Origin: Candidatus Daviesbacteria bacterium
GTDB taxonomy: Bacteria > Patescibacteriota > Microgenomatia > Daviesbacterales > UBA10151
Length of the DNA: 64,000 nucleotides
Direction of reading: 5' to 3'
Assembly (NCBI GenBank): GCA_016187025.1
Contig: JACPKM010000004.1
Span: forward strand, 228,887-292,886
Shown here: positions 1 to 64,000 of the stretch, in pieces
Layout: every line of letters starts with the position of its first letter
Numbering within the stretch: position 1 is the first letter of the stretch
Position numbers and translations under genes: made by a program
The notes under the pieces: generated by a model
Database searches by the model: none
The model's input: the letters and a program-made list of their open reading frames with translations, nothing else
What the model was told of the DNA's origin: nothing

Positions 1-1
1 T

Positions 2-1195
2 AATGCCTGTGTTACTCCCACTACCGGTACTACTGCCTGCGCCCAGCCTACAAACCCAAATCCCCCATCCGGTTGTACCGGAGGGCTTTGTTGTGCTGTC
101 TGCGGGGACGGGATATGTGATGGGTATAACGGAGAAAATGCTTCTAATTGCAACAGTGATTGCGGATCAGGCGGAGGTGGGGGCGGTGGAGGTAGTAATC
201 CTTGCGACGGTTTAGCTGCTACAGGCAGAGGAGCAGGAGCATGTTGCAGTTCAGACAGCCAGTGTACAGATGGGCTTTGTTGTAACAGTAATGGTACGTG
301 CGGGACTTGTGGGAACATCAGGAGCCCTGGTACGGCCGGATGTGGCTTTAACTGTGCCGGAGGTGGCAATAGCCTTTGTGCAAACTTTTTGCATTGCGTT
401 GGGACTGATGAATCAATGAATCCGCCATATCCTCCCAAAGATACCTGCTGGGAACCAAGCCGAGGATTAGATGATCCATGCGGAGGCGACCATTGCAGCT
501 GTGGTGCCGGCCTTTTCTGCGGATGGACCGGCTCAGGTGCGAGATGCGTTTGTGCCACCTCATGCGCACCGGCAAGCTCTGTGGCCTGCGGAACTCAGGC
601 TAGAAACTGCGGTGCAGACTGCGGATACACCGGAACATATTGTCCGACCGCGGGTGAAGTATGCATAAGCAACCGGTGCCTGCCTCAGCCCAACCCTCCT
701 GTCCATGTCTGCTATCCGGCCTCCGGATTACCACAGGATATTGACCTGTGTAATAACGAAGCTGCCATCTCTTTGGCCAAGACAAACATCTCTTTAAAGA
801 ATGCCGGGCCGGCTAATGCCTGCAGCACCCATACATTCAGGTTTTGGATCTTTACCAATCCCGACTATATTACCGGCCCCCTTCCTCTGCCAAGCGGTGG
901 CAATAATCCTGCAGAGGTGGTCTATGATTCGGGCTGGATGACTTCTGACCTGAAAAATTTTAACCAGGTCTTATCCATATCTGCGGGTTTGGCTCTTGGT
1001 TATGACTCAATTTTGTTTGATGGTACTTCGTATTATTGGAGGGCCCAGGCCTGGTCGGAATCCTGTAACCTGTTTTCTGCCCTTTCCAATGCCTGGATGT
1101 TTAAATATACCCCTGTTGACCCGTATCTTCAAACTACCCAGGGGGATGTGCATACAAACAAAGAGATAGATGTTTCAGGCGGGCCTCCTAACTAA
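2..1195 (+). CDS. Cysteine-rich secreted repeat protein (5' partial; continues from before window in frame 2)
   Basis: Frame 2 is open from nt 2 to the stop at 1195. The listed ORFs 3..215 and 389..1195 are fragments; true reading frame joins them. Many CxxC/CC...C...DG.C spacings (e.g. GGLCCAVCGDGICDG, CCSSDSQCTDGLCCNSNGTCGTCG), Gly-run linker, no catalytic motif recognised. Confidence 0.5.
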   Translation, partial: NACVTPTTGTTACAQPTNPNPPSGCTGGLCCAVCGDGICDGYNGENASNCNSDCGSGGGGGGGGSNPCDGLAATGRGAGACCSSDSQCTDGLCCNSNGTCGTCGNIRSPGTAGCGFNCAGGGNSLCANFLHCVGTDESMNPPYPPKDTCWEPSRGLDDPCGGDHCSCGAGLFCGWTGSGARCVCATSCAPASSVACGTQARNCGADCGYTGTYCPTAGEVCISNRCLPQPNPPVHVCYPASGLPQDIDLCNNEAAISLAKTNISLKNAGPANACSTHTFRFWIFTNPDYITGPLPLPSGGNNPAEVVYDSGWMTSDLKNFNQVLSISAGLALGYDSILFDGTSYYWRAQAWSESCNLFSALSNAWMFKYTPVDPYLQTTQGDVHTNKEIDVSGGPPN

Positions 1196-1204
1196 ACCAA
1201 AAGA

Positions 1205-4200
1205 ATGAGAAAAATTAAGCTTGCTGCTACCGTAATCATAATACTTATATTAACAGTTATTTTTTCCATTCAATACCAAAGCCCTGTTTTTGCCCAAAGT
1301 TCATGTGACCCAGCCAACATTGGAACCAACCAATTAGTAGGATGTTTATATAACTGGACAAGCACAAGTAACTACTTTGCAACACTGGATACAGATGCCC
1401 CATCATCTGATATAATTTCCTCTGTAAATACCTCCCAAGTTGTTTTCGGGCACGATTGGGGTATAAGTTCTGCTTCAAGCACAACAGGAGCTGATACTTT
1501 CTCATCCAGATGGAAAGGTAATATTACCTTTCCGCCAGGGACATATAAATTCTATACCAACTCTGATGACGGAACTAGGGTATACCTCGGAGTTGGAAGC
1601 ACTGCAAACATACTTAAAAATAATGGTACTACAGCTTCCTGGTCTGACCATGCAGCAACTTTAAGGTTTGAATCAAACCCTGTTTATATTGGTACCCAAA
1701 CTAACCAGCTTGTTACTTTAGAATTCTATGAGAATACCACGAATGCTTCAATCATATTTGGTTGGGATTATTCCAAGGCTGACCTTTATATACCAGACCT
1801 TTCAGCACCAGGCCCATATTCCAGGGGAGGCAATTATACATTTACTGCTACAGTAACCAATGGGGGCCAGGGCGTATCTCCTGCAGTAAGAGGCAGGTTT
1901 TGTATAGATAACCCAAGTTGCAGCTCAAATACCTCGGGAAGGATAGGCATTGATGACATATTAATTAACAATTTTTCTTCAGGTTTTTCAACAACTATTA
2001 CTTCACCAACCTGGACAGCTACCACAGATTCCCACACTGTGACTTTTTGTGCTGATGTAGCGGGGGTGGTTAATGAGACAGATGAAACAAATAACTGCAG
2101 AACCACTGAATTTATTGTCTTGCAACGCTGCGAACCGAACACAGCTGGAACTAACCAGTTATTAGGTTGTATGTATAGCGGCACTAATTTTAATGCCCTC
2201 AGTATAACTGCACCTGAAGGAATTATACTATCCCCTCCTGCTTCCGCTGTACCTGATTCTGCCCTGGCTATCTCCCGGGACTGGGAGATTAGCCCAAACC
2301 TCACAGGTAGTTTAGGAACAACTGATTTCTCTGCCAGATGGAAAGGTAATTTTTACTTTAAAGCTGGAACTTATCATTTCCGCGGTGGGTCAGATGACGG
2401 TATAAGAGTATATATAGATGGAGTTTTGAAAACCGGAGATTTAGAAGAATGGATAAACAGAAGTTATAGTGAGCATGGCCTTTTTTCTGTCACTTTCGAT
2501 GCACCAGGGTACTACCTGGTAACACTTGAGTATTATCAAGGAACAGGGGGTGCCAAAGTAAAATTGGGTTGGGATAAGGACCAGTCTACCTCTTCCGACC
2601 CGGTTAGTCTTTCTTTTTGTCAATCTAACGAACGGAACGAAGGCTTGATTTCTGCCAAAAGCATTACGGATGAGAGTATTTTTGGTAACCTGAACCAAAT
2701 TTGTGTAGTGGACCCGGAAAAAGCACCCTTTGTCCCTTTTAAAATCCCCAAATATGATGATTTGAAATCAATTTACTTTGACCAGGCTAAACAACCAGCC
2801 TCTTTCACCAAACATGAATCCCTAACAGGTGATAAAAACCACAATGATATTTCAACGGCAGGCAGTACCAGCCATTTGTATCATATAAAAAAAACCACTC
2901 CATTCTCTGCCGATGGTAACCTAAGCATTAGGGGTAATTTTCTAGGTGACCAAACCGGTACTCAAACCAGAGTAGTGTTTGTTGACGGCGATTTAAATAT
3001 AGGCCCTACGCCAAATAACACGTTTAAACATGGGGATGGACAATCGGGCATAGTGTTTGTAGTAAAGGGAGATATAAATATAGACAAGGGTATGGAAGAA
3101 ATTGACGGGGTATATATTTCTGAAGGGAACATATGCACATCCTTTAATGGCATAAGCTGCGATATCGTTGACATCCGGGTCTTTACATCCCAACTAATAG
3201 TCAACGGAAGCCTTATTTCCTTAAACCCGGCAAAGCCTATACAATTCAGAAGAAACTTAATTGATAATACTGAGCCCGGGGAAAAGGTTATTACTCAGGT
3301 AAAATATCTGGTAATCTTAAAAGATATATTTTCAGATACTTTACAAAGATGGTCTGAAATTCCGGCAGATGTGCCGATTCCCGGAAGCCTATGCGGTGCT
3401 GCCAGAACATCCTCGGATTGTCGACAGAGAAGTATATATGGTGCCGGTGCATGCGAATGGAAAGAGTGTAACAGTGGGGTTGTTTCAGCTTGCTGGCCCG
3501 AGGGAACAAGCGACTTAATTGCCTGTCCGCTTTCAGCCACTTGTACAGCCAATTCTACCTTTGTTGGAATAAACCAAGATGTAGTATGGAATATACAGGC
3601 CTCAGGCGGAATTAATACTCCCTATGAATATTTTTGGAATGAAGGCGCGGGTCTGGCAGCAGGCAATCAAACCCTAACCAAAAGATATACAACTACAAAT
3701 GATGCTGTTAATGTTTCAATCAGGGTTGAGCAATCAGGTAGTAGTCAATACGCTACTAATGCCTGTCCTACAGTTTCTGTTGGATGTATGAAGTATGTAG
3801 ATAGTGATGGAGATACTTATGGAGATGAAGATGGAGAGCTGCAACGGATAGATTGCTCTACAGCCGGGTATGTTGCCAATAATACTGACTGTGATGATAG
3901 TAATAATAAAATTTATCAAACTTTATCTACAGCAGCAAGAGATGAAGACAGAGACGGTTACACTCCGGCCGCTGTATCTAATCAATGCGTGGGTGGGACA
4001 TCTGCTATCAGCGGCAGGACTTATTATAAAGATGCAGCAGGCGCTTTTACCTGGTTAGCTGCAGCTTCTACAAGCATAGATTGCTATGATAAAAATGCCA
4101 TTGCTCATCCATATCCATCTGGCAGCAACCCCGCTTACCAGACAGTACGCAGGGGAGGAGCGGCTGTCACCGCCATCTCTACTAATCCTGATTCAGCAAG

Positions 4201-4480
4201 GAATTCAGGTTACTCCTTTGACTATAATTGTAATGGAAAAGTAGACATGAACCGTAGTACGCGAAGAACTGGAACAGATTATTGCGAAGATACTGGTAAT
4301 AATGTAAGTTATTATAAAAGCTGTGGTGATGTGAACATTGGAGAGGCTGAATGTGGCACAACAGTTTCCATTGCATGTACATCCTCCACGGTTTGTAATA
4401 CGAAATGTGGTCCAGATGGTTGTTACTTTACTGCATACCAGGGAGATAATAACAATACTCAAACAGTTGCGTGTTATTAA
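1205..4480 (+). CDS. Large secreted surface protein with two PA14-like domains and MopE-like Asp-rich metal-binding motifs
   Basis: N-terminal signal/TM (cleavage-like VFA-QSS). Two copies of the PA14/GLEYA signature (FSSRWKGNITFPPGTYKFYTNSDDGTRVYLG and FSARWKGNFYFKAGTYHFRGGSDDGIRVYIDG). C-terminal DGDTYGDEDG / TDCDDSNNKIY / DEDRDGYTP motifs resembling putative metal-binding (MopE-type) repeats. Confidence 0.6.
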   Translation: MRKIKLAATVIIILILTVIFSIQYQSPVFAQSSCDPANIGTNQLVGCLYNWTSTSNYFATLDTDAPSSDIISSVNTSQVVFGHDWGISSASSTTGADTFSSRWKGNITFPPGTYKFYTNSDDGTRVYLGVGSTANILKNNGTTASWSDHAATLRFESNPVYIGTQTNQLVTLEFYENTTNASIIFGWDYSKADLYIPDLSAPGPYSRGGNYTFTATVTNGGQGVSPAVRGRFCIDNPSCSSNTSGRIGIDDILINNFSSGFSTTITSPTWTATTDSHTVTFCADVAGVVNETDETNNCRTTEFIVLQRCEPNTAGTNQLLGCMYSGTNFNALSITAPEGIILSPPASAVPDSALAISRDWEISPNLTGSLGTTDFSARWKGNFYFKAGTYHFRGGSDDGIRVYIDGVLKTGDLEEWINRSYSEHGLFSVTFDAPGYYLVTLEYYQGTGGAKVKLGWDKDQSTSSDPVSLSFCQSNERNEGLISAKSITDESIFGNLNQICVVDPEKAPFVPFKIPKYDDLKSIYFDQAKQPASFTKHESLTGDKNHNDISTAGSTSHLYHIKKTTPFSADGNLSIRGNFLGDQTGTQTRVVFVDGDLNIGPTPNNTFKHGDGQSGIVFVVKGDINIDKGMEEIDGVYISEGNICTSFNGISCDIVDIRVFTSQLIVNGSLISLNPAKPIQFRRNLIDNTEPGEKVITQVKYLVILKDIFSDTLQRWSEIPADVPIPGSLCGAARTSSDCRQRSIYGAGACEWKECNSGVVSACWPEGTSDLIACPLSATCTANSTFVGINQDVVWNIQASGGINTPYEYFWNEGAGLAAGNQTLTKRYTTTNDAVNVSIRVEQSGSSQYATNACPTVSVGCMKYVDSDGDTYGDEDGELQRIDCSTAGYVANNTDCDDSNNKIYQTLSTAARDEDRDGYTPAAVSNQCVGGTSAISGRTYYKDAAGAFTWLAAASTSIDCYDKNAIAHPYPSGSNPAYQTVRRGGAAVTAISTNPDSARNSGYSFDYNCNGKVDMNRSTRRTGTDYCEDTGNNVSYYKSCGDVNIGEAECGTTVSIACTSSTVCNTKCGPDGCYFTAYQGDNNNTQTVACY

Positions 4481-4569
4481 ACACCTCCCTCTTGACTTAA
4501 GGGTGGAAATTATGAATAAATGTAATAAAGGACGAAAAAATTTTACATCGTCTATTTTTAAGAAAGGGG

Positions 4570-5154
4570 GTGAAAATTTTGAGAAAAACTGCTCATTTGC
4601 GGGTTTACCGCAATTTAATCTCTTCAAAGAAACCTTCAGGTTTCACATTAGTTGAACTCTTAGTTGTTATTGCAATTATTGCAGTTCTGGCAGCAGTTAT
4701 TGTGCTCATTATTAACCCTCTTGAGTTAACCAGGAGAAGCAGGGATGCAGCCCGTCTTACAGACCTTTCTAACTTGCAGCAAGCAATTAATGTTGCTGTG
4801 CAGGAGGCTACAACATCCGGTGCAGCTATTCTATGTAAGAGCGCGGGAGCATATCCTTGTAATGGCTCTTCTCATACGGGTACCAGGGCTTCGGATGGTA
4901 CAGGATGGGTTAAAGCTGATCTGAGTGCACAAAAAAGCGTTTCAGTTCCAACATTACCTATTGATCCGATTAACGACACAGCAAAACATTATACATACTG
5001 TGCAGATACTGATGCATGGGAGATCAATACCGCATTAGAGTCGGACCAGCTTAAGGTGAAGATGACCAGTGACGGTGGTGACGAGGATGATAAGTATGAA
5101 GTTGGGTCGAAACTGGATTTAATTATGGCAACCGGAGGATCTTGTACATATTAA
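4570..5154 (+). CDS. Type IV pilin (candidate major pilin), GTG/TTG start
   Basis: Class III signal: KKPSG-FTLVELLVVIAIIAVLAAV (G|FTLVE prepilin cleavage/methylation motif). 4 Cys in C-terminal half. First pilin of the operon. RBS-like AAAGGGGGTG upstream. Confidence 0.7.
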   Translation: MKILRKTAHLRVYRNLISSKKPSGFTLVELLVVIAIIAVLAAVIVLIINPLELTRRSRDAARLTDLSNLQQAINVAVQEATTSGAAILCKSAGAYPCNGSSHTGTRASDGTGWVKADLSAQKSVSVPTLPIDPINDTAKHYTYCADTDAWEINTALESDQLKVKMTSDGGDEDDKYEVGSKLDLIMATGGSCTY

Positions 5155-6050
5155 TGTTTAGTATTTGGTTTGGTTTAATAGTTGGAGCGGTTTTAGGCAG
5201 CTTTATCAAGGCAATTGCTGATAGAAGCTTACAAAACCGCTCCTTTTTTGGCAGGTCAAACTGCCAAAGATGCAATAAAAATATTGCCTGGTATGACCTT
5301 TTTCCTATAATTTCCTTTTTAATCCTTCGGGGTAAATGTAGAAATTGCGGTAAAAACATTGGGAAAGAGTATGTTTTGGTGGAGGTGGTATCAGCAGTAA
5401 TATTTGCCTTTTTTTTCTTCCAAATTTTTAAAACTTTTCCCGGGACGGAAAATTTACTAAAACTTACACTTTTTTTAGCTGATTTAGCTACAAAAACCTT
5501 TTTTATAACTATACTTTTGATTTTAACTATTACAGACCTTAAAAAAATGCTGATTCCTGACCGGGTAATACTCCCCTCTTTGCTTATTCTGGGAGCATTA
5601 CTGGTTCTTTTCACCGGTTATAAAATTTGGTATCTATATTATTCCCTTTCTCAAAACCCAATTGGTCTATATTTACTCCCCCCCCACAGTGATTATTTCA
5701 TCAGGCATGTTTTAGCCATAATAGATCCCCTTAAGTGGTCATTTTTAATGTTAGTTTTAATTTCCGGTTTTTTTATAACGTTAATTTTAATAACTAAAGG
5801 AAAAGGGATGGGGGGCGGTGATGTTAAGCTGGGAGCATTTATGGGCCTTGGTTTGGGGTTTCCAGGTGCACTGGTGGGGATAATGGTTGCCTTTTTTTCA
5901 GGGGCAATAATTTCGCTTTTTTTAATAGCTTTCAGAAAGAAAAGTTTTGGGGAGTCTGTTCCTTTTGGCCCCTTTTTAGTTTTAGGTAGTGTAATTGCCC
6001 TATTTTGGCAAACTGCAATTATTAATTGGTATTTAAACCTTTCGTTTTGA
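5142..6050 (+). CDS. pilD: Prepilin peptidase (A24 family, PilD-like)
   Basis: N-terminal tetracysteine CQRC...CRNC zinc motif, multiple TM helices, GGGDVKLGAFMGLGLGF catalytic-region signature typical of A24 prepilin peptidases. Confidence 0.8.
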   Translation: MYILMFSIWFGLIVGAVLGSFIKAIADRSLQNRSFFGRSNCQRCNKNIAWYDLFPIISFLILRGKCRNCGKNIGKEYVLVEVVSAVIFAFFFFQIFKTFPGTENLLKLTLFLADLATKTFFITILLILTITDLKKMLIPDRVILPSLLILGALLVLFTGYKIWYLYYSLSQNPIGLYLLPPHSDYFIRHVLAIIDPLKWSFLMLVLISGFFITLILITKGKGMGGGDVKLGAFMGLGLGFPGALVGIMVAFFSGAIISLFLIAFRKKSFGESVPFGPFLVLGSVIALFWQTAIINWYLNLSF

Positions 6051-6076
6051 GGCTAATTTTTCAAAAATCTGATATA

Positions 6077-6106
6077 TTGACAAGGTTTAGCAGTTGTGTG
6101 TACTAT
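6077..6106 (+). promoter_or_regulatory. sigma70-like promoter candidate (TTGACA-18-TACTAT) upstream of pilin gene
   Basis: TTGACA at 6077-6082 and TACTAT at 6101-6106 seen directly in sequence. Lies ~10 nt before ATG at 6117. Confidence 0.35.
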
Positions 6107-6116
6107 TAATTTAGTT

Positions 6117-6605
6117 ATGAAAAAGTTACTGCCCAAATCCGCAAATAACCCCAAAGGTTTTACTTTAATAGAGCTTTTGGTGGTTATCACAATAATTGCA
6201 ATACTGGCTACAGTAGGGGTGATATCGTACACGAATGTACAAAAGAGAGCCAGGGATGACAGAAGAATACAAGATGTTAACCAGATAATTGCAGCATGGT
6301 TAACTAATACACCTGCAGGTGGGCAACCAGGAGCTCTTGATGCCACCTGGTTTGCAAACGGCCAGGTTCCTACGGATCCTATGACCGGTCAGATGAAATG
6401 TGGAACAAATAATACTGCTACATGTAAATACTGTTTGAGAACAAATGCAGATTTTTGCTCTGCACCAGATGAAGATGGGAATGGGGGTGATACTGAGGTA
6501 ATCGATGAGATGAATCCAACAGTTCCTTTGACTGTTTGTGCAAATATGGAAAATGATATCAAAACCGGAACTGCTATAACTAGATATTATTGTAAGTCTA
6601 TATAA
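6117..6605 (+). CDS. Type IV pilin/pseudopilin
   Basis: NPKG-FTLIELLVVITIIAILATVGV prepilin N-terminus. Start chosen at ATG 6117 rather than upstream GTG 6096. Confidence 0.65.
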   Translation: MKKLLPKSANNPKGFTLIELLVVITIIAILATVGVISYTNVQKRARDDRRIQDVNQIIAAWLTNTPAGGQPGALDATWFANGQVPTDPMTGQMKCGTNNTATCKYCLRTNADFCSAPDEDGNGGDTEVIDEMNPTVPLTVCANMENDIKTGTAITRYYCKSI

Positions 6606-6620
6606 ACCCTTCTTAGGTTA

Positions 6621-7139
6621 ATGTACATCTGGCCAAACTCTCTGAAAGGCAGAAGAAATAATTTTGGATTTACCATGGTTGAGTTGCTGGTGGTAATTAC
6701 CATTATTGCCATCCTTACAACCATTGGAGTTGTTTCATATAGCAGGATAATGGCAAATACCAGGGATTCAAAAAGAGCTACTGATTTAAACATTGTCCAG
6801 AGCGCCCTGGAGCAATACCATGCTGACCAACACTATTATCCCGCTGCAATAAGCTTTACTGACTCATTTACAAATCAAACCGGTAATCCCATTACCATAC
6901 CACTAGCTTCCATCATAACTTATTTAAATGAAATGCCGTCTGATCCCCTATCCACCCGTCTGTACAATTATGCAGCTTCTCCAACCGGCTGCACAAATAG
7001 CAGTGGTAGTATTTGCAAAAGTTATTGTTTATATGCCAAGGTGGAAAACCCCACTAAAAATGCAAAAGCCCGGGCAGATTGCCCAACATTAACAATCGAC
7101 GAAACAACAACCTATGATTTAGAAATGGGTCCTCCTTAA
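6621..7139 (+). CDS. Type IV pilin/pseudopilin
   Basis: NNFG-FTMVELLVVITIIAILTTIGV prepilin N-terminus. Confidence 0.65.
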   Translation: MYIWPNSLKGRRNNFGFTMVELLVVITIIAILTTIGVVSYSRIMANTRDSKRATDLNIVQSALEQYHADQHYYPAAISFTDSFTNQTGNPITIPLASIITYLNEMPSDPLSTRLYNYAASPTGCTNSSGSICKSYCLYAKVENPTKNAKARADCPTLTIDETTTYDLEMGPP

Positions 7140-7179
7140 ATCTCTAGTAACTTAAATTTAAATATGCTACCGTTAATAT

Positions 7180-7719
7180 ATGCCCAAAGGTTTCACCCTT
7201 GTAGAAATTTTAGTTGTTGTGACAATTATAGGTGTTTTATCAGCTACTACCTTTGTCAAGTTAGGCCCAGTCACATCTGTGCAAATAATAAATAAAGCCT
7301 TGACAGAAACCCAGAGTTTAATAAGAACTGCCCAAAGCAATGCTACAACTTCAACCATCTGTGACACTAGAAGCGCCCTTTCCTGGTCTGTATACTTTGA
7401 CAGTACTGACCAGACTAAAATATACTTAAAATGCAATGACCGAACTACCCCAATAAAAACCCTAGCTTTAGAAAAAGCCAAAATAGAATCTATTGCCGGT
7501 AACGGAAACTCCTGTTTTAGCCAAGGAGCTACCACTTCTTATCCTACATCAAATGTCACAATAAAATTTTATACTTTGTACAGCAAAATGGAGTTTTTAG
7601 GGGATGATTGTATAGCTGAAAGTACAAGGCTGACAGTAACTCTAAAGACAGATAATACCTCAGTAGAAAAAACTACTGATTTTACAATAGACCAGGGCGG
7701 AGGCATTAATGTCAACTAA
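7180..7719 (+). CDS. Type IV pilin/pseudopilin
   Basis: MPKG-FTLVEILVVVTIIGVLSA prepilin N-terminus. Confidence 0.65.
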   Translation: MPKGFTLVEILVVVTIIGVLSATTFVKLGPVTSVQIINKALTETQSLIRTAQSNATTSTICDTRSALSWSVYFDSTDQTKIYLKCNDRTTPIKTLALEKAKIESIAGNGNSCFSQGATTSYPTSNVTIKFYTLYSKMEFLGDDCIAESTRLTVTLKTDNTSVEKTTDFTIDQGGGINVN

Positions 7720-8239
7720 AAATTCATCACAAAGCGGCCAGAGCTTAATTGAACTTATTATAGTTATTATGCTGGGAGTTTTAATTGTGGGGGCCCTGAC
7801 TTTTGCCACAATTGCCTCATTGAGAAATTCCCAGCTTGCAAAAACCCAATCCCAGGCTACAAAACTGGCTCAGGAGGGATTGGAAGCTGTCAGAAGGATC
7901 AGGGATGCTGATAAAAGGGTAACCTACACCTATGTTCCCAGCAGCGGAACCTCTACAACGACTGATGAATTTAGTGATTTATGGTCAGTCCCCTGCCCTT
8001 CAACCGGCAAGTGCTATTTTATTCTATCAAGTTCAAATACTGTTCTTCAGGAAGGGGGTTCAAGTAGCTATGAAGATATTTCAGGGAGGTTTACAAGGAG
8101 GTTTACAAGGCAGGTGATAATAGAAGATGGAAAAAGTACCGGAGTGGAAAAACTGGTGACGGTTTTGGTCAAATGGACTGATTTTGCCGGTGAACATGAA
8201 TCCAAGGTAACAACAATTCTAAGAAATAGAGATCTGTAA
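7709..8239 (+). CDS. Pilin-like minor pilin (atypical +1 residue)
   Basis: SQSG-QSLIELIIVIMLGVLIVGAL: class III-like signal with Gln instead of Phe at +1. Overlaps previous gene by 11 nt (operonic). Confidence 0.5.
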   Translation: MSTKNSSQSGQSLIELIIVIMLGVLIVGALTFATIASLRNSQLAKTQSQATKLAQEGLEAVRRIRDADKRVTYTYVPSSGTSTTTDEFSDLWSVPCPSTGKCYFILSSSNTVLQEGGSSSYEDISGRFTRRFTRQVIIEDGKSTGVEKLVTVLVKWTDFAGEHESKVTTILRNRDL

Positions 8240-8241
8240 AA

Positions 8242-8871
8242 ATGCAAAAAATATTAAATAAAAAGGGGTTTACACTTGTTGAAATGCTGGTGGTTATTGC
8301 CATACTGGGTATTTTTGGTTTAATGATGAGTGTTATATATATCCGTTCTTTAAAGGGAAGTTATAAATCCGAAGTTCTTTCTGCAATTAAAAGAAACGGA
8401 CAGCAGGTTTTGGAGGTAATGGATAAAACAATCCGTAATGCTGATAATATAGTTTGTGTAAATAATGCTTTCACTACTAATGATAGGACTTTAAAAGTAA
8501 TTGTTGTAGAGAAAGAAGGAAAATATACCAGATTTAGCTATATCCCCCCTGTTACCTCATCTCCAAAAAGGAACGGTTATATAGCCCAGGATAATTTAGA
8601 CTATGATCCAAATGAGTTACCATCTACTTTATGCGCGGAAAATATTGAGCAGGCATCTTCAACTTATAAAGTATTAACAGACAGCACACCTGCTGCTGGT
8701 TCTGGTTTGAGCGTCTCAGTTACAGATGCAGAAATTACCAGTGACAAATTGGCAGGGTTTAAGGACTTGGTTACCATATCTTTGTCAATTGAAGAAGGGG
8801 TTTCAATTTCATCTGATTTGGCAGGAGAAATTAGTCCGGAGACATTCCAAACAACCATTCAGTTGAGGTAA
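8242..8871 (+). CDS. Type IV pilin/pseudopilin
   Basis: NKKG-FTLVEMLVVIAILGIFG prepilin N-terminus. Confidence 0.65.
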   Translation: MQKILNKKGFTLVEMLVVIAILGIFGLMMSVIYIRSLKGSYKSEVLSAIKRNGQQVLEVMDKTIRNADNIVCVNNAFTTNDRTLKVIVVEKEGKYTRFSYIPPVTSSPKRNGYIAQDNLDYDPNELPSTLCAENIEQASSTYKVLTDSTPAAGSGLSVSVTDAEITSDKLAGFKDLVTISLSIEEGVSISSDLAGEISPETFQTTIQLR

Positions 8872-8881
8872 TATTAAAATA

Positions 8882-9781
8882 ATGAAAATCCACCAAACTC
8901 AGGGACAAACAATATTAATTTTACTCCTGGTAATGAGTGTGGCTTTGGCTTTAGGAGTTTCAATTATCCAAAGGAGCTTAACTGATGTTGCTACCTCCAC
9001 AAAAGTTGAGCAATCTACCAGGGCGTTTTATACAGCTGAAGCTGGTATAGAGAGGGCCTTAACAGGTGATAGTACGGGAGTAACCTTCAGTGATAACAAC
9101 TCACAAGCTATAGTTTTTGATTCAGGATTACTTCCCGCCCAGTCTACGCAGGAAGGCCAAGCAGGACAAGCTTTGGAATATCCCCCGGTATCTAAAGAAG
9201 ATATTGCCCAAGTCTGGTTGGCGAATCCTTCTACAAACCCTATGGCCCCTCATTACAGGCAATCTTCGCTAGATATATATTGGGGTGAACAAAATATTAA
9301 TACTACAGACTCTGATAATATGCCAGCAATTGCAATTGTACTTATTTATGAAGACCAGGGGGAATATAAGGCATCACGGTTTTATTTAGATTCTGATTTC
9401 AGGAGGATAGAATCTAACGGATTTAGGGATGCTACAATTGGGTCCGGTTCATGTGGGAATATATCTATAGAGACTAGTATGGGGCCAGGCCGGAGGTTTT
9501 ATTGTAAGTATACCCTGACAGATTTACCTTTAAGCATGATACTGCTAAGAGCAAGGATGTTATACAATAAATCAAACCAACCCTTTGCAGTCGGACCTAA
9601 ATGCGTAAACGATGACCCTGATTACCCAAATGATTGTTCTCTGCCCCCGCAAGCTAGAGTGATTACATCAATTGGTGTTTCCGGTGAAACTGAAAGAAGA
9701 GTACAGCTATTTAAACTCGATAAAGTAGTTCCGCCGTACTTTGATTACGCTATTTTCTCTGCCGGAGAAATATCTAAATAA
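8882..9781 (+). CDS. PilX-N-like minor pilin
   Basis: N-terminal GQTILILLLVMSVALALGVS hydrophobic segment followed by STRAFYTAEAGIERAL, matching the PilX N-terminal (..RAF.AAEAG..) pattern. Confidence 0.55.
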   Translation: MKIHQTQGQTILILLLVMSVALALGVSIIQRSLTDVATSTKVEQSTRAFYTAEAGIERALTGDSTGVTFSDNNSQAIVFDSGLLPAQSTQEGQAGQALEYPPVSKEDIAQVWLANPSTNPMAPHYRQSSLDIYWGEQNINTTDSDNMPAIAIVLIYEDQGEYKASRFYLDSDFRRIESNGFRDATIGSGSCGNISIETSMGPGRRFYCKYTLTDLPLSMILLRARMLYNKSNQPFAVGPKCVNDDPDYPNDCSLPPQARVITSIGVSGETERRVQLFKLDKVVPPYFDYAIFSAGEISK

Positions 9782-10203
9782 TGAACTTTTTCCGTAAAAA
9801 TCTGTTTCCACAAAGAGGCTTTTCTTTAATAGAGATTATGCTGGCAATTTCAACAATCTCTATCTTAATTATTTTAATCGCCAGTTTCCCCAATGCTATT
9901 AACTTAGTCACTAAAAGCCAGCATCAGAGCCTGGCAAGAGAAATCATATCCAAACAAATTGAAGATTTAAGAAGCCTTTCGTATATAAATTTGAGCTTAG
10001 GAGAAACACAACTGCTGGATTCGCGGCTGTCATTGCTTCCCAATGGAAACGGAAAAGTATTAGTTGAAAGCTGTGACGGAACTACTTGCTCAAATAATGA
10101 AAAAACTAAAAAAATTACTGTTAGGGTTTCTTGGAAAGAAGGTTCAAGAACTCAGGATGTCAATGTTTCAACCTTAATATCTGAAGGGGGCTTAAGTAAA
10201 TGA
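9781..10203 (+). CDS. Pseudopilin (GspJ/PilV-like)
   Basis: PQRG-FSLIEIMLAISTISILIILIAS prepilin N-terminus. Start overlaps previous stop (ATGA). Confidence 0.6.
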   Translation: MNFFRKNLFPQRGFSLIEIMLAISTISILIILIASFPNAINLVTKSQHQSLAREIISKQIEDLRSLSYINLSLGETQLLDSRLSLLPNGNGKVLVESCDGTTCSNNEKTKKITVRVSWKEGSRTQDVNVSTLISEGGLSK

Positions 10204-10778
10204 AAATGAAAAAAAACGAAGGTGGTTTCACTCTTGTAGAAGTGTTAATGGCACTTTTAATATTTTCTGTACTATCAGGCTTCCTTCTTTTGATATTCAC
10301 AAATAGTGCAGGTGTGTTTCAAAGCGAATCAATAAAAATTGAGCAGGGGTTAAACGTAAACGATGCTTTGGCCAAAATTAGGGAAAAAGTTAAACTGGCA
10401 AGTTTCGTGTCAGAACAATTCCAGGATGGTGCAGCAACATTTATTTCCGGTAATGAAATTCTAATCCTGGCAGAATCAAGTATTGACTCAAGCGGAAACT
10501 TAATTCAGGATACCTTTGATTATCATGTTTTTACCAAAGAGGGTGATAAGTTATGGTTTAAGTTATTTGCAAATACTCAAAGCAGCAGAAAAAACCAAAA
10601 CCAGTTACTTACAAAAAATGTAGCAAATATTAAATTTGAGTACTTTGATGCAAATAACCTACCGGTTGCCCCTAAGGATTCTGATAAGGTGAAGGTAACT
10701 TTGGCCTTAAACCAAAAAAATGGATTAAACTTATCAACTATTATTGCAACATCAGATGCAACACTGAGAAATAATTAA
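10200..10778 (+). CDS. Pseudopilin
   Basis: NEGG-FTLVEVLMALLIFSVLSG prepilin N-terminus. Confidence 0.6.
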   Translation: MKMKKNEGGFTLVEVLMALLIFSVLSGFLLLIFTNSAGVFQSESIKIEQGLNVNDALAKIREKVKLASFVSEQFQDGAATFISGNEILILAESSIDSSGNLIQDTFDYHVFTKEGDKLWFKLFANTQSSRKNQNQLLTKNVANIKFEYFDANNLPVAPKDSDKVKVTLALNQKNGLNLSTIIATSDATLRNN

Positions 10779-10779
10779 T

Positions 10780-12558
10780 ATGTTTTTTAAACCTAGAAAC
10801 GAGTCCGGTCAGCTTTTTGCAGCGGTTTTGATAATAACTGCTTTTGTTTTGTTTATTACCCTGATAATAATAACTGGCTCTCAGCTTTACTTCCAAAATA
10901 GCAGCTATTCAATTGAGTCAGAAAAAGCTGTAGCTTTAGCTGAGGCAGGAGTTGATAAAGCTATAGCATCTTTGAATATTACAGGAGGAGCCTACAACGG
11001 AGATGAGGAGGTTAATCTGGGGGAAGGTTCTTTTTCTGTTAATGTTGTTTCCCAGGATGCTGCGACAAAGTTGATTGAGGCAATTGGATATGTGCCCGGT
11101 AAACAAAAACCTAAAATAAAAAGAAAGGTTAAAATCAAACTTACAAAAGGGACTGGTATATCATTTATTTACGGTATTCAAGTGGGTGAAGGGGGGATGG
11201 ATTTAGGAAACGATAATGTAGTAGCCGGGTCTGTATATTCCAATGGTAGTATTACTGCCAAAAATAATAATCAGGTTTCAGGTGATATTTGGGTTGCTAG
11301 TGCTCCTCAAGCCACACCAGACCAAACACAAGACTGTGTAGGGGTGAATTGCCAAGACTTCTTATTTGGAAAAAATATCGGAGGTGAGGTCATTTTAGAT
11401 TTAGCCCAAAGTTTTACCCTTTCTCAATCTAATAATCTAAATAGAGTTAAAGTCAAAATGAAAAAAACCGGTAATCCCTCTGATGTGACAGTAAGAATAA
11501 TGGCAGATAAAAACAACAAGCCAGATAAAAATACCGTACTTGCAACCGGAAACTTAAATAGTAATCTGGTAACTTCTGAATATGGTTGGGTAGAAGTAGC
11601 TTTTGATAAAACACCTGCTCTTTTGGCCGGTACAACATACTGGTTAATGGTTGATACCTCTTTAGATAGCAGTAATTACTGGTCATGGCAAAACGATTTG
11701 GCCAGAAGTTATGGTATGGGAACAGCTTATTGGTCTGATGATTGGCAGAAGGGAAATCCAGTTTGGAGTGAGATATCAGGAGATTTGAGTTTTGAAATCA
11801 TTATGGGTGGATCTCCTAATGTAGTCGATTCTGAACAAGTTTTTAGTGTAGGCGGAGATGTCCACGCCAATACTATCAAAAATCTAACAATTCAAGGAAG
11901 TGCCTACTATAAAACTATTATTACCTCTATGGCTTCCAGTTATTTCCCTGATTCCGAGGATCCCTCTCCTAAAACATTTCCTATCTCAGATGCGAATGTT
12001 GAAAGTTGGAAAGCTGAGGCAGAGACAAACGGTACAGTAACAGGAGATATTGACAGTTGTGTTTCTGCCTTGGAATCAAAAAAAATTGTCGGTAATGTAA
12101 TCTTTAATAGTAATTGCTCGGTAACTATTAAAAGTCCAATTTGGATTACAGGAAATCTAACCTTAAATACCAATAATTCTCTCGTTTTATCAAGTGAATA
12201 CGGCACTACCTCAGGTATTATTATTGTTGATGGGGCTATTGAATTGGGAAGCAATAATAGACTAGAGGGAACTGGTCAAGGCAGTAGTTTATTAATGACT
12301 CTTTCAAGTTATGATTCGAGGACCAATGGTATTTCAGCTATCAAGTTAACCAATATTGGAAACAGCGGAGTGTTTTATGCCAGTAAGGGTATTATCGAAC
12401 CTGGAAATAAGAACAAGTTCAAGGAGCTTACTGCTTGGAAAATAAAGCTTCTCAATAACAGCGAGATAAATTATGAAACTGGTTTGTCCAGCACATTGTT
12501 TTCTTCAGGGCCTTCCGGTTCTTTTTCTCTGGTTAAGGGATCATACCAAGTTAAATAA
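10780..12558 (+). CDS. Large (592 aa) PilX-N-like pilus-associated protein, candidate tip/adhesin subunit
   Basis: N-terminal ESGQLFAAVLIITAFVLFITLIIITG then AVALAEAGVDKAIASLN (PilX_N-like). Long beta-rich C-terminal region with no catalytic motifs. Last pilin-like gene before pilM. Confidence 0.5.
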   Translation: MFFKPRNESGQLFAAVLIITAFVLFITLIIITGSQLYFQNSSYSIESEKAVALAEAGVDKAIASLNITGGAYNGDEEVNLGEGSFSVNVVSQDAATKLIEAIGYVPGKQKPKIKRKVKIKLTKGTGISFIYGIQVGEGGMDLGNDNVVAGSVYSNGSITAKNNNQVSGDIWVASAPQATPDQTQDCVGVNCQDFLFGKNIGGEVILDLAQSFTLSQSNNLNRVKVKMKKTGNPSDVTVRIMADKNNKPDKNTVLATGNLNSNLVTSEYGWVEVAFDKTPALLAGTTYWLMVDTSLDSSNYWSWQNDLARSYGMGTAYWSDDWQKGNPVWSEISGDLSFEIIMGGSPNVVDSEQVFSVGGDVHANTIKNLTIQGSAYYKTIITSMASSYFPDSEDPSPKTFPISDANVESWKAEAETNGTVTGDIDSCVSALESKKIVGNVIFNSNCSVTIKSPIWITGNLTLNTNNSLVLSSEYGTTSGIIIVDGAIELGSNNRLEGTGQGSSLLMTLSSYDSRTNGISAIKLTNIGNSGVFYASKGIIEPGNKNKFKELTAWKIKLLNNSEINYETGLSSTLFSSGPSGSFSLVKGSYQVK

Positions 12559-12559
12559 T

Positions 12560-12593
12560 GTACAATTTACAATAAACAATTTACAATAAAGTT
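12560..12593 (+). repeat. Direct repeat (ACAATTTACAATAAA x2) immediately upstream of pilM
   Basis: tgtACAATTTACAATAAAcAATTTACAATAAAgtt read directly in the 35-nt gap before the pilM ATG. Confidence 0.3.
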
Positions 12594-13631
12594 ATGGCAA
12601 AAACTAGTATAGGTTTAGATATAGGTTCCTCAATAATAAGGGTTGTTGAACTTGAAAAAGATAAGGAGAGAGTTAAACTAAGATCTTTGGCCAGTATCGC
12701 TTCCCCTCAACCAGGTATGAATGGAGAGGGTGATGTTGAGTTGGAAGCAGTCGCAAGTACCATTAAAAGTCTTCTTACGGCTGCCAAAATTGAGGGTAAA
12801 GATGTTGTTGTTGCACTGCCTGAGTCCAAAGTGTTCACCCGGGTAATTGATGACTTACCCTATTTAACAGATAAAGAACTTTCCTCCTCTATCACCTATG
12901 CTGCTGAAGAGTTTATTCCTCTGCCCCTGACAGATGTGAACCTAAATTGGCAGATACTTTATAGATCAAACCCTAAAGATAAAAATCCGCGTACTGTGGT
13001 ATTTTTAATTGCTTCACCAAAAACCTTAATTAACAAATATGTTAAGGTTTTAACTTATGCAGGAGTTAGGCCTAAAGCCTTAGAAACAGAAACCATGGGA
13101 GCGACCAGGTCTTTGGTTGGCCCTAATCCTTTTGCTCCTACAACCATAATAATTCAGATAGGTAGTTCAACAACGGATTTAACAATTGTATCCAAAGGGT
13201 TAATTTGGTTAACAAGGTCACTGTCTACCGGAGGTTTAGCTCTAACAAGAGCTATAGCCCAGCATTTTAACTTTGAGATGAGTCAGGCTGAGGAGTATAA
13301 AAAAGTGTATGGGATGTTGGAAGATCAGTTGGATGGCAAGGTATACGAGGTCTTAAAACCTCTAATTGATATTATTGCCCAGGAGAGTAAAAGAGTAATC
13401 CAGGCTTTTGCAGAAAAATACCCCACCAGCCAAATAAAAAGAGTTGTTTTGAGCGGAGGTGGAGCGAAAATGCCTGGAATTGTTATTTACTTTGCCTCAC
13501 TCTTAGGGTTGGAAGTCCAGGAAGCTGATCCCTGGTATACAATCATAAAGGACCAAACTCTTGCTACCAAGCTTTCCCAGGATGCTCCAGCTTATTCAGT
13601 CGCGGTTGGCTTGGCGTTAAGAGAGGAGTGA
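12594..13631 (+). CDS. pilM: Type IV pilus assembly protein PilM (actin-like ATPase fold)
   Basis: N-terminus SIGLDIGSSIIRVVEL (actin/Hsp70-like phosphate-1 motif), ~345 aa, followed by pilN/pilO-like genes. Confidence 0.8.
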   Translation: MAKTSIGLDIGSSIIRVVELEKDKERVKLRSLASIASPQPGMNGEGDVELEAVASTIKSLLTAAKIEGKDVVVALPESKVFTRVIDDLPYLTDKELSSSITYAAEEFIPLPLTDVNLNWQILYRSNPKDKNPRTVVFLIASPKTLINKYVKVLTYAGVRPKALETETMGATRSLVGPNPFAPTTIIIQIGSSTTDLTIVSKGLIWLTRSLSTGGLALTRAIAQHFNFEMSQAEEYKKVYGMLEDQLDGKVYEVLKPLIDIIAQESKRVIQAFAEKYPTSQIKRVVLSGGGAKMPGIVIYFASLLGLEVQEADPWYTIIKDQTLATKLSQDAPAYSVAVGLALREE

Positions 13632-13635
13632 AATT

Positions 13636-14187
13636 ATGCAAAAATTTGCCATATCTATAAACTTGCTTCCTGAAGAATTTATCAAACAGCAGATAAAAAC
13701 GAAGAAATTTTACCAGATTCAGCTAATTGGAACGGTCGTCCTGCTGACCTTCATATTTTTATCCTCTTTCACTACGGCTTTAACTATTTTGCAAAACCAA
13801 AAACTAAAGCGGGTTCAAACAGAGGTATCTGCTGCCCAAACAACAGTTACCAGTTTTGGCAAGACAGAACTGGATCTATTACTACTAAAGAACCGTTTAC
13901 AAGTTGTTAACCAGCTCATAGAGGTTCCTTCAAAGCAGAGGGAGATTTATGAAAAATTATATAAATCCTTACCTCCTTCTATTGTAGTAAGCTCATTTAG
14001 TGTTGATAGTACGGGTAACGTATTAACATCACTTGTCAGTACCGATATTAAGATTTTAGATGATTTTATAAATAAACTTACAAGCGAAAATGAGCAATAT
14101 AAATTTGTCAAAGAAGTAAAAATTGAGACTCTAAACAGAGGAAGAGACGGAGCTTTTAGATCTACCATAAGAATCAATAACCAATAA
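13636..14187 (+). CDS. pilN: PilN-like pilus assembly protein
   Basis: INLLP motif near N-terminus (ISINLLPEEF) followed by single TM helix. Position after pilM. Confidence 0.6.
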   Translation: MQKFAISINLLPEEFIKQQIKTKKFYQIQLIGTVVLLTFIFLSSFTTALTILQNQKLKRVQTEVSAAQTTVTSFGKTELDLLLLKNRLQVVNQLIEVPSKQREIYEKLYKSLPPSIVVSSFSVDSTGNVLTSLVSTDIKILDDFINKLTSENEQYKFVKEVKIETLNRGRDGAFRSTIRINNQ

Positions 14188-14190
14188 TGT

Positions 14191-14886
14191 ATGCAACAGA
14201 AATCTCTCTTAGCTTTATACACAAAATATAAATTATATATTTACCCGGTACTTATAGTTTTGGCTTGCCTGATACTAACTTTTACAGTCATTCTTTCGCA
14301 GGTGACAAAGTTTTTAACAAATAGTAAAACCGAATCAGAACTGGTAAATAAGTTAAAAAATATGGAAGTGAAAGCAGATGAACTTGAACAGCTGAGTAAT
14401 AGAGACTTGTCTAAAGATGTTAATGTGGCTTTGTTTGCTTACCCAAGTGAAAAAGATTACGGGCAAGTTATTGGCCTGGTGCAGAGAATTACGGCACAAT
14501 CAGGATTTAATATTAGTAATTTTCAGTTTAATGATATTTCTGAAGCAGCACAATTTGGATCAGCCTATGGAATTAAGTTAGAGGTTTTAGGAGCCAAAGA
14601 CAGGCTTAGCGAGCTGATTGAAAAGCTGGAGGCTCCGCCAAGATTACTCAAGGTAAGAACTTTAGGTATAAACTCGGGAGCAGATAATACTATAGTTACA
14701 GCTGTAATCTCTTTGCATGCTTATTACTCTGACTTATCGAAAAATGCGAAAGTCCTTCCTGATCAGCCGCTATCTAAGCTTTCTGATACAGATGAGGGTG
14801 TTTTGCGTGAACTGTCGAGATATGATGTTTTGAGTGGGTCTTCCAATTTATATAAACCTCATGGTAAAGTAAACCCATTTGAGTAA
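14191..14886 (+). CDS. PilO-like pilus assembly protein
   Basis: Single N-terminal TM helix, coiled-coil region, size and position after pilN. No strong motif. Confidence 0.45.
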   Translation: MQQKSLLALYTKYKLYIYPVLIVLACLILTFTVILSQVTKFLTNSKTESELVNKLKNMEVKADELEQLSNRDLSKDVNVALFAYPSEKDYGQVIGLVQRITAQSGFNISNFQFNDISEAAQFGSAYGIKLEVLGAKDRLSELIEKLEAPPRLLKVRTLGINSGADNTIVTAVISLHAYYSDLSKNAKVLPDQPLSKLSDTDEGVLRELSRYDVLSGSSNLYKPHGKVNPFE

Positions 14887-14889
14887 AGT

Positions 14890-15579
14890 TTAAGTTTTTT
14901 GCACTAAATCAGGGCGTACTTTTTCCGTTTTTTCAATAGATTTTTTACCTCTCCACTCTTTTATCAGTTTATGATCACCTGAGAGTAAAATAGAGGGAAC
15001 TGCTAAACCTTCAAAGTTTTCCGGCCGGGTATATTGTGGATGCTCCAACGTGTTGTCAGTGAAAGATTCATTGATTGTTGCTTCCTCTTTTTCTAAAACA
15101 CCGGGTATAAGTCTTGTGACTGAATCAACTATTACAAGAGCAGGAATCTCCCCTCCGGTTAAAACATAATCACCAATGGTAATTTCCTCATCAACGTAGT
15201 TATCAATAAACCTTTGGTCAACTCCCTCATAGTGACCACAAACTATGATGAGATGATCTAACTCTGAAAATTCTTTAGCTTTAGATTGTTTATACGGAAT
15301 GCCGGAAGCAGACATTAAAACAGTTTTTAGTTCGTAGTTTTTAGTTCGTAGTTTGAGAAGCGGTTTTACAGCTTTAGCTAAGATGTCTGCACGGAAAACC
15401 ATACCTGCTCCCCCACCATATGGCCGGTCATCAACTACCTTATGCTTACCTTCACCAAAATCCCGCAAATTAACAAGATCAAAAACTACTTTGCCTTTTT
15501 GCTGAGCTCTTTTGAGAATACTGCTGTTTAAGAATGGTTCAATGCTTTCTGGAAAAAGGGTGATTATGGAAATCTTCAT
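14890..15579 (-). CDS. trmD: tRNA (guanine37-N1)-methyltransferase TrmD
   Basis: MKISIITLFPE...RPYGGGAGMV signature of TrmD (SPOUT fold). Stop is 3 nt from the convergent pilO stop. Confidence 0.9.
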   Translation of the reverse strand: MKISIITLFPESIEPFLNSSILKRAQQKGKVVFDLVNLRDFGEGKHKVVDDRPYGGGAGMVFRADILAKAVKPLLKLRTKNYELKTVLMSASGIPYKQSKAKEFSELDHLIIVCGHYEGVDQRFIDNYVDEEITIGDYVLTGGEIPALVIVDSVTRLIPGVLEKEEATINESFTDNTLEHPQYTRPENFEGLAVPSILLSGDHKLIKEWRGKKSIEKTEKVRPDLVQKT

Positions 15580-15612
15580 GTTAAGTAACTCGTAACTTGT
15601 GACAAGTAAATT

Positions 15613-15885
15613 CTAACTTGTTACTTGTGCCTTGTCACCTGTTACCCCAGTAGCTGGTTCAACAAGTTGCAGATTAACCCTGACATTTTCTGCAATAGCC
15701 CGGACTGTTAGGAGTTTTCTTATTGCTTTAATAGTTTGTCCTTTTTTGCCAATAATAATTCCCATATCTTCCGGAGCAACAGTCAAGGTCAAATTAACAT
15801 CTCCTTCATCGGTTTGCTCACCAATTTCGACTGCGTCTGGCTTTGTCACGAGGCTTGTAACGATGTAGCTTAAAAGATCTTTCAT
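15613..15885 (-). CDS. KH-domain RNA-binding protein (YlqC-like)
   Basis: GIIIGKKGQTIKAIRKLL KH motif. Sits between rpsP and trmD as in the rpsP-ylqC-(rimM)-trmD cluster. Confidence 0.7.
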   Translation of the reverse strand: MKDLLSYIVTSLVTKPDAVEIGEQTDEGDVNLTLTVAPEDMGIIIGKKGQTIKAIRKLLTVRAIAENVRVNLQLVEPATGVTGDKAQVTS

Positions 15886-16229
15886 TCCGTAACTTCCTTT
15901 TTCTCAGATTCAACAGCAATTTCTGGTTGTGGTTGAGGAGTTGCCTGGGATTCTACTGGAGCGCTTTTTGCTTTTTTAGGTTTTCCCGGTGCTCTTTGAG
16001 GAGCTTTGCCAATGATTCTTAAAAACCCAACTGATAGTTGAGCGCCATTTTTTACCCAGTGGTCGATTCTGTCTTGATTTAGTTTAACCTCTTTTGGTTG
16101 GGTCAGGGGGTTATAAGTGCCGAGAGATTCGATATAACCACCGGTTCTTTTAGAACGTTCATCAACCGCCACCACGCGGTAAAATGGCCTTTTTCTTGAA
16201 CCTATTCTCATCAGTCTTACTTTAAGCAT
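15882..16229 (-). CDS. rpsP: 30S ribosomal protein S16 with Lys/Pro-rich C-terminal extension
   Basis: MLKVRLMRIGSRKRPFYRVVAVDERSKRTGGYIESLGTYNP. Start taken at internal Met (ORF extends to 16265). C-terminal tail APGKPKKAKSAPVESQATPQPQPE. Confidence 0.85.
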   Translation of the reverse strand: MLKVRLMRIGSRKRPFYRVVAVDERSKRTGGYIESLGTYNPLTQPKEVKLNQDRIDHWVKNGAQLSVGFLRIIGKAPQRAPGKPKKAKSAPVESQATPQPQPEIAVESEKKEVTE

Positions 16230-16277
16230 GGAATGAATTTTAACAATTACTGCACCAAATGGCAATCCCTGATTAAT

Positions 16278-16973
16278 TTATGGGGTGGTGAGGACTTTTA
16301 AGGCATTTGCTGCTGCGTTTTCTTCAGCTTCCTGTTTATTGCTGCCTTTACCTTTGCTGATGTTTTTGCCTGATATAAATACCCCGACTGTAAACTCTTT
16401 TGCATGGTCCGGGCCCTCAGTTGTTATGACCCGGTATTGAGGAGATTCCTTAAGTTTCTCCTGAACAACTTCTTGGAGTTGGCTTTTGGCATCTTTTGGA
16501 GGCCCAAAATGAATCTCTTTTTCAAACAGCGGAAGAAGGGTTTTTTCTATAAAGCTTTTGGCTGCCTCTAAACCTTTATCAATAAAAATGGTACCGATTA
16601 ATGCTTCATAGGTGTTGGCAAGAAGTTGTGGGTTTTCCCTTCCACCTGAGGCATCCTCCCCTTTGGACAAAAACAAATACTCACCCAAACCAAGCTGCTG
16701 GGCTGCCTTTGCCAAAGAAGGTGTTTTTACAATATATGACCTAAGGTTTGTTAAATCCCCTTCTGTATCGTCTGGTCTTTTGACATACAAAATATTTGAA
16801 ATCACAAAGGACAAGATAGTGTCACCTAAAAACTCCAATCTCTCATTTGACTGGATTTTTATTTTGGTCTCATTTAAGTAAGACCTGTGTATAAATGCTT
16901 GTTTTAGGAGATTTGAATCATCAAACTTGAGACCCAAACTTACCAAAAGTTTGTTAAACTTACCTTCACCCAT
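16278..16973 (-). CDS. rnc: Ribonuclease III
   Basis: FIHRSY...NERLEFLGDTILSFVIS RNase III signature box plus C-terminal dsRBD-like region. Confidence 0.9.
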   Translation of the reverse strand: MGEGKFNKLLVSLGLKFDDSNLLKQAFIHRSYLNETKIKIQSNERLEFLGDTILSFVISNILYVKRPDDTEGDLTNLRSYIVKTPSLAKAAQQLGLGEYLFLSKGEDASGGRENPQLLANTYEALIGTIFIDKGLEAAKSFIEKTLLPLFEKEIHFGPPKDAKSQLQEVVQEKLKESPQYRVITTEGPDHAKEFTVGVFISGKNISKGKGSNKQEAEENAAANALKVLTTP

Positions 16974-16977
16974 AAAC

Positions 16978-17214
16978 TTATTCTAAAGAGTTATCTTCTA
17001 CAAGCACCAAAAGATCTTCTAACTTCTGCAAGTTTTCAACATCTTCAGGCTCAAAAGTGATGTTGTATTTTTGAGATAACTCATGCAAAAGATCATTTAA
17101 CTCAATTGGTCCTAACCCGAGATCTTCTCTTAACAGACTTTGTTTATCAAGATCTTCGGCAGATAACCCTAAATGTTCTGCTATTGTTTCCAAGATTTCT
17201 CTATTTGTTGGCAT
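16978..17214 (-). CDS. Acyl-carrier-protein-like protein lacking the phosphopantetheine Ser
   Basis: 78 aa, acidic, 4-helix ACP-like spacing. Region EDLGLGPIELNDLL aligns to ACP EDLGADSLDTVELV, with the DSL Ser replaced by Pro. Sits directly upstream of rnc as acpP often does. Confidence 0.5.
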   Translation of the reverse strand: MPTNREILETIAEHLGLSAEDLDKQSLLREDLGLGPIELNDLLHELSQKYNITFEPEDVENLQKLEDLLVLVEDNSLE

Positions 17215-17230
17215 ATAGACACCTCCTTAA

Positions 17231-17593
17231 TTATATGATTTTTTCTGATTCTATTAACTTTCCCAAGACTCCATTAATAAAACCCGGGCTTGACTGGGCT
17301 CCAAACTCTTTGGCCAATTCAATTGCTTCATCTACGACCACTTTTGGTGGTGTGCCCTTCTTAATTATTAACTCAAAAATTGCTAAACGCAAGATAGCTA
17401 AATCAACCCGGTTGATTTGTTCTACAGGCCTATCTGGAGCCGATTGGGCTATAAGTTTATCAATCTTTTTTAAATTGTCAACTATAGGTTTAGATTTGCT
17501 AGACACAGTATTTACGTTGCTAAAATTCCAGGAAAAAAGCTCTTGCATCAGCCGGATACGTTTGATGTGTCTTGGGTCTGATTTGGTTTTCAT
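17231..17593 (-). CDS. nusB: Transcription antitermination factor NusB-like
   Basis: DPRHIKRIRLMQELF N-terminus and size (~120 aa) consistent with NusB. Confidence 0.65.
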   Translation of the reverse strand: MKTKSDPRHIKRIRLMQELFSWNFSNVNTVSSKSKPIVDNLKKIDKLIAQSAPDRPVEQINRVDLAILRLAIFELIIKKGTPPKVVVDEAIELAKEFGAQSSPGFINGVLGKLIESEKII

Positions 17594-17790
17594 TAAACCT
17601 TTGTTACTTTGACGGCTCCAGAGGAAACTTGTTTGTCACCATAAAAACCACACTCTTTACAAACAATGTGTGGAAGAGTTGGCTTGCCGCAATTCTTGCA
17701 TACAACCAAACTTGCTTGCTTTAACATTATTGAAGCACGTCTTGTTCTTTTCCGTGCTTTAGAGTGTCTACGCTTCGGTTCCTGAGACAT
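17593..17790 (-). CDS. rpmF: 50S ribosomal protein L32
   Basis: KRRHSKARKRTRRA...CKNCGK...CKECGFY zinc-ribbon L32 signature. Confidence 0.85.
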   Translation of the reverse strand: MSQEPKRRHSKARKRTRRASIMLKQASLVVCKNCGKPTLPHIVCKECGFYGDKQVSSGAVKVTKV

Positions 17791-17799
17791 AAAAATTTA

Positions 17800-19818
17800 C
17801 TAGTCAGGCATTACTTCTTTTGCCAAACTGGATAATTTTGCCTGAAGGGGTGGATATTTGTCAAGCGTAGGATCATCAGACAAAATATTTTTTGCAGCCT
17901 CCCTTGTTTTTTCAATTAATGTCAGATCAGAAAATGAGGCTATTTTTAAATCAAACCTGCCTGATTGTCTGGTGCCAAAAATTTCCCCTGCTCCCCTAAT
18001 TTTTAAATCTAGTTCTGCCAATTTTAATCCATCATCAATTTTTTCTAGGTTTTTTAGCCTGCTTATGGCTGATGAGTCAGAGCCTTCAGTAAAAAGCAAA
18101 CAATAAGATTGCTTCTCACCTCTGCCTACCCTGCCTCTTAGCTGATGCAGTTGTGCCAAACCAAACCTTTCAGCAGACTCTATTACCATGATTGTGGCAT
18201 TTGTTACATCAACCCCTACTTCGACAACGGAGGTGGCAACCAGGATATCTATTTTTTTATCTTTAAAACCGTTTAACACTTGCTCCTTCTCTTTTGATTT
18301 TAGTCTTCCATGTAAAATTCCAAGTTTTAGATCAGAAAAAACTTGCTTTTGTAGTTTTTCATACTCATAAGTTGCAGCTTTTGCCGAGGTTAAGGTTTCT
18401 GAAAGCTCAATTAAGGGGGTAATTATGTAAGCCTGATCACCGTCTTTAACTTTTTTTCTGATAAACTCATATGCATCAGTTCGTTTTTTTGATGGAACCA
18501 CATGAGTATTTATCTTTTTCCGGCCTTTTGGCAGCTCATCTATTACTGAGATATCCAAATCTCCATATAAAGTTAAGGCAACAGTCCTTGGAATGGGTGT
18601 AGCAGTAGTTGTTAAAAAATGGGGTAGTTTGCCCCTGCTTCTCAAAACCGTTCTCTGCCCTACCCCAAACCTTTGCTGCTCATCTATGATGACTAAACCT
18701 ACATCTTCGGTAATTAATTTATCTGAGAGTAAAGCATGGGTGCCGATTATCACATCTCCTTTTTCAGATTTTCTGCTTCCTGTATAAATTCCAACTTTGA
18801 TCCCCATTGGCTCAAGCAGTCTTGAAACAGTAGACAGATGCTGAAAAGCCAAAACCTCAGTAGGAGCCATAAAAAGAGTTTTGAGGCTGTTTAAATAAGT
18901 TACATACATAATCACAGCTGCAACAACAGTTTTACCAGAGCCTACCTCGCCTTGTATCAGCCGGTTCATCGGTTGGTTTCTCCCCAAATCATTTAGAACA
19001 TCTTTTATTACTCTTTTTTGAGCAGAGGTTAGCTCAAATGGCAGCCCTTTTATAAACTTTTCTACTTTTTTTATATTGGGGTTTAAAGGTTTGGTAGCAG
19101 GTTTATTTTTCCAGCTCAACCTCATCTTTTGGGTTGCCAGCTGAATATAGAAAAGCTCATCAAAGCCGAGTCTCTCTTTTGCTTTTTGCACATCTTCATA
19201 ATTTTTTGGAAAATGTATTTTGGAAATTGCATCATCTAAATCAAGCATGCTATCTTTAACCTCCTTTGGCAAAGGATCACTGATTTGCTCTTTCACCTTG
19301 GGAAGCATTTGAGAGATTTTTGCTCTTAACCATTTCGAAGTCAGCCCATAAGTTTCAGGATAAACAGGAACCAGTCTGCCAGTATGTAAGGTTGTAGTGG
19401 GTAGTGAGTAGGTTTCAGGTAACTTCTCCCAAACAGGGGCAACTATAGAGATTTTATTTTTGTATTTGCTCACTTTGCCTGAAACCTGTAACCTGTCACC
19501 TGTTTTTATCTGTTTTGTGAGCCAGCTTTGGTGAAACCAGGTTAACTCAATAGGACTGGTGCCATCATTAAAAATTGCCTGAGTAATGATTTTTCTTGAT
19601 CTGGTGAAGATGTTTCTAATTGACCAAATTTCGCCCTGTAAGGTCACTTTTTCACCTACTTTAGCATCTAAAGCACTAGATACATTGGAAAAATCATCAT
19701 ACCTAAAAGGGAAATGATAAATTAGATCTTCCAGAGTATAAAGGTTTAGCCTCTCTAGCTTTTTTGCAGTTGTGTACCCGATTCCTGATATTTGACTTAG
19801 CTGAAGCTTTAAATCCAT
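17800..19818 (-). CDS. recG: ATP-dependent DNA helicase RecG
   Basis: N-terminal wedge domain, Walker A GEVGSGKTVVA, DEQQRFGV (DExH), motif VI QLHQLRGRVGRG. 672 aa. Confidence 0.9.
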   Translation of the reverse strand: MDLKLQLSQISGIGYTTAKKLERLNLYTLEDLIYHFPFRYDDFSNVSSALDAKVGEKVTLQGEIWSIRNIFTRSRKIITQAIFNDGTSPIELTWFHQSWLTKQIKTGDRLQVSGKVSKYKNKISIVAPVWEKLPETYSLPTTTLHTGRLVPVYPETYGLTSKWLRAKISQMLPKVKEQISDPLPKEVKDSMLDLDDAISKIHFPKNYEDVQKAKERLGFDELFYIQLATQKMRLSWKNKPATKPLNPNIKKVEKFIKGLPFELTSAQKRVIKDVLNDLGRNQPMNRLIQGEVGSGKTVVAAVIMYVTYLNSLKTLFMAPTEVLAFQHLSTVSRLLEPMGIKVGIYTGSRKSEKGDVIIGTHALLSDKLITEDVGLVIIDEQQRFGVGQRTVLRSRGKLPHFLTTTATPIPRTVALTLYGDLDISVIDELPKGRKKINTHVVPSKKRTDAYEFIRKKVKDGDQAYIITPLIELSETLTSAKAATYEYEKLQKQVFSDLKLGILHGRLKSKEKEQVLNGFKDKKIDILVATSVVEVGVDVTNATIMVIESAERFGLAQLHQLRGRVGRGEKQSYCLLFTEGSDSSAISRLKNLEKIDDGLKLAELDLKIRGAGEIFGTRQSGRFDLKIASFSDLTLIEKTREAAKNILSDDPTLDKYPPLQAKLSSLAKEVMPD

Positions 19819-19955
19819 TACGGGGATATTTTACTATAGATTGGTTTGCTACGGGGTTACTAATAACTAAACAAGCTAGTAATTCGGGTTTTATTTGGTA
19901 TAAACTGGAGTAAGCAGTTGATGCTATAATTCGAGCAAAGCGAGAATCCTAAAAT

Positions 19956-20350
19956 ATGCTTCCCAATAGAGTTTATTGTTATGTTGATGAAAGTGGCCAA
20001 GATACTGAAGGTGAAATCTTTCTATACTAACAATTGCTAAAACAGTTTTTGCCATTAAAGACTATAAAGAGCACAGATTTATTGTTTTAGTAGATGGGTT
20101 AGGTAAAAAGGATCAAAAATATTATGGTTCAGAGCTTAGAAAACTTGGTGTTCCCTCAAGGGAGGTAAAAGGAGTAACGAGAGATCAAAGTGATGCCTTA
20201 ATAAGGCTTGCTGATAGCATAGCTGGTTTTGTTAGAGATGTAATTGAGAGTAAAGATAAGGATAAGCAGAGCTTGCAAGATAAATCTTTTAAAAAGCTTG
20301 AATCGCTTTTTGAAAAGGCGGTTGATGATAACATACTGGTTGAGGTTTAG
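19956..20350 (+). pseudogene. Frameshifted/truncated DUF3800-family remnant
   Basis: Frame 1 MLPNRVYCYVDESGQDTEGEIFLY then stop at 20028-20030. Out-of-frame continuation ...IVLVDGLGKK...DALIRLADSIAGFVRDV...*. YVDESG N-terminal and LADxxAG C-terminal motifs match DUF3800 but total length is under 60% of typical. Confidence 0.45.
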
Positions 20351-20353
20351 GCC

Positions 20354-20379
20354 ATAAAAAACCCCCTATTGCTAGGGGG
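20354..20379 (-). terminator. Rho-independent terminator (minus strand)
   Basis: Perfect 7-bp stem CCCCCTA/TAGGGGG with 4-nt loop (20362-20379), preceded on + strand by ATAAAAAA, i.e. a U-tract after the stem on the minus strand. Downstream of the island operon/recG fragment. Confidence 0.5.
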
Positions 20380-20498
20380 AGCAGCCTAGTCCTTCGATTT
20401 CTCTCAGAACAGCTCACCTGTACGATTAGTCTTCGGCTGAACTTTAAATAAATCCTACCACAAAACTTTATCTTTGTCAAAAAAAACATTCTTTTGTG

Positions 20499-20720
20499 TT
20501 AAGCGAAGTTTAAATTTCTAATTGACCAAATTTCGCCCTGTAAGGTCACTTTTTCACCTACTTTAGCACCTAAAGCACTAGATACATTGGAAAAATCATC
20601 ATACCTAAAAGGAAAATGATAAATCAAATCCTCAATAGTGTTTAAACTAAAGAAGCTTAGTTTATAGGCAAGGAATGATCCGATACCTGAGATTTGAATT
20701 AGAGTAGTTTTGAGATCCAT
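20499..20720 (-). pseudogene. Duplicated 5' fragment of recG (codons 1-~70), truncated
   Basis: Encodes MDLKTTLIQISGIG...EDLIYHFPFRYDDFSNVSSALGAKVGEKVTLQGEIWSIRN then stop. nt 20516-~20632 are near-identical (1-2 mismatches in ~115 nt) to recG nt 19614-~19730. More 5' part diverged. Confidence 0.6.
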
Positions 20721-20756
20721 GAAGATGTATTTTACTACTATTATCTTAATAGACTA

Positions 20757-22670
20757 TCAGGTGTTCTTGACTTTTTTGAAGTCAAAAGCTAGTTTCTTAC
20801 CTTGAGTAATCTGAAAACCAGATACTTCCCATCCAGGAGTTTTTTCTGTGAGCTTTTCTTTAATAATTCTATTTAAATTGGCAACATAACCTTCTATCTC
20901 TCCCCTTTTTAATTCAGCAATTCCTAAGTTTCCTACATGATGATTTTTAACACTTACTCCTCCTGAAGAATCATTTACAAGTTCAACATCAAATGTCGTA
21001 TCTACATTTACAGTTCCAAAAAAGGTTTTTTTCTCTGCATGGACTCCAGCAGAAATAGCCAGTCCTCCTTCAGGCGTAAACTGGTATTGAGGATTTAAGA
21101 TGCGACCATTTGCTGGAAGTGGTAACGTTTTAACATAATCTACAAGTCTGTCAACTCCTGCAACAATTCTTTGTCTTTCAGATCTACTTCCTCTTAATGT
21201 TTCGTTTAATTGATCTATCAGAGATACTCCTGGTTTAGGAGTAATTTCTGTGGTATGTACTTGTGGAACAGCAGGTTTTTCGCTCTTAGTTGGTGGAAAA
21301 GATGGACCCTTGTTTTCTGATATTACAGGTTTTGGTTGTAGATTATTGCTTGGCCTCAATATTACTGCGGGAGATAAGGTTAGTCCGTAGTATCTAATTA
21401 TATCCTGAACGGATTTATATACAGCTCGACCAATACTTGGATCAACAATTTGCACTTCTAAGTTTCCATCACTTGTTCTTCTTACTCTACGTCCAGGTAA
21501 TATAAAGCCTATTCGTCCTGTTTCAACACCTCTTGGACCAATAGTACAGTCATTAATAGGTAAAATTGCTACTGCTCCTTCTTCAACGTTTTGAAGTATA
21601 TCTGCAAGGGAGTTTGTTTCTCTAAATCTTATCTCAGGTGCTTGTAAAGATAATGCGGAAAGTAACTCCTTTATACTTCCACCTCTTTGATGCTCCGTAG
21701 CATATCTACTACCTCCAAGTGCTGCGATCAAAGCACCTTCAGCATGTCTAGAGTGATTAAACCCTTCTCCTAGAAGATGTCTTATAGCATTTTCAGCTGA
21801 AGCAAACACAGAGCTGTCCATTCCAAAAGGATCTGCCTGCGTTCTAATATTTCGTACAGGTTGAGGTTCACGTAAATGCATTAATCTTGGATATCTTTGC
21901 CTGACATCCTTCTCAGCTTCGCGAAACCTCATGAGAGTTTTATCATCAAAATTAAATCCTCTTTCTCTTGCTTCATTCCCCATCCTTGCAAGTTCATTTT
22001 CTAGAACCCTATCAAGTACCCTCCCTGAGTTTGGTGATCCAGAAGGAGTTTTAGTGTCTTTTTTTCCTTCTTTTTGTAATATTCTGGCTTGTTTTAGATA
22101 TACCCACTGTGAACCATAAATTACTGTGGCTGCCTCATCTATTGACTTTGCATATTCTGACTTTACTTTTTCTCTATCTTGAGGTTTATTAGCCTGCTCA
22201 ATTGTCTTTAAAAATCTTTGTGACATTTTTTCAAATTCTAAAGCTGTAGGATAATCTCTTGCTACTCTGTATATATCTCTTGGTACCAGCTGATTTTCTT
22301 GAGTAATATCTCCTCTTCTGGTGGCAAATGAGACCACTCTTCTTAAATGTCTATGGTCTGCATCTTCTCCTTTGAATCTATCAAATACAGCCACTGGATT
22401 TTCTCTATCAGATTGAGCATCAACAGGAGTGGGAATAACAGCTAACAGTTGTCTTAAATCTTTATCACCTATACTACCTGATACCAGTCCTTGATGGTAC
22501 TTATCTTTCTCATCAGTAGTTACATCTACTTTATCCAAAAGTACCAATCTTGGATTTCCTCTGACAATTGAGGCTACTATTTTATTTTGACGTCTAATAT
22601 TAGGGATAGGTTCTTGTTGGGCAACCATTAATGAAGCTGATATTTCAGATGAGTGTTCTGTACTTGCCAT
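20757..22670 (-). CDS. Lineage-specific protein: N-terminal shared domain A (~190 aa) + unique C-terminal region
   Basis: Residues ~25-215 (RRQNKIVASIVRGNPRLVLLD...YGSQWVYLKQARILQKEGKKDT) are paralogous to the N-terminus of 24237..25565 and the C-terminus of 25735..27741. Start set at MAS (22670). No signal peptide. Confidence 0.6.
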   Translation of the reverse strand: MASTEHSSEISASLMVAQQEPIPNIRRQNKIVASIVRGNPRLVLLDKVDVTTDEKDKYHQGLVSGSIGDKDLRQLLAVIPTPVDAQSDRENPVAVFDRFKGEDADHRHLRRVVSFATRRGDITQENQLVPRDIYRVARDYPTALEFEKMSQRFLKTIEQANKPQDREKVKSEYAKSIDEAATVIYGSQWVYLKQARILQKEGKKDTKTPSGSPNSGRVLDRVLENELARMGNEARERGFNFDDKTLMRFREAEKDVRQRYPRLMHLREPQPVRNIRTQADPFGMDSSVFASAENAIRHLLGEGFNHSRHAEGALIAALGGSRYATEHQRGGSIKELLSALSLQAPEIRFRETNSLADILQNVEEGAVAILPINDCTIGPRGVETGRIGFILPGRRVRRTSDGNLEVQIVDPSIGRAVYKSVQDIIRYYGLTLSPAVILRPSNNLQPKPVISENKGPSFPPTKSEKPAVPQVHTTEITPKPGVSLIDQLNETLRGSRSERQRIVAGVDRLVDYVKTLPLPANGRILNPQYQFTPEGGLAISAGVHAEKKTFFGTVNVDTTFDVELVNDSSGGVSVKNHHVGNLGIAELKRGEIEGYVANLNRIIKEKLTEKTPGWEVSGFQITQGKKLAFDFKKVKNT

Positions 22671-22779
22671 AATTATGTATTTTAACATAAATTATAGGAT
22701 AGATCTATCTAGTTAAGAACAAAACCTAACCAATATCAAACCTATAACACTTGACAAAAGGGCATTCATATTCAAGCTC

Positions 22780-24234
22780 CTACTGAATTGAAGAGGTGAC
22801 TGTAGTAGATGGTTCGCCCCTACCCAGTAATTTGTTTTTGACTAATTTTCTAATGGATTGCCAATATTTGTTTACTCTATCAGAAGTATAAGGATCTCCT
22901 CCATCTGGAATGAGCATATGTTGAGGTAGAAATCCGTTTTGAGCTTCATCTCGAATACTTTCTACCTGCATCCCTCTTACATGCTGGAAATTTACAATAT
23001 TATGTGCTCTGTTTACACCTCCGTCCCCCCAATAAGGGTCATGTATGATTATTTCTTTTTGAGGATCTGCTTCTGGTATTGTTGTATCGACATTACTTCT
23101 ATTAAGAAGTAGCTCTTTGGCAAGCCCTAAACCTGAAAGGCCAATAGTGAACAGATTTCCTAAATTTCCCATACCTACAGATAAAAGATTTCTATCAAAA
23201 TCCGGTTGCATCATTCCTTGATCAATTTCTGTTTGCATAAGGTCATAGAGTTCTTTTACAAAAAAGTAATTCTCCTTCACCTTTGATTGAAGCTTTTTTA
23301 ACAAAGCCTTAACCAGGACATTTTTACGATAACTTCTTTCGTCCTGTTTACCATCGGGGTTTTCATCCTCCGCCAGAATAAACCTCATTGCTGTTAAAGT
23401 ATCCATCTGCTGAGGACCGGCTTTAATAAGTTTTGGACCATATTCTTGACCACCTAGTTTAAAGGGTCCAGTTAGGTGATCTTTTTGCACCTGCACATCT
23501 AAAGGACCAACTTTATCCAAGAGATCTCTGATTACTGTATCTTTTATAACCATCTGGTAATCTATTGCCAAACCTGTGGCTTCTTCCACAACTTCTCGAA
23601 CTTGATCAAACTTTCCTTCACGATAAACATGACGCATATACATAGTTTGCACTCTTCCATCACTTTGTCTTTTTTCTAAATTCGGTGTTCTTATATCGCG
23701 GCTTAAAGATACTGACCTGATTTTTCCAGTTTTCAAATCATAAGAGATGACTGTAGGTGATCCACCATAGTTTGCATAACTTTCTCCATGCTCTTCCCAA
23801 TATACCCATAAAACTGCATTAACTGTGTTGTCGCTAAGTTCCTTATCAACCCTTTTACTATATTCCGGATCGTTTCTTTCTCTTTCTGCTCTTTTGCGGT
23901 ATGCCTGTTCAACAAAAGGTTTTAGGAGTTCATTAGTAAGTTTTACTTCTTTAACTGGTGGTTTAGTTGGTTCAGCAGTAGCGGTTGGAGGTAGTGGGGG
24001 TTGATCTCCTTTTGAAGGTATATTTGTAGGGGGAAAATGCTGATTTGATTCTACTCGAGGAGTTCGCAATAATCCTGGAACTAGTAAAGAGGCGAAACCC
24101 GCAGCGACAGCAGCACCACCACCCAATAAAAATCTTCTCCTGGAAGCATCCGGAGGGATAGCTCCAGATTCACCGAGTCTTATGAAATTAACTTTTCCTC
24201 CTAAAATTGGATCTATTTCAGATATTGGTTCCAT
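22780..24234 (-). CDS. LytR-CpsA-Psr (LCP) family protein with twin-arginine-type N-terminal signal/anchor
   Basis: SRRRFLLGGGAAVAAGFASLL (S-R-R-x-F-L motif + hydrophobic h-region). LCP-like blocks: VISYDLKTGKIRSVSLSRDI (cf. ...VSIPRDT), GLAIDYQMVIKDTVIRDLLDKVGPLDV (cf. IDYY..GF..IVDAVGGVDV), DTLTAMRFILAEDENPDGKQDER (cf. ALAFTR.R..D..GDF.R). Confidence 0.6.
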   Translation of the reverse strand: MEPISEIDPILGGKVNFIRLGESGAIPPDASRRRFLLGGGAAVAAGFASLLVPGLLRTPRVESNQHFPPTNIPSKGDQPPLPPTATAEPTKPPVKEVKLTNELLKPFVEQAYRKRAERERNDPEYSKRVDKELSDNTVNAVLWVYWEEHGESYANYGGSPTVISYDLKTGKIRSVSLSRDIRTPNLEKRQSDGRVQTMYMRHVYREGKFDQVREVVEEATGLAIDYQMVIKDTVIRDLLDKVGPLDVQVQKDHLTGPFKLGGQEYGPKLIKAGPQQMDTLTAMRFILAEDENPDGKQDERSYRKNVLVKALLKKLQSKVKENYFFVKELYDLMQTEIDQGMMQPDFDRNLLSVGMGNLGNLFTIGLSGLGLAKELLLNRSNVDTTIPEADPQKEIIIHDPYWGDGGVNRAHNIVNFQHVRGMQVESIRDEAQNGFLPQHMLIPDGGDPYTSDRVNKYWQSIRKLVKNKLLGRGEPSTTVTSSIQ

Positions 24235-24236
24235 AA

Positions 24237-25565
24237 TTATCTTAATTTAGGTAATCTTATACCTAAGAATTTAGATCTTGCCGGTTTTGGCGATAAATCT
24301 AAAAGAATCTTTGCGCAGTAGCTTAAAGCTAATAATTTACCATTTATCTCAGGTGTTGGAGCATAGCCCCTCCTACCTACATTTTGTGTATATTCATAGA
24401 TATCTTTATAAACTTCTCTGTCAGCAAAAGGCTTGGTCCTGGGATGCTGCATCCTGGAATTAATATGGTTAACAATTAAGTTTGCAAGACTCGCCTTTTG
24501 GCTTATTGTAAGAGTAGTATCTCTAAGAAAGGTTGAAGACAAATGTTGATAGACTCTACGAACCAGATCTGATGATAAATTAGTTAAATTTCTGGCAACA
24601 TTGGGCCAATCTGAGGCCAGGCCTTGAAAAATAAAGGTTAACTCTGGATTGGAAAGAGCTGTAAAATTTCTTCTATTTTCTTCTGTGTCGAAAAATAATG
24701 GCCTGGAAAAATAAAGTCCTAATTTTACCCGAAGCAATGAACGTTGTTCTGGTGTTAGACTCATAGTTTGAGTTGTGTGATCCACAAGCGATTCAATCAT
24801 GGAAGCTACAGTTGTAGCTTCTGCAGGTTGAAGGTCGGGAACCGGGTTTATATTTACTATGTCTGCTTCAGCGGGTTTTAAGACTATCTCGACATCTGGT
24901 GCTGCAACAACTTTTACCTTGGCTGCTTCAGTGTCTTTCCTTCCTTCTTTTTGTAATATTCTAGCTTGTTTGAGATAAGTCCATTGGCCGGCATAAATAG
25001 CTTGTCCGATAGTATCAAGTGTACCGATATACTCTAGCCTAACTTTTTCTCTATCTTCTGGCCTGTTTGCTTCTGAAACAGCTTTTAGTACTTGTGGAAT
25101 TACTTGTTCAAAATCTAAAGCAGTAGGTAGTTTTTCAGTTACGGCATAAAGATCTGATGCTTTGATTTGGTCTTGTGGAGTGATGCTTCCTCTGGTAATA
25201 AAGGCTACCGCTCTTCTCATGTGTCGTTGTTGGAAACCATCTCCCTCAAATCTTGCAAACAAATGTACTGGATTTCTACTATCTGGTGCAGCTTGAACAG
25301 CTGTCGGTAATATGGATACAGCTTTTTTAAAGTCTATTGCAGCTATAGTTCCTTCTCTAATACCTTTGGCAAAGTTTGCTCTTTCATAATCGCTTATTGG
25401 TACTACATCAGGTAATAGTAAACGGGGATTGCCGCGCAATACAGCTGCAATTATTTTATCTTGTCTTCTTGGATTAGGCTCTAGTCTTTCAGGGGGTAAT
25501 AAAGTTATTGAAGAGCTATCAGTTCCTAAAGGATTAGATGAATTACTTTCTGCTGCCTCTGCCAT
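24237..25565 (-). CDS. Lineage-specific protein: N-terminal shared domain A + unique C-terminal region
   Basis: RRQDKIIAAVLRGNPRLLLPD...YAGQWTYLKQARILQKEGRKDT domain A (aa ~30-215). C-terminal 220 aa unrelated to 20757 gene. Start 3 nt after LCP gene stop. Confidence 0.6.
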   Translation of the reverse strand: MAEAAESNSSNPLGTDSSSITLLPPERLEPNPRRQDKIIAAVLRGNPRLLLPDVVPISDYERANFAKGIREGTIAAIDFKKAVSILPTAVQAAPDSRNPVHLFARFEGDGFQQRHMRRAVAFITRGSITPQDQIKASDLYAVTEKLPTALDFEQVIPQVLKAVSEANRPEDREKVRLEYIGTLDTIGQAIYAGQWTYLKQARILQKEGRKDTEAAKVKVVAAPDVEIVLKPAEADIVNINPVPDLQPAEATTVASMIESLVDHTTQTMSLTPEQRSLLRVKLGLYFSRPLFFDTEENRRNFTALSNPELTFIFQGLASDWPNVARNLTNLSSDLVRRVYQHLSSTFLRDTTLTISQKASLANLIVNHINSRMQHPRTKPFADREVYKDIYEYTQNVGRRGYAPTPEINGKLLALSYCAKILLDLSPKPARSKFLGIRLPKLR

Positions 25566-25734
25566 ACTTTAATATTATTATCTGGAGAGTGAAAAATACA
25601 ACAATTATCTTTTCAAAGCTCGTATATTAAGTATAATTGCTCTTGTTACTAGATCAGGTTTCTGATTGGTACCCTCAGTAGCTTTTTGAGTGTGTCTTCC
25701 TTGCTTTTTCATTCTCCACTCAGGATAGTGTTGA

Positions 25735-27741
25735 TTATTTTCCTTGTCGCATTTGTTGCTCTAATATTCTGGCTTGTTTGAGATAGACCCATTGTGAGCC
25801 ATAAATTGTCATACCAACCTTATCTAAAACACTAACATACTCTAATCTAATCCTCTCTCTATCTTCTCGTTTATTTGCTTGCTCAACTGCAAGTAATAGC
25901 GTTGGTATTGTTTGCTCAAAATTAAGGGCAGTTGGAAACCGTTTTGCAAAAAAAGCAAGATCTGCAGCGGTTATTTGATCATGAGAGGTAAGATTACCTT
26001 TTGTCACATAAGAAACAATTCTACGCATCCTCCGAGCATCATCCGTAGCTTCCTTAAATTTAGCGAACAGACTTACTGGGCTTTCTGGATCTTTTTCATA
26101 TGCTAAAGAAGTTCGAATAACTTTAATCATATTTAAATACTGTGTTGATCCAATAACACCATCACGAACTCCCTTTTGGAAGAGTGCTCGCTCTGCTTCT
26201 GAAACGACAACTTTATCAACCAACACAAGACGATGATCTCCCCTTACAATCGCTGCAATTATTTTATCTTGTCTTCTTGGATCCGGAGAAGTATTTAGCT
26301 CAACTTGTGATTGTTCAGATGGCTTTTGTCTTACTTGGGATTCCCCTGTTTTGGTAGAGGATGGTAATTGGGGGCCTTGATTCCATGAGTCCATATAAAC
26401 GGTTGCCATATTAGTTTCGCCCCTTTTTATTGACTCTTGCATTCTTCTAGATCTTTCTATAAATCTGCTCATGTCTGTAATTACTATCCGGCTTCCGTGG
26501 ATATCTTTAGGGTCTCCTATGATTGTATATTGAATACCAACCATTTCTAGGTGAGTTCTATAAAACCAAGAATTCTTGCCCAAATGTTCTCCTTCCTCGT
26601 AGCCATTAATCACTTTATTTAATATTTGAGTTATTTCCGCTTTAAGTTGCTCTACCTTTGCTGGATTAGAATAATCAAACATGGGGAACTGATTTACATC
26701 TAAAGCCCTCATCTTAGCTTCTGCAGATGTATCACCAAATGGAATCTGTCTTCCTTGGCCTTCTAAATAGCTGCTTAATCCCCGCCTATTATTTGTGATT
26801 AATACTGTTCCATCACCGGCATATCCGAGTGTTCCTTTTGCTTTTCTTAGTGATCGTATTGTTTTCCCAGTCCATTCTTGTTCTCCTGTTTTTAGCGCAG
26901 AAGGGTAACCTCCAATCGCAGAGTAAATCGATGACTTCATTACAGAGTTTGCCCCAAATAAGTTTACATTTCCATTAATAAAACCACGTTTATCAAGCAG
27001 ATTGACAAATTCTGTTTTAGCATGAACAGCTGGAAATCTGGTAAAGGATTGAGGATCAAATAAAAGGTTTCCAACAGCACCTTCTTTATCAGGATGTTCT
27101 CTAAAATATTTTAAATATTCTTCTAGGTATTGTGGATTTAAGCCCTCACAATCAGCATCGTTACTCAGTAGTAATATATCCTTATAAACTCCCGCATTTT
27201 CTGTTCTTATTAGTGCAAGATCAGTTTGAATTTTTCTAATATTCCCAATCTTTACCTGCTCGTCTGGTAAGGTTGCTGCCACTAAGCGAATATTTAACCT
27301 AGGGAAAGTTTTTCCAGCACGTTTCACTTCTACAACAGTGGCTTTGTATGCGTCTTTTTTACTCTGCATTTGGGATTCAGGAGCGTTCACAAAAACGATT
27401 AACTCAAATTTTTTTGAGTCTAGTGTTTGTTCAGAGTAAAGTTTTAATGTCTTAAATATATTCCTTGCTTCTTGTATACCAGCAACCGGTATACAAACTA
27501 CGGCTTCTGTTTCAGGACGCATGCTTTTACCAATTTGACTATCTAGTCTTTTCAGTTGTGCTAAGTATTTTGGATCCTGTCTTTGTAGGTAACTTCTTCT
27601 TTCTGTGACCGGGTCTAATTTAGCATTTGGATTTTGTAATAATGTCGGAGAGGCAGCTACTCGATCAACTAAACTTACTTGTCTTAAGGTAAATGGGTTA
27701 TCAGGTGTGGATATGATATCTGCTGTTGGATCTTGGTCCAT
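25735..27741 (-). CDS. GT-A-like glycosyltransferase-domain protein with C-terminal domain A
   Basis: aa ~78-430 paralogous to the giant protein region aa ~1310-1710 (AVVCIPVAGIQE..., DxD-like SNDADC, GANSVMKSSIYSAIGGYP, EEGEHLGKNSWFYRTHLEMVGIQY). aa ~487-668 = domain A (PRRQDKIIAAIVRGDHRLVL...SQWVYLKQARILEQQ). Confidence 0.6.
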   Translation of the reverse strand: MDQDPTADIISTPDNPFTLRQVSLVDRVAASPTLLQNPNAKLDPVTERRSYLQRQDPKYLAQLKRLDSQIGKSMRPETEAVVCIPVAGIQEARNIFKTLKLYSEQTLDSKKFELIVFVNAPESQMQSKKDAYKATVVEVKRAGKTFPRLNIRLVAATLPDEQVKIGNIRKIQTDLALIRTENAGVYKDILLLSNDADCEGLNPQYLEEYLKYFREHPDKEGAVGNLLFDPQSFTRFPAVHAKTEFVNLLDKRGFINGNVNLFGANSVMKSSIYSAIGGYPSALKTGEQEWTGKTIRSLRKAKGTLGYAGDGTVLITNNRRGLSSYLEGQGRQIPFGDTSAEAKMRALDVNQFPMFDYSNPAKVEQLKAEITQILNKVINGYEEGEHLGKNSWFYRTHLEMVGIQYTIIGDPKDIHGSRIVITDMSRFIERSRRMQESIKRGETNMATVYMDSWNQGPQLPSSTKTGESQVRQKPSEQSQVELNTSPDPRRQDKIIAAIVRGDHRLVLVDKVVVSEAERALFQKGVRDGVIGSTQYLNMIKVIRTSLAYEKDPESPVSLFAKFKEATDDARRMRRIVSYVTKGNLTSHDQITAADLAFFAKRFPTALNFEQTIPTLLLAVEQANKREDRERIRLEYVSVLDKVGMTIYGSQWVYLKQARILEQQMRQGK

Positions 27742-27779
27742 ATTTAAATAATTACTTGATTAGTTTGAGCTTGCATTGT

Positions 27780-30700
27780 CTATTTGAGTTGATTATAGGC
27801 GTTAGATAAATCTATTAACATTTGATCAGTAGTTTGGTATCTATTTCTTGGTTCTGGATCAAGCCCCTTAATAAATATTCTTTTAATACTATCAGGTATG
27901 TTTGCTGGAATTTCAAATCTTCCATTCGTATGGGCTTCATATTCTCTTTCTAGTAATCTTTGCGTTGATTCACCTTTAAATCTTGGAACATTAAATGGGA
28001 AATTACCAGTCATTAACTTATATAGCAATACTGTTAATTCATAGGTATCGCAGCTTAAAGTAACATTAGGGTTTTCTCTAAAAAGTTCTGGAGGTCTAAT
28101 ATGTCTATTTCCTCCTACAAACCCTCTCCTAAATTTCCCCCCGGTACCTTTAATGCTACCTGCATCAAAGTCGATTATTTTTATACCTTGCTCGCCCAGT
28201 AGGATATTAGAAAGTGCAATATCAAGATGTACAATACCTGCATTATGAAGCTCTCTTATAGTTTCTGCAATTTTTATAGTAGTAGCAATTGCTTGCTGGG
28301 GTGGTAAAGACCTATTTGTCGCAAAGTAATGCTCTAAATCAGTATTTTGAAGTGGATAAATTTTAATGATTTCGTCACCGTTATCAATTTCATCTATAAA
28401 AGTACCAAATGTAGGGCTTGTTGTTTGTGCCTTGATTATTGTTTCTAGATCTTTTACTCCATCTGGATAACGATTTGCTTTTGCAATGTATTCTCTTTCA
28501 CTCTTTTTTACCCTTTTAAACGACAAAATCTGTCCAGTTGTTTTATTGTATCCTGCAACAATTTGTCCCATTTGACCTGATCCTAAAGGTTTATCTAAAC
28601 AAACCACATAATCACCAAATTCTTGAATTTGCGTGCTCTCCTTTAGCTTTTCTAGATCATACTTTGGAGCAGTTGTTGTAGGTATAACTACTGGGTTTTC
28701 CTTATTAAACTGATCCAAAGCGTTATCCGCTTCTGCTTTTTCTGCTAACTCACGTTCTTTTCTTGTGATATCCAAGTTTTCTAGTTCTTTTTGGAATTCA
28801 TCCTCAAGTCTGGTAAGCTCAGCCAAAGTTTCTGGAGTTCCTTTACCTGCTTTTATATCTCTGAGTAATACTCCAATCTTTTGATAGTGTTTTAATCCTC
28901 TAACTAAAACATCCATATTTATTATAACCACATTACCATTTACTACTTTGTACTGGATTCCCGACCATCGTAGTGCACGTTGGTAATATTCAGAGTCCTT
29001 GCCAAGTCTTTCGCCATGTTCGTAAATATCAAGTGTTTTATTAATAACTGTCTCCAATCCTTCTTTGAATTTAGCAAGTTGAGCGGGATCATCGTAATTA
29101 ATATTTTCTCCTTCCCCAAGTTGCATTCTTCTGATTTCATCATCGAAGGCACTGAATTCTTTTTGCCATTGATCTAAAGGAACAATTCCATCCTTGATTG
29201 CGGCTATGGCTCGTCTGGCTGATGTGTATAGCCTGGATACTCTTGTTCCCGCGAAGGTAACTCTTTTATGGTCCTGTCGACCTTCAATAATTCCCCAGCC
29301 AATCGCAATATCTTCCCCGCCTTCAGAACCTGGTAAATAACCACCAATAGCAGCATAAATACTTCCACGAAACGCAAAGTTTGCTCCACTTGAAGGCATT
29401 CGCCCGCTGCGGTGGCGACCAATTACGGCTAAATTCTGAAACAAACGCGTACCAATATGTAATAGTGGATATTTAATATAAGCTTCCGGATCCCAATCGA
29501 GTTGACCCAGCATTCCATCTACTTGCGGGTTTTGTTCAAACTTCTGAATGAAGTTACTTAAATATGTTGGAGCAATACCTTTGTTATCTGCATCGTTACT
29601 TATTAAGATTATATCTTCTGCTTTAGGACCTCTCTGATATTGCCTAAAAAGTGCAATATCATTTAAATACTTTCTGATAGTGCCAATGTTTGCCTGCTTT
29701 ATAGGGAGCGCTTTAACTACCACTCTAATAGGCACATCAGGATGATCTTTTCTAAATCGTTCTATTTCTGATAAGGTGTTATCGGGTTTGACTGGTTCTC
29801 CTTGTTTATCAGTTTGTGGGTAATTTACAAAAAGCAAGATCTCATATTGGTCCTTAGAAGCATCCTGAGGTAGATAATTTGCCAAAGAGTTATAAATATT
29901 TCCTCCTTCTTGATGTCCTGCTACCGGAATACAAACTATAGCCTTTAAGTTCACCGAAGGTTCTTCTTTAATCTGTCCTGTTAACTGTTTTATTTCTTGA
30001 TAATATGCTGGATTCTGCTTTTCAAAATACATCTGTGCTTCTTGGTATGAATTTAGTTTTGCATTGGGGTTTTGCTTTAATGTTTTAGATCTATTTTTTG
30101 CTAAGATTTTCAAAATTTCCTCTCTTGGCCTGCCTCCATAAAGAGAGCCAGGAGGTATAAGTCTTTCTTCAAATGGTAGAGGGTGATATGGGGCAAAAGG
30201 GGTTGCCCAGAGCTTATCTGCAGGTATTTCTGCTGGTAAAGGTGGGATATATTTAATTGCTTCAGGCGGGGTAAGCTTAAACCCTTCGTGAGGCGGTCTG
30301 GGCTCAGGAATAGGAATTGCCTCCCCCGGAATAGTAGTTGGAATCTTTTGAACTTCCCCCGGACCAACTGTTGTTGAAAGTATAGTTCTTACCATGGATC
30401 CATCCGGCCTTTTTTCAACATGCGCAACCTCAATAAATTCTACATTCTGAAAGTTTCCCCATTTGTTCCTAATGGGATTTCCATTTTGATCCAGATTAAA
30501 TAAAGCTTTTGTTAAAGGAGAGTTAGCATCTAAATTAAGTTTTCCCTGCATAAGCTCCGGATGGGTTTGGGCATTAATTACCACTACTTGTCTTGCCTCA
30601 TCAGCTGCATGATCAGGAGTAATTAAAATCTCAAAATTTCGATAACCATTTTGAGAAATATCTTTTGCAAGCCTGCCGTATTGTGAATCAATGGAAAAAT

Positions 30701-33700
30701 CCCAGTTTACCCCTCTTTTTCCATCAGGCAGAAGCTGTGATCTCATCTGGGAAAAGTCCAGCTCAACTTGTCCATCTTTTACCCTGTGATGAAATTGCAG
30801 TTCTTTGCCGTCTATTCCAATTATATTGCCAGTATCCTTACTGCCTGCTGGTCTGCCGTCAGCAAATCTTCTTATGGTGTCGTTATCATGCCAAAGATCA
30901 CGTCTGGCCCGGTCTACCTCCCCAATTTCTTTATGTTCTCTTATAAAACCAAAAAAATCTTTATCAACAATCTTATCGGGACTTTTCTCATATCTTATTC
31001 CAGGAGGTGTTTCAAATTGCTTAGACTCAATTGCCCATCCTTCTGTTTTGAGCCTGGATTGGACACTGTCCCAGTTAACATTTGCATTAGCCGGATCCTG
31101 CGGGTCAAAAGACAAAGCTCCTTCCTGGTCAAAATGGCCCACAATCCAAGCATTATCAGGGCTTTTTATATCAGGGTTACCCAGAAAAATAGAAACAGAG
31201 CCACGGTCTTTGTTCAAATCCACAATTGAGCTTCCGTGGATAAAAGTTAAGTCCTGCTCCGGTGAGCTGGCAAAATTCTTAATCTTTTGATGAATATTAA
31301 AATCAGGGTTATCATAGATTTCTCTTGTCCATCCTGTATCAGTTACTAAATTTTTAATTTTTGGATCAAGGCTGGCTTCAGCTCCTGAAATAACCAGTGA
31401 GCCTTCTGAGGTAACCCTCACCGGAGGACCGGCAATTGTCTGCCCGGTAGCCCTGTCTATAAAATGTGCATTGTGCCCATTATCCGCTCCATAGTTTGTT
31501 GCTAAAGTCAGATCATTGTTAAGGTCGTAATTTTTAGGATTATCAAAAGTTTGTTTGAAAGTATCCCTTGCTAATCCAGGTGCTCTTGTAGGTGTCCACC
31601 TGGTTTCAAAAAAGCCCCTTCCATCCATCATGTTTTGAACACCCCTGACAGCCAGTCCTCCTGCAAATCCTAAGGTAGATGCAAAAATTGTTGCTCCAGC
31701 TGCCTGGCGGACTCTGTAGTTTCTTGCTGCTCCATTTTTTGCTCTTTTGTCATCACTGATTTCCTGGTCAACAACATCAAATTGCTCTGACAGTAAAGTA
31801 TTAAGTTGTGCCGCATCTGTAATCTGGGACCTTAACTTTTGCTCAAGCCTTGCTGCAGCATCAACCAACTGAGCAACTTCCTGATCTGCTAAAACATAAT
31901 TTTTACCGTAAGTTATATACTCACTTTTTTCTCTTCTTCCTCTAATAAGTCTTACTCTAATTTCCTGCATTCTTCTTGCTACTTCTTGCTGGTTGGTCGT
32001 GTTGGATAAATCCAATGTGAGTAATTGATCAACTCCCGCTTGGAGATGATTTTGACCTCCGCCATCAAGCAGTTGCTTTGCAGAAAAGGTTTGGTAGCGG
32101 GATCTTTCCATATCCCGCCTTCTTTCTGTACCACGCAGTCTTCCCCATAGCCCTCCATTTGCCTGCATATCAGGTACTGTTCCACCTAAAGCAACCTCTG
32201 CTGCATGCATTTTTTGCTGATGTGCGACCTCTCCTAGTCTTCTTAACCCTACAACTCCTCCTCCTGCAACCGCACCAAGAATTAATCCTCCTAATGGTCC
32301 TGCTAAAGCTGTGCCTCCAACTACAGCGCCTATCCTCACCCCGCCATTTGCAGCTTTTAGCAGCCCATCTGCCCCCAGCGAAACCGCTGCTCCCACAAAC
32401 AGAGGGTTTAGAATTGTTCCTGCCAGCAGACTGTCGCCGCCCTTTACTAAACTTTCAGCCCGTCTTCTTCTTGCCCAGGCAACAGTTTTATCTGTGGCTG
32501 TGAGGTTTTCGGTATTACCGGCAAATCTTGCATTTGCAAGCCTTATGGTGACATAAGCATCAATTTGGTCAGCTCCTTCCTGGTGTTTTGCCAGATTATC
32601 TTTGAGCTTTAGCCCCATTTCCAAAAGATCTGTTGCAAAATAATCAGCAATCTGCCCAAAACTTTCAGCTTGATTACCAAATAGTTGCCTGATTAAAGGA
32701 TTATCCATATTGTTTTGGACAAACTGAGTTAACTGCCTTCTAACATCTTCTTTTCTTTGTCTAATTTCAGCTTCATTTTGAGGAACATTACCAGTAACAA
32801 TAGGGGTAAGGATGTCTTTAATAATTTTGCCTCTTAAGTCATTTTGTTCAGGAGTGTTTTTATCTAGTGTAATAATTTGCTCTCCATTTAGAGTTTGATT
32901 TGCTTTTAATCTGCCCAACACTGCTTGCTGTTGCGCATCGGTACTGTGTCTTAGATCATTTAGTCTTTGTGCAGCTTCTTGAGAGAGGCCTCTCACTGGA
33001 GAGCCATCAAAAAATGATTTTCTCATCTTTTCGTACATTAGATTAACCGCTCCACCTCTGCCGAGTCTTACTCCTATCATTGAGGGAATTCTCCAAATAT
33101 CCCTCCAGCCTTTAAACTTCAAAAACTTTTCTACCTCTTTTTGTGCGTCCAGGTGCAAAACTTTTTCAATAACGTCTGTATTTCTGGTAATATTTATTTC
33201 AACCTCTCTTTGTTCTGGCTGAGAAGATGGAGATGGTTCTACTCCTGGTCTTCCTGGGGTGTCAACAGGTGCAGGAGCTGCAGCAGGTGCGCCGCCTGGA
33301 GCAGAAGCTGCAGGAGCTGGGGAGGGGGCAGCAGGCTGTTTGACAGGTTGCAGAGTATCTGGATCAACCAGCTCCCTTCTTGCCTCCAATGCAGGCTTGG
33401 CAACCTCAAGCCAGTCTTTATCTGGTTCTCCTCTTTTTCTGGAATCCTGATATGCAAAATACGCCTCTTGTTGTAAACGGGCTTTAAATTGTGGACTTGA
33501 TTCATCGTGAGCATCAGGATGCACCTCTTTATAAGCCTTACTGCTTGCTTTTAAAACTTTAATTGCATTTTGAATTTTCTTCCTCTCATTTTTATTAGTT
33601 GTAAAAAGAGCTTCCTCGTTTAACAGTTCAAGAAGCCCGTCAATCGGAACACCCTCACTTTGGCTGAAAGCTTGCCCTGTTTGGGGATCTGTAAAGTTGT

Positions 33701-34010
33701 TTGTAAAACTAAACCCGCCCTTTGCGATATCAGCTTTATTTTTAGGATCAGGTTGATTGCTGCTATCCGGGTGGGGTGCAAAAGCGCCTTGGATAGCTTC
33801 ATAAGCATGTCTTGCCTTGTTTATCTTACCTGTTTGATTGGGGTCTGCAAGCAAACTTGGGTTATTTAAAAGCCCCTCAATTTTTGTTAGTCCAAAACGT
33901 AGAGCATTTTTGACTTGTTGCCGGCTAGGAATTTCCGGGGTGTTAATTTTACCAGGATGACTTTCTATATCTTGAACTGAGACAGGGTTTTCTGTTGGTT
34001 GGCCGTTCAT
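27780..34010 (-). CDS. Giant (2076 aa) multidomain protein: Pro/Ala-rich linker, glycine-zipper hydrophobic segments, GT-A-like domain, C-terminal Ser/Thr protein kinase-like domain
   Basis: Pro/Ala-rich aa ~221-267 (nt ~33210-33350, locally GC-rich). Gly-rich hydrophobic aa ~528-589 and ~769-790 (GAAVSLGADGLL...GAVAGGGVVGL). GT-A-like aa ~1355-1580 (AIVCIPVAGHQEGGNI; ILISNDADN DxD). Pro-rich linker aa ~1222-1290. Kinase aa ~1795-2076: LGSGQMGQIV G-loop, LSFKRVKK, HNAGIVHLDIALSNILL catalytic loop, IIDFDAG (DFG-like). Confidence 0.7.
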   Translation of the reverse strand: MNGQPTENPVSVQDIESHPGKINTPEIPSRQQVKNALRFGLTKIEGLLNNPSLLADPNQTGKINKARHAYEAIQGAFAPHPDSSNQPDPKNKADIAKGGFSFTNNFTDPQTGQAFSQSEGVPIDGLLELLNEEALFTTNKNERKKIQNAIKVLKASSKAYKEVHPDAHDESSPQFKARLQQEAYFAYQDSRKRGEPDKDWLEVAKPALEARRELVDPDTLQPVKQPAAPSPAPAASAPGGAPAAAPAPVDTPGRPGVEPSPSSQPEQREVEINITRNTDVIEKVLHLDAQKEVEKFLKFKGWRDIWRIPSMIGVRLGRGGAVNLMYEKMRKSFFDGSPVRGLSQEAAQRLNDLRHSTDAQQQAVLGRLKANQTLNGEQIITLDKNTPEQNDLRGKIIKDILTPIVTGNVPQNEAEIRQRKEDVRRQLTQFVQNNMDNPLIRQLFGNQAESFGQIADYFATDLLEMGLKLKDNLAKHQEGADQIDAYVTIRLANARFAGNTENLTATDKTVAWARRRRAESLVKGGDSLLAGTILNPLFVGAAVSLGADGLLKAANGGVRIGAVVGGTALAGPLGGLILGAVAGGGVVGLRRLGEVAHQQKMHAAEVALGGTVPDMQANGGLWGRLRGTERRRDMERSRYQTFSAKQLLDGGGQNHLQAGVDQLLTLDLSNTTNQQEVARRMQEIRVRLIRGRREKSEYITYGKNYVLADQEVAQLVDAAARLEQKLRSQITDAAQLNTLLSEQFDVVDQEISDDKRAKNGAARNYRVRQAAGATIFASTLGFAGGLAVRGVQNMMDGRGFFETRWTPTRAPGLARDTFKQTFDNPKNYDLNNDLTLATNYGADNGHNAHFIDRATGQTIAGPPVRVTSEGSLVISGAEASLDPKIKNLVTDTGWTREIYDNPDFNIHQKIKNFASSPEQDLTFIHGSSIVDLNKDRGSVSIFLGNPDIKSPDNAWIVGHFDQEGALSFDPQDPANANVNWDSVQSRLKTEGWAIESKQFETPPGIRYEKSPDKIVDKDFFGFIREHKEIGEVDRARRDLWHDNDTIRRFADGRPAGSKDTGNIIGIDGKELQFHHRVKDGQVELDFSQMRSQLLPDGKRGVNWDFSIDSQYGRLAKDISQNGYRNFEILITPDHAADEARQVVVINAQTHPELMQGKLNLDANSPLTKALFNLDQNGNPIRNKWGNFQNVEFIEVAHVEKRPDGSMVRTILSTTVGPGEVQKIPTTIPGEAIPIPEPRPPHEGFKLTPPEAIKYIPPLPAEIPADKLWATPFAPYHPLPFEERLIPPGSLYGGRPREEILKILAKNRSKTLKQNPNAKLNSYQEAQMYFEKQNPAYYQEIKQLTGQIKEEPSVNLKAIVCIPVAGHQEGGNIYNSLANYLPQDASKDQYEILLFVNYPQTDKQGEPVKPDNTLSEIERFRKDHPDVPIRVVVKALPIKQANIGTIRKYLNDIALFRQYQRGPKAEDIILISNDADNKGIAPTYLSNFIQKFEQNPQVDGMLGQLDWDPEAYIKYPLLHIGTRLFQNLAVIGRHRSGRMPSSGANFAFRGSIYAAIGGYLPGSEGGEDIAIGWGIIEGRQDHKRVTFAGTRVSRLYTSARRAIAAIKDGIVPLDQWQKEFSAFDDEIRRMQLGEGENINYDDPAQLAKFKEGLETVINKTLDIYEHGERLGKDSEYYQRALRWSGIQYKVVNGNVVIINMDVLVRGLKHYQKIGVLLRDIKAGKGTPETLAELTRLEDEFQKELENLDITRKERELAEKAEADNALDQFNKENPVVIPTTTAPKYDLEKLKESTQIQEFGDYVVCLDKPLGSGQMGQIVAGYNKTTGQILSFKRVKKSEREYIAKANRYPDGVKDLETIIKAQTTSPTFGTFIDEIDNGDEIIKIYPLQNTDLEHYFATNRSLPPQQAIATTIKIAETIRELHNAGIVHLDIALSNILLGEQGIKIIDFDAGSIKGTGGKFRRGFVGGNRHIRPPELFRENPNVTLSCDTYELTVLLYKLMTGNFPFNVPRFKGESTQRLLEREYEAHTNGRFEIPANIPDSIKRIFIKGLDPEPRNRYQTTDQMLIDLSNAYNQLK

Positions 34011-34012
34011 TA

Positions 34013-34351
34013 CTAGTTTGTAACTGGTGTAGAAATAACTGTATTCCCAAGATATAAATCCCTAAAATCCAACATAGCTTTGGCAAACACATCCTCTGAG
34101 TTGGGAATTTTTTCTTTTAAGAATTGTTGAATTTCTTGTTGTGGCCTTTTTTGGTCCACCATTTGGCTGAATTGGTCTAAATGTTCAGGGGGCAAATTAT
34201 CCAAAATAGTTGTAGACAGGAAATTATCAAGTCTGACATATAAATCATCGATTAGCTGCTTGTGCATATTCCCGTCTGCAGCAGTGATACCTGCCTCTGT
34301 TAATAGATTGTCTAAATAGCCCCTAACTTCTGGTGGAATTTGGTTATCCAA
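34013..34351 (-). CDS. Small acidic protein translationally coupled to the giant gene (candidate chaperone/adaptor)
   Basis: 112 aa, acidic, helical-looking. Its TAG stop is separated by 2 nt from the giant gene ATG (TAG-ta-ATG). 250-bp AT-rich putative promoter region upstream. Confidence 0.5.
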   Translation of the reverse strand: MDNQIPPEVRGYLDNLLTEAGITAADGNMHKQLIDDLYVRLDNFLSTTILDNLPPEHLDQFSQMVDQKRPQQEIQQFLKEKIPNSEDVFAKAMLDFRDLYLGNTVISTPVTN

Positions 34352-34602
34352 AAAACTTCACCTCCTTATTCATACTTAATTCCAGTATTTCACTAATAAT
34401 AATATGTTGTCAACAGGAAACCCGCTATTTATACTTAAAACACATGTTATTTGTTTTTGTGTTTTTACTTGAGTTGTTTTTGTTGTATTTCTTATCTAAA
34501 AATTTGATAAAAGAGTTATCCGTAATTCTTCTAAAAATAAGCAAGTATAACCATTCATTTACTGTTAATATTTTGGCTGTAGTTTTTTTGCCTGGGACAA
34601 TA

Positions 34603-35139
34603 ATGCATGAGCTTGCTCATCTTTTAATAGCCGGAGTTTTGATGGTCCCTGTTGGCGAGTTAGAAGTGATCCCTGAGATAACAGATAAAGGAGTCAAACT
34701 GGGAAGTGTCCAAGTTGGCCAAACAGACCCTTTTAGAAGAATTTTAATAGGAGTTGCTCCGGTTTTAGTAGGGATTGCCACCATTACCTTTATAATTTTT
34801 TTCAACCTTGATACTTTAAAAAATTTATCTTCCTGGTTGATTATCTCTTCGGTTGTTTATGGACTCTTTGAGGTTTCTAACACTATGTTTTCCAGTAAAA
34901 AAGATATAGAGGGGGCTTTAGTGTTTCTTGGTGCTTTGGTAGTTGTTGGAGTAATACTGTTTGGGGCATTTTTATTCACAGGACAATCAATTCCTAACAG
35001 TTGGCTAAAACTTGTTGATTTTTCCTCTGTTTATATCTTTTTTAAAATGGTTAGTTTATATATGCTCCTGCCTTTGATAATTGATTTGTGCTTTTTTGCA
35101 GTTTTTAAACTGGTTAACCTAGCCTTAAATCGAGGTTAA
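34603..35139 (+). CDS. Membrane protein with N-terminal HExxH (putative zincin-like, DUF3267-like)
   Basis: MHELAHLLIAG at N-terminus followed by 4-5 TM helices. Start chosen at ATG 34603 because upstream part of the listed ORF runs through AT-rich intergenic-looking DNA. Confidence 0.4.
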   Translation: MHELAHLLIAGVLMVPVGELEVIPEITDKGVKLGSVQVGQTDPFRRILIGVAPVLVGIATITFIIFFNLDTLKNLSSWLIISSVVYGLFEVSNTMFSSKKDIEGALVFLGALVVVGVILFGAFLFTGQSIPNSWLKLVDFSSVYIFFKMVSLYMLLPLIIDLCFFAVFKLVNLALNRG

Positions 35140-35336
35140 AAGTGGCAGTAGTGAAAACAGCAGGATTGATATCCCTGCAATTACTGACAAAACAATCCAA
35201 AAAATTCTAAACTTTTTTGAATACATCATACTTTTATATTCCGGGCATAGAGAGTATTTCAAGCTCTGCTTATATTATAATATTTGCTTTTTAAAAAGAA
35301 AAGATATATAAATTAATTTTAGAAGGAAGTCAAAAG

Positions 35337-35636
35337 ATGAGTACTATAGAAGCAGATGCACCAATTGCGTACAGGCCAGAAAGCCTGTTTTCAACTATGC
35401 CTGTTGATACTTATAGAGGTGCCAGGAGATTTTGGCGGACCGTAATAGATTGGACCGTAGTAGGTGCAGGAGCCTTTCTTGGGTCTGCTTTAGCCATGCA
35501 TACAGGATTAGTAGATCCTGGACTTGTGCTTCATGAAGCTGTGTTATATCAAGGTGCAATTGGCGGTGGGGTAATGGTGGGTTTTGTTACAGCTTCACTT
35601 CAAGCCAATCCAATGGAGATGATAGCAAGGTCCTAG
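35337..35636 (+). CDS. Small hypothetical membrane-associated protein
   Basis: 99-aa ORF with Gly/Ala-rich hydrophobic segments. No motif recognised. Confidence 0.3.
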   Translation: MSTIEADAPIAYRPESLFSTMPVDTYRGARRFWRTVIDWTVVGAGAFLGSALAMHTGLVDPGLVLHEAVLYQGAIGGGVMVGFVTASLQANPMEMIARS

Positions 35637-36736
35637 ATTTTTGCTGTAAGGAGTTCTATTTCCTCTAAGGCAGATTTTTTGACAGGGTCTTCAAAATATT
35701 TTCTTGCAGGTTCTAATTTTTCGATTAGCCACTCTGCCACAGCCACCTTCAGATCCTGGGGGTGGAGTTTTTTTTCTGCATAGTCTTTTTCTAAATCCTT
35801 ATAAGAGGTGTAAGTTAAATTCCCTCCCCACTTTTCAGGGCGTTTAATTGTTAGGCTGGAATTTTCATAGTAAAAAATTAAATGTTTTGTCCAGTCTAAG
35901 ATAGGGTTAAATTCCACTTCCCCTTCCGGTGCATAAGCATTATTAACCTTTCTTTTGATCTCTTCTGGTGAGTCCGTAATAAAAACAGCAGTATCCGGTT
36001 TGGATTTGCTCATTTTGGTTGCTTCCAAATCCAAAACTTTTTTTCCAGTTTCATCGGTGGTGAAAGTTGGTGTTAAAAGCCCTTGTAAAAGGTGATGATG
36101 TATGGCAACAGGTTTTTTCTCCCCTAAGCTTGGTGCTGCCTCCCTTGCCACAACATGAACGTTTCTTTGGTCAGTTCCGGCATGAGCAATATTGATCCCT
36201 AAAGCAAATATATCAGCAGACTGCATGGCTGGATAAATTAACATGGCAGTGTCGGATATTTCAGATTCTTTTCTGCCCATAATAGTGGTGGATCTAATCA
36301 TCCTGGAAACGGTGGTAGCTTTGGCTACTTTAATTACCAAAGCCCAATATTTTGAACCCATTTTTTCGTAAAACTCACTCCCTAAAATAAAGTTGATTTT
36401 GCCCGGATCTGCACCGGCGACAGTTGCACATGCCCTTAATGCTTGCTCAAAATAATCGCGCCCTAGCCTTTTGGCAGTCTCCAGTGTGCCATCTAGTTTT
36501 TTATTCAACCAGGTATGCCAATCAGCTAACAGGACATTTGTTTCCACCTCCGCATCTTGCAAGTCTTTGAATTTCATCATCATAAAGACCCACCCTACAT
36601 GTGCCTTCCCAGAAATTTCTAAGCCGATGTAATGTTTTAAAGGTGTGCCTGAATCTATTAAGGCTTTTAGTTCTTCTGAAGTTAGAACCTCTTCTAAATT
36701 TCTTGTAATTAAATTGTATTTTTCCTCTGATGTCAT
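35633..36736 (-). CDS. tyrS: Tyrosyl-tRNA synthetase, archaeal/eukaryal type
   Basis: Class I aaRS with KMSKS. C-terminal block LTIKRPEKWGGNLTYTSYKDLEKDYAEKKLHPQDLKVAVAEWLIEKLEPARKYF is near-colinear with M. jannaschii TyrRS (LTIKRPEKFGGDLTVNSYEELESLFKNKELHPMDLKNAVAEELIKILEPIRKRL). HIGH region reads GLEISGKAHVGW. Confidence 0.85.
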   Translation of the reverse strand: MTSEEKYNLITRNLEEVLTSEELKALIDSGTPLKHYIGLEISGKAHVGWVFMMMKFKDLQDAEVETNVLLADWHTWLNKKLDGTLETAKRLGRDYFEQALRACATVAGADPGKINFILGSEFYEKMGSKYWALVIKVAKATTVSRMIRSTTIMGRKESEISDTAMLIYPAMQSADIFALGINIAHAGTDQRNVHVVAREAAPSLGEKKPVAIHHHLLQGLLTPTFTTDETGKKVLDLEATKMSKSKPDTAVFITDSPEEIKRKVNNAYAPEGEVEFNPILDWTKHLIFYYENSSLTIKRPEKWGGNLTYTSYKDLEKDYAEKKLHPQDLKVAVAEWLIEKLEPARKYFEDPVKKSALEEIELLTAKI

Positions 36737-36796
36737 AGCTGTATATTACTTTTTTATGCAAAACAAAACAAGAATCTATTATGATATTATTGGCCA

Positions 36797-37231
36797 ATGA
36801 GTGTAATAAAGCTTCCTTTTAAGGACTACAAAGCAATTTATTCAAAAGTACCCAGGCTGTGTGTGGATTTAGTAATTAAAGATAGTACTGGGCTGTTGTT
36901 GACTTTAAGGGATATTGAGCCAAGAAAAGGCTTTTGGCATTTACCAGGAGGTACGGTACTTTATGGAGAAAGTCTTGAAAGTGCAGTTGAAAGAATTGCA
37001 AAGGAAGAACTGGGTATAGATGTTAATATACAAAAATTTTTAGGATCTATAGAATTTTTAAATAATCCAAAAATTGCTGAGCATGCAGTATCTTTAGTCT
37101 ATCTTGTTAAACCTGTAACAAAAGATATAATGCTAAACCATCAAGCATCAAAGTTTGACTTTTTTAAGCTCTTGCCCAAAAATACAGTAGCAGAACATAA
37201 AAATTTCCTGCTGGCATCCTGCCTTCTTTAA
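36797..37231 (+). CDS. Nudix hydrolase
   Basis: Nudix box GGTVLYGESLESAVERIAKEELGI (GX5EX7REUXEEXGU). Confidence 0.7.
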   Translation: MSVIKLPFKDYKAIYSKVPRLCVDLVIKDSTGLLLTLRDIEPRKGFWHLPGGTVLYGESLESAVERIAKEELGIDVNIQKFLGSIEFLNNPKIAEHAVSLVYLVKPVTKDIMLNHQASKFDFFKLLPKNTVAEHKNFLLASCLL

Positions 37232-37233
37232 GT

Positions 37234-38811
37234 ATGAATGAGTCACGTACGCTTTCAAAGCTTGCCAGTTTACTAATTTCTTCCTTTGACAAACAAGTTA
37301 AGGAGTCAGAAGAAAAGAAAATTTCTGTTAACTCAGTTGTAGCCGAAATTGCCAGCTGGTATGAAAAAATCCGCACCGCCATGGATTATAGAGAAGATGA
37401 GGTTATTTTAAGATCCTCTATAGAAAGAATTCTAAAGAGGAGATTTTTACTTGGTGGTAACGGAAAATATGTGGCAGGACCTTTGATCCGTGAGCTTGTC
37501 TGGGCCAGGTATTTTCCAGATAGCAGCGTTCCTGAAACTATCGTTGCCGATGTAGAAAAAATAATATCTAGGTTTTTAAAGCTTCAGGAGCATCTATATT
37601 CCCTTAAGATTTTAAATAGACAAGAGATAAGAGAGTGGATTCTGCAGCTGATGTCTTCTGATATTGAGGATGTACTCCGTCCTGAAAGATATAAAGAGCT
37701 GATGAGTAATTTCATCTATCAGATTTTTCAGGATGATATTGAAATTACCGATGATAGTGAGGAAACAAAAAACGCTCAGGTTTTTATTGCTGTCAGACGC
37801 GCTTATGCCAAAGAGGATTTGGCACTTTTGCGGTACCATCTATTTTGTCAGTACTTTGGTAAGTTAACTGATGACAATGTTGAACAAGTTGCAGATAATT
37901 TTTTGGATGGGTTCAATGAAATAAACAAGCAGCTTAACTATCCTTTAAAAGATAGGATTTATTCATATGTCAGAAACCAAATTCCTCCTTTCTATATTTT
38001 GGAGGATGTTTTACGCAACAATAAAGGTCAAGCCCGCTTTTTAGTCAGCGATGAAGATGAGTTTGACCGGCAAATTATTGATGCTGCTGCCAGCCGCTAT
38101 AAAAGCATTGTTGATAAGGTCAAAAGAGCAGTTGTCAGAAGCGTGATCTTTATCTTTGTGACAAAGATGGTTTTTACCTTGGCAGTTGAAGGGGCTTTTG
38201 AAAGCCTAATTTATGGAAAGATATTTTGGCCCTCAATTCTTTTAAATACCCTAGTGCCTCCAGGGTTGATGACTCTGGCTGGAGTTTTTATCAAAACCCC
38301 TGGAAAAGAAAACACAAAAAAAATCTTAGACAAAATCCATAGGATTTTATATCAGGAACGGCCTCAGCTGGATCATAAATTAATCTTAAAAAAGACTGCC
38401 AAGAAAGTGGACCCTTTACTCGATATTTTATTTGTGGCTTTGTGGATGATCGCTTTTACAATCAGCTTTGGGGCAACCATTTTTATTCTGACAAAACTTC
38501 ATTTTAATGCAGTAAGCCAAGGGGTGTTTGTTTTCTTTTTGGCAATAGTTTCATTTTTGGCTTACAGGATTAACCAAACAGCCCATGTTTACACTATCAA
38601 AGATCAGAAAGAAGGAATAAATCAGGTGCTTTTTGACTTTTTCTTTATGCCTTTTATACAAGCCGGAAGAAATCTAACTATGGGGATTTCGCAAATCAAT
38701 ATCTTTTTATTTTTATTTGATTACATTATTGAGGCACCATTTAAAAGCTTGTTTGCCTTTTTTGAACAATGGTTTCTTTACCTTAGAACTCAAAGAGAAA
38801 AACTTGAGTAA
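37234..38811 (+). CDS. Hypothetical protein with C-terminal transmembrane region
   Basis: 525-aa ORF, soluble N-terminal ~300 aa then several hydrophobic helices. No motif recognised. Confidence 0.4.
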   Translation: MNESRTLSKLASLLISSFDKQVKESEEKKISVNSVVAEIASWYEKIRTAMDYREDEVILRSSIERILKRRFLLGGNGKYVAGPLIRELVWARYFPDSSVPETIVADVEKIISRFLKLQEHLYSLKILNRQEIREWILQLMSSDIEDVLRPERYKELMSNFIYQIFQDDIEITDDSEETKNAQVFIAVRRAYAKEDLALLRYHLFCQYFGKLTDDNVEQVADNFLDGFNEINKQLNYPLKDRIYSYVRNQIPPFYILEDVLRNNKGQARFLVSDEDEFDRQIIDAAASRYKSIVDKVKRAVVRSVIFIFVTKMVFTLAVEGAFESLIYGKIFWPSILLNTLVPPGLMTLAGVFIKTPGKENTKKILDKIHRILYQERPQLDHKLILKKTAKKVDPLLDILFVALWMIAFTISFGATIFILTKLHFNAVSQGVFVFFLAIVSFLAYRINQTAHVYTIKDQKEGINQVLFDFFFMPFIQAGRNLTMGISQINIFLFLFDYIIEAPFKSLFAFFEQWFLYLRTQREKLE

Positions 38812-38812
38812 G

Positions 38813-39436
38813 TTACATTCTAGCTAGTCTTTTTGCTATTCCGGAAGGAAAATCTGCCTTTTCTTCTTTCATCCAACAAATTACATCTGATAGCAGACTT
38901 GCTTTTGGGAAATGTAAAAGTAAACATGCCTCTAATGCAAGGACCGTAGTACGGGCAATTTCAGGATTTCCATGAAATTGTCCAAGAAAAAACCCATAGC
39001 CTTCAAGTAAGAGACCAGAGGCAAGTTGATTGGGGTTTTGAATTTGAGTTGCAAACGTAAATGGGTTTTCTTTGGCTACAATTAATCTGTTTAATCTGGC
39101 GTATGTACCATCAAAAAACCGCGGCGTAGCAGCAAAAGCTTCACCTTTTAAGCCTTCTTGGTACATACCCACCCACTCATCAAGCGTATGGGGATGATCA
39201 GCTCCTAATTGAAGCTTTAAGGCGCTTATATCACGATAGAGTCTAGGATTTAATCTGTTTCTTCCAAAAAGAGAACCTGTTTGTAAAATTGCTGCTTCCA
39301 GCTCTGCGGTTCTCTGAGCAAAATCTGCTGGAGATGTATTAATTATATTCAGAGCTGTCCTAACATTTGTAGCTTCACTCAATCTTTTTCTTGCTTCATA
39401 CCTTATGATTCGGGGAATCTCAGTTATCATAAGCAT
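38813..39436 (-). CDS. Hypothetical protein
   Basis: 207-aa ORF, convergent with previous gene (1-nt gap). No confident motif. Confidence 0.35.
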   Translation of the reverse strand: MLMITEIPRIIRYEARKRLSEATNVRTALNIINTSPADFAQRTAELEAAILQTGSLFGRNRLNPRLYRDISALKLQLGADHPHTLDEWVGMYQEGLKGEAFAATPRFFDGTYARLNRLIVAKENPFTFATQIQNPNQLASGLLLEGYGFFLGQFHGNPEIARTTVLALEACLLLHFPKASLLSDVICWMKEEKADFPSGIAKRLARM

Positions 39437-39525
39437 ATATTTTAACTTATTTATAGACAGAATTCAAACTATAGGGTTAAATTATGAATTTAAATATTTA
39501 GAAAATTAGCAAATAAATGACAGAA

Positions 39526-40581
39526 TTAACTCTTTAAATACTTATCAAAAAAGCTTATTGATCTTTCCATTGCTTCCTCAAAGTTAGGAGAAGACAGATT
39601 ATGGTCTCCATTTTGATAGTTAAAAAATTCAACTTCTTTTCCAAGGCTTTTTAAACTGTTATATAAATTTTCGGATAGTTGCCAGGGTACTGTTTCATCT
39701 GATAAACCATGATGAAGTTGTACTGGTCCTGAGATATCTGCTAAATAACTGTTAGGAGAAATAGAATTCCAAAATTGGGGATTTTGCTCTGGCGTACCAT
39801 ACTCATCAATAAACCTTTGTCTAGTTAGCCTTCGCGTTTGTTGTTCCTTAGCTGATGGTGACCAGGGCGAGTTTCTAAAAAACCTATCAAACATATCAGA
39901 ATATGATCCTACTACCCCTCCCCAAATTACCCCTGCTTTTATATCTTTTGAAACTACCATTGAGCGTAAAGTTATATGTCCACCTAAAGAATGACCCCAC
40001 ATTCCAATCTTTTCAGGATTGACATCCTCGTATTTTTTTATGGAAGAGAGAGCATTTAGAATATCTGTGGTATAAGCAGGAGAAAAATATGCTCCTTCGG
40101 GGTTTCCTTCTGAGTCTCCGTGTCCTCTATAATCAGGCTTTAGTACTATATAGCCATTTTTTGCAAAACTATCTAAATAAGCAACATAGCGCTCAGTAGT
40201 GCGGTATTGTTCTGGGGGAATATAGCCATGATTGAAAATAATTACAGGAAAACCCTCTTGAGGTTGTTCTTCTTGCGGAACAGTTAGTAAAGCATTAATT
40301 TTTAACCCTTCAGATTTATATGAAACAATATAGCGATTATAGTTACTTCCTGGTTCTAACTCTTGCTCAATTGCAATATCGCCTCCTGGATAGTCTTTTT
40401 TTCTCATCTCCTCAATCCTTAGAGGATGAGTTTTAACATTGGCTGTTTTCTGATCTGATATCTGACTTGATCCACCCCTTTTTTCTTCTGGTTGTTTTCT
40501 TTGCAAATTTACTGCTACTGCGGTAATTAAAAACATTAGAGTTACTAATAAAACTACTCTGGATACACTGCTTTGGAGCAT
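39526..40581 (-). CDS. Secreted/membrane-anchored alpha/beta hydrolase (S9/dienelactone-hydrolase-like)
   Basis: N-terminal TM/signal (VVLLVTLMFLITAVAV), nucleophile elbow GHSLGG, and downstream Asp/His (LHHGLSDETVP) consistent with Ser-Asp-His triad. Confidence 0.65.
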   Translation of the reverse strand: MLQSSVSRVVLLVTLMFLITAVAVNLQRKQPEEKRGGSSQISDQKTANVKTHPLRIEEMRKKDYPGGDIAIEQELEPGSNYNRYIVSYKSEGLKINALLTVPQEEQPQEGFPVIIFNHGYIPPEQYRTTERYVAYLDSFAKNGYIVLKPDYRGHGDSEGNPEGAYFSPAYTTDILNALSSIKKYEDVNPEKIGMWGHSLGGHITLRSMVVSKDIKAGVIWGGVVGSYSDMFDRFFRNSPWSPSAKEQQTRRLTRQRFIDEYGTPEQNPQFWNSISPNSYLADISGPVQLHHGLSDETVPWQLSENLYNSLKSLGKEVEFFNYQNGDHNLSSPNFEEAMERSISFFDKYLKS

Positions 40582-40612
40582 AAAAGATGTCTTGTAAATT
40601 ATATCAAATGGA

Positions 40613-40641
40613 TTGCGTTAACAATGTAATTTGAGTACAAT
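40613..40641 (+). promoter_or_regulatory. sigma70-like promoter candidate for atp operon (TTGCGT-17-TACAAT)
   Basis: TTGCGT 40613-40618, TACAAT 40636-40641, ~50 nt upstream of atpB ATG. Confidence 0.4.
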
Positions 40642-40689
40642 ACTTTTTTAGTTAACCGAAGGATAACATTTTAAAATTTATATTGATAT

Positions 40690-41628
<939 letters not shown>

Positions 41629-41630
<2 letters not shown>

Positions 41631-41690
41631 GTTGTAGTGGGTAGTGAGTAGGCTGTAGTTGATTACTACCACCTACAACCTAAAACCTAC
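41629..41690 (+). promoter_or_regulatory. Intergenic imperfect hairpin between atpE and atpF
   Basis: GGTTGTAGTGGGTAGT...ACTACCACCTACAACC imperfect inverted repeat spanning the atpE stop. Contains a 24-nt exact copy of recG nt 19389-19412. Confidence 0.35.
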
Positions 41691-41702
41691 AAACTAATTT
41701 TT

Positions 41703-42197
41703 ATGGATATTTTAAGCCAGTTTGGAGTCCAACCAGTACTTTTGGCTGCGCAAGTGGTCAATTTTTTAATACTTCTTTTTATTTTAAAGAGGTTTTTGTA
41801 TAAACCTGTATTAAAGGTATTAGATGAAAGAAGAAAAAGAGTTGAAGAGAGTTTAAAAAACGCTGAAGAAATTGAAAAGAAATTATTAGAAACTGAAGAA
41901 GCCAAAAATAAAATTTTGGAAAAGGCCTCTTTAGATGTCCAAAAAATGTTGGATGAAACAAAGAAAGAAATTGAGGTGATGAAGGAGGAAGGTAAGGTAC
42001 AATCAGAGCAGATGGCAGCTCAAATAATTAAAAAAGGCCAGGAAGAAGCCCGGGCAGCTGTCGAAAAAATGGAACAGGAATTGATGAGTAAACTAGGAGA
42101 TATTGTGGCACTCGGTATGGAAAAAGTGACAGGAAAGGTTTTAAAAACATCGGATCAAAAAGAAATTATAGAAAAGACAGTTAGAGGTATGTCATGA
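41703..42197 (+). CDS. atpF: ATP synthase Fo subunit b
   Basis: N-terminal TM helix then long charged coiled-coil (EE/KK-rich). Operon position. Confidence 0.75.
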   Translation: MDILSQFGVQPVLLAAQVVNFLILLFILKRFLYKPVLKVLDERRKRVEESLKNAEEIEKKLLETEEAKNKILEKASLDVQKMLDETKKEIEVMKEEGKVQSEQMAAQIIKKGQEEARAAVEKMEQELMSKLGDIVALGMEKVTGKVLKTSDQKEIIEKTVRGMS

Positions 42198-42607
42198 AGA
42201 AGGATAAACAATTACAAAAGTTAATTAAAAAGCTGGTAGACTTAAGTTTTAAAGACGGAAAAATAGTGGAAAATCAAGTTATAAAATCCATTAAAAGTGT
42301 AAAATCTGCTCCAAAACCTCAAGCTATTTGGGCTTTGTCTGAATACCTAAAACAGTTAAAAAGAAAAGAAAGACAGTTTACTATGTATATTGAGTCAGCC
42401 ATCCCCCTTTCCCCCATTCAAGTCATGAAAATGAAAAGGATCGTTGAAAAAAAGGCAAAAATTACCAAAGTGTTAGTAAATATTAATCCTGAGATTTTGG
42501 GTGGATTTAAGTTAAGGTTAGGGGATGAAATTTGGGATGAATCATTGGTAGGTAAGATCCAACAGGTAAAGGAGGTAATCCATGGCAGATCTAATAAATC
42601 AAATTGA
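42194..42607 (+). CDS. atpH: ATP synthase F1 subunit delta (short form)
   Basis: Position between atpF and atpA, overlapping both. 137 aa (shorter than typical ~175 aa). Confidence 0.55.
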
Positions 42608-44102
42608 GTCGGAAATAAAAGGCTTAAAACTAAAAGCTGTCAGACAAAATGTAGGAAAGGTTACTGAAGTTGGTGACGGAGTGGCCCGTATTGAAGGACT
42701 CTCTGATGTTTTGGCCTCAGAAATGATTGATTTTGGTGGCGGGGTTTTCGGCTTGGCTCTTAATTTGGAAGAGTACAACGTTGGTGCTGTAGTGTTGGGG
42801 GATTTTACCAAGATTAAAGAAGGTGATGAAGTTAAAACAACCGGAAAAGTTTTACAAGTGCCTGTGGGGGATGCTTTAATCGGCCGGGTGGTTGATGCTT
42901 TGGGTAATCCGATTGACGGTAAAGGGCCAATCAAGACAAAAACCTCTTATCCTGTGGAAAAGATTGCACCCGGAGTTATCACCAGACAATCTGTTACCAC
43001 CCCACTTCAGACCGGAATTAAAGCCATAGATGCACTTATCCCTATTGGTAGAGGGCAAAGAGAGTTAATTATTGGTGATCGTGGCACCGGGAAAACTACC
43101 ATAGCAATCGACACCATCATTAACCAAAAAGACGTGGTTTGCATTTATGTAGCGATCGGTCAAAAAACCTCCAAAGTGGCACAGCTTGTTGCAAAGCTGG
43201 AAGAAGCCGGAGCTATGGACCATACTATAATTGTTGCAGCCACAGCCTCTGATCCTGTGACCATGCAATATATTGCCCCCTACTCCGGTGTGGCTATGGG
43301 CGAGTATTTTATGGACCAGGGAAAAGATGCTTTGATTATCTACGATGATCTGTCAAAGCATGCCTGGGCATACCGGCAGATGTCGCTACTTTTAAGGAGG
43401 CCTTCCGGACGTGAGGCATATCCGGGAGATGTGTTTTATCTTCACTCCAGGCTGTTAGAGCGGGCTGCCAGGCTGAATAAAGATTATGGTGGAGGATCTT
43501 TGACAGCTTTACCTATTATTGAAACTCAAGCAGGTGATGTGTCTGCTTACATTCCTACAAATGTTATTTCTATTACTGACGGGCAGATTTATCTGGAGAC
43601 AGACTTGTTTTTTGCCGGGATTAGACCGGCACTAAATGTGGGATTATCTGTTTCCAGGGTTGGTGGTGCTGCCCAAACTAAAGCTATGAAATCTGTGGCA
43701 GGAAGGTTAAAGCTTGATTTAGCCCAATTTAGAGAGCTAGCAGCTTTTGCCCAATTTGCCTCAGATTTAGATCCAGGAACAAAACAACAGATAGAGAGAG
43801 GAAAAAGGATCACAGAGGTATTAAAACAACCTCCCTACTCCCCTGTCCCAGTTGAAGAACAGGTAGTAGTACTTTGGGCTGTGACTAATGGATATTTAGA
43901 TGAGGTGGAAATAGAAAGGGTTAAGGAATTTGAGCAAAGATATATACAACACTTAAAACTGAGAAATAAGCAAAGCTTGCCATCTAAAGATGGTAAAAAA
44001 CTTTTAAGTGAGTTAGCAGAGAAAAAGGTTTTGGATGAAGGAATGGTTAAGGAATTGGAAAAAACTACTAAGGAGTTTACAAAAACCTATGGCAAGTACT
44101 AG
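42582..44102 (+). CDS. atpA: ATP synthase F1 subunit alpha
   Basis: P-loop GDRGTGKT, ...[42 protein letters not shown] alpha-subunit signature. Confidence 0.9.
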
Positions 44103-44928
44103 AGAACTAAGACGCAGAATAAGATCTGTCAAAAATACCAGCCAGATTACCAAAGCCATGCAGATGGTGGCGGCGACTAAAATGAGAAGAGCCCAAAACC
44201 AGGCTGTAAACGGCAGGCCTTATTCGGGAAATTTAATAGAATCACTTTCCAGATTACTTCCCAGGATTAACCCTGAGGATCATCTGTTACTTTCCGGAGA
44301 CGGTTCCCAAACTGCTGGAGTGGTAGTTTTGTCTACAGATAAAGGTCTGGTTGGAGCATTAAATACCAATATTGTCAGATCTCTAATGTCTGCTAATTTT
44401 CCAACAAAGACATTGTTTTACACAATCGGTAAAAAAGGTAGAAGTTTTGTGGCCAGAACCGGAAAGGATTTAAAAGCTGATTTTGAAAATACTGATGCTA
44501 TAACTTTCAGACAAGCTAAACAGCTGGCTAAGTTGTTAATTGATTCGTTTATGGCTGGTGAGATCGGAGAGGCCTATGTAATTTATCCTCACTTTGTGTC
44601 TACTTTAAGACAGGAAGCAACAAAAGTGAAGGTGTTGCCAATAGAAGCTGCAGAACTAAAAATTAGCAACGGAGAATTTTTGATAGAACCTAATCCTGAT
44701 GAGCTATTGGATGAGCTTTTAACCCATTTTGTAGAGATCAAGATTTATCAGGCGCTTTTGGAAACTAAAGCTTCTGAACATTCTGCCAGGATGATTGCCA
44801 TGAAAAATGCCACAGACAATGCAAAGGAGTTGATTGAAGATCTGCAGTTAACATATAATCAGACCCGCCAGGATGCGATAACCAAAGAAATTTTAGAAAT
44901 AGCAACAGCAGCAGTAGCAATGGAATAA
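44089..44928 (+). CDS. atpG: ATP synthase F1 subunit gamma
   Basis: [36 protein letters not shown] canonical gamma N-terminus. Start set at internal Met, overlapping atpA by 14 nt. Confidence 0.85.
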
Positions 44929-46299
<1,371 letters not shown>

Positions 46300-46402
46300 G
46301 ACTTCTTAAATTTCCAATTTCTAATTTTTAATTTTCAGTGAGTTTTCAACGATTAAATTTTAAAAGCCTGTACCTAGTCTAATTTAGTGTCAAGTAGAGA
46401 TA

Positions 46403-46810
46403 TTATAAAGATTCGTCAGGTTGCTCTAGCCTTATACCTGTAGCAATCAGTGAGCGTACTAAAGCATCATGAGTTAGGTCAACACCTTGACCGAGTGAAA
46501 ATTGTACCTGTTCAATAACTGGTTTGTCGTCTACCCAGTGGGCAATACAGGATGATGTGGCAAGAGTAATGTTTTGTTGGAGAATCATCAAGACCATAAC
46601 CCTGGGTAGTCTTGTATTTGGAAAATGTAGTACAGGCATGGTAGTGATAACTCCGTCATTGATATGTCTGGTTTCTGGTACTCTATCTGTGTTAAAACCA
46701 AATGCCACCATCTCCTTTGGCGTCATATGACTACGATAAACAAAGGCACGGTATACTCCAGTCCAGGCATCGATTGCTTCCTGTTGTGAAGTTGGTTGTT
46801 CTGCTGACAT
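46403..46810 (-). CDS. Hypothetical protein (first gene of accessory insertion)
   Basis: 135-aa ORF, noticeably GC-richer codons than neighbours. No motif recognised. Confidence 0.3.
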   Translation of the reverse strand: MSAEQPTSQQEAIDAWTGVYRAFVYRSHMTPKEMVAFGFNTDRVPETRHINDGVITTMPVLHFPNTRLPRVMVLMILQQNITLATSSCIAHWVDDKPVIEQVQFSLGQGVDLTHDALVRSLIATGIRLEQPDESL

Positions 46811-46879
46811 ATCGGCAAATTTTACAAGATTATAGGATTAAAATCAATTTATCCTAATCTGATTAGGTTTCAAATGGAG

Positions 46880-47104
46880 TTATTTGACAAGTTTCTCAAG
46901 TTCTCCTTTACTTAAATCAGCTTGTCTGAGGATACTACGAAAGGTGCCTAAGGCTATTTCTTTGTGATTTGGAACAATAACAACTAGAGTTGCACCTGGC
47001 TTATTTTTTACTAGCTTGATATGGCTACCCCTTTGACTAATCTCAGAAAAACCAGCTCTTTTTAAAGCTGACAACACTTGTTTCGCTGAGTATAACTTTG
47101 GCAT
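46880..47104 (-). CDS. hicA: HicA-like mRNA interferase toxin
   Basis: 74 aa: KQVLSALKRAGFSEISQRGSHIKL...VVIVPNHKEIALGTFRSILRQADL matches HicA (GSH motif, dsRBD-like). Confidence 0.7.
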   Translation of the reverse strand: MPKLYSAKQVLSALKRAGFSEISQRGSHIKLVKNKPGATLVVIVPNHKEIALGTFRSILRQADLSKGELEKLVK

Positions 47105-47143
47105 AACACCACAAGCATATCAGATAATTAGGTCATTTATAAG

Positions 47144-47356
47144 TTAACTGAAGGAAATTGTGAAATCCTGAATTTTTGGTTTTTTAATAGGTACAACCTC
47201 TGCTTTTTTGTTGTCTTCGAAGTATAATTCGACAGCCTCTTTTAGATTTCTTAAAGCCTCTTTTTCAGTTTTGCCTTGAGAAGCTACCTCTATCTCTAGA
47301 GCCTTAGCCACAAACCATTTATTTTCTTTCCAAATTACTGAATGAATCTGTTTCAT
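47144..47356 (-). CDS. hicB: HicB-like antitoxin (short form)
   Basis: 70 aa: WFVAKALEIEVASQGKTEKEALRNLKEAVELYFED resembles HicB N-terminal domain. Immediately upstream of hicA. Confidence 0.6.
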   Translation of the reverse strand: MKQIHSVIWKENKWFVAKALEIEVASQGKTEKEALRNLKEAVELYFEDNKKAEVVPIKKPKIQDFTISFS

Positions 47357-47477
47357 AAAATTATTCTAGCATAATAGATTTAAGAAAGATGTATGAAGTT
47401 TGCGCCTAATCTGATTTGGCGTCAAGGTACCTTTTTAAACTGAAATTCCCTAAGATTATTTATGCTAATATGAGGAT

Positions 47478-47702
47478 ATGGTTTTGGGCGCTGTTAATTC
47501 TAAAAATGGTGTGAAGGTTAGATTGACTGATGAGCGGTGGAACCATATTATAACCTCTCATTTAGAGATTAATCCTCAAGGGCATAAAAGAATTTTAAAT
47601 GCCATTGGAGATCCGGAAGTTATTTTTAAGGGTGATGTAGGAGAATTGTTAGCAGTTTGTAAATTACCTAGAAAGAGAATGTGGATTGTGGTAGCATATT
47701 AA
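47478..47702 (+). CDS. DUF4258-like small protein (RelE-fold putative toxin)
   Basis: VRLTDERWNHIITSH...ILNAIGDPEVI...GELLAVCKL..KRMWIVVAY follows the DUF4258 pattern (I..T.HA..R........PD.V......LLrVVyee.d.ivVItaY). Confidence 0.5.
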   Translation: MVLGAVNSKNGVKVRLTDERWNHIITSHLEINPQGHKRILNAIGDPEVIFKGDVGELLAVCKLPRKRMWIVVAY

Positions 47703-47783
47703 AGAAGTTACTAAGGAGGATGGATTTATCCTTACAGCCTATTTAACTACAGATAGTAAATGGTTATTTAAAAGGGAGATTTT

Positions 47784-48026
47784 ATGGAGCAAAGAATAGT
47801 AAACTCAGGAAAAATTGCTGCTTCGGATCTAGTCAAACTTGCCCAATTCGGGCAGGATAAATTATTTGTAGATTATGATCAGGAAGCTGATGTTTTATAT
47901 GTCAGCTTTGGTAAACCCCAGAAAGCTGAAGATTCTGTACAAGGTGAGGATGGAATTGTTAGAAGGAAAAAAGTTGGTAAGGTTGTGGGTTTAACTATTC
48001 TCAACGCCAGCCGCTTTAAAAGATAA
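47784..48026 (+). CDS. DUF2283-like small protein (putative antitoxin partner)
   Basis: KLFVDYDQEADVLYVSFGKP...DGIVRRKKVGKVVGLTILNAS matches DUF2283 (YD.eaDvLYi...........g.iVGieIlnaS), a family usually paired with DUF4258. Confidence 0.55.
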   Translation: MEQRIVNSGKIAASDLVKLAQFGQDKLFVDYDQEADVLYVSFGKPQKAEDSVQGEDGIVRRKKVGKVVGLTILNASRFKR

Positions 48027-48087
48027 CTTAAAGCCTGAGGATGCTTTCTATATAGTGCTGATGAAATTAGCAAAGCTGCTGAAGGAT

Positions 48088-48594
48088 TTAGATCTTCTTG
48101 TCTTCTAATAAATTAATTTCAGTTCTTGTATCAATGTAACTCCCTTTTATAAATCCCTCTCCATTTACCCAAAATTTTTCAGGAACTGCTTTATATATTC
48201 TTCTAGGAAATTGATCTGTAAGTTTTTTTTCTTCTCCCTCTGCAGGTTTTTGGTTAGTTCTTTTAGATAAGTAATTCAGAGCTTTCTTTATTTCCTCATC
48301 CTCCTCTACCATGTAAGCCTTAGCTTGAATGTAAACTCCCTCCCCTGTACCTTCAGGTGCAGTTGAGTCATAAATTACTATAAAAACCTGATTATTTTCT
48401 GCAATATTTTTGGAGTGAATATTCTCCTTCCAAGATGCCCAATAAAAATTGTAATCTTCATCATAAGCTGAATAAACCGGTGAGTTCCAAGGAATATTTT
48501 CCTTGGAAGAAGTGGCAATTGTTATATATATTATTTGCTCAATAATCTCTTTTGCTCTTTTTACCAGATGATCACTCATATCTGAAGTTTGCAC
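48088..48594 (-). CDS. Pyridoxamine 5'-phosphate oxidase-like (split-barrel FMN-binding) protein
   Basis: Size and N-terminal block IIYITIATSSKENIPWNSPVYSAYDEDYNFYWAS resemble PNPOx-like/general-stress-26 proteins. No cofactor motif verified. Confidence 0.4.
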   Translation of the reverse strand: MQTSDMSDHLVKRAKEIIEQIIYITIATSSKENIPWNSPVYSAYDEDYNFYWASWKENIHSKNIAENNQVFIVIYDSTAPEGTGEGVYIQAKAYMVEEDEEIKKALNYLSKRTNQKPAEGEEKKLTDQFPRRIYKAVPEKFWVNGEGFIKGSYIDTRTEINLLEDKKI

Positions 48595-48610
48595 TTTTGG
48601 AAGGAAAAAT

Positions 48611-49033
48611 TCAACCCTTATTCTTAAAATATTCCGGAAAGGTCCAGGATAAAGTTTTTGGATGGATTATACCTATTCCCCTAAAGCTTTTAAGTTGGAT
48701 TAAATCCTGATCCAATGTAACTATTAAGTCAGTTTTGCCTGATAAGGCGCATTCCAGAATCTTATTATCTGACGGATCGCGGGTTATCACCGACACTGTT
48801 TCAGTAATTGTTACAATTTCAGTAATAGTTCTAATTTTGTTAAGCAGTTGATTAACTTCCTCTTGAGGTAATTTGAGCTTATTTTTTAGCTTACTAGTGA
48901 GTTCTAACAGAATCTCTTCGGAGGTGATAATAGTAAATATTTTGTTTTTTGATATTATGTCAATAATTTCTGCTGAGAATGTATTTTTAATGGCTGCGGC
49001 AAAGTAAATATTAGTGTCAAAAACTATTTTCAT
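48611..49033 (-). CDS. PIN-domain ribonuclease toxin (VapC-like)
   Basis: MKIVFDTNIYFAAAI (Asp4), ...ITSEEILLEL..., VTLDQDLIQL acidic residues in PIN spacing. Overlaps upstream RHH gene by 4 nt. Confidence 0.7.
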   Translation of the reverse strand: MKIVFDTNIYFAAAIKNTFSAEIIDIISKNKIFTIITSEEILLELTSKLKNKLKLPQEEVNQLLNKIRTITEIVTITETVSVITRDPSDNKILECALSGKTDLIVTLDQDLIQLKSFRGIGIIHPKTLSWTFPEYFKNKG

Positions 49034-49251
49034 CCCAAAATTCTCTCAACATCTTCATCTGTTTTGATGTTGAATTTTTTGGCTATTTCTGCACCCCAAG
49101 CTCTAATTTTGAACCAATCTCTATCAAATTCGTATTTTCTAAAAGCCTCTCTTAAAAGCTCGCTTTGAGTCCTGTTTTCCTCTTTAGCTACTTTTTTAAT
49201 TCTTTTTGCCATAGCTTGCGGAACTGAAATGTTTATAATACTTCTTTGCAT
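49030..49251 (-). CDS. Ribbon-helix-helix (CopG-like) antitoxin
   Basis: MQRSIINISVPQAMAKRIKKVAKEENRTQSELLREAF: beta-strand + two helices of RHH. Start set at internal Met because the promoter lies inside the longer ORF. Confidence 0.55.
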   Translation of the reverse strand: MQRSIINISVPQAMAKRIKKVAKEENRTQSELLREAFRKYEFDRDWFKIRAWGAEIAKKFNIKTDEDVERILG

Positions 49252-49261
49252 ATTGTAACAA

Positions 49262-49290
49262 ATTGTATTACAGAACCAACTGCCTGTCAA
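49262..49290 (-). promoter_or_regulatory. sigma70-like promoter (TTGACA-17-TACAAT, minus strand) for RHH-PIN operon, with flanking CTGCCTG direct repeats
   Basis: On minus strand TTGACA (49285-49290) - 17 nt - TACAAT (49262-49267), ~10 nt before antitoxin ATG. CTGCCTG copies at 49280-49286 and 49301-49307 could be operator half-sites. Confidence 0.4.
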
Positions 49291-49299
49291 CAAGCCTTC

Positions 49300-49339
49300 C
49301 CTGCCTGCCCTCCTAACGGCGGGTAAACCGGCAGGCAGG
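49300..49339 (-). promoter_or_regulatory. GC-rich 10-bp-stem hairpin between hypothetical gene and RHH-PIN promoter
   Basis: CCTGCCTGCC (49300-49309) / GGCAGGCAGG (49330-49339) perfect inverted repeat, 20-nt loop. No U-tract, so terminator vs operator is unresolved. Confidence 0.35.
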
Positions 49340-49357
49340 TACATGAAGGGCACAATA

Positions 49358-49849
49358 CTACCTACAACCGCCTTTTTCTACTAAGTCTATATCTGCTCTT
49401 GTGTAGGTGCTATCTTCGGGAAGATTAGGATTTGTGTGCAAAGTACCTGCTAGCAAATCACGTTTTAATTTGTTTCTTAAATCCTTTATTCTACCCCGTC
49501 CATATGCTATTAAGGTAACTTCAACTAAGTCGCCTTGGTCAAACCTTTGCCTATTTCTATCTGCTTGCTCGCCTCTAGAAAGTACACTCGCATACCCTCC
49601 GCTCTCTGTTAAGGCGAGCCTTAACCTTAACTGAGGTTCAATTGATTTTTCTTGACCATTTGCACCGCTGACTATTCGTGCAGGTACGTAAAGTTCATTA
49701 ACTATACAGGCTTTTAAGGGATGACCCATAACATAATTTTGTTCCATTGGTGTGCTGCATGCAGCAAGCAGGACCGTTTCCGCGAAAGCTAATGCTCTAA
49801 AAGTGTTACGAAAAGAAGGTAATCTGCCTGCTAGGCTCTCAGTTCTCAT
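49358..49849 (-). CDS. Hypothetical protein (GC-richer; weak resemblance to RES-type toxin N-terminus only)
   Basis: 163-aa ORF, AGRLPSFRNTFRALAFAETVLL. No confident family assignment. Confidence 0.3.
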   Translation of the reverse strand: MRTESLAGRLPSFRNTFRALAFAETVLLAACSTPMEQNYVMGHPLKACIVNELYVPARIVSGANGQEKSIEPQLRLRLALTESGGYASVLSRGEQADRNRQRFDQGDLVEVTLIAYGRGRIKDLRNKLKRDLLAGTLHTNPNLPEDSTYTRADIDLVEKGGCR

Positions 49850-50011
49850 TTAAGCTGAGTATACAATAGAGCCATGTACAAAACAAACTATAGGGTCTTA
49901 GCGAGTGATCTATTTAGATTTCTAGAGGAGGTCAACATATATAATTCACATGCAGTTTTCTTACTGAAATCTGATTAAATTATAAACTGGTTTGGATAAT
50001 ATACGTTACTT

Positions 50012-50473
50012 ATGAACAAGAAGATAGAGGGTACTTTTTTAAAGATTATTTCTGCTATCGCGCTTTTTATAATCTTTTTTGAGTTTACTATAGTCTTCTT
50101 AACCCCTCAAGCAAATGCTCAGTGTGCAGCAGGTACACCTGCTAATTTAACAGCTACTCCCGGTACCACCCCTGGCACAATGATGCTGAGATGGAATCAG
50201 GCAACCAGTGCCAACCGCTATGCCCTGGTTTTTGGCCATTCCAGTAGAAATTACAATATGGGGTCTTTAAATATAGATGGCGGGTCTGATACAACGTATA
50301 TGGTCACCCATCTTGTTCCAGGAAACAGGTATTTTTTCCAGGTATGGGCATTTTGTGATAACAACGGTCCAGCCACAGCTTCTAATGAAGTTTCTGCTAT
50401 GGTTCCTGGAACTGCTATTACAACAACCTCCACAGGTCCGATTGCTCAAGGACAAACTACAGTAGATCCATAG
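50012..50473 (+). CDS. Secreted protein with fibronectin type III-like domain
   Basis: N-terminal TM/signal (IISAIALFIIFFEFTIVFL...ANAQ), then PANLTATPGTTPGTMMLRWNQ...YMVTHLVPGNRYFFQVWA FN3-like beta pattern. Confidence 0.45.
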   Translation: MNKKIEGTFLKIISAIALFIIFFEFTIVFLTPQANAQCAAGTPANLTATPGTTPGTMMLRWNQATSANRYALVFGHSSRNYNMGSLNIDGGSDTTYMVTHLVPGNRYFFQVWAFCDNNGPATASNEVSAMVPGTAITTTSTGPIAQGQTTVDP

Positions 50474-50483
50474 CACTAAAGTG

Positions 50484-51224
50484 TTAAGGATTGTTTACTA
50501 TACCTACAAGTTTGACTTCAGGTTCTTTCTTGTCAGCATTTACCTCATAAACAGGTAAGCCTGTTGCTAAGTTTTCCAAAGTGGCATTAAGCTGCATATC
50601 TGAATATCTTTTAAACTCTTCAAATTTCAGGCCTTTTATTTGAAAGTTTTTCCATAATTTTTTTGTATACTCTTCATCCCGGGTTTTATCATAAACAAAA
50701 TACATTTGATCGGATTTAGAATCGTAATGGTTAACAGTTTTTTTACTACCAGTTATTACTAATACCCCCTTTTCTTTATGTGATCCTTCAAGTTCCACCA
50801 TGCTGTAGTATTTTCTATCTTCAAGTTTTAGTCTTAAATAAGTTAAAGCGAGTTTTACATCTTGTGGATTAACCTTGTACATCTGGGCTGTTTTAGGATC
50901 TGCAGCTTTGGCTATATGCCCACAGCCTATCGAAGCCAGATCATCAGGGTTGGCATGAGAGTCTGTGTGCATATTAAAAGTAATCCCCATTCTCTCAACA
51001 GCCTCGACTGCCTTATCTACTACCTTACCAATTGTTAATTTTAGCCTTTTTCTTAAAGCAAGAAGAGTCATAATCCCTCTAAAATTTCCTCCTGGACGGG
51101 CAAGCATCCCAGAGTATTTAGCAGGATATCTTCCATCCACACATATAAATCCCGTTTTAGAAGGGACAGTGTTTTGCCTAACATAGTCTATAACCTCATT
51201 AATATTAAAGTTCACCTTTGTCAT
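50484..51224 (-). CDS. Hypothetical protein with CxDxR and CGH motifs
   Basis: 246-aa ORF. FICVDGRYP and HTDSHANPDDLASIGCGH could form a metal site. No family assigned. Confidence 0.3.
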   Translation of the reverse strand: MTKVNFNINEVIDYVRQNTVPSKTGFICVDGRYPAKYSGMLARPGGNFRGIMTLLALRKRLKLTIGKVVDKAVEAVERMGITFNMHTDSHANPDDLASIGCGHIAKAADPKTAQMYKVNPQDVKLALTYLRLKLEDRKYYSMVELEGSHKEKGVLVITGSKKTVNHYDSKSDQMYFVYDKTRDEEYTKKLWKNFQIKGLKFEEFKRYSDMQLNATLENLATGLPVYEVNADKKEPEVKLVGIVNNP

Positions 51225-51330
51225 AATCTAATATTATATACCAGATTACAAGTTGACTTATAGTGACAAAATACAATATATGGTGGTAGAATACCTACTT
51301 GCACAACAAGTGCTTTTTTATTGGATAAAT

Positions 51331-52086
51331 ATGTCTGGTGAACATACAGCGAAAACAGAGATGCTACGAGCGATAAGCTGGGCAGAAACAGGGGGAAATG
51401 ATCCATTAAGAGGTCTAGGAACCTTTCAAAGAAGATTCGATTCTCTACCGGATAGAGGTAGGGCATTCTCTTTACAAGATCAAATTCTGCGATGTATCGA
51501 CGAAGGTACTGTGGGAGGTGTACATTTAGCAGGTTCGGGGTTGTTTTATCGGGATAAGATCGGATCAGATTTTAGAGGTAGAGTCCATGGAGTATATAGC
51601 CACGAAGGTTGTGGGGCAGCCAAGCTTTTTGCCCAAACACATGGCATTCAAGTAGAGAATACAGACGGAGTTGGAGACCAAGAAGCAAAAGAAATAGCTG
51701 GAATTTTACAAGTGCCCTATCTTGGGAGAATTCCAGCTGAAGGAATGATGAGACCTAGAGAAATTCATGTTGCAAGGGCAGTTTACTATGTAGGAAGCAG
51801 AGAATTTGACCCAGCAGCAATCAATCTTCCTCCTGGATTTGTCATTAACAGGGAGATGATATCTGATGCCAGCTATGCACTCGCAGAAGTAGAGTTAGCA
51901 ACTCAGATCGCTCAAGGGGAACATGGTTTCGGAGATAGCTTTACCGGAGAAACCCCACTTTTTATAGTAGCAGTTTCTGATAGAAAGACACACTCAGTTC
52001 CTTTAGAAAGATTGGCGGAAGAATTAACTGATTTATCTAAGAGGCTTCGTGCAGTAGAGTTAGATACTATACAGTTTTCAGCTTAG
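51331..52086 (+). CDS. Hypothetical protein (GC-richer) with HEGCG motif
   Basis: Start set at ATG 51331 (listed ORF 51253 overlaps divergent neighbour). YSHEGCGAAKLF motif. No family assigned. Confidence 0.3.
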   Translation: MSGEHTAKTEMLRAISWAETGGNDPLRGLGTFQRRFDSLPDRGRAFSLQDQILRCIDEGTVGGVHLAGSGLFYRDKIGSDFRGRVHGVYSHEGCGAAKLFAQTHGIQVENTDGVGDQEAKEIAGILQVPYLGRIPAEGMMRPREIHVARAVYYVGSREFDPAAINLPPGFVINREMISDASYALAEVELATQIAQGEHGFGDSFTGETPLFIVAVSDRKTHSVPLERLAEELTDLSKRLRAVELDTIQFSA

Positions 52087-52633
52087 TTTTCAATACATCT
52101 ATTATTTCTGGAAATTCTCTTTTTACTCTGGGGTAGCCAAAATGTCCTTGATCCTTAAACTCATAATACTGTGTAGTTAGCTTTTCATGAATATACCTTG
52201 CTTCTTCTATTGGTATGAATGGATCATCAGCTGAATGAAATTGCACAATCCATTTTTGGTTATGTTTAATTTTTTTCCAATTCCAAACTTTATCATAATA
52301 TCCACTAATTTTTTCTGACTTCAATCCTAAATCTGTATAGCATGCTGATACTAAGATAGACCCTAAGATTTGATGTTTTTCAGCATATCTCAAAGCAGCT
52401 ACTGCCCCTGATGAATGGCCTATCAATATAGTATTCTCATCAGCTTCAAGCTTTTTTAAAAAAGGTAACCAATATTTTGCCCGGGCCTTTATTGGATCAG
52501 GAAAATTTTGGGAAATAACTTGCAAATTTAGTTTTTCTAATTTTCTTTTTAAATACGGGAACCATCCTTTGGGATCATTTACATCTCCCCCACCGTTTCC
52601 GTGGACAAATATAACCTTAATAAACTTGCTCAT
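52067..52633 (-). CDS. YdeN/RBBP9-like serine hydrolase (alpha/beta fold)
   Basis: IFVHGNGGG..., nucleophile elbow LIGHSSGAV, ...FHSADDPFIP...GHF (Ser-Asp-His spacing typical of the PF06821 family). 188 aa. Confidence 0.55.
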   Translation of the reverse strand: MSKFIKVIFVHGNGGGDVNDPKGWFPYLKRKLEKLNLQVISQNFPDPIKARAKYWLPFLKKLEADENTILIGHSSGAVAALRYAEKHQILGSILVSACYTDLGLKSEKISGYYDKVWNWKKIKHNQKWIVQFHSADDPFIPIEEARYIHEKLTTQYYEFKDQGHFGYPRVKREFPEIIDVLKTKLKTV

Positions 52634-53102
52634 CTATAAAATATTCCAAATCTTCTCTTATGCCCCGGTGATCAATCAAGTCTAGCGCAGCATCAGGCGT
52701 GACCCATTTATATTCTGTATGCTCATCAGAAAGGGTAACATTATCATCGCTGCCTTCAATTTTTGCCCAATAAACTACCCCAACCACCTCATTATCTGCA
52801 TCCTTCTCGCCCCTCATAAAAGAAAATACCTTAAGTGGTTTGATAATCTCTATCTCCAACCGTGTTTCTTCCCGGACTTCCCTTTTTAAGCCTTCAACTG
52901 GGTTTTCAAACTGTTTAATTCTCCCCATTGGATACTCCCAAATCTCAGGTTTATAGTCGTTGTCGTTTGATCTTTTAACCAAAAGTATTTGACCTAGCTC
53001 ATTTTCTATAATTGCACCCATTGCAACCATAAATCTTCCTTCGTCTACATTTGACATGTCGTAATTTTCCCATCTTGTAGGTATAATATCAACTATGAGC
53101 AC
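52617..53102 (-). CDS. Nudix hydrolase
   Basis: Nudix box GRIKQFENPVEGLKREVREETRLEI. Confidence 0.65.
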   Translation of the reverse strand: MLIVDIIPTRWENYDMSNVDEGRFMVAMGAIIENELGQILLVKRSNDNDYKPEIWEYPMGRIKQFENPVEGLKREVREETRLEIEIIKPLKVFSFMRGEKDADNEVVGVVYWAKIEGSDDNVTLSDEHTEYKWVTPDAALDLIDHRGIREDLEYFIDEQVY

Positions 53103-53505
53103 TCTTCAGCTAAAAATAGTGACTCCAGAAAAAGAGGTATTTAGTGATTTAGTCAATCAAGTGAGCCTTCCTTCTTCTGAGGGTGAGCTTGGGATACTTC
53201 CCCACCATGCTGCATTGATGGCAAAGCTTGTTCCAGGTGAGTTAAAGATAAAAAGAGGAGATAAAACAGATGTCCTAGCTGTTGGCGGAGGCTTTTTGCA
53301 GATGGCGGACAATACTTTGACTATTATGACTGATCTGGCTGTTGAGGAAAAAGACATAGATGAAGAGGTGGTGGAAGAAGCTAAGAAACGTGCCGAACAA
53401 GCTTTAGAGCAGACATTATCTGCTGAGGAATATGCAGAAACTTTGGCTATCCTAGAAAAATCCCTTGCTCAGCTAAAGATAAAAAGAAGGCACCGTGTCA
53501 GATAA
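53095..53505 (+). CDS. atpC: ATP synthase F1 subunit epsilon (separated from atpD by ~6.8 kb)
   Basis: LKIVTPEKEVFSDLVNQVSLPSSEGELGILPHHAALMAKLVPGELKIK canonical epsilon N-terminal beta-sandwich, C-terminal helical hairpin. Confidence 0.85.
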   Translation: MSTLQLKIVTPEKEVFSDLVNQVSLPSSEGELGILPHHAALMAKLVPGELKIKRGDKTDVLAVGGGFLQMADNTLTIMTDLAVEEKDIDEEVVEEAKKRAEQALEQTLSAEEYAETLAILEKSLAQLKIKRRHRVR

Positions 53506-53761
53506 ATTATTACTTGACTTGTCTAATATATTGTAGCCATAATAATATTAATGGCTAAAAAAGATTATCACTCCGGATCCTTGTCAGTAACAATTAACCA
53601 ATTGCTCGGAAAAATAGAATTTAGGAAAAGTAGTTACTTTGCTTTTGCTGCATCGTTTCTTCTTACATTTATGGCAGTAGTTTTATCCCGCCTTATCCAT
53701 TAACTTTTTTTACTTCCTGAATTATTAGCTTGCTTTCTTGTTTTGCGTGTGTAATTAGAAG

Positions 53762-53791
53762 TTGGATCGTGGGGACAAATTTAGGTATAAT
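53762..53791 (+). promoter_or_regulatory. Promoter candidate for tRNA-Tyr (TTGGAT-18-TATAAT)
   Basis: TATAAT at 53786-53791, TTGGAT at 53762-53767. tRNA 5' end 14 nt downstream. Confidence 0.4.
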
Positions 53792-53804
53792 ATTTAGGTT
53801 GTAA

Positions 53805-53886
53805 CCGGAGGTGGCAGAGTAGTCAATTGCACCAGACTGTAAATCTGGCGGGTTTCCCTTCGAAGGTGCGAATCCTTCCCTCCGGA
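53805..53886 (+). tRNA. tRNA-Tyr (anticodon GTA), long variable arm, CCA not encoded
   Basis: Hand-folded: acceptor CCGGAGG/CCTCCGG, D-stem GCAG/TTGC, anticodon stem CCAGA/TCTGG with loop CTGTAAA (GTA), 13-nt variable arm, T-stem GAAGG/CCTTC with unusual T-loop TGCGAAT, discriminator A. Confidence 0.7.
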
Positions 53887-53913
53887 CACCGGATTAGTTA
53901 TAATCTATTAATT

Positions 53914-56475
53914 ATGGTACAACATTCCTGGAAAGCCAGGAAAGAGTTTTCAAGAGTTTGGAAGTTTAAATTCCTCTCTAATCTTTCCACCAGTCTTTTA
54001 ATAGTAATCCTTGTTGGGATATTAAGCTTTTTTGGAATTATTGTATTTTTTGCTACCCAAATTCCTTCTCCTGATAATCTGTCAAGCAGATCTGTTGCCA
54101 AAGCAACCAAAATCTTTGATAAAGATGGAGAGCTTTTATACGATATTTACCAAGACGAAAACCGTACACCTATCAAACTTGATGAAATTCCAGATTATGT
54201 TACAGAGGCAACAATTGCCATTGAAGATAAAGACTTTTATAAACATCCTGGTTTTTCCATTGTTGGTATAGCCAGAGCTTCTTTTGACTCGCTTTTGAAC
54301 AGGAGAATAGAAGGCGGAGGTTCTACGCTAACCCAGCAGCTAGTTAAAAACGCCCTGCTTTCCGGAGAAAGAACATTAACCCGTAAGCTAAAAGAGTTTA
54401 TTTTGGCAATTCAGGTTGAAAGAGCTTATTCTAAGGACCAGATATTGGAAATGTATTTAAATGAGATTGCGTATGGTGGAACAGCCTATGGAATAGAAGC
54501 TGCAGCTAATTTATATTTTGGCAAAAGTGCAAAAGATTTAAATTTGGCAGAAGCTGCACTTTTGGCAGGTTTACCACAAAGGCCGTCTGTTTACTCCCCG
54601 TATGGGACAAAACCAGAACTTTCCCGTGTCAGGCAAAAAGAGGTGTTAAGAAGAATGGCTGAGGACGGATATATTTCCCATGCGCAAGCAGATGAGGCAG
54701 CAAAACAAGATTTGTCTTATAGAACCTCTCAGAGTGAACAGGGTTTTAAAGCGCCCCACTTTGTTTTATATGTTAAACAAAAATTAATTGAGCAGTTTGG
54801 AGATAAACTGGTTGAACAGGGAGGTTTAAGGGTAACAACAACCCTTGATTTTAAGCTTCAAGAAAAGGTTCAAGAAATTGTCAAAGAAGAAATTGAAAAA
54901 ATAAAAAGTAATAAAGTGGGAAATGGTGCAGCTGTGGTAATGGATGCAAAAACAGGACAGATTTTGGCGATGGTAGGTAGTAAAGATTATTTTGGCGAGT
55001 CTGAACCTGAAGAATGTGTTGAGGGTTTGTCCTGTGTTTTTGAACCTAATGTTAATGCAGCTATTTCTTTAAGGCAGCCAGGATCTGCCACCAAGCCTAT
55101 TACCTATGCTAAGTCTTTTGAAAAGGGATATACCGCAAACTCCACTATTTTGGATGTTAAAACAGAATTTCCCGGAGGAGCAGATAACCCTAACTATATT
55201 CCGGTAAACTATGATGGCCAGTATCATGGTCCTGTTCAGGTAAGGTACGCCTTGGGAAACTCATATAATATTCCAGCTGTCAAAATGCTTGCTTTGGTAG
55301 GAGTAAAAGATGTCATGGATTTGGCATATAGAATGGGAGTGAGTTCCTGGGAGCCATCAACAGAAAATGTGAACTCGGTTGGACTCAGTTTGACATTAGG
55401 AGGAAGAGAGTTAAGACTTTTGGATTTGGTTTCTGCTTATAGTGTTTTTGCAAGTAAAGGTGAACAGCATGATCCGATATCTATACTCAAAGTAACAGAC
55501 CACACAGGTAAGGTTTTATTTGAATATAAACCAACTGAGGGAAGAAAGGTGCTAGATTCAGGTATAGCCTACATCATCTCTGATATTTTATCAGATAACG
55601 GTGCAAGAACTGCAGCTTTTGGCTCCAACTCTATTTTAAATATTCCCGGAAAAACAGTAGCAGTCAAAACTGGTACTACTGATGAAAAAAGAGATAATTG
55701 GACAGTAGGATATACCCCGTCTATTGTAGTGGGTGTTTGGGTTGGTAACAATGATAATACCCCACTCGATCCAAAAATTGCCTCAGGTGTAACTGGTGCT
55801 TCCCCTATCTGGAATAAAGTCATCAGGGAGGCAATAAAAGACAAACCTAATGAAAGTTTTGAAAAGCCCTCGCATGTAGCGCAAGTTGAGGTGGATGGAC
55901 TGATGCCAGGAAAACCCCATGGCGGCTCTCCGACCAGGAAAGAATATTTCATTGGTGGTACAGAACCAAATAGTGAATCATCTGCATATCAGCGGGTAAA
56001 AGTCTGTAGGAGTAATCCTCACAGACTGGCAAATGATGGTGAAGAGGCTGATGATAAAGATACGGTAGTTTTAAAAGAAGATGACCCAACAGGTGCTAAT
56101 AAATGGCAAAAAGGGATTGATGATTGGGTTTTGACTGCTACTGATGCCAGGTTGGTTGGTGCTACAAAAGGATGCTCTGGTATTCCTGGATTTAGTGCAG
56201 GGACAGGTGGAGCTATAGAAATAGTAAATGTGGGAAATGGGGCAAATGTACCAAGAGTGTTTGATGTTTTAGCAAAAACCAATTCTCCAGCTGGTGTTAA
56301 AAAGGTTACTTGGAGTGTTGATGGAGCTCAGAAGTCCACTCAAACCTCAGAACCATTTGCTCTGCATGTGGAGTTTCCACCAGGAGATAAAGGTTCGCAC
56401 ACAATTACTGTGACACTTGAGGATAATAATGGAGCCCAACACTCAACCTCAATTGGAGTAACAGCCTCTCTTTAA
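53914..56475 (+). CDS. Class A penicillin-binding protein (bifunctional glycosyltransferase/transpeptidase, PBP1A-like) with extra C-terminal domain
   Basis: N-terminal TM anchor, GT51 motifs (EDKDFYKHPGF, GGSTLTQQLVKN, RKLKEFILAIQVE), transpeptidase SATKP (Ser-x-x-Lys), SYN, KTGTT. ~200-aa C-terminal extension. Start set at ATG 53914 because the longer ORF overlaps the tRNA. Confidence 0.85.
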   Translation: MVQHSWKARKEFSRVWKFKFLSNLSTSLLIVILVGILSFFGIIVFFATQIPSPDNLSSRSVAKATKIFDKDGELLYDIYQDENRTPIKLDEIPDYVTEATIAIEDKDFYKHPGFSIVGIARASFDSLLNRRIEGGGSTLTQQLVKNALLSGERTLTRKLKEFILAIQVERAYSKDQILEMYLNEIAYGGTAYGIEAAANLYFGKSAKDLNLAEAALLAGLPQRPSVYSPYGTKPELSRVRQKEVLRRMAEDGYISHAQADEAAKQDLSYRTSQSEQGFKAPHFVLYVKQKLIEQFGDKLVEQGGLRVTTTLDFKLQEKVQEIVKEEIEKIKSNKVGNGAAVVMDAKTGQILAMVGSKDYFGESEPEECVEGLSCVFEPNVNAAISLRQPGSATKPITYAKSFEKGYTANSTILDVKTEFPGGADNPNYIPVNYDGQYHGPVQVRYALGNSYNIPAVKMLALVGVKDVMDLAYRMGVSSWEPSTENVNSVGLSLTLGGRELRLLDLVSAYSVFASKGEQHDPISILKVTDHTGKVLFEYKPTEGRKVLDSGIAYIISDILSDNGARTAAFGSNSILNIPGKTVAVKTGTTDEKRDNWTVGYTPSIVVGVWVGNNDNTPLDPKIASGVTGASPIWNKVIREAIKDKPNESFEKPSHVAQVEVDGLMPGKPHGGSPTRKEYFIGGTEPNSESSAYQRVKVCRSNPHRLANDGEEADDKDTVVLKEDDPTGANKWQKGIDDWVLTATDARLVGATKGCSGIPGFSAGTGGAIEIVNVGNGANVPRVFDVLAKTNSPAGVKKVTWSVDGAQKSTQTSEPFALHVEFPPGDKGSHTITVTLEDNNGAQHSTSIGVTASL

Positions 56476-58169
56476 GAAAAAGCAGTTAAGTCTATTTCTA
56501 ACATTGCCACTCTTTTGTCTATCCCCATTTTATTTAAGAATCTGGGATGGACTTCGGCTAAAAAACCTATTTGCTTACTGTGTTTTTCAACAGAGGCAAA
56601 TCTTTTAGGGTGAAACGTATTTGTATTTACAGAAGCCTCTTTTAGTTCAGATTCTGAAATGAGTTTAGAATTAAGCAGTATGGAGATCAACTCTTCTATC
56701 GGATTATCAGATCCGTTCATTAAAGCAACACTTAATCTATAGCCTTCATTTGGCAAATCACCCAGTTTAGGGGAATACACCTTGCCTATTTCAAAAATGG
56801 CTATATCTTTAAAGCCTTGTCTTGTATTCCTATCAATTACTTCCAGTAAATTAGGCCAAATACTTTCTCTTAAATACTCGGTTTCCAAAGACATGGGATT
56901 AGCAATCCGGATAAGCTTACTTTTATCCTGGTCTGGGTTATTTAAAACTCTGGTTGAATAAAAAGAATAGGTTTGTATTTCTGTTAGGCCTAAGTTTACG
57001 AGGGTATCTTTTACGATTTTTATTTGGTTAAATAGTTTTTGAGTCGTTTGAAGTTTGTAGTTACCGGATAAGGCTTTTGCCGGAATTTTTTCATAACCAT
57101 AAAGCCTGGCTACCTCTTCTATTAAATCTTCTTCAATGTTTATATCTAACCTCCAGTATGGCACTGTTACATCCCAAACTACATTCCCACTTACGATGTG
57201 GGAATGTAGTTTAAAGTATAGCCTTGATAGATACTTCTCAACTTGTTTTTCATCAAAGTTTATCCCCACTAAGGCATTTAATTTATCTAAAGAAAGATTA
57301 ATTACCCTTTGCTGATTTTCAAAGTTATCAACAATGGATATAGCAGTTAACTTCCCGTCTAGCTCCCGATAAATCCTGATAGCTGCATTTAAAGCTTGCA
57401 GCAGCCTGAGTTTAGTTAAACCATGCTGAAATCTTTTACCGGCCTCAGATGGTAAGCCTAAACTGGTTACAGTTTGCCTTAAGTTGATAGGATCAAAAAT
57501 TGCCGCTTCAAGCAGAATTGTTGATGTGTCTGCTGTTACTTCACTATTTTGTCCTCCCATAACTCCGGCCAACCCCAGAGCTTTTTTAGAATCAGCGATT
57601 AGGAGGTCGTTTTTGGATAACTTTCTTTTTTTACCATCCAAAGTCACAAGCTCTTCACCATTTTTTGCAGTCCTGACAATGATCTCTTCATTTTCTACCT
57701 CCTTGGCATCGAATGCATGTAGAGGCTGACCGTATTCCAGCATCACCAGATTGGTAATATCTGCAATATTGTTTACAGATCTCATTCCACTATCTTCTAA
57801 TTTTTTTACCCACTCTGCCGGGGATTTTTCTACCTTTAACCCTTCTATTTTGGCAATGCAATAAAACGGGCAAAGCTTTGAATCTAAAACGTCAACCGGT
57901 ACTTGTGGTAAGCTTTCCTGATTCCAGACGAATTTAGCCTCCTGTAGCTCGCTAAACAAGGTGTTTGAGCCTAAAGTAGCACCTACCTCATAAGCCACGC
58001 CCCTTAAGGATAAGAGGTCTGCCCGGTTATAACCTTTCATGTCCAACTCAATATAGTTTTGGGTAGCTTCTTTTAAACCAATAGTCCTAAGAGGTAATAA
58101 ACGGATAAGTTCTTCAATGGGAACTTTCAGGTCAACTAATTCTTTTAGCCAGTCTATCGATATTTTCAT
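56472..58169 (-). CDS. pheT: Phenylalanyl-tRNA synthetase beta subunit, short form lacking N-terminal tRNA-binding domain
   Basis: Starts like bacterial PheT (MKISIDWLKELV...) but jumps after ~40 aa to the B3/4-like region (NRADLLSLRGVAYEV). 565 aa vs ~790 typical. Follows pheS. Confidence 0.8.
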   Translation of the reverse strand: MKISIDWLKELVDLKVPIEELIRLLPLRTIGLKEATQNYIELDMKGYNRADLLSLRGVAYEVGATLGSNTLFSELQEAKFVWNQESLPQVPVDVLDSKLCPFYCIAKIEGLKVEKSPAEWVKKLEDSGMRSVNNIADITNLVMLEYGQPLHAFDAKEVENEEIIVRTAKNGEELVTLDGKKRKLSKNDLLIADSKKALGLAGVMGGQNSEVTADTSTILLEAAIFDPINLRQTVTSLGLPSEAGKRFQHGLTKLRLLQALNAAIRIYRELDGKLTAISIVDNFENQQRVINLSLDKLNALVGINFDEKQVEKYLSRLYFKLHSHIVSGNVVWDVTVPYWRLDINIEEDLIEEVARLYGYEKIPAKALSGNYKLQTTQKLFNQIKIVKDTLVNLGLTEIQTYSFYSTRVLNNPDQDKSKLIRIANPMSLETEYLRESIWPNLLEVIDRNTRQGFKDIAIFEIGKVYSPKLGDLPNEGYRLSVALMNGSDNPIEELISILLNSKLISESELKEASVNTNTFHPKRFASVEKHSKQIGFLAEVHPRFLNKMGIDKRVAMLEIDLTAFS

Positions 58170-58173
58170 AATA

Positions 58174-59220
58174 TTAATACTTCTCCAAAAACTTTAAGTC
58201 TCCGCTTTTAAACAAACGGATATCTTCAACCCCGTACTTTAACATGGCCATTCTTTCAGGTCCTACTCCCCAGGCAATGCCTGAATATTCATTTGGGTCT
58301 ATTCCCCCATTTTTTAAAACCTGCGGATGAATCATGCCTGCGCCTGCCAGTTCCAGCCAACCTGTGCCACCGCAAACATTACAACCCTTTCCTTTGCAGA
58401 AAATGCAAAGACCGTCTACCCCTGCACCCGGCTCTACAAAAGGATAATATTTTGGCCGCAGTCTGGCTTTGATGTCTTTTCCTAAAATACCCTGGAAAAA
58501 GTACTCTGAAAGGTATTGCAAATTAGCCATACTAACGCCTTTATCTATATATACAATCTCAAATTGTTCCAAAGTATGTTCGTGTCTGGCATCTAAATTT
58601 TCATATCTAAAACAGCGGTCAAAAATCATAACTCTCATAGGGGGTTTTAATTGCCTCATTGCTCTGATTTGGCCATTTGAAGTATGAGTTCTAAGCAGTA
58701 GTTTCCCAGGCTGGATGCCGTATTTTTCAGAGTCTATATATAAAGTATCCCAAAGATCTCGGGCCGGGTGCCCTTCAGGGATATTTAAAAGTTCAAAGTT
58801 ATATTCATCAGTGTCAATATGAGGAGCATCAAATCTTTCAAAACCTAACTTGGAAAATAGCTCTATAGTTTCATTTAAAAGCTGAGTTGTGGGATGTAAA
58901 TGGCCTTGGCGTTTTTTAGCCTGCAACCTTCCAGGTTGACGCACAAACTTTTCATTTTCTAAAGATTTGTATATTTCTTCTTTAACTTCTTCTCGCTTTC
59001 TCTGGATGGCTTTTTCCAGCTCCTGCTTTATTTGGTTAAATAACGGGCTGACAACTCTTAGTTTATCTGGGGATAAGTTCTTGAACTCCTTGGGTAGTTG
59101 GTCCAACTTTCCATTTTTCCCAAAAAGCTCCAAGAAAATCCCATCAAGTTCCTTTAAGCTTTTGGCCTGATCTATTTTTTCTTTATAGTCCTGTTGGATA
59201 TTTTTAATCTTATCTTCCAC
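58174..59220 (-). CDS. pheS: Phenylalanyl-tRNA synthetase alpha subunit
   Basis: Class II motifs: FDAPHID..., RCFRYENLDARHEHTLEQFE (motif 2), GAGMIHPQVL... (motif 3). Confidence 0.9.
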   Translation of the reverse strand: MEDKIKNIQQDYKEKIDQAKSLKELDGIFLELFGKNGKLDQLPKEFKNLSPDKLRVVSPLFNQIKQELEKAIQRKREEVKEEIYKSLENEKFVRQPGRLQAKKRQGHLHPTTQLLNETIELFSKLGFERFDAPHIDTDEYNFELLNIPEGHPARDLWDTLYIDSEKYGIQPGKLLLRTHTSNGQIRAMRQLKPPMRVMIFDRCFRYENLDARHEHTLEQFEIVYIDKGVSMANLQYLSEYFFQGILGKDIKARLRPKYYPFVEPGAGVDGLCIFCKGKGCNVCGGTGWLELAGAGMIHPQVLKNGGIDPNEYSGIAWGVGPERMAMLKYGVEDIRLFKSGDLKFLEKY

Positions 59221-59273
59221 AAATTTGATTCTAGCATAAGAGGGAAGGTTTGGACTAGGCTGGAAGTTTAAGT

Positions 59274-59624
59274 TTAGGATTTAGAGGTTTCTACTACGAC
59301 TTTTTCAAACTCTTCTGGATGGTTTATAGCCAAGTCAGCAAGGATTTTGCGGTCCAGGTTAATGTTTTTTGCCTTTAGTGAAGCTATAAAGCGTGAATAA
59401 CTTATGCCTTGAGCTCTAACTGCATTTCCAAGCTGGACTATCCATAGTTTTCTCATATCTCTTTTTCTCAATTTTCTACCTGCAAAAGCGTACTCTCCCG
59501 CATGTAGTACAGAAGATTTGGCCTCCCTGATAAGCTTACTGCGGCCACCTCTATAGCCCTTTGCTAAATTGAGTATCTTTTTATGTTTTCTGTGTGATGT
59601 TACACCACGTTTTATTCTTGCCAT
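59274..59624 (-). CDS. rplT: 50S ribosomal protein L20
   Basis: MARIKRGVTSHRKHKKILNLAKGYRGGRSKLIR canonical L20. Confidence 0.9.
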   Translation of the reverse strand: MARIKRGVTSHRKHKKILNLAKGYRGGRSKLIREAKSSVLHAGEYAFAGRKLRKRDMRKLWIVQLGNAVRAQGISYSRFIASLKAKNINLDRKILADLAINHPEEFEKVVVETSKS

Positions 59625-59625
59625 A

Positions 59626-59829
59626 TTATGCTCCCAGCAACTTTTTTATTGTTCTTGCCTCACCTTTAAATAAAGTCACAACTTTTTTGTGTCTTTCTAG
59701 TGCACCTTTGGTTTTATTTCTTTTTAAATGACCACTGCCTAGCTGATGCCGCCTGAGGATCTTACCTGTTGTGGTTACTTTAAACCTTTTCGTAAATGCT
59801 TTTTTAGTTTTTTGTTTTGAGTGAGACAT
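59626..59829 (-). CDS. rpmI: 50S ribosomal protein L35
   Basis: MSHSKQKTKKAFTKRFKVTTTGKILRRHQ canonical L35. Confidence 0.9.
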   Translation of the reverse strand: MSHSKQKTKKAFTKRFKVTTTGKILRRHQLGSGHLKRNKTKGALERHKKVVTLFKGEARTIKKLLGA

Positions 59830-59830
59830 A

Positions 59831-60451
59831 TCAAACCACCCTTTTTTCTATTGTTGTATTATTGTTGCCAACTTGTTTGTCATCTTCCTCTGTTTTGCTG
59901 TTTTCTTTATTTGCACCCTTGCCTTTGGTAATAATTAAAGCAAGTTTTCTTCCTTCCCATTTTGGTTCTCTTTCTACAGTTACCTTATCGCCCAATATTT
60001 GTATTACCTGTTGCAAAACCTCAAACCCCAACTGCGGGTAAGCCATCTCTCTACCTTTAAACTTGACTGTCAGCTTAACCTTGCGGTTATCATCTAAAAA
60101 TCTTTCTGCCTGATTTAGCCTTACCCTTAAATCATGATCTGCAATTCTTGGTGAGAGCCATAACTCTTTTAACCCACCCTCGCTTGATCCTTTTCTTGCC
60201 AGCCTTTCTTTTTTACTAAGTTCGTATTTGAACTTCTGAAAATCTACAATCCTTACTACAGGGGGATTAGCCTGCGGGGCAATTTCTATTAGATCTAACT
60301 CTAGCTCTTTAGCTTTGGCTAAGGCTTCTTCCTTAGACAAGATACCAATTTGCTTACCGCCAGGGTCAAGCACTCTAAACTGAGCTCCAGGTATATTTTG
60401 GTTTAATCTAAAAAATTTCCCTATTTTATTTCCTCCTGAAATTTTCACCAA
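59831..60451 (-). CDS. infC: Translation initiation factor IF-3 (with C-terminal acidic extension)
   Basis: INQNIPGAQFRVLDPGGKQIGILSKEEALAKAKELELDLIEIAPQANPPVVRIVDF IF3 N-domain. Exact start uncertain (IF3 often uses a non-ATG start). Confidence 0.85.
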   Translation of the reverse strand: MVKISGGNKIGKFFRLNQNIPGAQFRVLDPGGKQIGILSKEEALAKAKELELDLIEIAPQANPPVVRIVDFQKFKYELSKKERLARKGSSEGGLKELWLSPRIADHDLRVRLNQAERFLDDNRKVKLTVKFKGREMAYPQLGFEVLQQVIQILGDKVTVEREPKWEGRKLALIITKGKGANKENSKTEEDDKQVGNNNTTIEKRVV

Positions 60452-60475
60452 GTACAGTGTGAAATAGTAGCATAT

Positions 60476-62209
60476 TTATCTCTTAGATTCAATCTCCATT
60501 AGAAGCTGTTGTAGGAACTCTTCAGCTTTTAAGCCATTTTGATTTTCACCGTTTCTTTTTCTAACTGATATTAGATTATCCTTTTCTTCTCTTTCACCCA
60601 CTATGATCATGTAAGGAATTTTTTGCAGCTGGGCACTTCTAATTTTGTTTTGCATAGTTTCGCTTCTATTATCAACCTCAGTCCTTATTTTTGCATTACT
60701 TAATTGTTCGAGTAACTTTTGTGCATGATCTAAATTCTTATCTGAAATGGGGATAATTTGTACTTGAGTAGGAGCAAGCCAAGCTGGAAAAGCTCCAGCG
60801 TAGTGTTCTATTAATATTCCAATAAATCTTTCAAGTGAGCCGTAAATAACTCTGTGGATTGCCACAGGTGTTTTCTCCTGTCCTGCTGCATCCGTATATT
60901 TAAGCTTGAAGTTTCTGGGTTGTTGAAAGTCAAGCTGTAATGTGCCCATTTGCCACTGCCTACCAAGAGAATCCTTCATTAAAATGTCTATCTTAGGACC
61001 ATAAAATGCTCCGTCTCCTTCCAAGATTACATATTTTTTTCCGCTTTCCTCAAGAATTTCTTGTAATTCTTTCTCTGCTTTGTTCCAGGTTTGTACATCT
61101 CCCATAAACTTTTCCGGTCTAGTTCCTAGTCTGAAGGAATATTCAAGTCCAAATATAGAATAAAATTTTTCAACTATTTCAAAAAGCCTTTGGTATTCTT
61201 GTTTTATCTGATCTTCACTAACAAATATATGAGCATCATCTTGCCTAAACTCTCTAGCTCGCAGTAAGCCATTTAAAACACCAGATAATTCATAACGATG
61301 AAGCGGATCAGTGTCAGATAATCTTAAGGGTAGATCTTTGTAGGATCTGGTTTTGAATCCAAAGATCACCATAGCATTAGGGCAATTCATCGCCTTTATT
61401 CCGTATTCTTCGTTTTGTCCCATATTAGCAACAAACATATCCTGCCAATAATGATCAAAGTGGCCAGACGTTATATAAAGCTCCTTTTTATTTAAAATGG
61501 GCGATACAGTTTCATAATAACCCCGTTTTTGATGTTCTTCCCTCCAGAATTCAATAAGTTTGTTGTATAAAATGACCCCTTTTGGGAGCCAGTAGGCCAT
61601 ACCCGGGGAGGTTTCATGAAAGAAGAATAGCTCAAGCTGTGGTCCTAGTTTTTTATGATCCCTTTTTTTGGCTTCCTCAAGCATTTCCAAATATTTATCT
61701 AACTCATCTTTATTTGTAAAACAGGTTCCGTAAATTCTGGTTAGCATTTTGTTTTTCTCGGATCCTCTCCAGTAAGCACCAGCAATAGATAAGAGTTTAA
61801 TTGCGCCAATATCCTGACTTGGGTTTTTAGAGTGTCCGCCCCGGCAAAGGTCCTCAAAGTCTCCGGATTTATAAATCGTAACCTTTTCACCCTTTTGGGA
61901 TATTTCATCGATTAACTCAAGTTTATAAGGATTGCCTTTAAAAATTTCTTTTGCTTCTTTTTCAGAGACTTCTCTATGCTCAAAGCTTTCCCAAGTTGGG
62001 AGAAGTTCGGTCATCTTTTTTTCGATCCTAGGTAAATCTTCCTCTGTAATTTTTAAATCTTCAAAATCAAAATCATAATAGAAACCGTTTTCGATTGCAG
62101 GGCCAATTGTCCTTTTAGCATCTGGCCAAAGGTCCAGGACAGCAGCTGCCAATAGATGTGCACAGCTATGATTTAGGTTATTTAAATCATTTTTATCTGA
62201 ATTAACCAT
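60476..62209 (-). CDS. thrS: Threonyl-tRNA synthetase lacking the N-terminal TGS domain
   Basis: Editing-domain HSCAHLLAAAV, class II motifs, HRVIYGSLERFIGILIEHYAGAFPAWLAP anticodon-binding region. 577 aa. Confidence 0.9.
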   Translation of the reverse strand: MVNSDKNDLNNLNHSCAHLLAAAVLDLWPDAKRTIGPAIENGFYYDFDFEDLKITEEDLPRIEKKMTELLPTWESFEHREVSEKEAKEIFKGNPYKLELIDEISQKGEKVTIYKSGDFEDLCRGGHSKNPSQDIGAIKLLSIAGAYWRGSEKNKMLTRIYGTCFTNKDELDKYLEMLEEAKKRDHKKLGPQLELFFFHETSPGMAYWLPKGVILYNKLIEFWREEHQKRGYYETVSPILNKKELYITSGHFDHYWQDMFVANMGQNEEYGIKAMNCPNAMVIFGFKTRSYKDLPLRLSDTDPLHRYELSGVLNGLLRAREFRQDDAHIFVSEDQIKQEYQRLFEIVEKFYSIFGLEYSFRLGTRPEKFMGDVQTWNKAEKELQEILEESGKKYVILEGDGAFYGPKIDILMKDSLGRQWQMGTLQLDFQQPRNFKLKYTDAAGQEKTPVAIHRVIYGSLERFIGILIEHYAGAFPAWLAPTQVQIIPISDKNLDHAQKLLEQLSNAKIRTEVDNRSETMQNKIRSAQLQKIPYMIIVGEREEKDNLISVRKRNGENQNGLKAEEFLQQLLMEIESKR

Positions 62210-62310
62210 TTTTCTGATTATACATATTTTTAGGCAATAATCATATACATTTTTCCATTAAAAATTTCTCCTTTCGCAGGTTTAATTAAATTTTAAATGC
62301 AGTCAAGCTA

Positions 62311-62553
62311 CTATTTTTGCAGCTGGAGGGAATTCGATGGTTTTTCAGGTAAGTCCCGCAAAAAATCTCCAACAAATGGCAAAAAGTTAAAAGACCTTAA
62401 AATAGAAAAAAGAATTGCAACAACTACAGTTGCACCAATTACAGTACCAACTCCCCAGGCGATTCCACCTAGGAAATTCCCTACAATTATATACTTTTTT
62501 TTGATATGCGAATTCGCAGTTAGATGCTTATGTATTTCTTTTGAGGTATCCAT
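62311..62553 (-). CDS. Small membrane protein (hypothetical)
   Basis: 80 aa with hydrophobic core YIIVGNFLGGIAWGVGTVIGATVVVAILFSIL. Preferred over the overlapping + strand ORF 62297..62560, which lacks protein-like features. Confidence 0.35.
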   Translation of the reverse strand: MDTSKEIHKHLTANSHIKKKYIIVGNFLGGIAWGVGTVIGATVVVAILFSILRSFNFLPFVGDFLRDLPEKPSNSLQLQK

Positions 62554-62612
62554 AACTTAAATATACTGGATAAAGCAAAATGATTCAATCAAGATAGATC
62601 TTACAAGAATAA

Positions 62613-62689
62613 TGGTGGGCGGTACAGGGATCGAACCTGTGAACCTTCCGCACGTCAAGCGGACGCTCTACCAGCTGAGCTAACCGCCC
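62613..62689 (-). tRNA. tRNA-Val (anticodon GAC), CCA encoded
   Basis: Minus strand GGGCGGTTAGCTCAGCTGGTAGAGCGTCCGCTTGACGTGCGGAAGGTTCACAGGTTCGATCCCTGTACCGCCCACCA. Canonical D-arm, anticodon loop TTGACGT, T-loop TTCGATC. Variable loop appears 6 nt. Confidence 0.75.
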
Positions 62690-62765
62690 TTAGGTTAGCA
62701 ATTTTTTTGCAGAATTTTTCTGTCACGGTTAATTTTAAGTTATGTTAGGTTGATATTCAAGGAGA

Positions 62766-63461
62766 TTAACCAGCATTACCACCACTTGAGGACATTACAT
62801 GCCCACCTTCAAAAATTTTCCTTTGATCTTCGTCAAATCCTTTAGTAGGTTTAGGACTTAAAGCAGGGTTTCCCTCCATAGCTTCTGGAGCAGATGTTAT
62901 TACGAGATTCTCTTTTTCCATTGCTATGGCATAAGCTATGGATCCAATATTAAGAATGTGTTCTCTAGAAACTCCAGCATTACCAGCTTTTTGCATCAAT
63001 TTTTGCTCTATTCCGAATAAGCCTTGCGGATCAAAGCGTTCAGCCATTTTTACCGCTTCCTTCTTTGTTTTTTCCCCTGCTTGAATTCGATCAGCTTCTT
63101 GCCTCTGATAACTTTCCCTTTCATGCCTTGCGGTTTCCCTGGTGTTTAATTCTTCTTCTGTAAGTTTTCCTTCAGTAGGTTTAGTTCCCTCTTTTCCGCC
63201 AATTTGATTTACGAATAAATCTCCAATAGCAGAGCCTGCTTCTTTTAAGCCGCCTTCAATAGGTCTTAAGTTTGGTATTTGAAAGTTTGCAAGTACCCCG
63301 AGAATTTTTACAGTCGGTAGGAGGTTTTCAGTTGGTGCCGGATTGAGGGGGTTATATTCTTCAAACCCATCAGGGGCAAAAAATCCTATACCCCTTCTCC
63401 AAAGAGGTACATTACTTCCTGTTTTCTGCTCTTTTTGTGGTTGCGCCGTTAAAGACGACAT
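62766..63461 (-). CDS. Hypothetical protein (Glu/Lys-rich central region)
   Basis: 231-aa ORF. No motif recognised. Confidence 0.4.
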   Translation of the reverse strand: MSSLTAQPQKEQKTGSNVPLWRRGIGFFAPDGFEEYNPLNPAPTENLLPTVKILGVLANFQIPNLRPIEGGLKEAGSAIGDLFVNQIGGKEGTKPTEGKLTEEELNTRETARHERESYQRQEADRIQAGEKTKKEAVKMAERFDPQGLFGIEQKLMQKAGNAGVSREHILNIGSIAYAIAMEKENLVITSAPEAMEGNPALSPKPTKGFDEDQRKIFEGGHVMSSSGGNAG

Positions 63462-64000
63462 TGTTTTTGCCTCTTTATAAGTATCCCGAGAGGCCCGGGA
63501 TTAGAGGATATTCTACTACATTCAAAATGAAAGTCAAATTATATCTGGTAAAAATTACGTAAGAAGTTTTTAAATGCGAGGTATTCTGGTTCAAGAATGA
63601 ATCTACCGCAAGCTCACGCATGCGGTAGATTCTTGTTTCCCGCCTTCGGTGGGTACTTGCTACGCTCGTACAAACTTCATCTCCTTGCTCAACGCAAGGA
63701 GTATTGCGTTTGAACAATAAACTAAAAAGCAGTTTTTCCGCTGAGTAGATCTTTTATAACGTATTCATACGTTTGCGGAAGGGCAGAAGGTAAACCACCA
63801 TCACATTGTTCTCTCAAATAATGCTTTAATACCTGTATTGGCCCGCTATCAATTCCTTTATCTCTTGCCCAGAGTAATGACCGCCTTAGGTTCTAAAACG
63901 AAGTGCAGATGTACTTTTTGTCATTGGAATAGTTCATATATACATTAACAGATAATATTTATCATGCAAGTTTTGGAAAAAAGTGCTATATTTCAGATAA

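Follow-up and report, generated by a model that had tools for sequence, protein, structure and literature searches.

Bacteria of the CPR/Patescibacteria are ultra-small, and those in cultivation grow as epibionts on other bacteria; to our knowledge, the machinery by which they interact with their hosts is largely unknown. In a 64-kb stretch (64,000 nucleotides, analyzed as a whole and called the window below) from a Candidatus Daviesbacteria genome (Patescibacteria/CPR), a small acidic open reading frame (ORF) lies immediately ahead of a gene for a giant multi-domain protein. What is the small protein to the giant? The original prediction took it to be a dedicated partner, namely a chaperone, secretion adaptor or immunity protein, whose translation is coupled to that of the giant. 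We addressed this question by analyzing the two proteins, their expression signals, and the occurrence and divergence of the pair in related genomes.

Results

The small gene encodes a DUF5663 protein

As predicted, the minus strand carries an acidic ORF of 112 amino acids (pI 4.39; 18 Asp plus Glu against 9 Lys plus Arg). The range originally assigned to it, 34008–34351, contains the ORF but also takes in the ATG of the giant gene; the ORF itself is confined to the coordinates in Table 1. Its TTG start at 34351 is the first start codon following an in-frame stop, and in the alignment it coincides with the "MDN" that homologues conserve at their N-terminus. The product is a 100% match to the Ca. 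Daviesbacteria hypothetical protein HYW42_04555. It has neither a signal peptide nor a transmembrane segment, and its translation shows no evident hydrophobic stretch.

The protein matched Pfam PF18908 (DUF5663) with 45.0 bits (gathering cut-off 23.7; E = 1.7e-11), its residues 16–98 covering profile positions 1–82 of 84, and its homologues carry precomputed PF18908 annotation. No other Pfam family was matched, including helix-turn-helix (HTH) and DNA-binding families. Since the PF18908 score reaches 45 bits and the family comprises 637 cluster representatives matched at E ≤ 1e-3, we conclude that the small ORF is a real gene and not a chance ORF. Acidity holds throughout the family (median pI 4.47), whose typical member is a stand-alone protein of about 100–150 residues; among the best 150 of the 637 representatives, lengths range from 84 to 350 residues, with no fusion to a giant. 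DUF5663 occurs as a single copy per locus and has no match within any giant, nor did we find a paralogue within the window.

An AlphaFold2 (AF2) model of the window protein predicts a five-helix bundle (pLDDT 83) with helices at residues 7–19, 27–51, 55–66, 71–81 and 85–105. Helix 5 ends in a conserved stretch, F96-R97-D98-x-Y100-L101-G102-N103. A sequence-profile search of the PDB returned nothing significant for this protein, leaving the fold without a solved structural relative. DUF5663 is a Pfam entry without assigned function, and our literature search found no paper mentioning the family; its association with giant proteins is thus new information on it.

Table 1 Features of the DUF5663–giant locus, in descending order of position in the window
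Feature	Coordinates	Strand	Residues	Remarks
MEMB, polytopic membrane protein	34444..35139	plus	231 aa	divergently transcribed; motifs LPGTxxHELxH, NTMFSSKKDxEG
Divergent promoter-like site	TTGTCA 34407..TATACT 34435	plus		overlaps the minus-strand site; faces the MEMB gene
Promoter-like site TTGACA-18-TG-AATACT	34384..34413	minus		10/12 consensus matches, extended -10 TG; consensus match only
Shine-Dalgarno sequence AAGGAGGTGA	34358..34367	minus		6–9 nt before the TTG start; sequence read
DUF5663 gene	34013..34351	minus	112 aa	TTG start, TAG stop
Stop–start junction TAG-ta-ATG	34008..34015	minus		2-nt spacer; reads ...aca aac TAG ta ATG aac...
Giant gene	27780..34010	minus	2076 aa	starts 2 nt past the stop of the DUF5663 gene
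Giant, hydrophobic segments	32256–32429	minus	aa 528–554 and 560–585	Gly/Ala-rich; hydropathy
Giant, third hydrophobic segment	31638–31703	minus	aa 770–791	Gly/Ala-rich; hydropathy
Giant, GT-A-like module	28851–30113	minus	aa ~1300–1720	NDAD motif; homology
Giant, Hanks-type Ser/Thr kinase	27828–28592	minus	aa 1807–2061	PF00069
Downstream gene	25735–27741	minus	668 aa	paralogue of the giant's GT-like module
Downstream gene	24237–25565	minus	442 aa	no assigned family
Downstream gene	22780–24234	minus	484 aa	LytR-CpsA-Psr protein
Downstream gene	20757–22688	minus	643 aa	C-terminus resembles giants' C-termini elsewhere
Terminator-like hairpin	20362..20379	minus		7 bp, 5 G-C pairs, T-run; pattern match only

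The giant combines a conserved scaffold with variable modules

The N-terminal part of the giant is a conserved scaffold, homologous to giants in other loci. An acidic middle region and a Pro-rich linker (aa ~1220–1290) form the centre of the protein. The glycosyltransferase (GT)-like module that follows is conserved; a PDB sequence-profile search with it gave nothing significant, a GT2 structure being matched at E ~ 0.5 only. The kinase at the C-terminus is well defined (PF00069, 90.6 bits against a threshold of 31.7, E = 1.4e-25; PDB kinases StkP/PknB at E ~ 1e-13) and occurs in only 3 of 18 full-length giants. The C-terminal modules of the giants vary between kinase, kinase plus PP2C, GT9, PP2C plus ATP-grasp, and none recognized. 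The giants are polymorphic in architecture, an N-terminal scaffold being kept and C-terminal enzyme modules swapped. PADLOC and PHROG searches matched nothing in the small protein and, in the giant, only generic kinase models, and we therefore rejected a defence-system or phage reading of the locus.

Expression signals of the small gene and the giant gene

The junction between the two genes reads as predicted, the small ORF ending 2 nt ahead of the giant's start. Such a spacer is too short to hold a promoter or a ribosome-binding site of the giant gene's own, and we found no Shine-Dalgarno (SD) sequence upstream of it. The small gene has a strong SD of its own, and GGTGA-type SDs also precede the small gene in four other loci (L003, L004, L005 and L008). 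We considered whether the 2-nt gap and the SD-less giant are special evidence for coupling, and rejected this since this genome often shows either feature: an SD-like motif lies upstream of only 13 of the 44 window genes, and a distance of no more than 16 nt separates 17 of the 28 pairs of same-strand genes. The unusual feature is the conserved pairing (see below), not the spacing.

The original prediction singled out the intergenic region upstream of the small gene (34352–34443) as the one long, AT-rich stretch of the block that resembles a promoter. It is indeed AT-rich (GC 0.29 against 0.385 for the window) and contains the best minus-strand promoter-like site locally, but it spans just 92 nt, and further AT-rich gaps of 938, 169 and 91 nt exist in the block; promoter-like matches in the region are no commoner than in shuffled sequence. 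The four downstream minus-strand genes (20757..27741) probably share the transcription unit of the cassette; no minus-strand promoter-like site was found in the gaps between them, and the hairpin beyond the last would close a unit of ~14 kb. Rfam and tRNA scans found nothing close to the locus.

DUF5663 and the giant form a conserved two-gene cassette

Conservation of the pair in relatives was a check proposed with the original prediction. In 26 non-identical loci, a DUF5663 gene lies 1–16 nt upstream of a giant homologue, its product being 27–61% identical to the window protein; one more gene table has the same arrangement. The order differs elsewhere. In L073 and L089, the DUF5663 gene is divergent from the giant gene and is followed by the membrane-protein gene (MEMB in the window), and L068 probably has this arrangement as well, its divergent ORF of at least 466 residues being cut by the contig end and unrecognized as a giant homologue. 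In L046 and L062, the small gene lies directly downstream of the giant gene. The pairing is thus kept in 31 non-identical loci, 26 with DUF5663 upstream and 5 with it divergent or downstream, and no homologue of the giant scaffold lacked an adjoining DUF5663 among all loci examined, so that the case named as refuting the original prediction, a giant kept where the small ORF is gone, did not occur.

To follow absence, we took the neighbouring membrane protein as an anchor, which gave 80 loci. A giant is present in 15 of them, all 15 with DUF5663; the loci without a giant also lack DUF5663, bar two weak matches. Where the cassette is missing, RecG directly adjoins the membrane protein. In the Microgenomates (CPR/Patescibacteria), DUF5663 and the giant are, as far as gene content and protein divergence (see below) tell, a two-gene cassette gained, lost and diverging together.

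These arrangements qualify the predicted translational coupling: the junction is tight in the 26 upstream loci, but coupling is not obligatory, since the small gene is not upstream in the other 5. Within the 26 loci, the reading-frame relation across the junction varies along with the spacer, a pattern compatible with co-translation that rules out any conserved frameshift or readthrough joining the two products. We therefore rejected a fused product of small ORF and giant; none was seen among the family representatives examined.

Two loci, L006 and L013, look like exceptions to the pairing only through artefacts (a split gene; ORF picking).

The small protein diverges with the N-terminal part of the giant

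We compared distance matrices (mirror-tree) over 18 loci, using the Mantel test. The divergence of the small protein correlated strongly with that of giant residues 1–900 (r = 0.84, p ≤ 1e-4), a correlation that can also come from co-inheritance or joint transfer of the cassette without any binding. With the equally adjacent membrane protein there was no such correlation (r = 0.04, p = 0.31), although the narrower distance range of this neighbour (sd 0.065 vs 0.112) may partly explain its low r. Along the giant, r was 0.82 for residues 270–525, 0.72 for 526–600 and 0.76 for 600–770, and it fell to 0.21 for residues 770–900, past the third hydrophobic segment. Conserved adjacency and co-divergence strongly support the prediction that this small acidic helical protein is dedicated to the giant.

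Charge complementarity between the acidic partner and a basic juxtamembrane region holds in the window; the pre-membrane regions are basic in only 7–9 of the 18 giants, and we rejected it as general evidence.

The neighbouring membrane protein is a syntenic neighbour

The HELxH and N-x7-D-x-G motifs of MEMB are invariant in an alignment of 8 sequences, and 3 of 6 proteins gave sub-threshold matches to Peptidase_M50 (E ~ 0.24–0.65). No Pfam family matched above threshold, a sequence-profile search of the PDB found no match, and an AF2 single-sequence model was too poor for use (pLDDT 51). With few exceptions, DUF5663 is placed between the giant and MEMB, and in L073, L089, L068 and L066 it has the same direction as MEMB and lies 0–46 nt upstream. 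Of the 80 loci, roughly three quarters have MEMB with neither DUF5663 nor a giant. MEMB keeps synteny with the cassette but does not co-evolve with it.

Type IV secretion genes near the cassette

Genes of a type IV secretion system (T4SS) lie beside the cassette in L005, L007, L010/L011, L046, L056, L059 and L062. L010/L011 and L059 have DUF5663 and the giant followed by one gene and then by PrgI/VirB3-like, TraC-like and VirB4-like genes, with arrays of VirB2-like pilins on the opposite side; L012 and the P0003 contig have VirD4-like genes less than 10 kb away. Among 29 cassette-free loci of at least 8 kb, 7 also contain T4SS genes, many cassette loci lack them, and T4SS queries found no match in the 64-kb window.

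Discussion

We consider it reasonably likely that DUF5663 is the giant's dedicated partner, that is, a putative holding chaperone, assembly or targeting adaptor, or stoichiometric subunit, bound to the conserved N-terminal scaffold. As the first gene of the operon, it would encode a cytoplasmic, acidic, all-α protein co-transcribed and translationally coupled with a membrane-anchored multi-domain giant. With its gene placed first on a shared mRNA, behind a strong ribosome-binding site, the small protein would be present as the giant's N-terminus emerges; it would bind the scaffold ahead of the third hydrophobic segment, presumably in the cytoplasm, and not the variable C-terminal enzymes. The physical binding, the region bound and the chaperone or adaptor activity are what we infer.

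The original prediction also offered an immunity role, in which DUF5663 would inhibit the giant's kinase or glycosyltransferase in the producer cell, and a small acidic protein adjoining potentially toxic enzymatic domains, in a polymorphic-toxin-like architecture with varying C-termini, invites this idea. The same family, however, accompanies giants with kinase, PP2C, GT9 or ATP-grasp modules and giants with no recognized module, and its divergence follows that of the N-terminal scaffold and not that of the C-terminal modules. That DUF5663 is kept while these modules are swapped argues against immunity and for a chaperone, adaptor or subunit acting on the N-terminal part. Immunity genes typically follow their toxin gene directly, whereas DUF5663 is upstream in 26 of 31 loci, and neither PADLOC nor any immunity family gave a match. 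We regard an immunity role as highly improbable. Only slightly better placed, and still very unlikely, is the view that the small ORF acts in cis, as a leader driving initiation of the SD-less giant, or encodes an autoregulatory DNA- or RNA-binding factor. Its strong SD next to a giant with none, the 1–16-nt junction in most loci and its place as first operon gene behind the best promoter-like site would suit such a function. SD-less genes, however, are the norm in this genome, and the small gene is divergent or downstream in some loci; conservation of amino acid sequence, confident fold and acidity across the 637 family representatives points to selection on the protein and not merely on its translation. 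A protein of pI 4.4 is also a poor candidate for nucleic-acid binding, and it matched no HTH or DNA-binding family.

Two further alternatives draw on the gene neighbourhood. DUF5663 might serve MEMB, a possible site-2-protease-like enzyme that would cleave the giant within the membrane, as an adaptor for this substrate or as a regulator of the cleavage: it mostly lies between the two genes and is read together with MEMB in a few loci, the giant's Gly/Ala-rich membrane segments could be substrates, and MEMB has a conserved HExxH, N-x7-D-x-G and Peptidase_M50-like traces. But MEMB mostly occurs without either partner, its divergence is uncorrelated with that of DUF5663, and its identity as a protease is putative, making this quite improbable. 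Alternatively, DUF5663 might be a T4SS chaperone or adaptor resembling VirE1 or IcmS/IcmW that presents the giant as an effector for export to the host. The runs of T4SS genes and the VirD4-like genes beside some cassettes would be in line with this, as would a conserved N-terminus joined to variable enzymatic "warheads"; moreover, epibiotic growth depends on the patescibacterial T4SS, whose substrates are yet to be identified (PMC12857230, PMC12102498). Against it, T4SS genes track the membrane-protein gene and not the cassette, and the window gave no T4SS match; DUF5663 resembles VirE1, IcmS/W and other known adaptors in neither sequence nor fold, and membrane-anchor-like segments are atypical for a soluble T4SS substrate. 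We consider it unlikely.

The dedicated-partner reading gives a function-less Pfam family of at least 637 sequence clusters a concrete, testable role, as the putative obligate partner of an unannotated family of 1400–2400-residue multi-enzyme membrane proteins. If DUF5663 binds the giants, its co-expression should make their N-terminal parts tractable for biochemistry, and the cassette becomes a marker of a candidate host-manipulation system; if it does not, there is still a clean conserved two-gene cassette, of modest wider significance. More speculatively, and with little probability, the cassette could be a lineage-specific effector pair of the Microgenomates (CPR), in which a membrane-anchored, wall-spanning polymorphic giant, its cytoplasmic N-terminus held by DUF5663, would display its C-terminal enzymes on the host bacterium or deliver them into it; delivery might use the patescibacterial T4SS, to which the cassette is adjacent in a number of genomes. 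This would make DUF5663 the first known family of secretion or assembly adaptors for CPR host-interaction factors, with a fold unlike that of any known chaperone.

How does the cassette compare with known chaperone–client pairs? DUF5663 has chaperone- or adaptor-like traits in being small, acidic, cytoplasmic and conserved in its pairing with one large client, and it shows no sequence or fold homology to VirE1, DUF3130/DUF3958/WXG100, DUF1795 or CesT-like proteins. Class I chaperones of type III secretion systems (T3SS; CesT/SycE type) are likewise proteins of ~110–150 residues with a pI of 4–5, each dedicated to one large adjacent client. They have a mixed α/β fold and act with a T3SS, whereas DUF5663 is predicted to be all-α and the window genes that were scanned gave no match to T3SS families. 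Eag proteins (DUF1795) are also dedicated small proteins adjoining a large, transmembrane-segment-containing effector, in their case of the type VI secretion system (T6SS), where they shield Gly-rich hydrophobic segments in its N-terminal region. They are β-rich dimers, unlike the predicted all-α DUF5663, which did not match DUF1795, and we know of no T6SS in these monoderm bacteria.

Lap1 and Lap2 (DUF3130/DUF3958) are targeting factors that bind the conserved N-terminus of LXG polymorphic toxins of type VIIb secretion (PMC9600955, PMC10801868). Like DUF5663, they are small α-helical proteins of monoderm bacteria encoded just upstream of a large protein in which a conserved N-terminus, the trafficking region of the toxins, is joined to varying enzymatic domains at the C-terminus. 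In Pfam, DUF5663 matched none of DUF3130, DUF3958, WXG100 and LXG, and no type VII secretion (T7SS) genes were seen. The Lap system differs in having two partner genes rather than one and a WXG100-like helical hairpin instead of five helices; typical LXG toxins are 3–5 times smaller than the giants, which carry membrane segments.

In Agrobacterium, VirE1 is a small acidic secretion chaperone co-expressed with the T4SS substrate VirE2 (PMC4513855). The cassette shares with this pair a small acidic helical protein encoded directly upstream of a far larger client in one operon, and T4SS genes lie near some cassette loci. DUF5663, a predicted five-helix bundle of ~110 residues without sequence or fold similarity to VirE1, is not close to that much smaller and simpler helical protein. 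VirE2 is a soluble ssDNA-binding protein, whereas the client of DUF5663 is a membrane-anchored multi-enzyme protein of ~2000 residues whose T4SS dependence is only putative.

Distribution of the DUF5663 family and model of the small protein

The small ORF encodes a member of Pfam family DUF5663 (PF18908; 45 bits against a cut-off of 23.7) and is 100% identical to the hypothetical protein HYW42_04555 of Candidatus Daviesbacteria bacterium (Patescibacteria / Microgenomates group). NCBIfam, PADLOC and PHROGs gave no match, and a literature search found no paper naming DUF5663 or PF18908. As originally noted, the ORF is acidic (pI 4.39; 18 D+E versus 9 K+R) and ends 2 nt before the giant gene, with which it forms the junction TAG-ta-ATG. 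We regard its TTG as the true start, as it is the first start codon past the preceding in-frame stop, has AAGGAGGTGA upstream and lines up with the 'MDN' conserved at the N-terminus of homologues; the homologue in the related locus L005 likewise initiates with TTG. The anticipated helical character was borne out by an AlphaFold2 model (15-sequence alignment; pLDDT 83, pTM 0.67), which predicts a five-helix bundle followed by a disordered C-terminal tail. Conservation in the close subfamily peaks where helix 5 ends (F96-R97-D98-L-Y100-L101-G102-N103). When 1.84 billion cluster representatives were searched exhaustively, 637 relatives emerged at E<=1e-3; since the best 150 of these are 84-350 aa long, with no fusion to the giant, DUF5663 is a stand-alone protein. 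Acidity holds throughout the family (median pI 4.47). The small protein is conserved, acidic and cytoplasmic, with a predicted fold.

Features of the window and of the giant protein
Feature	Position	Strand	Remarks
Type IV pilus cluster with preceding surface protein	1205-14886	+	prepilin peptidase 5142-6050; PilX_N-like 8882-9781; PilM 12594-13631
CARDB/PA14 surface protein	1205-4480		1091 aa
recG, intact	17800-19818		
Direct repeat	19613-19722, 20515-20624		110 nt, 98.2% identical
Terminator-like hairpin	20379-20362	-	
Truncated RecG-like ORF	20499-20720	-	73 aa
643-aa gene	20757-22688	-	
668-aa gene	25735-27741	-	
Giant gene	34010-27780	-	2076 aa, ATG start
DUF5663 ORF	34351-34013	-	112 aa; TTG 34351, TAG 34015-34013
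AAGGAGGTGA	34367-34358	-	5' of the TTG
Intergenic region	34352-34443		92 nt, GC 0.29
Membrane protein	34444-35139	+	231 aa; invariant LPGTxxHELxH and NTMFSSKKDxEG
Conserved N-terminal region	giant aa ~30-215		
Pro/Ala-rich linker	giant, between the flanking regions		
Helical region	giant aa 270-527		
Two adjoining hydrophobic segments	giant aa 528-585		Gly/Ala-rich; Arg/Lys clusters at flanks
Charged region	giant aa 586-769		
Third hydrophobic segment	giant aa 770-791		
Acidic region	giant, up to the Pro-rich linker		
Pro-rich linker	giant ~aa 1220-1290		22 Pro per 100 aa
GT-A-like module	giant aa ~1300-1720		conserved; NDAD motif
Hanks-type kinase	giant aa 1807-2061		C-terminal

The small gene was thought to lie behind the only long AT-rich promoter-like region of the block. 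The intergenic region does hold overlapping divergent promoter-like sites, among them the best of the neighbourhood (TTGACA-18-TG-AATACT, minus strand), but it is short and other AT-rich gaps occur in the block. Because the gaps downstream of the giant contain no minus-strand promoter-like site and a terminator-like hairpin follows, the small gene probably heads a unit of ~14 kb (DUF5663, giant, 668-aa, 442-aa, LytR-CpsA-Psr and 643-aa proteins). The small and giant genes are probably co-transcribed, with a coupling-type junction. Short gaps and the lack of a Shine-Dalgarno sequence (SD) are ordinary for this genome: 17 of the 28 same-strand gene pairs in the window are spaced by <=16 nt, and 31 of its 44 genes lack an SD. 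The few SD-like motifs (13/44 genes), together with TATAAT-like sequences within ~20 nt of several start codons (for example, upstream of 50484-51224, 53095-53505 and 60476-62209), suggest that leaderless or SD-independent initiation is frequent here. Six of nine close orthologues of the small gene end in (T/L)N-stop, encoded by ACn/CTn-AAY-TAR right before the giant ATG (window 34013-34024; junctions of L002, L004, L006, L008 and L009), even though the rest of the C-terminal tail varies and is disordered; this ending could be a nucleotide-level re-initiation signal or plain shared ancestry.

The DUF5663-giant pair is conserved and co-diverges

In 7 genome loci and 12 encoding contigs anchored on DUF5663 (27-61% identity to the window protein), a giant homologue lies 1-16 nt past the small gene wherever the contig continues; complete homologues have 1444-2442 aa and the others run off the contig. 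In the reverse direction, 15 of 80 metagenome loci anchored on the membrane protein carry a homologue of the giant's N-terminal scaffold, adjoined by DUF5663 in all 15. Giant-less loci of this sample lack DUF5663, apart from weak matches in L038 (E=3e-7) and L066 (E=3e-4) and three contigs that end beside the small gene (L049, L075 and L068, the last with a divergent ORF of at least 466 aa that did not register as a giant). RecG directly abuts the membrane protein in L042, L043 and L064, at the exact site that the cassette would occupy. In the sampled loci, DUF5663 therefore co-occurs strictly with the giant's scaffold, with the two weak matches as exceptions, and the small ORF was never missing beside a giant in any locus fetched. 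Two apparent cases were artefacts: L006 shows the second half of a split gene, and in L013 the small gene is present in the locus gene list. On the contig of L014, a second DUF5663 gene (11553-11681) sits 5 kb downstream from the first cassette, at the border of the sequence fetched, and some genomes may thus have two cassettes.

Gene order varies. The membrane protein is divergent from DUF5663 followed by the giant in 26 non-identical loci, including the window; the giant is divergent from DUF5663 followed by the membrane protein in L073, L089 and probably L068; and the giant precedes DUF5663 in L046 and L062. That the two genes stay adjacent when inverted or reordered argues for a protein-level link rather than for a cis translation effect alone.

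We compared pairwise distance matrices by Mantel test for 18 loci that carry complete copies of all three genes. Small-protein distances correlate with those of giant aa 1-900 (r 0.84, p <=1e-4; r 0.79 without the two loci of inverted order). Correlations with the membrane protein are low for both the small protein (r 0.04, p 0.31) and the giant (r 0.12, p 0.10), which may in part reflect the narrower spread of membrane-protein distances (sd 0.065 vs 0.112). By region, the small protein gave r 0.66 with giant aa 1-220, 0.82 with aa 270-525, 0.72 with aa 526-600, 0.76 with aa 600-770 and 0.21 with aa 770-900. Thus, one history is common to the small protein and the giant's pre-membrane part, but not to a gene a few dozen bases away. 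Joint inheritance or cassette transfer, rather than binding, can also give such co-divergence.

The giants share a scaffold and differ in their C-termini

Pfam recognises only the kinase of the giant; the remaining layout comes from reading and comparison with homologues. The GT-A-like module is a putative GT judged by its motifs, its best PDB match being a GT2 enzyme at E~0.5. Elsewhere, the scaffold is common up to ~aa 1290 and the C-termini differ: kinase (L005), kinase plus PP2C (L009), GT9 (L008, L013), PP2C plus ATP-grasp (neighbour of the DUF5663 relative on contig P0003) or nothing recognisable. Among 18 full-length giants, three have a kinase, two GT9 and one PP2C. DUF5663 is independent of these variable catalytic modules.

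The part after the third hydrophobic segment (window aa 791-1290, about 30141-31640) is acidic in 16/16 giants (median pI 4.9), and what precedes that segment is neutral to basic. Under the positive-inside rule, these charges suggest that the N-terminus is inside and that the long C-terminal part, with its GT-like, kinase and PP2C modules, lies beyond the cytoplasmic membrane. Enzymes that depend on nucleotides would not be expected there, and such a location would be in keeping with surface display or host delivery.

A paralogue of the GT-A-like module stands on its own as the 668-aa gene. In the 643-aa protein, the last ~200 aa match the very C-terminal end of giants from other genomes (L003, 14801-15388) and also a separate 466-aa gene in L010 (7433-8833). 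The giant and the genes downstream appear to shuffle modules among themselves.

Role of DUF5663

We consider it very probable that DUF5663 is a dedicated partner of the giant, and somewhat more probable than otherwise that it also binds the giant's N-terminal scaffold. In binding, DUF5663 would serve as a permanent subunit, a holding chaperone, or an adaptor for targeting or assembly; encoded by a well-translated cistron at the head of the unit, it would be on hand while the giant N-terminus is made. Of the roles originally proposed (dedicated chaperone, secretion adaptor or immunity partner), conserved pairing and co-divergence uphold a dedicated partner, whereas an immunity protein or inhibitor is unlikely, because DUF5663 does not follow the changes of catalytic module. 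Conservation at the protein level, the other gene orders and the acidic product likewise make it unlikely that the small ORF acts purely in cis or as a regulator.

Action with the neighbouring HExxH membrane protein is possible and weakly supported, as that protein is widespread where the cassette is absent, and the two do not co-diverge. A T4SS adaptor is an attractive alternative: in L010/L011 and L059 a PrgI/VirB3 - TraC-like - VirB4 string has the cassette at its head, with VirB2-like pilin arrays opposite. However, T4SS genes accompany the membrane-protein neighbourhood with or without the cassette (7 of 29 cassette-free loci have them), and T4SS queries found no match in the window; the patescibacterial T4SS literature that we consulted does not mention the cassette. 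We regard an effector/T4SS reading of the cassette as improbable; its significance would be high if that reading is true and moderate otherwise.

Eag chaperones serve effectors containing transmembrane segments, and the DUF5663-giant arrangement is functionally like them. It also resembles VirE1/VirE2 (PMC4513855) and the Lap1/Lap2 factors, which attach to LXG polymorphic toxins at their conserved N-terminus (PMC9600955, PMC10801868). DUF5663 gave no family HMM match to VirE1, Lap1/Lap2 or Eag, and fold searches with its model recovered no chaperone; judged by sequence, the small protein belongs to DUF5663 only and to none of these systems. DUF5663 would then be the small, dedicated companion of a very large protein and have a fold unrelated to known chaperones, which offers a first functional context for DUF5663 and for an unannotated family of CPR giants.

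Surroundings of the cassette

Pfam recognises no family in the membrane protein, whose motifs are site-2-protease-like (HExxH plus N-x7-D). In many loci it lies directly between the PrgI/VirB3 - TraC-like - VirB4 string and 3-4 VirB2-like T4SS pilin genes (PF18895), as around position 10000 of L046, L048, L053, L059, L062, L067, L085 and L099. It could be associated with the T4SS and have escaped recognition; one candidate function in Patescibacteria is pilin processing as an intramembrane metalloprotease.

The direct repeat duplicates part of the recG 5' end, and the derived copy forms the truncated RecG-like ORF between the hairpin and intact recG. Since recG directly follows the giant in relatives, the repeat looks like the scar of a rearrangement by which four extra genes (20757-27741) came to lie here. 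The remaining window is consistent with a CPR genome (type IV pilus genes, ATP synthase, aminoacyl-tRNA synthetases, PBP1a). The CARDB/PA14 surface protein leads the type IV pilus cluster, ~20 kb from the cassette; together they are typical CPR attachment machinery.

Follow-up and report, generated by a model that had tools for sequence, protein, structure and literature searches.

Bacterial F1Fo ATP synthases are typically encoded by an operon of the E. coli unc type, atp(I)BEFHAGDC. To our knowledge, the genes for the β and ε subunits are adjacent almost everywhere (five outgroup loci are compared here). Split atp gene sets are known, among them the cyanobacterial and chloroplast atp1 and atp2 clusters and the alphaproteobacterial pair atpHAGDC and atpIBEXF, and these splits part Fo from F1 or keep β and ε together. 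The chloroplast atpB–atpE pair overlaps (PMC3241655). The window analysed here, 64,000 nucleotides from the metagenome-assembled genome of an uncultured groundwater bacterium, Candidatus Daviesbacteria, shares with the canonical operon all eight structural subunits, the order B-E-F-H-A-G-D, short or overlapping internal junctions, and SD-like motifs; ahead of atpB, atpI was not seen. It departs from the canonical operon at atpC, which is detached by 6.8 kb of genes on mixed strands and apparently has a promoter of its own and no Shine-Dalgarno sequence. As in the known split sets, the genes for the enzyme would be spread over more than one transcription unit, but the break in the window falls exactly between β and ε.

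A sequence-only reading of the window had already described atpC as detached from a contiguous atpBEFHAGD, and the list of open reading frames (ORFs) together with Pfam matches bears this out (Table 1). That reading counted 12 intervening genes on both strands; the strands were right, and the number is 14 ORFs in 6,795 bp, five of them without a Pfam match. A weak hairpin over the atpD stop, followed by a T-rich tract, may mark where the main atp transcript ends.

Table 1. Features of the atp locus and of the atpD–atpC interval (window coordinates)
Feature	Position	Strand	Basis and remarks
atpBEFHAGD	40690..46299	+	contiguous main F-type ATPase unit; ORF list, Pfam ATP-synt_ab, ATP-synt, OSCP
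atpB	40690–41409	+	ORF list, Pfam
atpE	41424–41630	+	ORF list, Pfam
atpF	41703–42197	+	ORF list, Pfam
atpH	42194–42607	+	ORF list, Pfam
atpA	42582–44102	+	ORF list, Pfam
atpG	44035–44928	+	ORF list, Pfam
atpD	44932–46299	+	ORF list, Pfam
Weak hairpin, T-rich tract	46288..46330	+	terminator-like site 46288–46305, consensus match only
135-aa hypothetical	46403..46810	-	cargo; TAAAAT 8 nt before ATG
hicBA module	46880..47356	-	HicA toxin 46880–47104, HicA_toxin 1.3e-17; HicB-like antitoxin (DUF7387) 47144–47356, 3.2e-9
74-aa unclassified ORF	47478–47702	+	no family match
DUF2283 protein	47784–48026	+	DUF2283 7e-12
PNPOx-like (pyridoxamine 5'-phosphate oxidase fold) protein	48088..48594	-	cargo; Pfam PNPOx_N 1e-11; 163 aa per gene caller in L119
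PIN-RHH type II toxin-antitoxin module	48611..49353	-	PIN 48611–49033, PIN_3 6.5e-16; RHH_1 1.5e-8, extent 49030–49251 or 49030–49353; 4-bp overlap
163-aa protein, lipoprotein-like N-terminus	49358–49849	-	lipobox LLAAC seen in translation
Secreted FN3-domain protein	50012–50473	+	fn3 1.7e-6; N-terminal hydrophobic segment
Zeta-class (CDCA-like) carbonic-anhydrase-fold protein	50484..51224	-	HYW42_04680, annotated hypothetical; profile, AF2 model, Foldseek
Beta-carbonic-anhydrase-fold protein, uncharacterised family	51253..52086	+	HYW42_04685, annotated hypothetical; start uncertain (51253, 51280 or 51331)
Alpha/beta serine hydrolase (Ser_hydrolase)	52067..52633	-	cargo; Pfam PF06821 5.9e-12
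Nudix hydrolase	52617..53057	-	NUDIX 4.7e-19; divergent from atpC; start probably ATG 53057 (146 aa, as called in L119 and L120)
Predicted atpC promoter	53082..53094	+	TATAAT 53082–53087, 7 nt, ATG; no Shine-Dalgarno
atpC (epsilon subunit)	53095–53505	+	intact, both domains: ATP-synt_DE_N 2.6e-26, ATP-synt_DE 2.4e-6
50-aa ORF, one hydrophobic helix	53551..53703	+	immediately 3' of atpC; no family match
tRNA-Tyr(GTA)	53805..53887	+	ARAGORN and Rfam; conserved anchor beside PBP1 gene (likely start 53914)

The order B-E-F-H-A-G-D recurs in about 40 Daviesbacteria loci, at 53–95% identity to the window, and the atpC genes of such loci are 55–85% identical to that of the window. Genome and metagenome loci taken together, atpD and atpC lie apart in 39 of 40 distinct cases, by 0.4–6.8 kb (median 3.3 kb), and the gap in the window is the largest of all. 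A scan of genomes with AtpC yielded 24 Daviesbacteria loci; in each of the 20 that carry both genes the two are separated, by 0.4–6 kb. The corresponding spacing is 36–49 bp in non-Patescibacteria outgroups and 265 bp in another Patescibacterium. The sole unsplit locus (L033) forms the basal branch of a neighbour-joining tree of AtpA and AtpD, computed with no support values. It is probable that the split is an old, clade-wide trait of Candidatus Daviesbacteria, its interval built around a recurrent core of carbonic-anhydrase (CA)-fold genes, and not an island of recent arrival; we infer a single origin for it.

Expression signals are consistent with a long separation. The sequence-only reading held that atpC would need its own promoter, near 53040–53094, and a TATAAT promoter is indeed predicted within that range. 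Of 46 distinct regions upstream of atpC, 41 have a -10 box in the same layout, ending 5–10 nt before the start codon, and only one has an SD-like motif. Such a box precedes atpA in none of 23 cases, atpD in none of 27, and atpB in 10 of 20; within the window, many further first genes show the layout too. Judged by these motifs, atpC apparently has its own promoter and is a separate transcription unit, and the short distance from that promoter to the ATG makes a leaderless mRNA probable. Conservation of the promoter across the clade implies that atpC was autonomous long before the present cargo of the window arrived.

The two genes at the heart of the interval form a divergent pair that had been passed over as plain hypotheticals; both encode proteins with a CA fold and metal-ligand motifs, and with them the main recurrent feature of the gap was overlooked. 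For the gene at 50484–51224, the family profile finds only CDCA chains in the PDB (E 0.009–0.03), with KCVDGR, H..D and GCG as aligned motifs; C28, D30, R32, H86, C101, H149 and E151 are invariant in the family. Foldseek searches with an AF2 model (pLDDT 95) place CDCA structures in all of the top six positions (E 2e-6 to 8e-5), the next match being at E 0.25. As modelled, the protein has the zeta-CA (CDCA) fold with conserved Cys/His/Cys. It resembles CDCA1 of Thalassiosira weissflogii (PDB 3bob, 3boh, 3uk8, 7bez; Pfam PF18484) in fold, with a Foldseek probability of 1.0 and a TM score of about 0.5, and aligns with its metal-ligand motifs Cys-x-Asp-x-Arg, His and Cys-Gly. Identity to CDCA1 is only about 17%, however, and the protein gives no match to the Pfam CDCA model at E 5 or below; moreover, CDCA1 comprises three repeats, whereas the window protein is a single domain from a non-photosynthetic CPR bacterium. 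Because CS2 is a further substrate of CDCA1 (PMC8217695), no substrate can be assumed for the window protein. Homologs of this zeta-like gene adjoin atpC in three relatives (L035, L011, L012).

The beta-like partner belongs to a family of 815 clusters, mostly of about 250 aa and without annotation. At the sequence level it matches neither Pfam Pro_CA nor any PDB chain, and a Foldseek search came back empty. Set against beta-class enzymes, among them the two-lobed Porphyridium enzyme (1ddz) and the carboxysomal CsoSCA (8thm), the window protein has the arginine of CxDxR replaced (CIDEG). In two other Daviesbacteria (L017, L033) a homolog sits between atpA and atpG, and in L057 one lies immediately 5' of atpC. 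The more remote homologs of the two window families have no atp genes nearby. Some Chloroflexota members of the beta-like family bear a C-terminal FliL domain.

In relatives, the gap is most often occupied by Pro_CA_2 (Pfam PF20393, putative carbonic anhydrase), which is present in 17 of the 22 loci of a Pfam census, with E values down to 6e-19 and with the CxDxR and HxxC motifs intact. It is absent from the window, where its place is taken by the two larger CA-fold genes; neither an NCBIfam model nor literature was found for it. Typically a small Pro_CA_2 gene is divergent to atpC, and often the gene immediately before atpC, in the same orientation, is a second CA-like one. The 112 gap ORFs include 17 instances of Pro_CA_2 and 5 of CDCA, and no other family exceeds 3. 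Within the 20-locus genome sample, chosen by AtpC and the only unbiased one, a verified CA-like gene lies in the atpD–atpC gap at 17 loci. Two others (L007, L022) offer as sole candidate a 495-aa protein, which resembles a carbonic anhydrase in motif (CIDGR...HGCGA) and position only, with no Pfam, PDB or profile support. The reverse test began from 80 metagenome loci selected with the Pro_CA_2 profile, a choice that biases the sample towards CA-containing gaps: atpC is present in 39, mostly 14–70 bp away, and 3 more have atpD at the contig end, while about 15 with long flanks have no atp genes.

Around this core the gene content is highly variable, and cargo does accumulate in the interval. 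The sequence-only reading had called the site a hotspot for toxin-antitoxin or defence-like cargo; the variability is real, but what recurs is CA-like genes rather than toxin-antitoxin modules. Pfam families confirm the PNPOx-like, Nudix, hydrolase and FN3 genes that it named, and two of its three type II toxin-antitoxin pairs are clear (HicA/DUF7387 and PIN_3/RHH_1). The third, formed by the 74-aa ORF and the DUF2283 gene (47478..48026), is a possible candidate: in relatives the DUF2283 partner has a weak, below-cutoff match to a PBECR2-like nuclease, to which the 74-aa ORF has no detectable relationship. The hicBA module is absent from the matching position in relatives (HicA is present in 2 other gaps), and the 135-aa protein has no match in Pfam, NCBIfam or PADLOC and no homolog in any relative's locus. 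L001, the relative with the closest atpC, has homologs of the 163-aa and FN3 proteins, themselves a divergent pair (49358..50473), at the matching position (80% and 67% identical) and, likewise in place, an RHH fragment at its contig end; a Ser_hydrolase homolog, 72% identical, lies in the interval of L035. The Nudix protein matches the PADLOC candidate family PDC-S07 (5e-17), and its gene is preceded on the minus strand by TTGATA-17-GAAAAT-6-ATG. In all, homologs of 6 of the 14 genes occur in relatives' atpD–atpC gaps. HicAB, PIN-RHH, PNPOx, Nudix and the other non-CA genes are species-level cargo; relatives lack most of the cargo genes, so at the level of single genes there have been recent arrivals.

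The sequence-only reading took the 6.8 kb for a discrete insertion into an adjacent atpD–atpC pair, that is, a mobile accessory or defence island of recent date. Variable content and toxin-antitoxin modules are indeed shared with genomic islands and defence hotspots, a Nudix of a PADLOC candidate family is present, most of the cargo lacks counterparts in relatives' gaps, the gap is the largest found, and a tRNA-Tyr gene lies 300 bp beyond atpC. Nevertheless, the split is common to nearly all sampled relatives, and the atpC promoter is conserved across the clade. Family searches revealed no integrase, transposase or recombinase in the interval or in relatives' gaps (none of the 25 families listed in the gap census is an integrase or transposase), and no flanking direct or att-like repeats were found. 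Composition is native as well: GC is 0.378 in the gap and 0.390 outside (p 0.45), GC3 0.300 and 0.319 (p 0.17), and few parts of the window lie nearer to its average in tetranucleotide distance. Hypotheticals described as GC-richer, at 0.42–0.43, do not differ from atpA, atpD and atpC (0.42–0.43). Unlike an island, the interval lies between genes for two subunits of the same enzyme, and its core is conserved and non-mobile. Synteny gives a mixed answer, the split being shared and the cargo not; recent insertion as a single event is largely refuted, and the island reading as a whole is very improbable. A wrong join of the atpD and atpC regions, conceivable because the source is a metagenome-assembled genome, is less credible still. 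Two independent Logan assemblies from other sequencing runs, L119 (8.2 kb, spanning atpC, all 14 genes and atpD) and L120 (4.2 kb), reproduce the gene order and so argue against misassembly, as do uniform composition and the same kind of split in about 40 other assemblies.

On the reading of an old split with a CA-fold core, the ATPase would be encoded by two transcription units, the first atpBEFHAGD and the second atpC from its own promoter. Once the operon was broken, insertions would no longer interrupt a polycistron, and the interval may on that account tolerate cargo, gained and lost quickly between species around the recurrent CA-fold genes, here the zeta-like and beta-like pair. A functional link between these putative CA-like genes and the ATPase is plausible. 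That their products serve the enzyme is a speculative proposal, and a rather doubtful one: they could act at the ATPase as a source or buffer of H+ and HCO3-, or its hydrolytic activity could be modulated by bicarbonate, in company with an inhibitory ε subunit that is dosed separately. With the split still old, the CA-like genes may instead be a historical accident, in which a CA-like gene landed first at a permissive site between atpD and atpC and its successors persist by inertia, with no functional link to the ATPase. This account, to which we give considerable if not preponderant weight, is favoured by the occurrence of the same CA-like families away from atp genes in other lineages, by a Pro_CA_2/CDCA pair that is found standing alone as well (L064, L065, L067), and by housekeeping genes (TypA/BipA, peptide deformylase, DEAD helicase) in some gaps. 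It fits less well with a slot held by four or more CA-fold families that are unrelated in sequence (Pro_CA_2, CDCA, zeta-like and beta-like), none linked to another by hhalign, which looks like functional replacement under selection. Nor does it readily explain the entry of the beta-like family at another, independent site of the atp operon, between atpA and atpG, or why the distance from the CA-like gene to atpC remains 14–70 bp when cargo builds up chiefly towards atpD.

The 50-aa ORF downstream of atpC has a counterpart at the matching position in L002 (52% identical over 48 aa), and tRNA-Tyr lies between atpC and the PBP1 gene, in either orientation, in 20 of the 26 relatives' loci scanned.

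The F1Fo ATP synthase operon of this Daviesbacterium is broken between its beta and epsilon genes. According to the ORF list and Pfam scans, atpB, E, F, H, A, G and D lie head to tail, and all eight subunit genes (a, c, b, delta, alpha, gamma, beta and epsilon) are present in the window; atpB, atpE and atpF were assigned through homology to the atp genes of relatives, and in one of these loci, L033, the products carry the Pfam domains ATP-synt_A, ATP-synt_C and ATP-synt_B. The gene set is that of a normal F1Fo operon except that atpC is detached: 6,795 bp and 14 ORFs of mixed strand separate it from atpD, and the atp genes do not form one contiguous polycistron. The beta–epsilon gene pair is among the most conserved bacterial gene adjacencies, and in the known split atp arrangements of cyanobacteria and chloroplasts and of alphaproteobacteria the two genes stay together. 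The gene order from atpC to atpD is the same in two independent Logan assemblies, so the arrangement is real and misassembly can be rejected.

The sequence-only reading had located this split correctly; the intervening genes, which it numbered at 12, are 14, on both strands as claimed. They encode a 135-aa hypothetical protein, HicA and a HicB-like DUF7387 protein, an unclassified 74-aa ORF and a DUF2283 protein, a PNPOx-like protein, a PIN and an RHH protein, a 163-aa protein whose N-terminus is lipoprotein-like, an FN3 protein whose N-terminal part includes a hydrophobic segment, hypothetical proteins of 246 and 277 aa, a Ser_hydrolase and a Nudix hydrolase. The PNPOx-like, FN3 and two hydrolase genes had all been named before. 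Two of the three type II toxin–antitoxin (TA) pairs that had been proposed are solid, namely HicA (Pfam, 1.3e-17) beside DUF7387, and PIN_3 (6.5e-16) with RHH_1 (1.5e-8), whose genes overlap by 4 bp. The third, DUF2283 with the 74-aa ORF, is a plausible candidate.

Features of the atpD–atpC interval and its surroundings, in window coordinates
Feature	Coordinates	Strand	Remarks
atpB, E, F, H, A, G, D	40690-46299	+	
atpD–atpC interval	46300-53094	both	
Palindrome, perfect and one-mismatch copies	46853-46867, 47405-47419		
PNPOx-like gene	48088-48594		
246-aa protein gene (zeta-carbonic-anhydrase-like)	50484-51224	-	locus tag HYW42_04680, exact match
277-aa protein gene (beta-carbonic-anhydrase-like)	51253-52086	+	locus tag HYW42_04685, exact match; start maybe 51280 or 51331
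Nudix hydrolase gene	52617-53057	-	most likely start 53057
TATAAT before atpC	53082-53087		perfect match
atpC	53095-53505	+	intact; beta-sandwich and helical domains both present
50-aa ORF	53551-53703		
tRNA-Tyr(GTA)	53805-53887		
Class A penicillin-binding protein (PBP1) ORF	53827-56475		as listed, TTG start; ATG at 53914
ATG starts with a -10-like hexamer ending 6-9 nt upstream	12594, 16973(-), 19818(-), 20720(-), 36797, 46810(-), 47356(-), 49849(-), 51224(-), 53095, 53914, 62209(-)		

The split is a property of the sampled clade. The relatives of its AtpC place the organism in Candidatus Daviesbacteria (Patescibacteria/CPR). A scan of a genome collection with AtpC recovered 24 Daviesbacteria loci and some outgroups, and in all 20 Daviesbacteria loci having both genes atpD and atpC are 0.4-6 kb apart; the spacing is 36-49 bp in Acidobacteriota and Clostridia and 265 bp in another Patescibacterium. 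When metagenome loci were added and duplicates removed, the two genes were found apart in 39 of 40 distinct loci, with a median gap of 3.3 kb, and the 6.8 kb gap of the window is the largest. The sole unsplit locus is L033, where atpD and atpC overlap and which forms a basal branch of Daviesbacteria in a neighbour-joining tree of AtpA and AtpD calculated without support values.

Several interval genes recur at the matching position in relatives: those for the RHH, 163-aa and FN3 proteins in L001, those for the 246-aa protein and Ser_hydrolase in L035, and the 246-aa gene again in L011 and L012. No counterpart of the other interval genes was found in any relative's locus examined. Since the split is common to the relatives and most of its cargo is not, the split is old and shared and the turnover of cargo quick. 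Gene content shared with relatives had been named in advance as the sign of an ancestral interval; the gap and part of its content are indeed common, but the TA modules are not. In L033, genes for a reverse transcriptase (RVT_1) and for a MazE/PIN pair stand immediately upstream of atpB (1853-3208), so that TA cargo collects at the operon's opposite end as well.

The interval had been read as an accessory island inserted here, and its variable cargo and a promoter belonging to atpC itself, both part of that reading, stand. A recent insertion does not: an integrative genomic island failed on integrase, att repeats, composition and empty site alike. No integrase, recombinase or transposase was found by Pfam among the 14 interval ORFs of the window, nor, for the 112 gap ORFs of relatives, among 25 families listed of the 46 matched. 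A repeat search of 45800-54200 gave no pair bracketing 46300 and 53094, the longest repeat families there being 17-34 nt long with 65-94% identity, and the tRNA-Tyr gene lies beyond atpC, not at an interval boundary. The composition is native, contrary to what an island would imply: gene GC is 0.378 in the interval vs 0.390 outside (p 0.45), GC3 is 0.300 vs 0.319 (p 0.17), and the tetranucleotide distance from the window average is 0.008-0.010 in segments overlapping the gap vs 0.009-0.019 elsewhere. The hypothetical genes described earlier as GC-richer equal atpA, atpD and atpC in GC. When an empty site with adjacent atpD and atpC was sought in a sample lacking same-genus relatives, 39 of 40 loci were split and the unsplit one was the most basal. 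TA genes within a conserved operon need not signal a mobile island.

PADLOC returned only the Nudix protein (PDC-S07, 5e-17) and a weak match of the PNPOx-like protein (PDC-M38B, 1e-4). Both are "candidate" families, the matches may reflect mere generic domain similarity, and they were not taken as evidence of defence. The interval also holds a perfect palindrome, CCTAATC-T-GATTAGG (7+1+7), and a copy with one mismatch; there is no further such site in the 64 kb. Both lie about 45-50 bp upstream of minus-strand starts, those of the 135-aa gene and hicB. They form the 15-nt core of a 21-nt repeat family, D1, and by a rough estimate about two pairs matching as well would arise by chance in the region. 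The two promoter-proximal sites may thus be a chance match, or they could serve as an operator common to both genes, perhaps one bound by HicB.

The recurrent theme of the gap is a carbonic anhydrase (CA) fold. Gap ORFs of relatives were clustered, and a Pfam census of 112 of them yielded Pro_CA_2, a putative CA, 17 times and CDCA, the zeta-carbonic anhydrase repeat, 5 times; of the 46 families matched, 25 are listed, and no other family among these occurs more than 3 times. The rarer families are of TA or defence type (HicA, DUF2283, a DpnII-type restriction enzyme, AbiTii) or housekeeping type (TypA/BipA, peptide deformylase, DEAD helicase, amylase). The Pro_CA_2 product has about 121 aa, with the beta-CA motifs CxDxR and HxxC invariant. 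Its gene is usually divergent to atpC, at a distance of 14-70 bp, and the smallest gaps (380-430 bp) hold nothing else. In a reverse test on 80 metagenome loci picked by the Pro_CA_2 profile, atpC is next door in 39 and atpD stands at the contig end in 3 more; about 15 loci with long flanks lack atp genes and presumably belong to different lineages.

A second gene often lies directly upstream of atpC on the same strand. It encodes a CDCA-family protein in L001, L010, L011, L047 and L070, among others, a member of the 277-aa family in L057, and an unclassified 495-aa protein in L007 (8493-9980), L022 (8508-9986) and L039 (match at ~7767). The 495-aa protein, which fills this slot in L013 (1809-3299) too, is conserved, carries the motif CIDGR...HGCGA and has no match in Pfam, NCBIfam or PDB-profile searches; it is a motif-only candidate, perhaps for a fifth CA-like family, perhaps for a new kind of protein. 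None of the hypotheticals had an NCBIfam match. Comparison of the CA-like families by hhalign gave motif-length matches only, at probabilities of at most 12%, except for the zeta-like family of the 246-aa protein against the relatives' neighbouring CDCA family, cluster 7 (about 50%). Because sequence profiles cannot join the families, the link between them rests on fold, and at least four sequence-distinct CA-fold families alternate in this neighbourhood. In L018 the gap Pro_CA_2 gene is broken into two short ORFs (7907-8095 and 8119-8271) and may be a pseudogene; if so, the CA-like core is open to decay. On three contigs that lack atp genes (L064, L065, L067), Pro_CA_2 and CDCA-family genes lie about 440 bp apart; they may form a module of their own.

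In the window itself the CA-like genes are those of the 246-aa and 277-aa proteins, a divergent pair 28-106 bp apart depending on the true start, which mirrors the Pro_CA_2/CDCA and zeta-like/CDCA pairs of relatives. The Ser_hydrolase and Nudix genes stand between this pair and atpC. The 246-aa family has at least 55 members at 90% identity, none of them annotated. Invariant in an alignment of 34 sequences are C28, D30, G31, R32, H86, D88, C101, H149 and E151. Searched against the PDB, the family profile matches only the three CDCA1 repeat sequences, and its alignment to 3bob sets KCVDGR, H-G-D and GCG opposite C28/D30/R32, H86 and C101. The metal ligands of CDCA1 are reportedly, from its structure paper, Cys, His and Cys; these, together with the Asp and Arg of CxDxR, are all present in the 246-aa family. 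The fold predicted by AlphaFold2 (pLDDT 95) is that of CDCA: the top six Foldseek matches in the PDB are all CDCA1 (E 2e-6 to 8e-5), and the next has an E of 0.25. The protein resembles CDCA1 in fold and ligands but is only ~17% identical to it, and it has no match to Pfam CDCA (PF18484) at E <=5, short of the gathering threshold, whereas cluster 7 passes that model with 48 bits against a cut-off of 29. On its sequence and its modelled fold, the 246-aa protein is here called zeta-CA-like and is not assigned to CDCA.

The family of the 277-aa protein comprises at least 815 clusters at 50% identity and has no Pfam domain. C72, D74, E75, H108 and C111 are invariant (CIDEG...HEGCGAA). HxxC is present; the Arg position of CxDxR is not conserved, the motif reading C-I-D-E-G with E75 invariant. 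Its structure model (pLDDT 93) is beta-CA-like in predicted fold, and a Foldseek search with the model returned nothing. Pfam gave no match to Pro_CA or Pro_CA_2 at E <=5, and hhalign of the family against the Pro_CA_2 alignment reached 12% probability over 28 columns around HE(D/G)CGA. The protein is beta-CA-like in modelled fold and has HxxC, but the motif Arg is missing and no sequence match places it in the beta class. In L017 and the unsplit L033 a homolog lies between atpA and atpG, which makes this an independent arrival of the family at a second place in the operon. Distant homologs of both window families from outside Daviesbacteria are not atp-linked in the loci examined. Chloroflexota members of the 277-aa family (L118 8001-9398; P0058, P0062, P0064) have a C-terminal FliL domain in a non-flagellar context, and a heavy-metal P-type ATPase gene lies a few kb from the L118 homolog and adjoins the homologs in L031 and L032; these features may hint, thinly, at a membrane or metal connection.

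The detached atpC appears to carry its own start signals. The Nudix gene on the opposite strand, with its most likely start at 53057, leaves 37 bp between the two genes, within which a perfect TATAAT is followed by 7 nt and the ATG, with no Shine-Dalgarno (SD) sequence. This agrees with the promoter that had been anticipated near 53040-53094. Relatives share this layout, both where the upstream gene is divergent and where it runs in the direction of atpC.

Start signals upstream of atp genes (distinct upstream regions counted; -10 box ending 5-10 nt before the start; SD-like motif scored)
Gene	Distinct upstream regions	With -10 box	With SD-like motif
atpC	46	41	1
atpA	23	0	14
atpD	27	0	13
atpB (first operon gene)	20	10	4

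By this sequence pattern, atpC would act as the first gene of its own transcription unit and be leaderless. A -10-like hexamer just before the ATG is found at many other first genes of the window, among them hicB and the genes of the zeta-like protein and PBP1, so leaderless initiation seems a general habit of the organism and may be usual for the first genes of this Daviesbacterium. A literature search found nothing on leaderless mRNAs in Patescibacteria.

Throughout the sampled clade the operon is split and the autonomous promoter signal of atpC conserved, and the interval combines a recurrent CA-fold core, its metal-ligand motifs intact, with genes of native composition that vary among species. 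A single ancestral event would have brought in a CA-like gene, in opposite orientation, between atpD and atpC; the simplest arrangement of this kind, atpD–Pro_CA_2(-)–atpC, persists in L004, L052, L071 and L080. Afterwards the stretch from atpD to the CA-like gene would have been outside any polycistron and free to gain and lose genes, so that TA modules and miscellaneous enzymes collect there. The CA-like genes themselves may be a frozen accident in this permissive site, which is the main rival to a functional link with the ATPase. Against an accident stand the repeated exchange of one CA-fold family for another and the independent insertion of the 277-aa family between atpA and atpG.

That the CA-like proteins serve the ATPase is nevertheless speculative, and we regard it as doubtful. 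They might supply or buffer H+/HCO3- locally at the enzyme, or bicarbonate might act on the hydrolytic activity of F1, with epsilon dosed separately. Epsilon is the intrinsic inhibitor of ATP hydrolysis by F1, and in fermentative CPR cells the enzyme probably spends ATP on pumping protons. The fuller proposal, in which CA-fold proteins are working accessories of the ATPase (through H+/HCO3- or bicarbonate tuning) and epsilon is dosed independently from a leaderless promoter, is unlikely. If true, it would fit a fermentative CPR cell in which the enzyme works as an ATP-driven proton pump. The CA-like module and the detached atpC would then be a regulatory addition, specific to this lineage, to a universal machine, and two unannotated protein families would gain a first function.

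The literature searched gave nothing relevant on CA with ATP synthase in CPR, on the Daviesbacteria ATP synthase, or on a split or detached atpC, CA-like companions or a leaderless atpC. Across the sampled clade, a universal operon has been rearranged and has an unexpected CA-like companion that keeps recurring; any functional link between the two is conjectural. A whole CPR clade broke the beta–epsilon adjacency, kept the break and gave epsilon an apparent promoter of its own, which bears on how the reduced, fermentative Patescibacteria run and regulate their ATPase. Recurrent occupation of the site by at least four sequence-unrelated CA-fold families, one of which also reached a second position in the operon, offers a clear guilt-by-association lead for two hypothetical families.

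A second variable interval lies on the other side of atpC, between it and tRNA-Tyr. The tRNA-Tyr(GTA) gene, one of two tRNAs that were the sole Rfam matches, lies between atpC and PBP1 in 20 of 26 relatives' loci scanned, mostly beside PBP1 and on either strand, and its spacing from atpC ranges from ~40 bp to ~7 kb. In many relatives three glycosyltransferase genes, absent from the whole window, stand between atpC and the tRNA. The 50-aa ORF directly after atpC has one hydrophobic helix and a counterpart at the same position in L002 (52% over 48 aa); its product may be a small membrane protein, made from a transcript shared with atpC. The PBP1 ORF as listed overlaps the tRNA-Tyr gene, and its real start is probably the ATG that follows a TATAAT and 9 nt.
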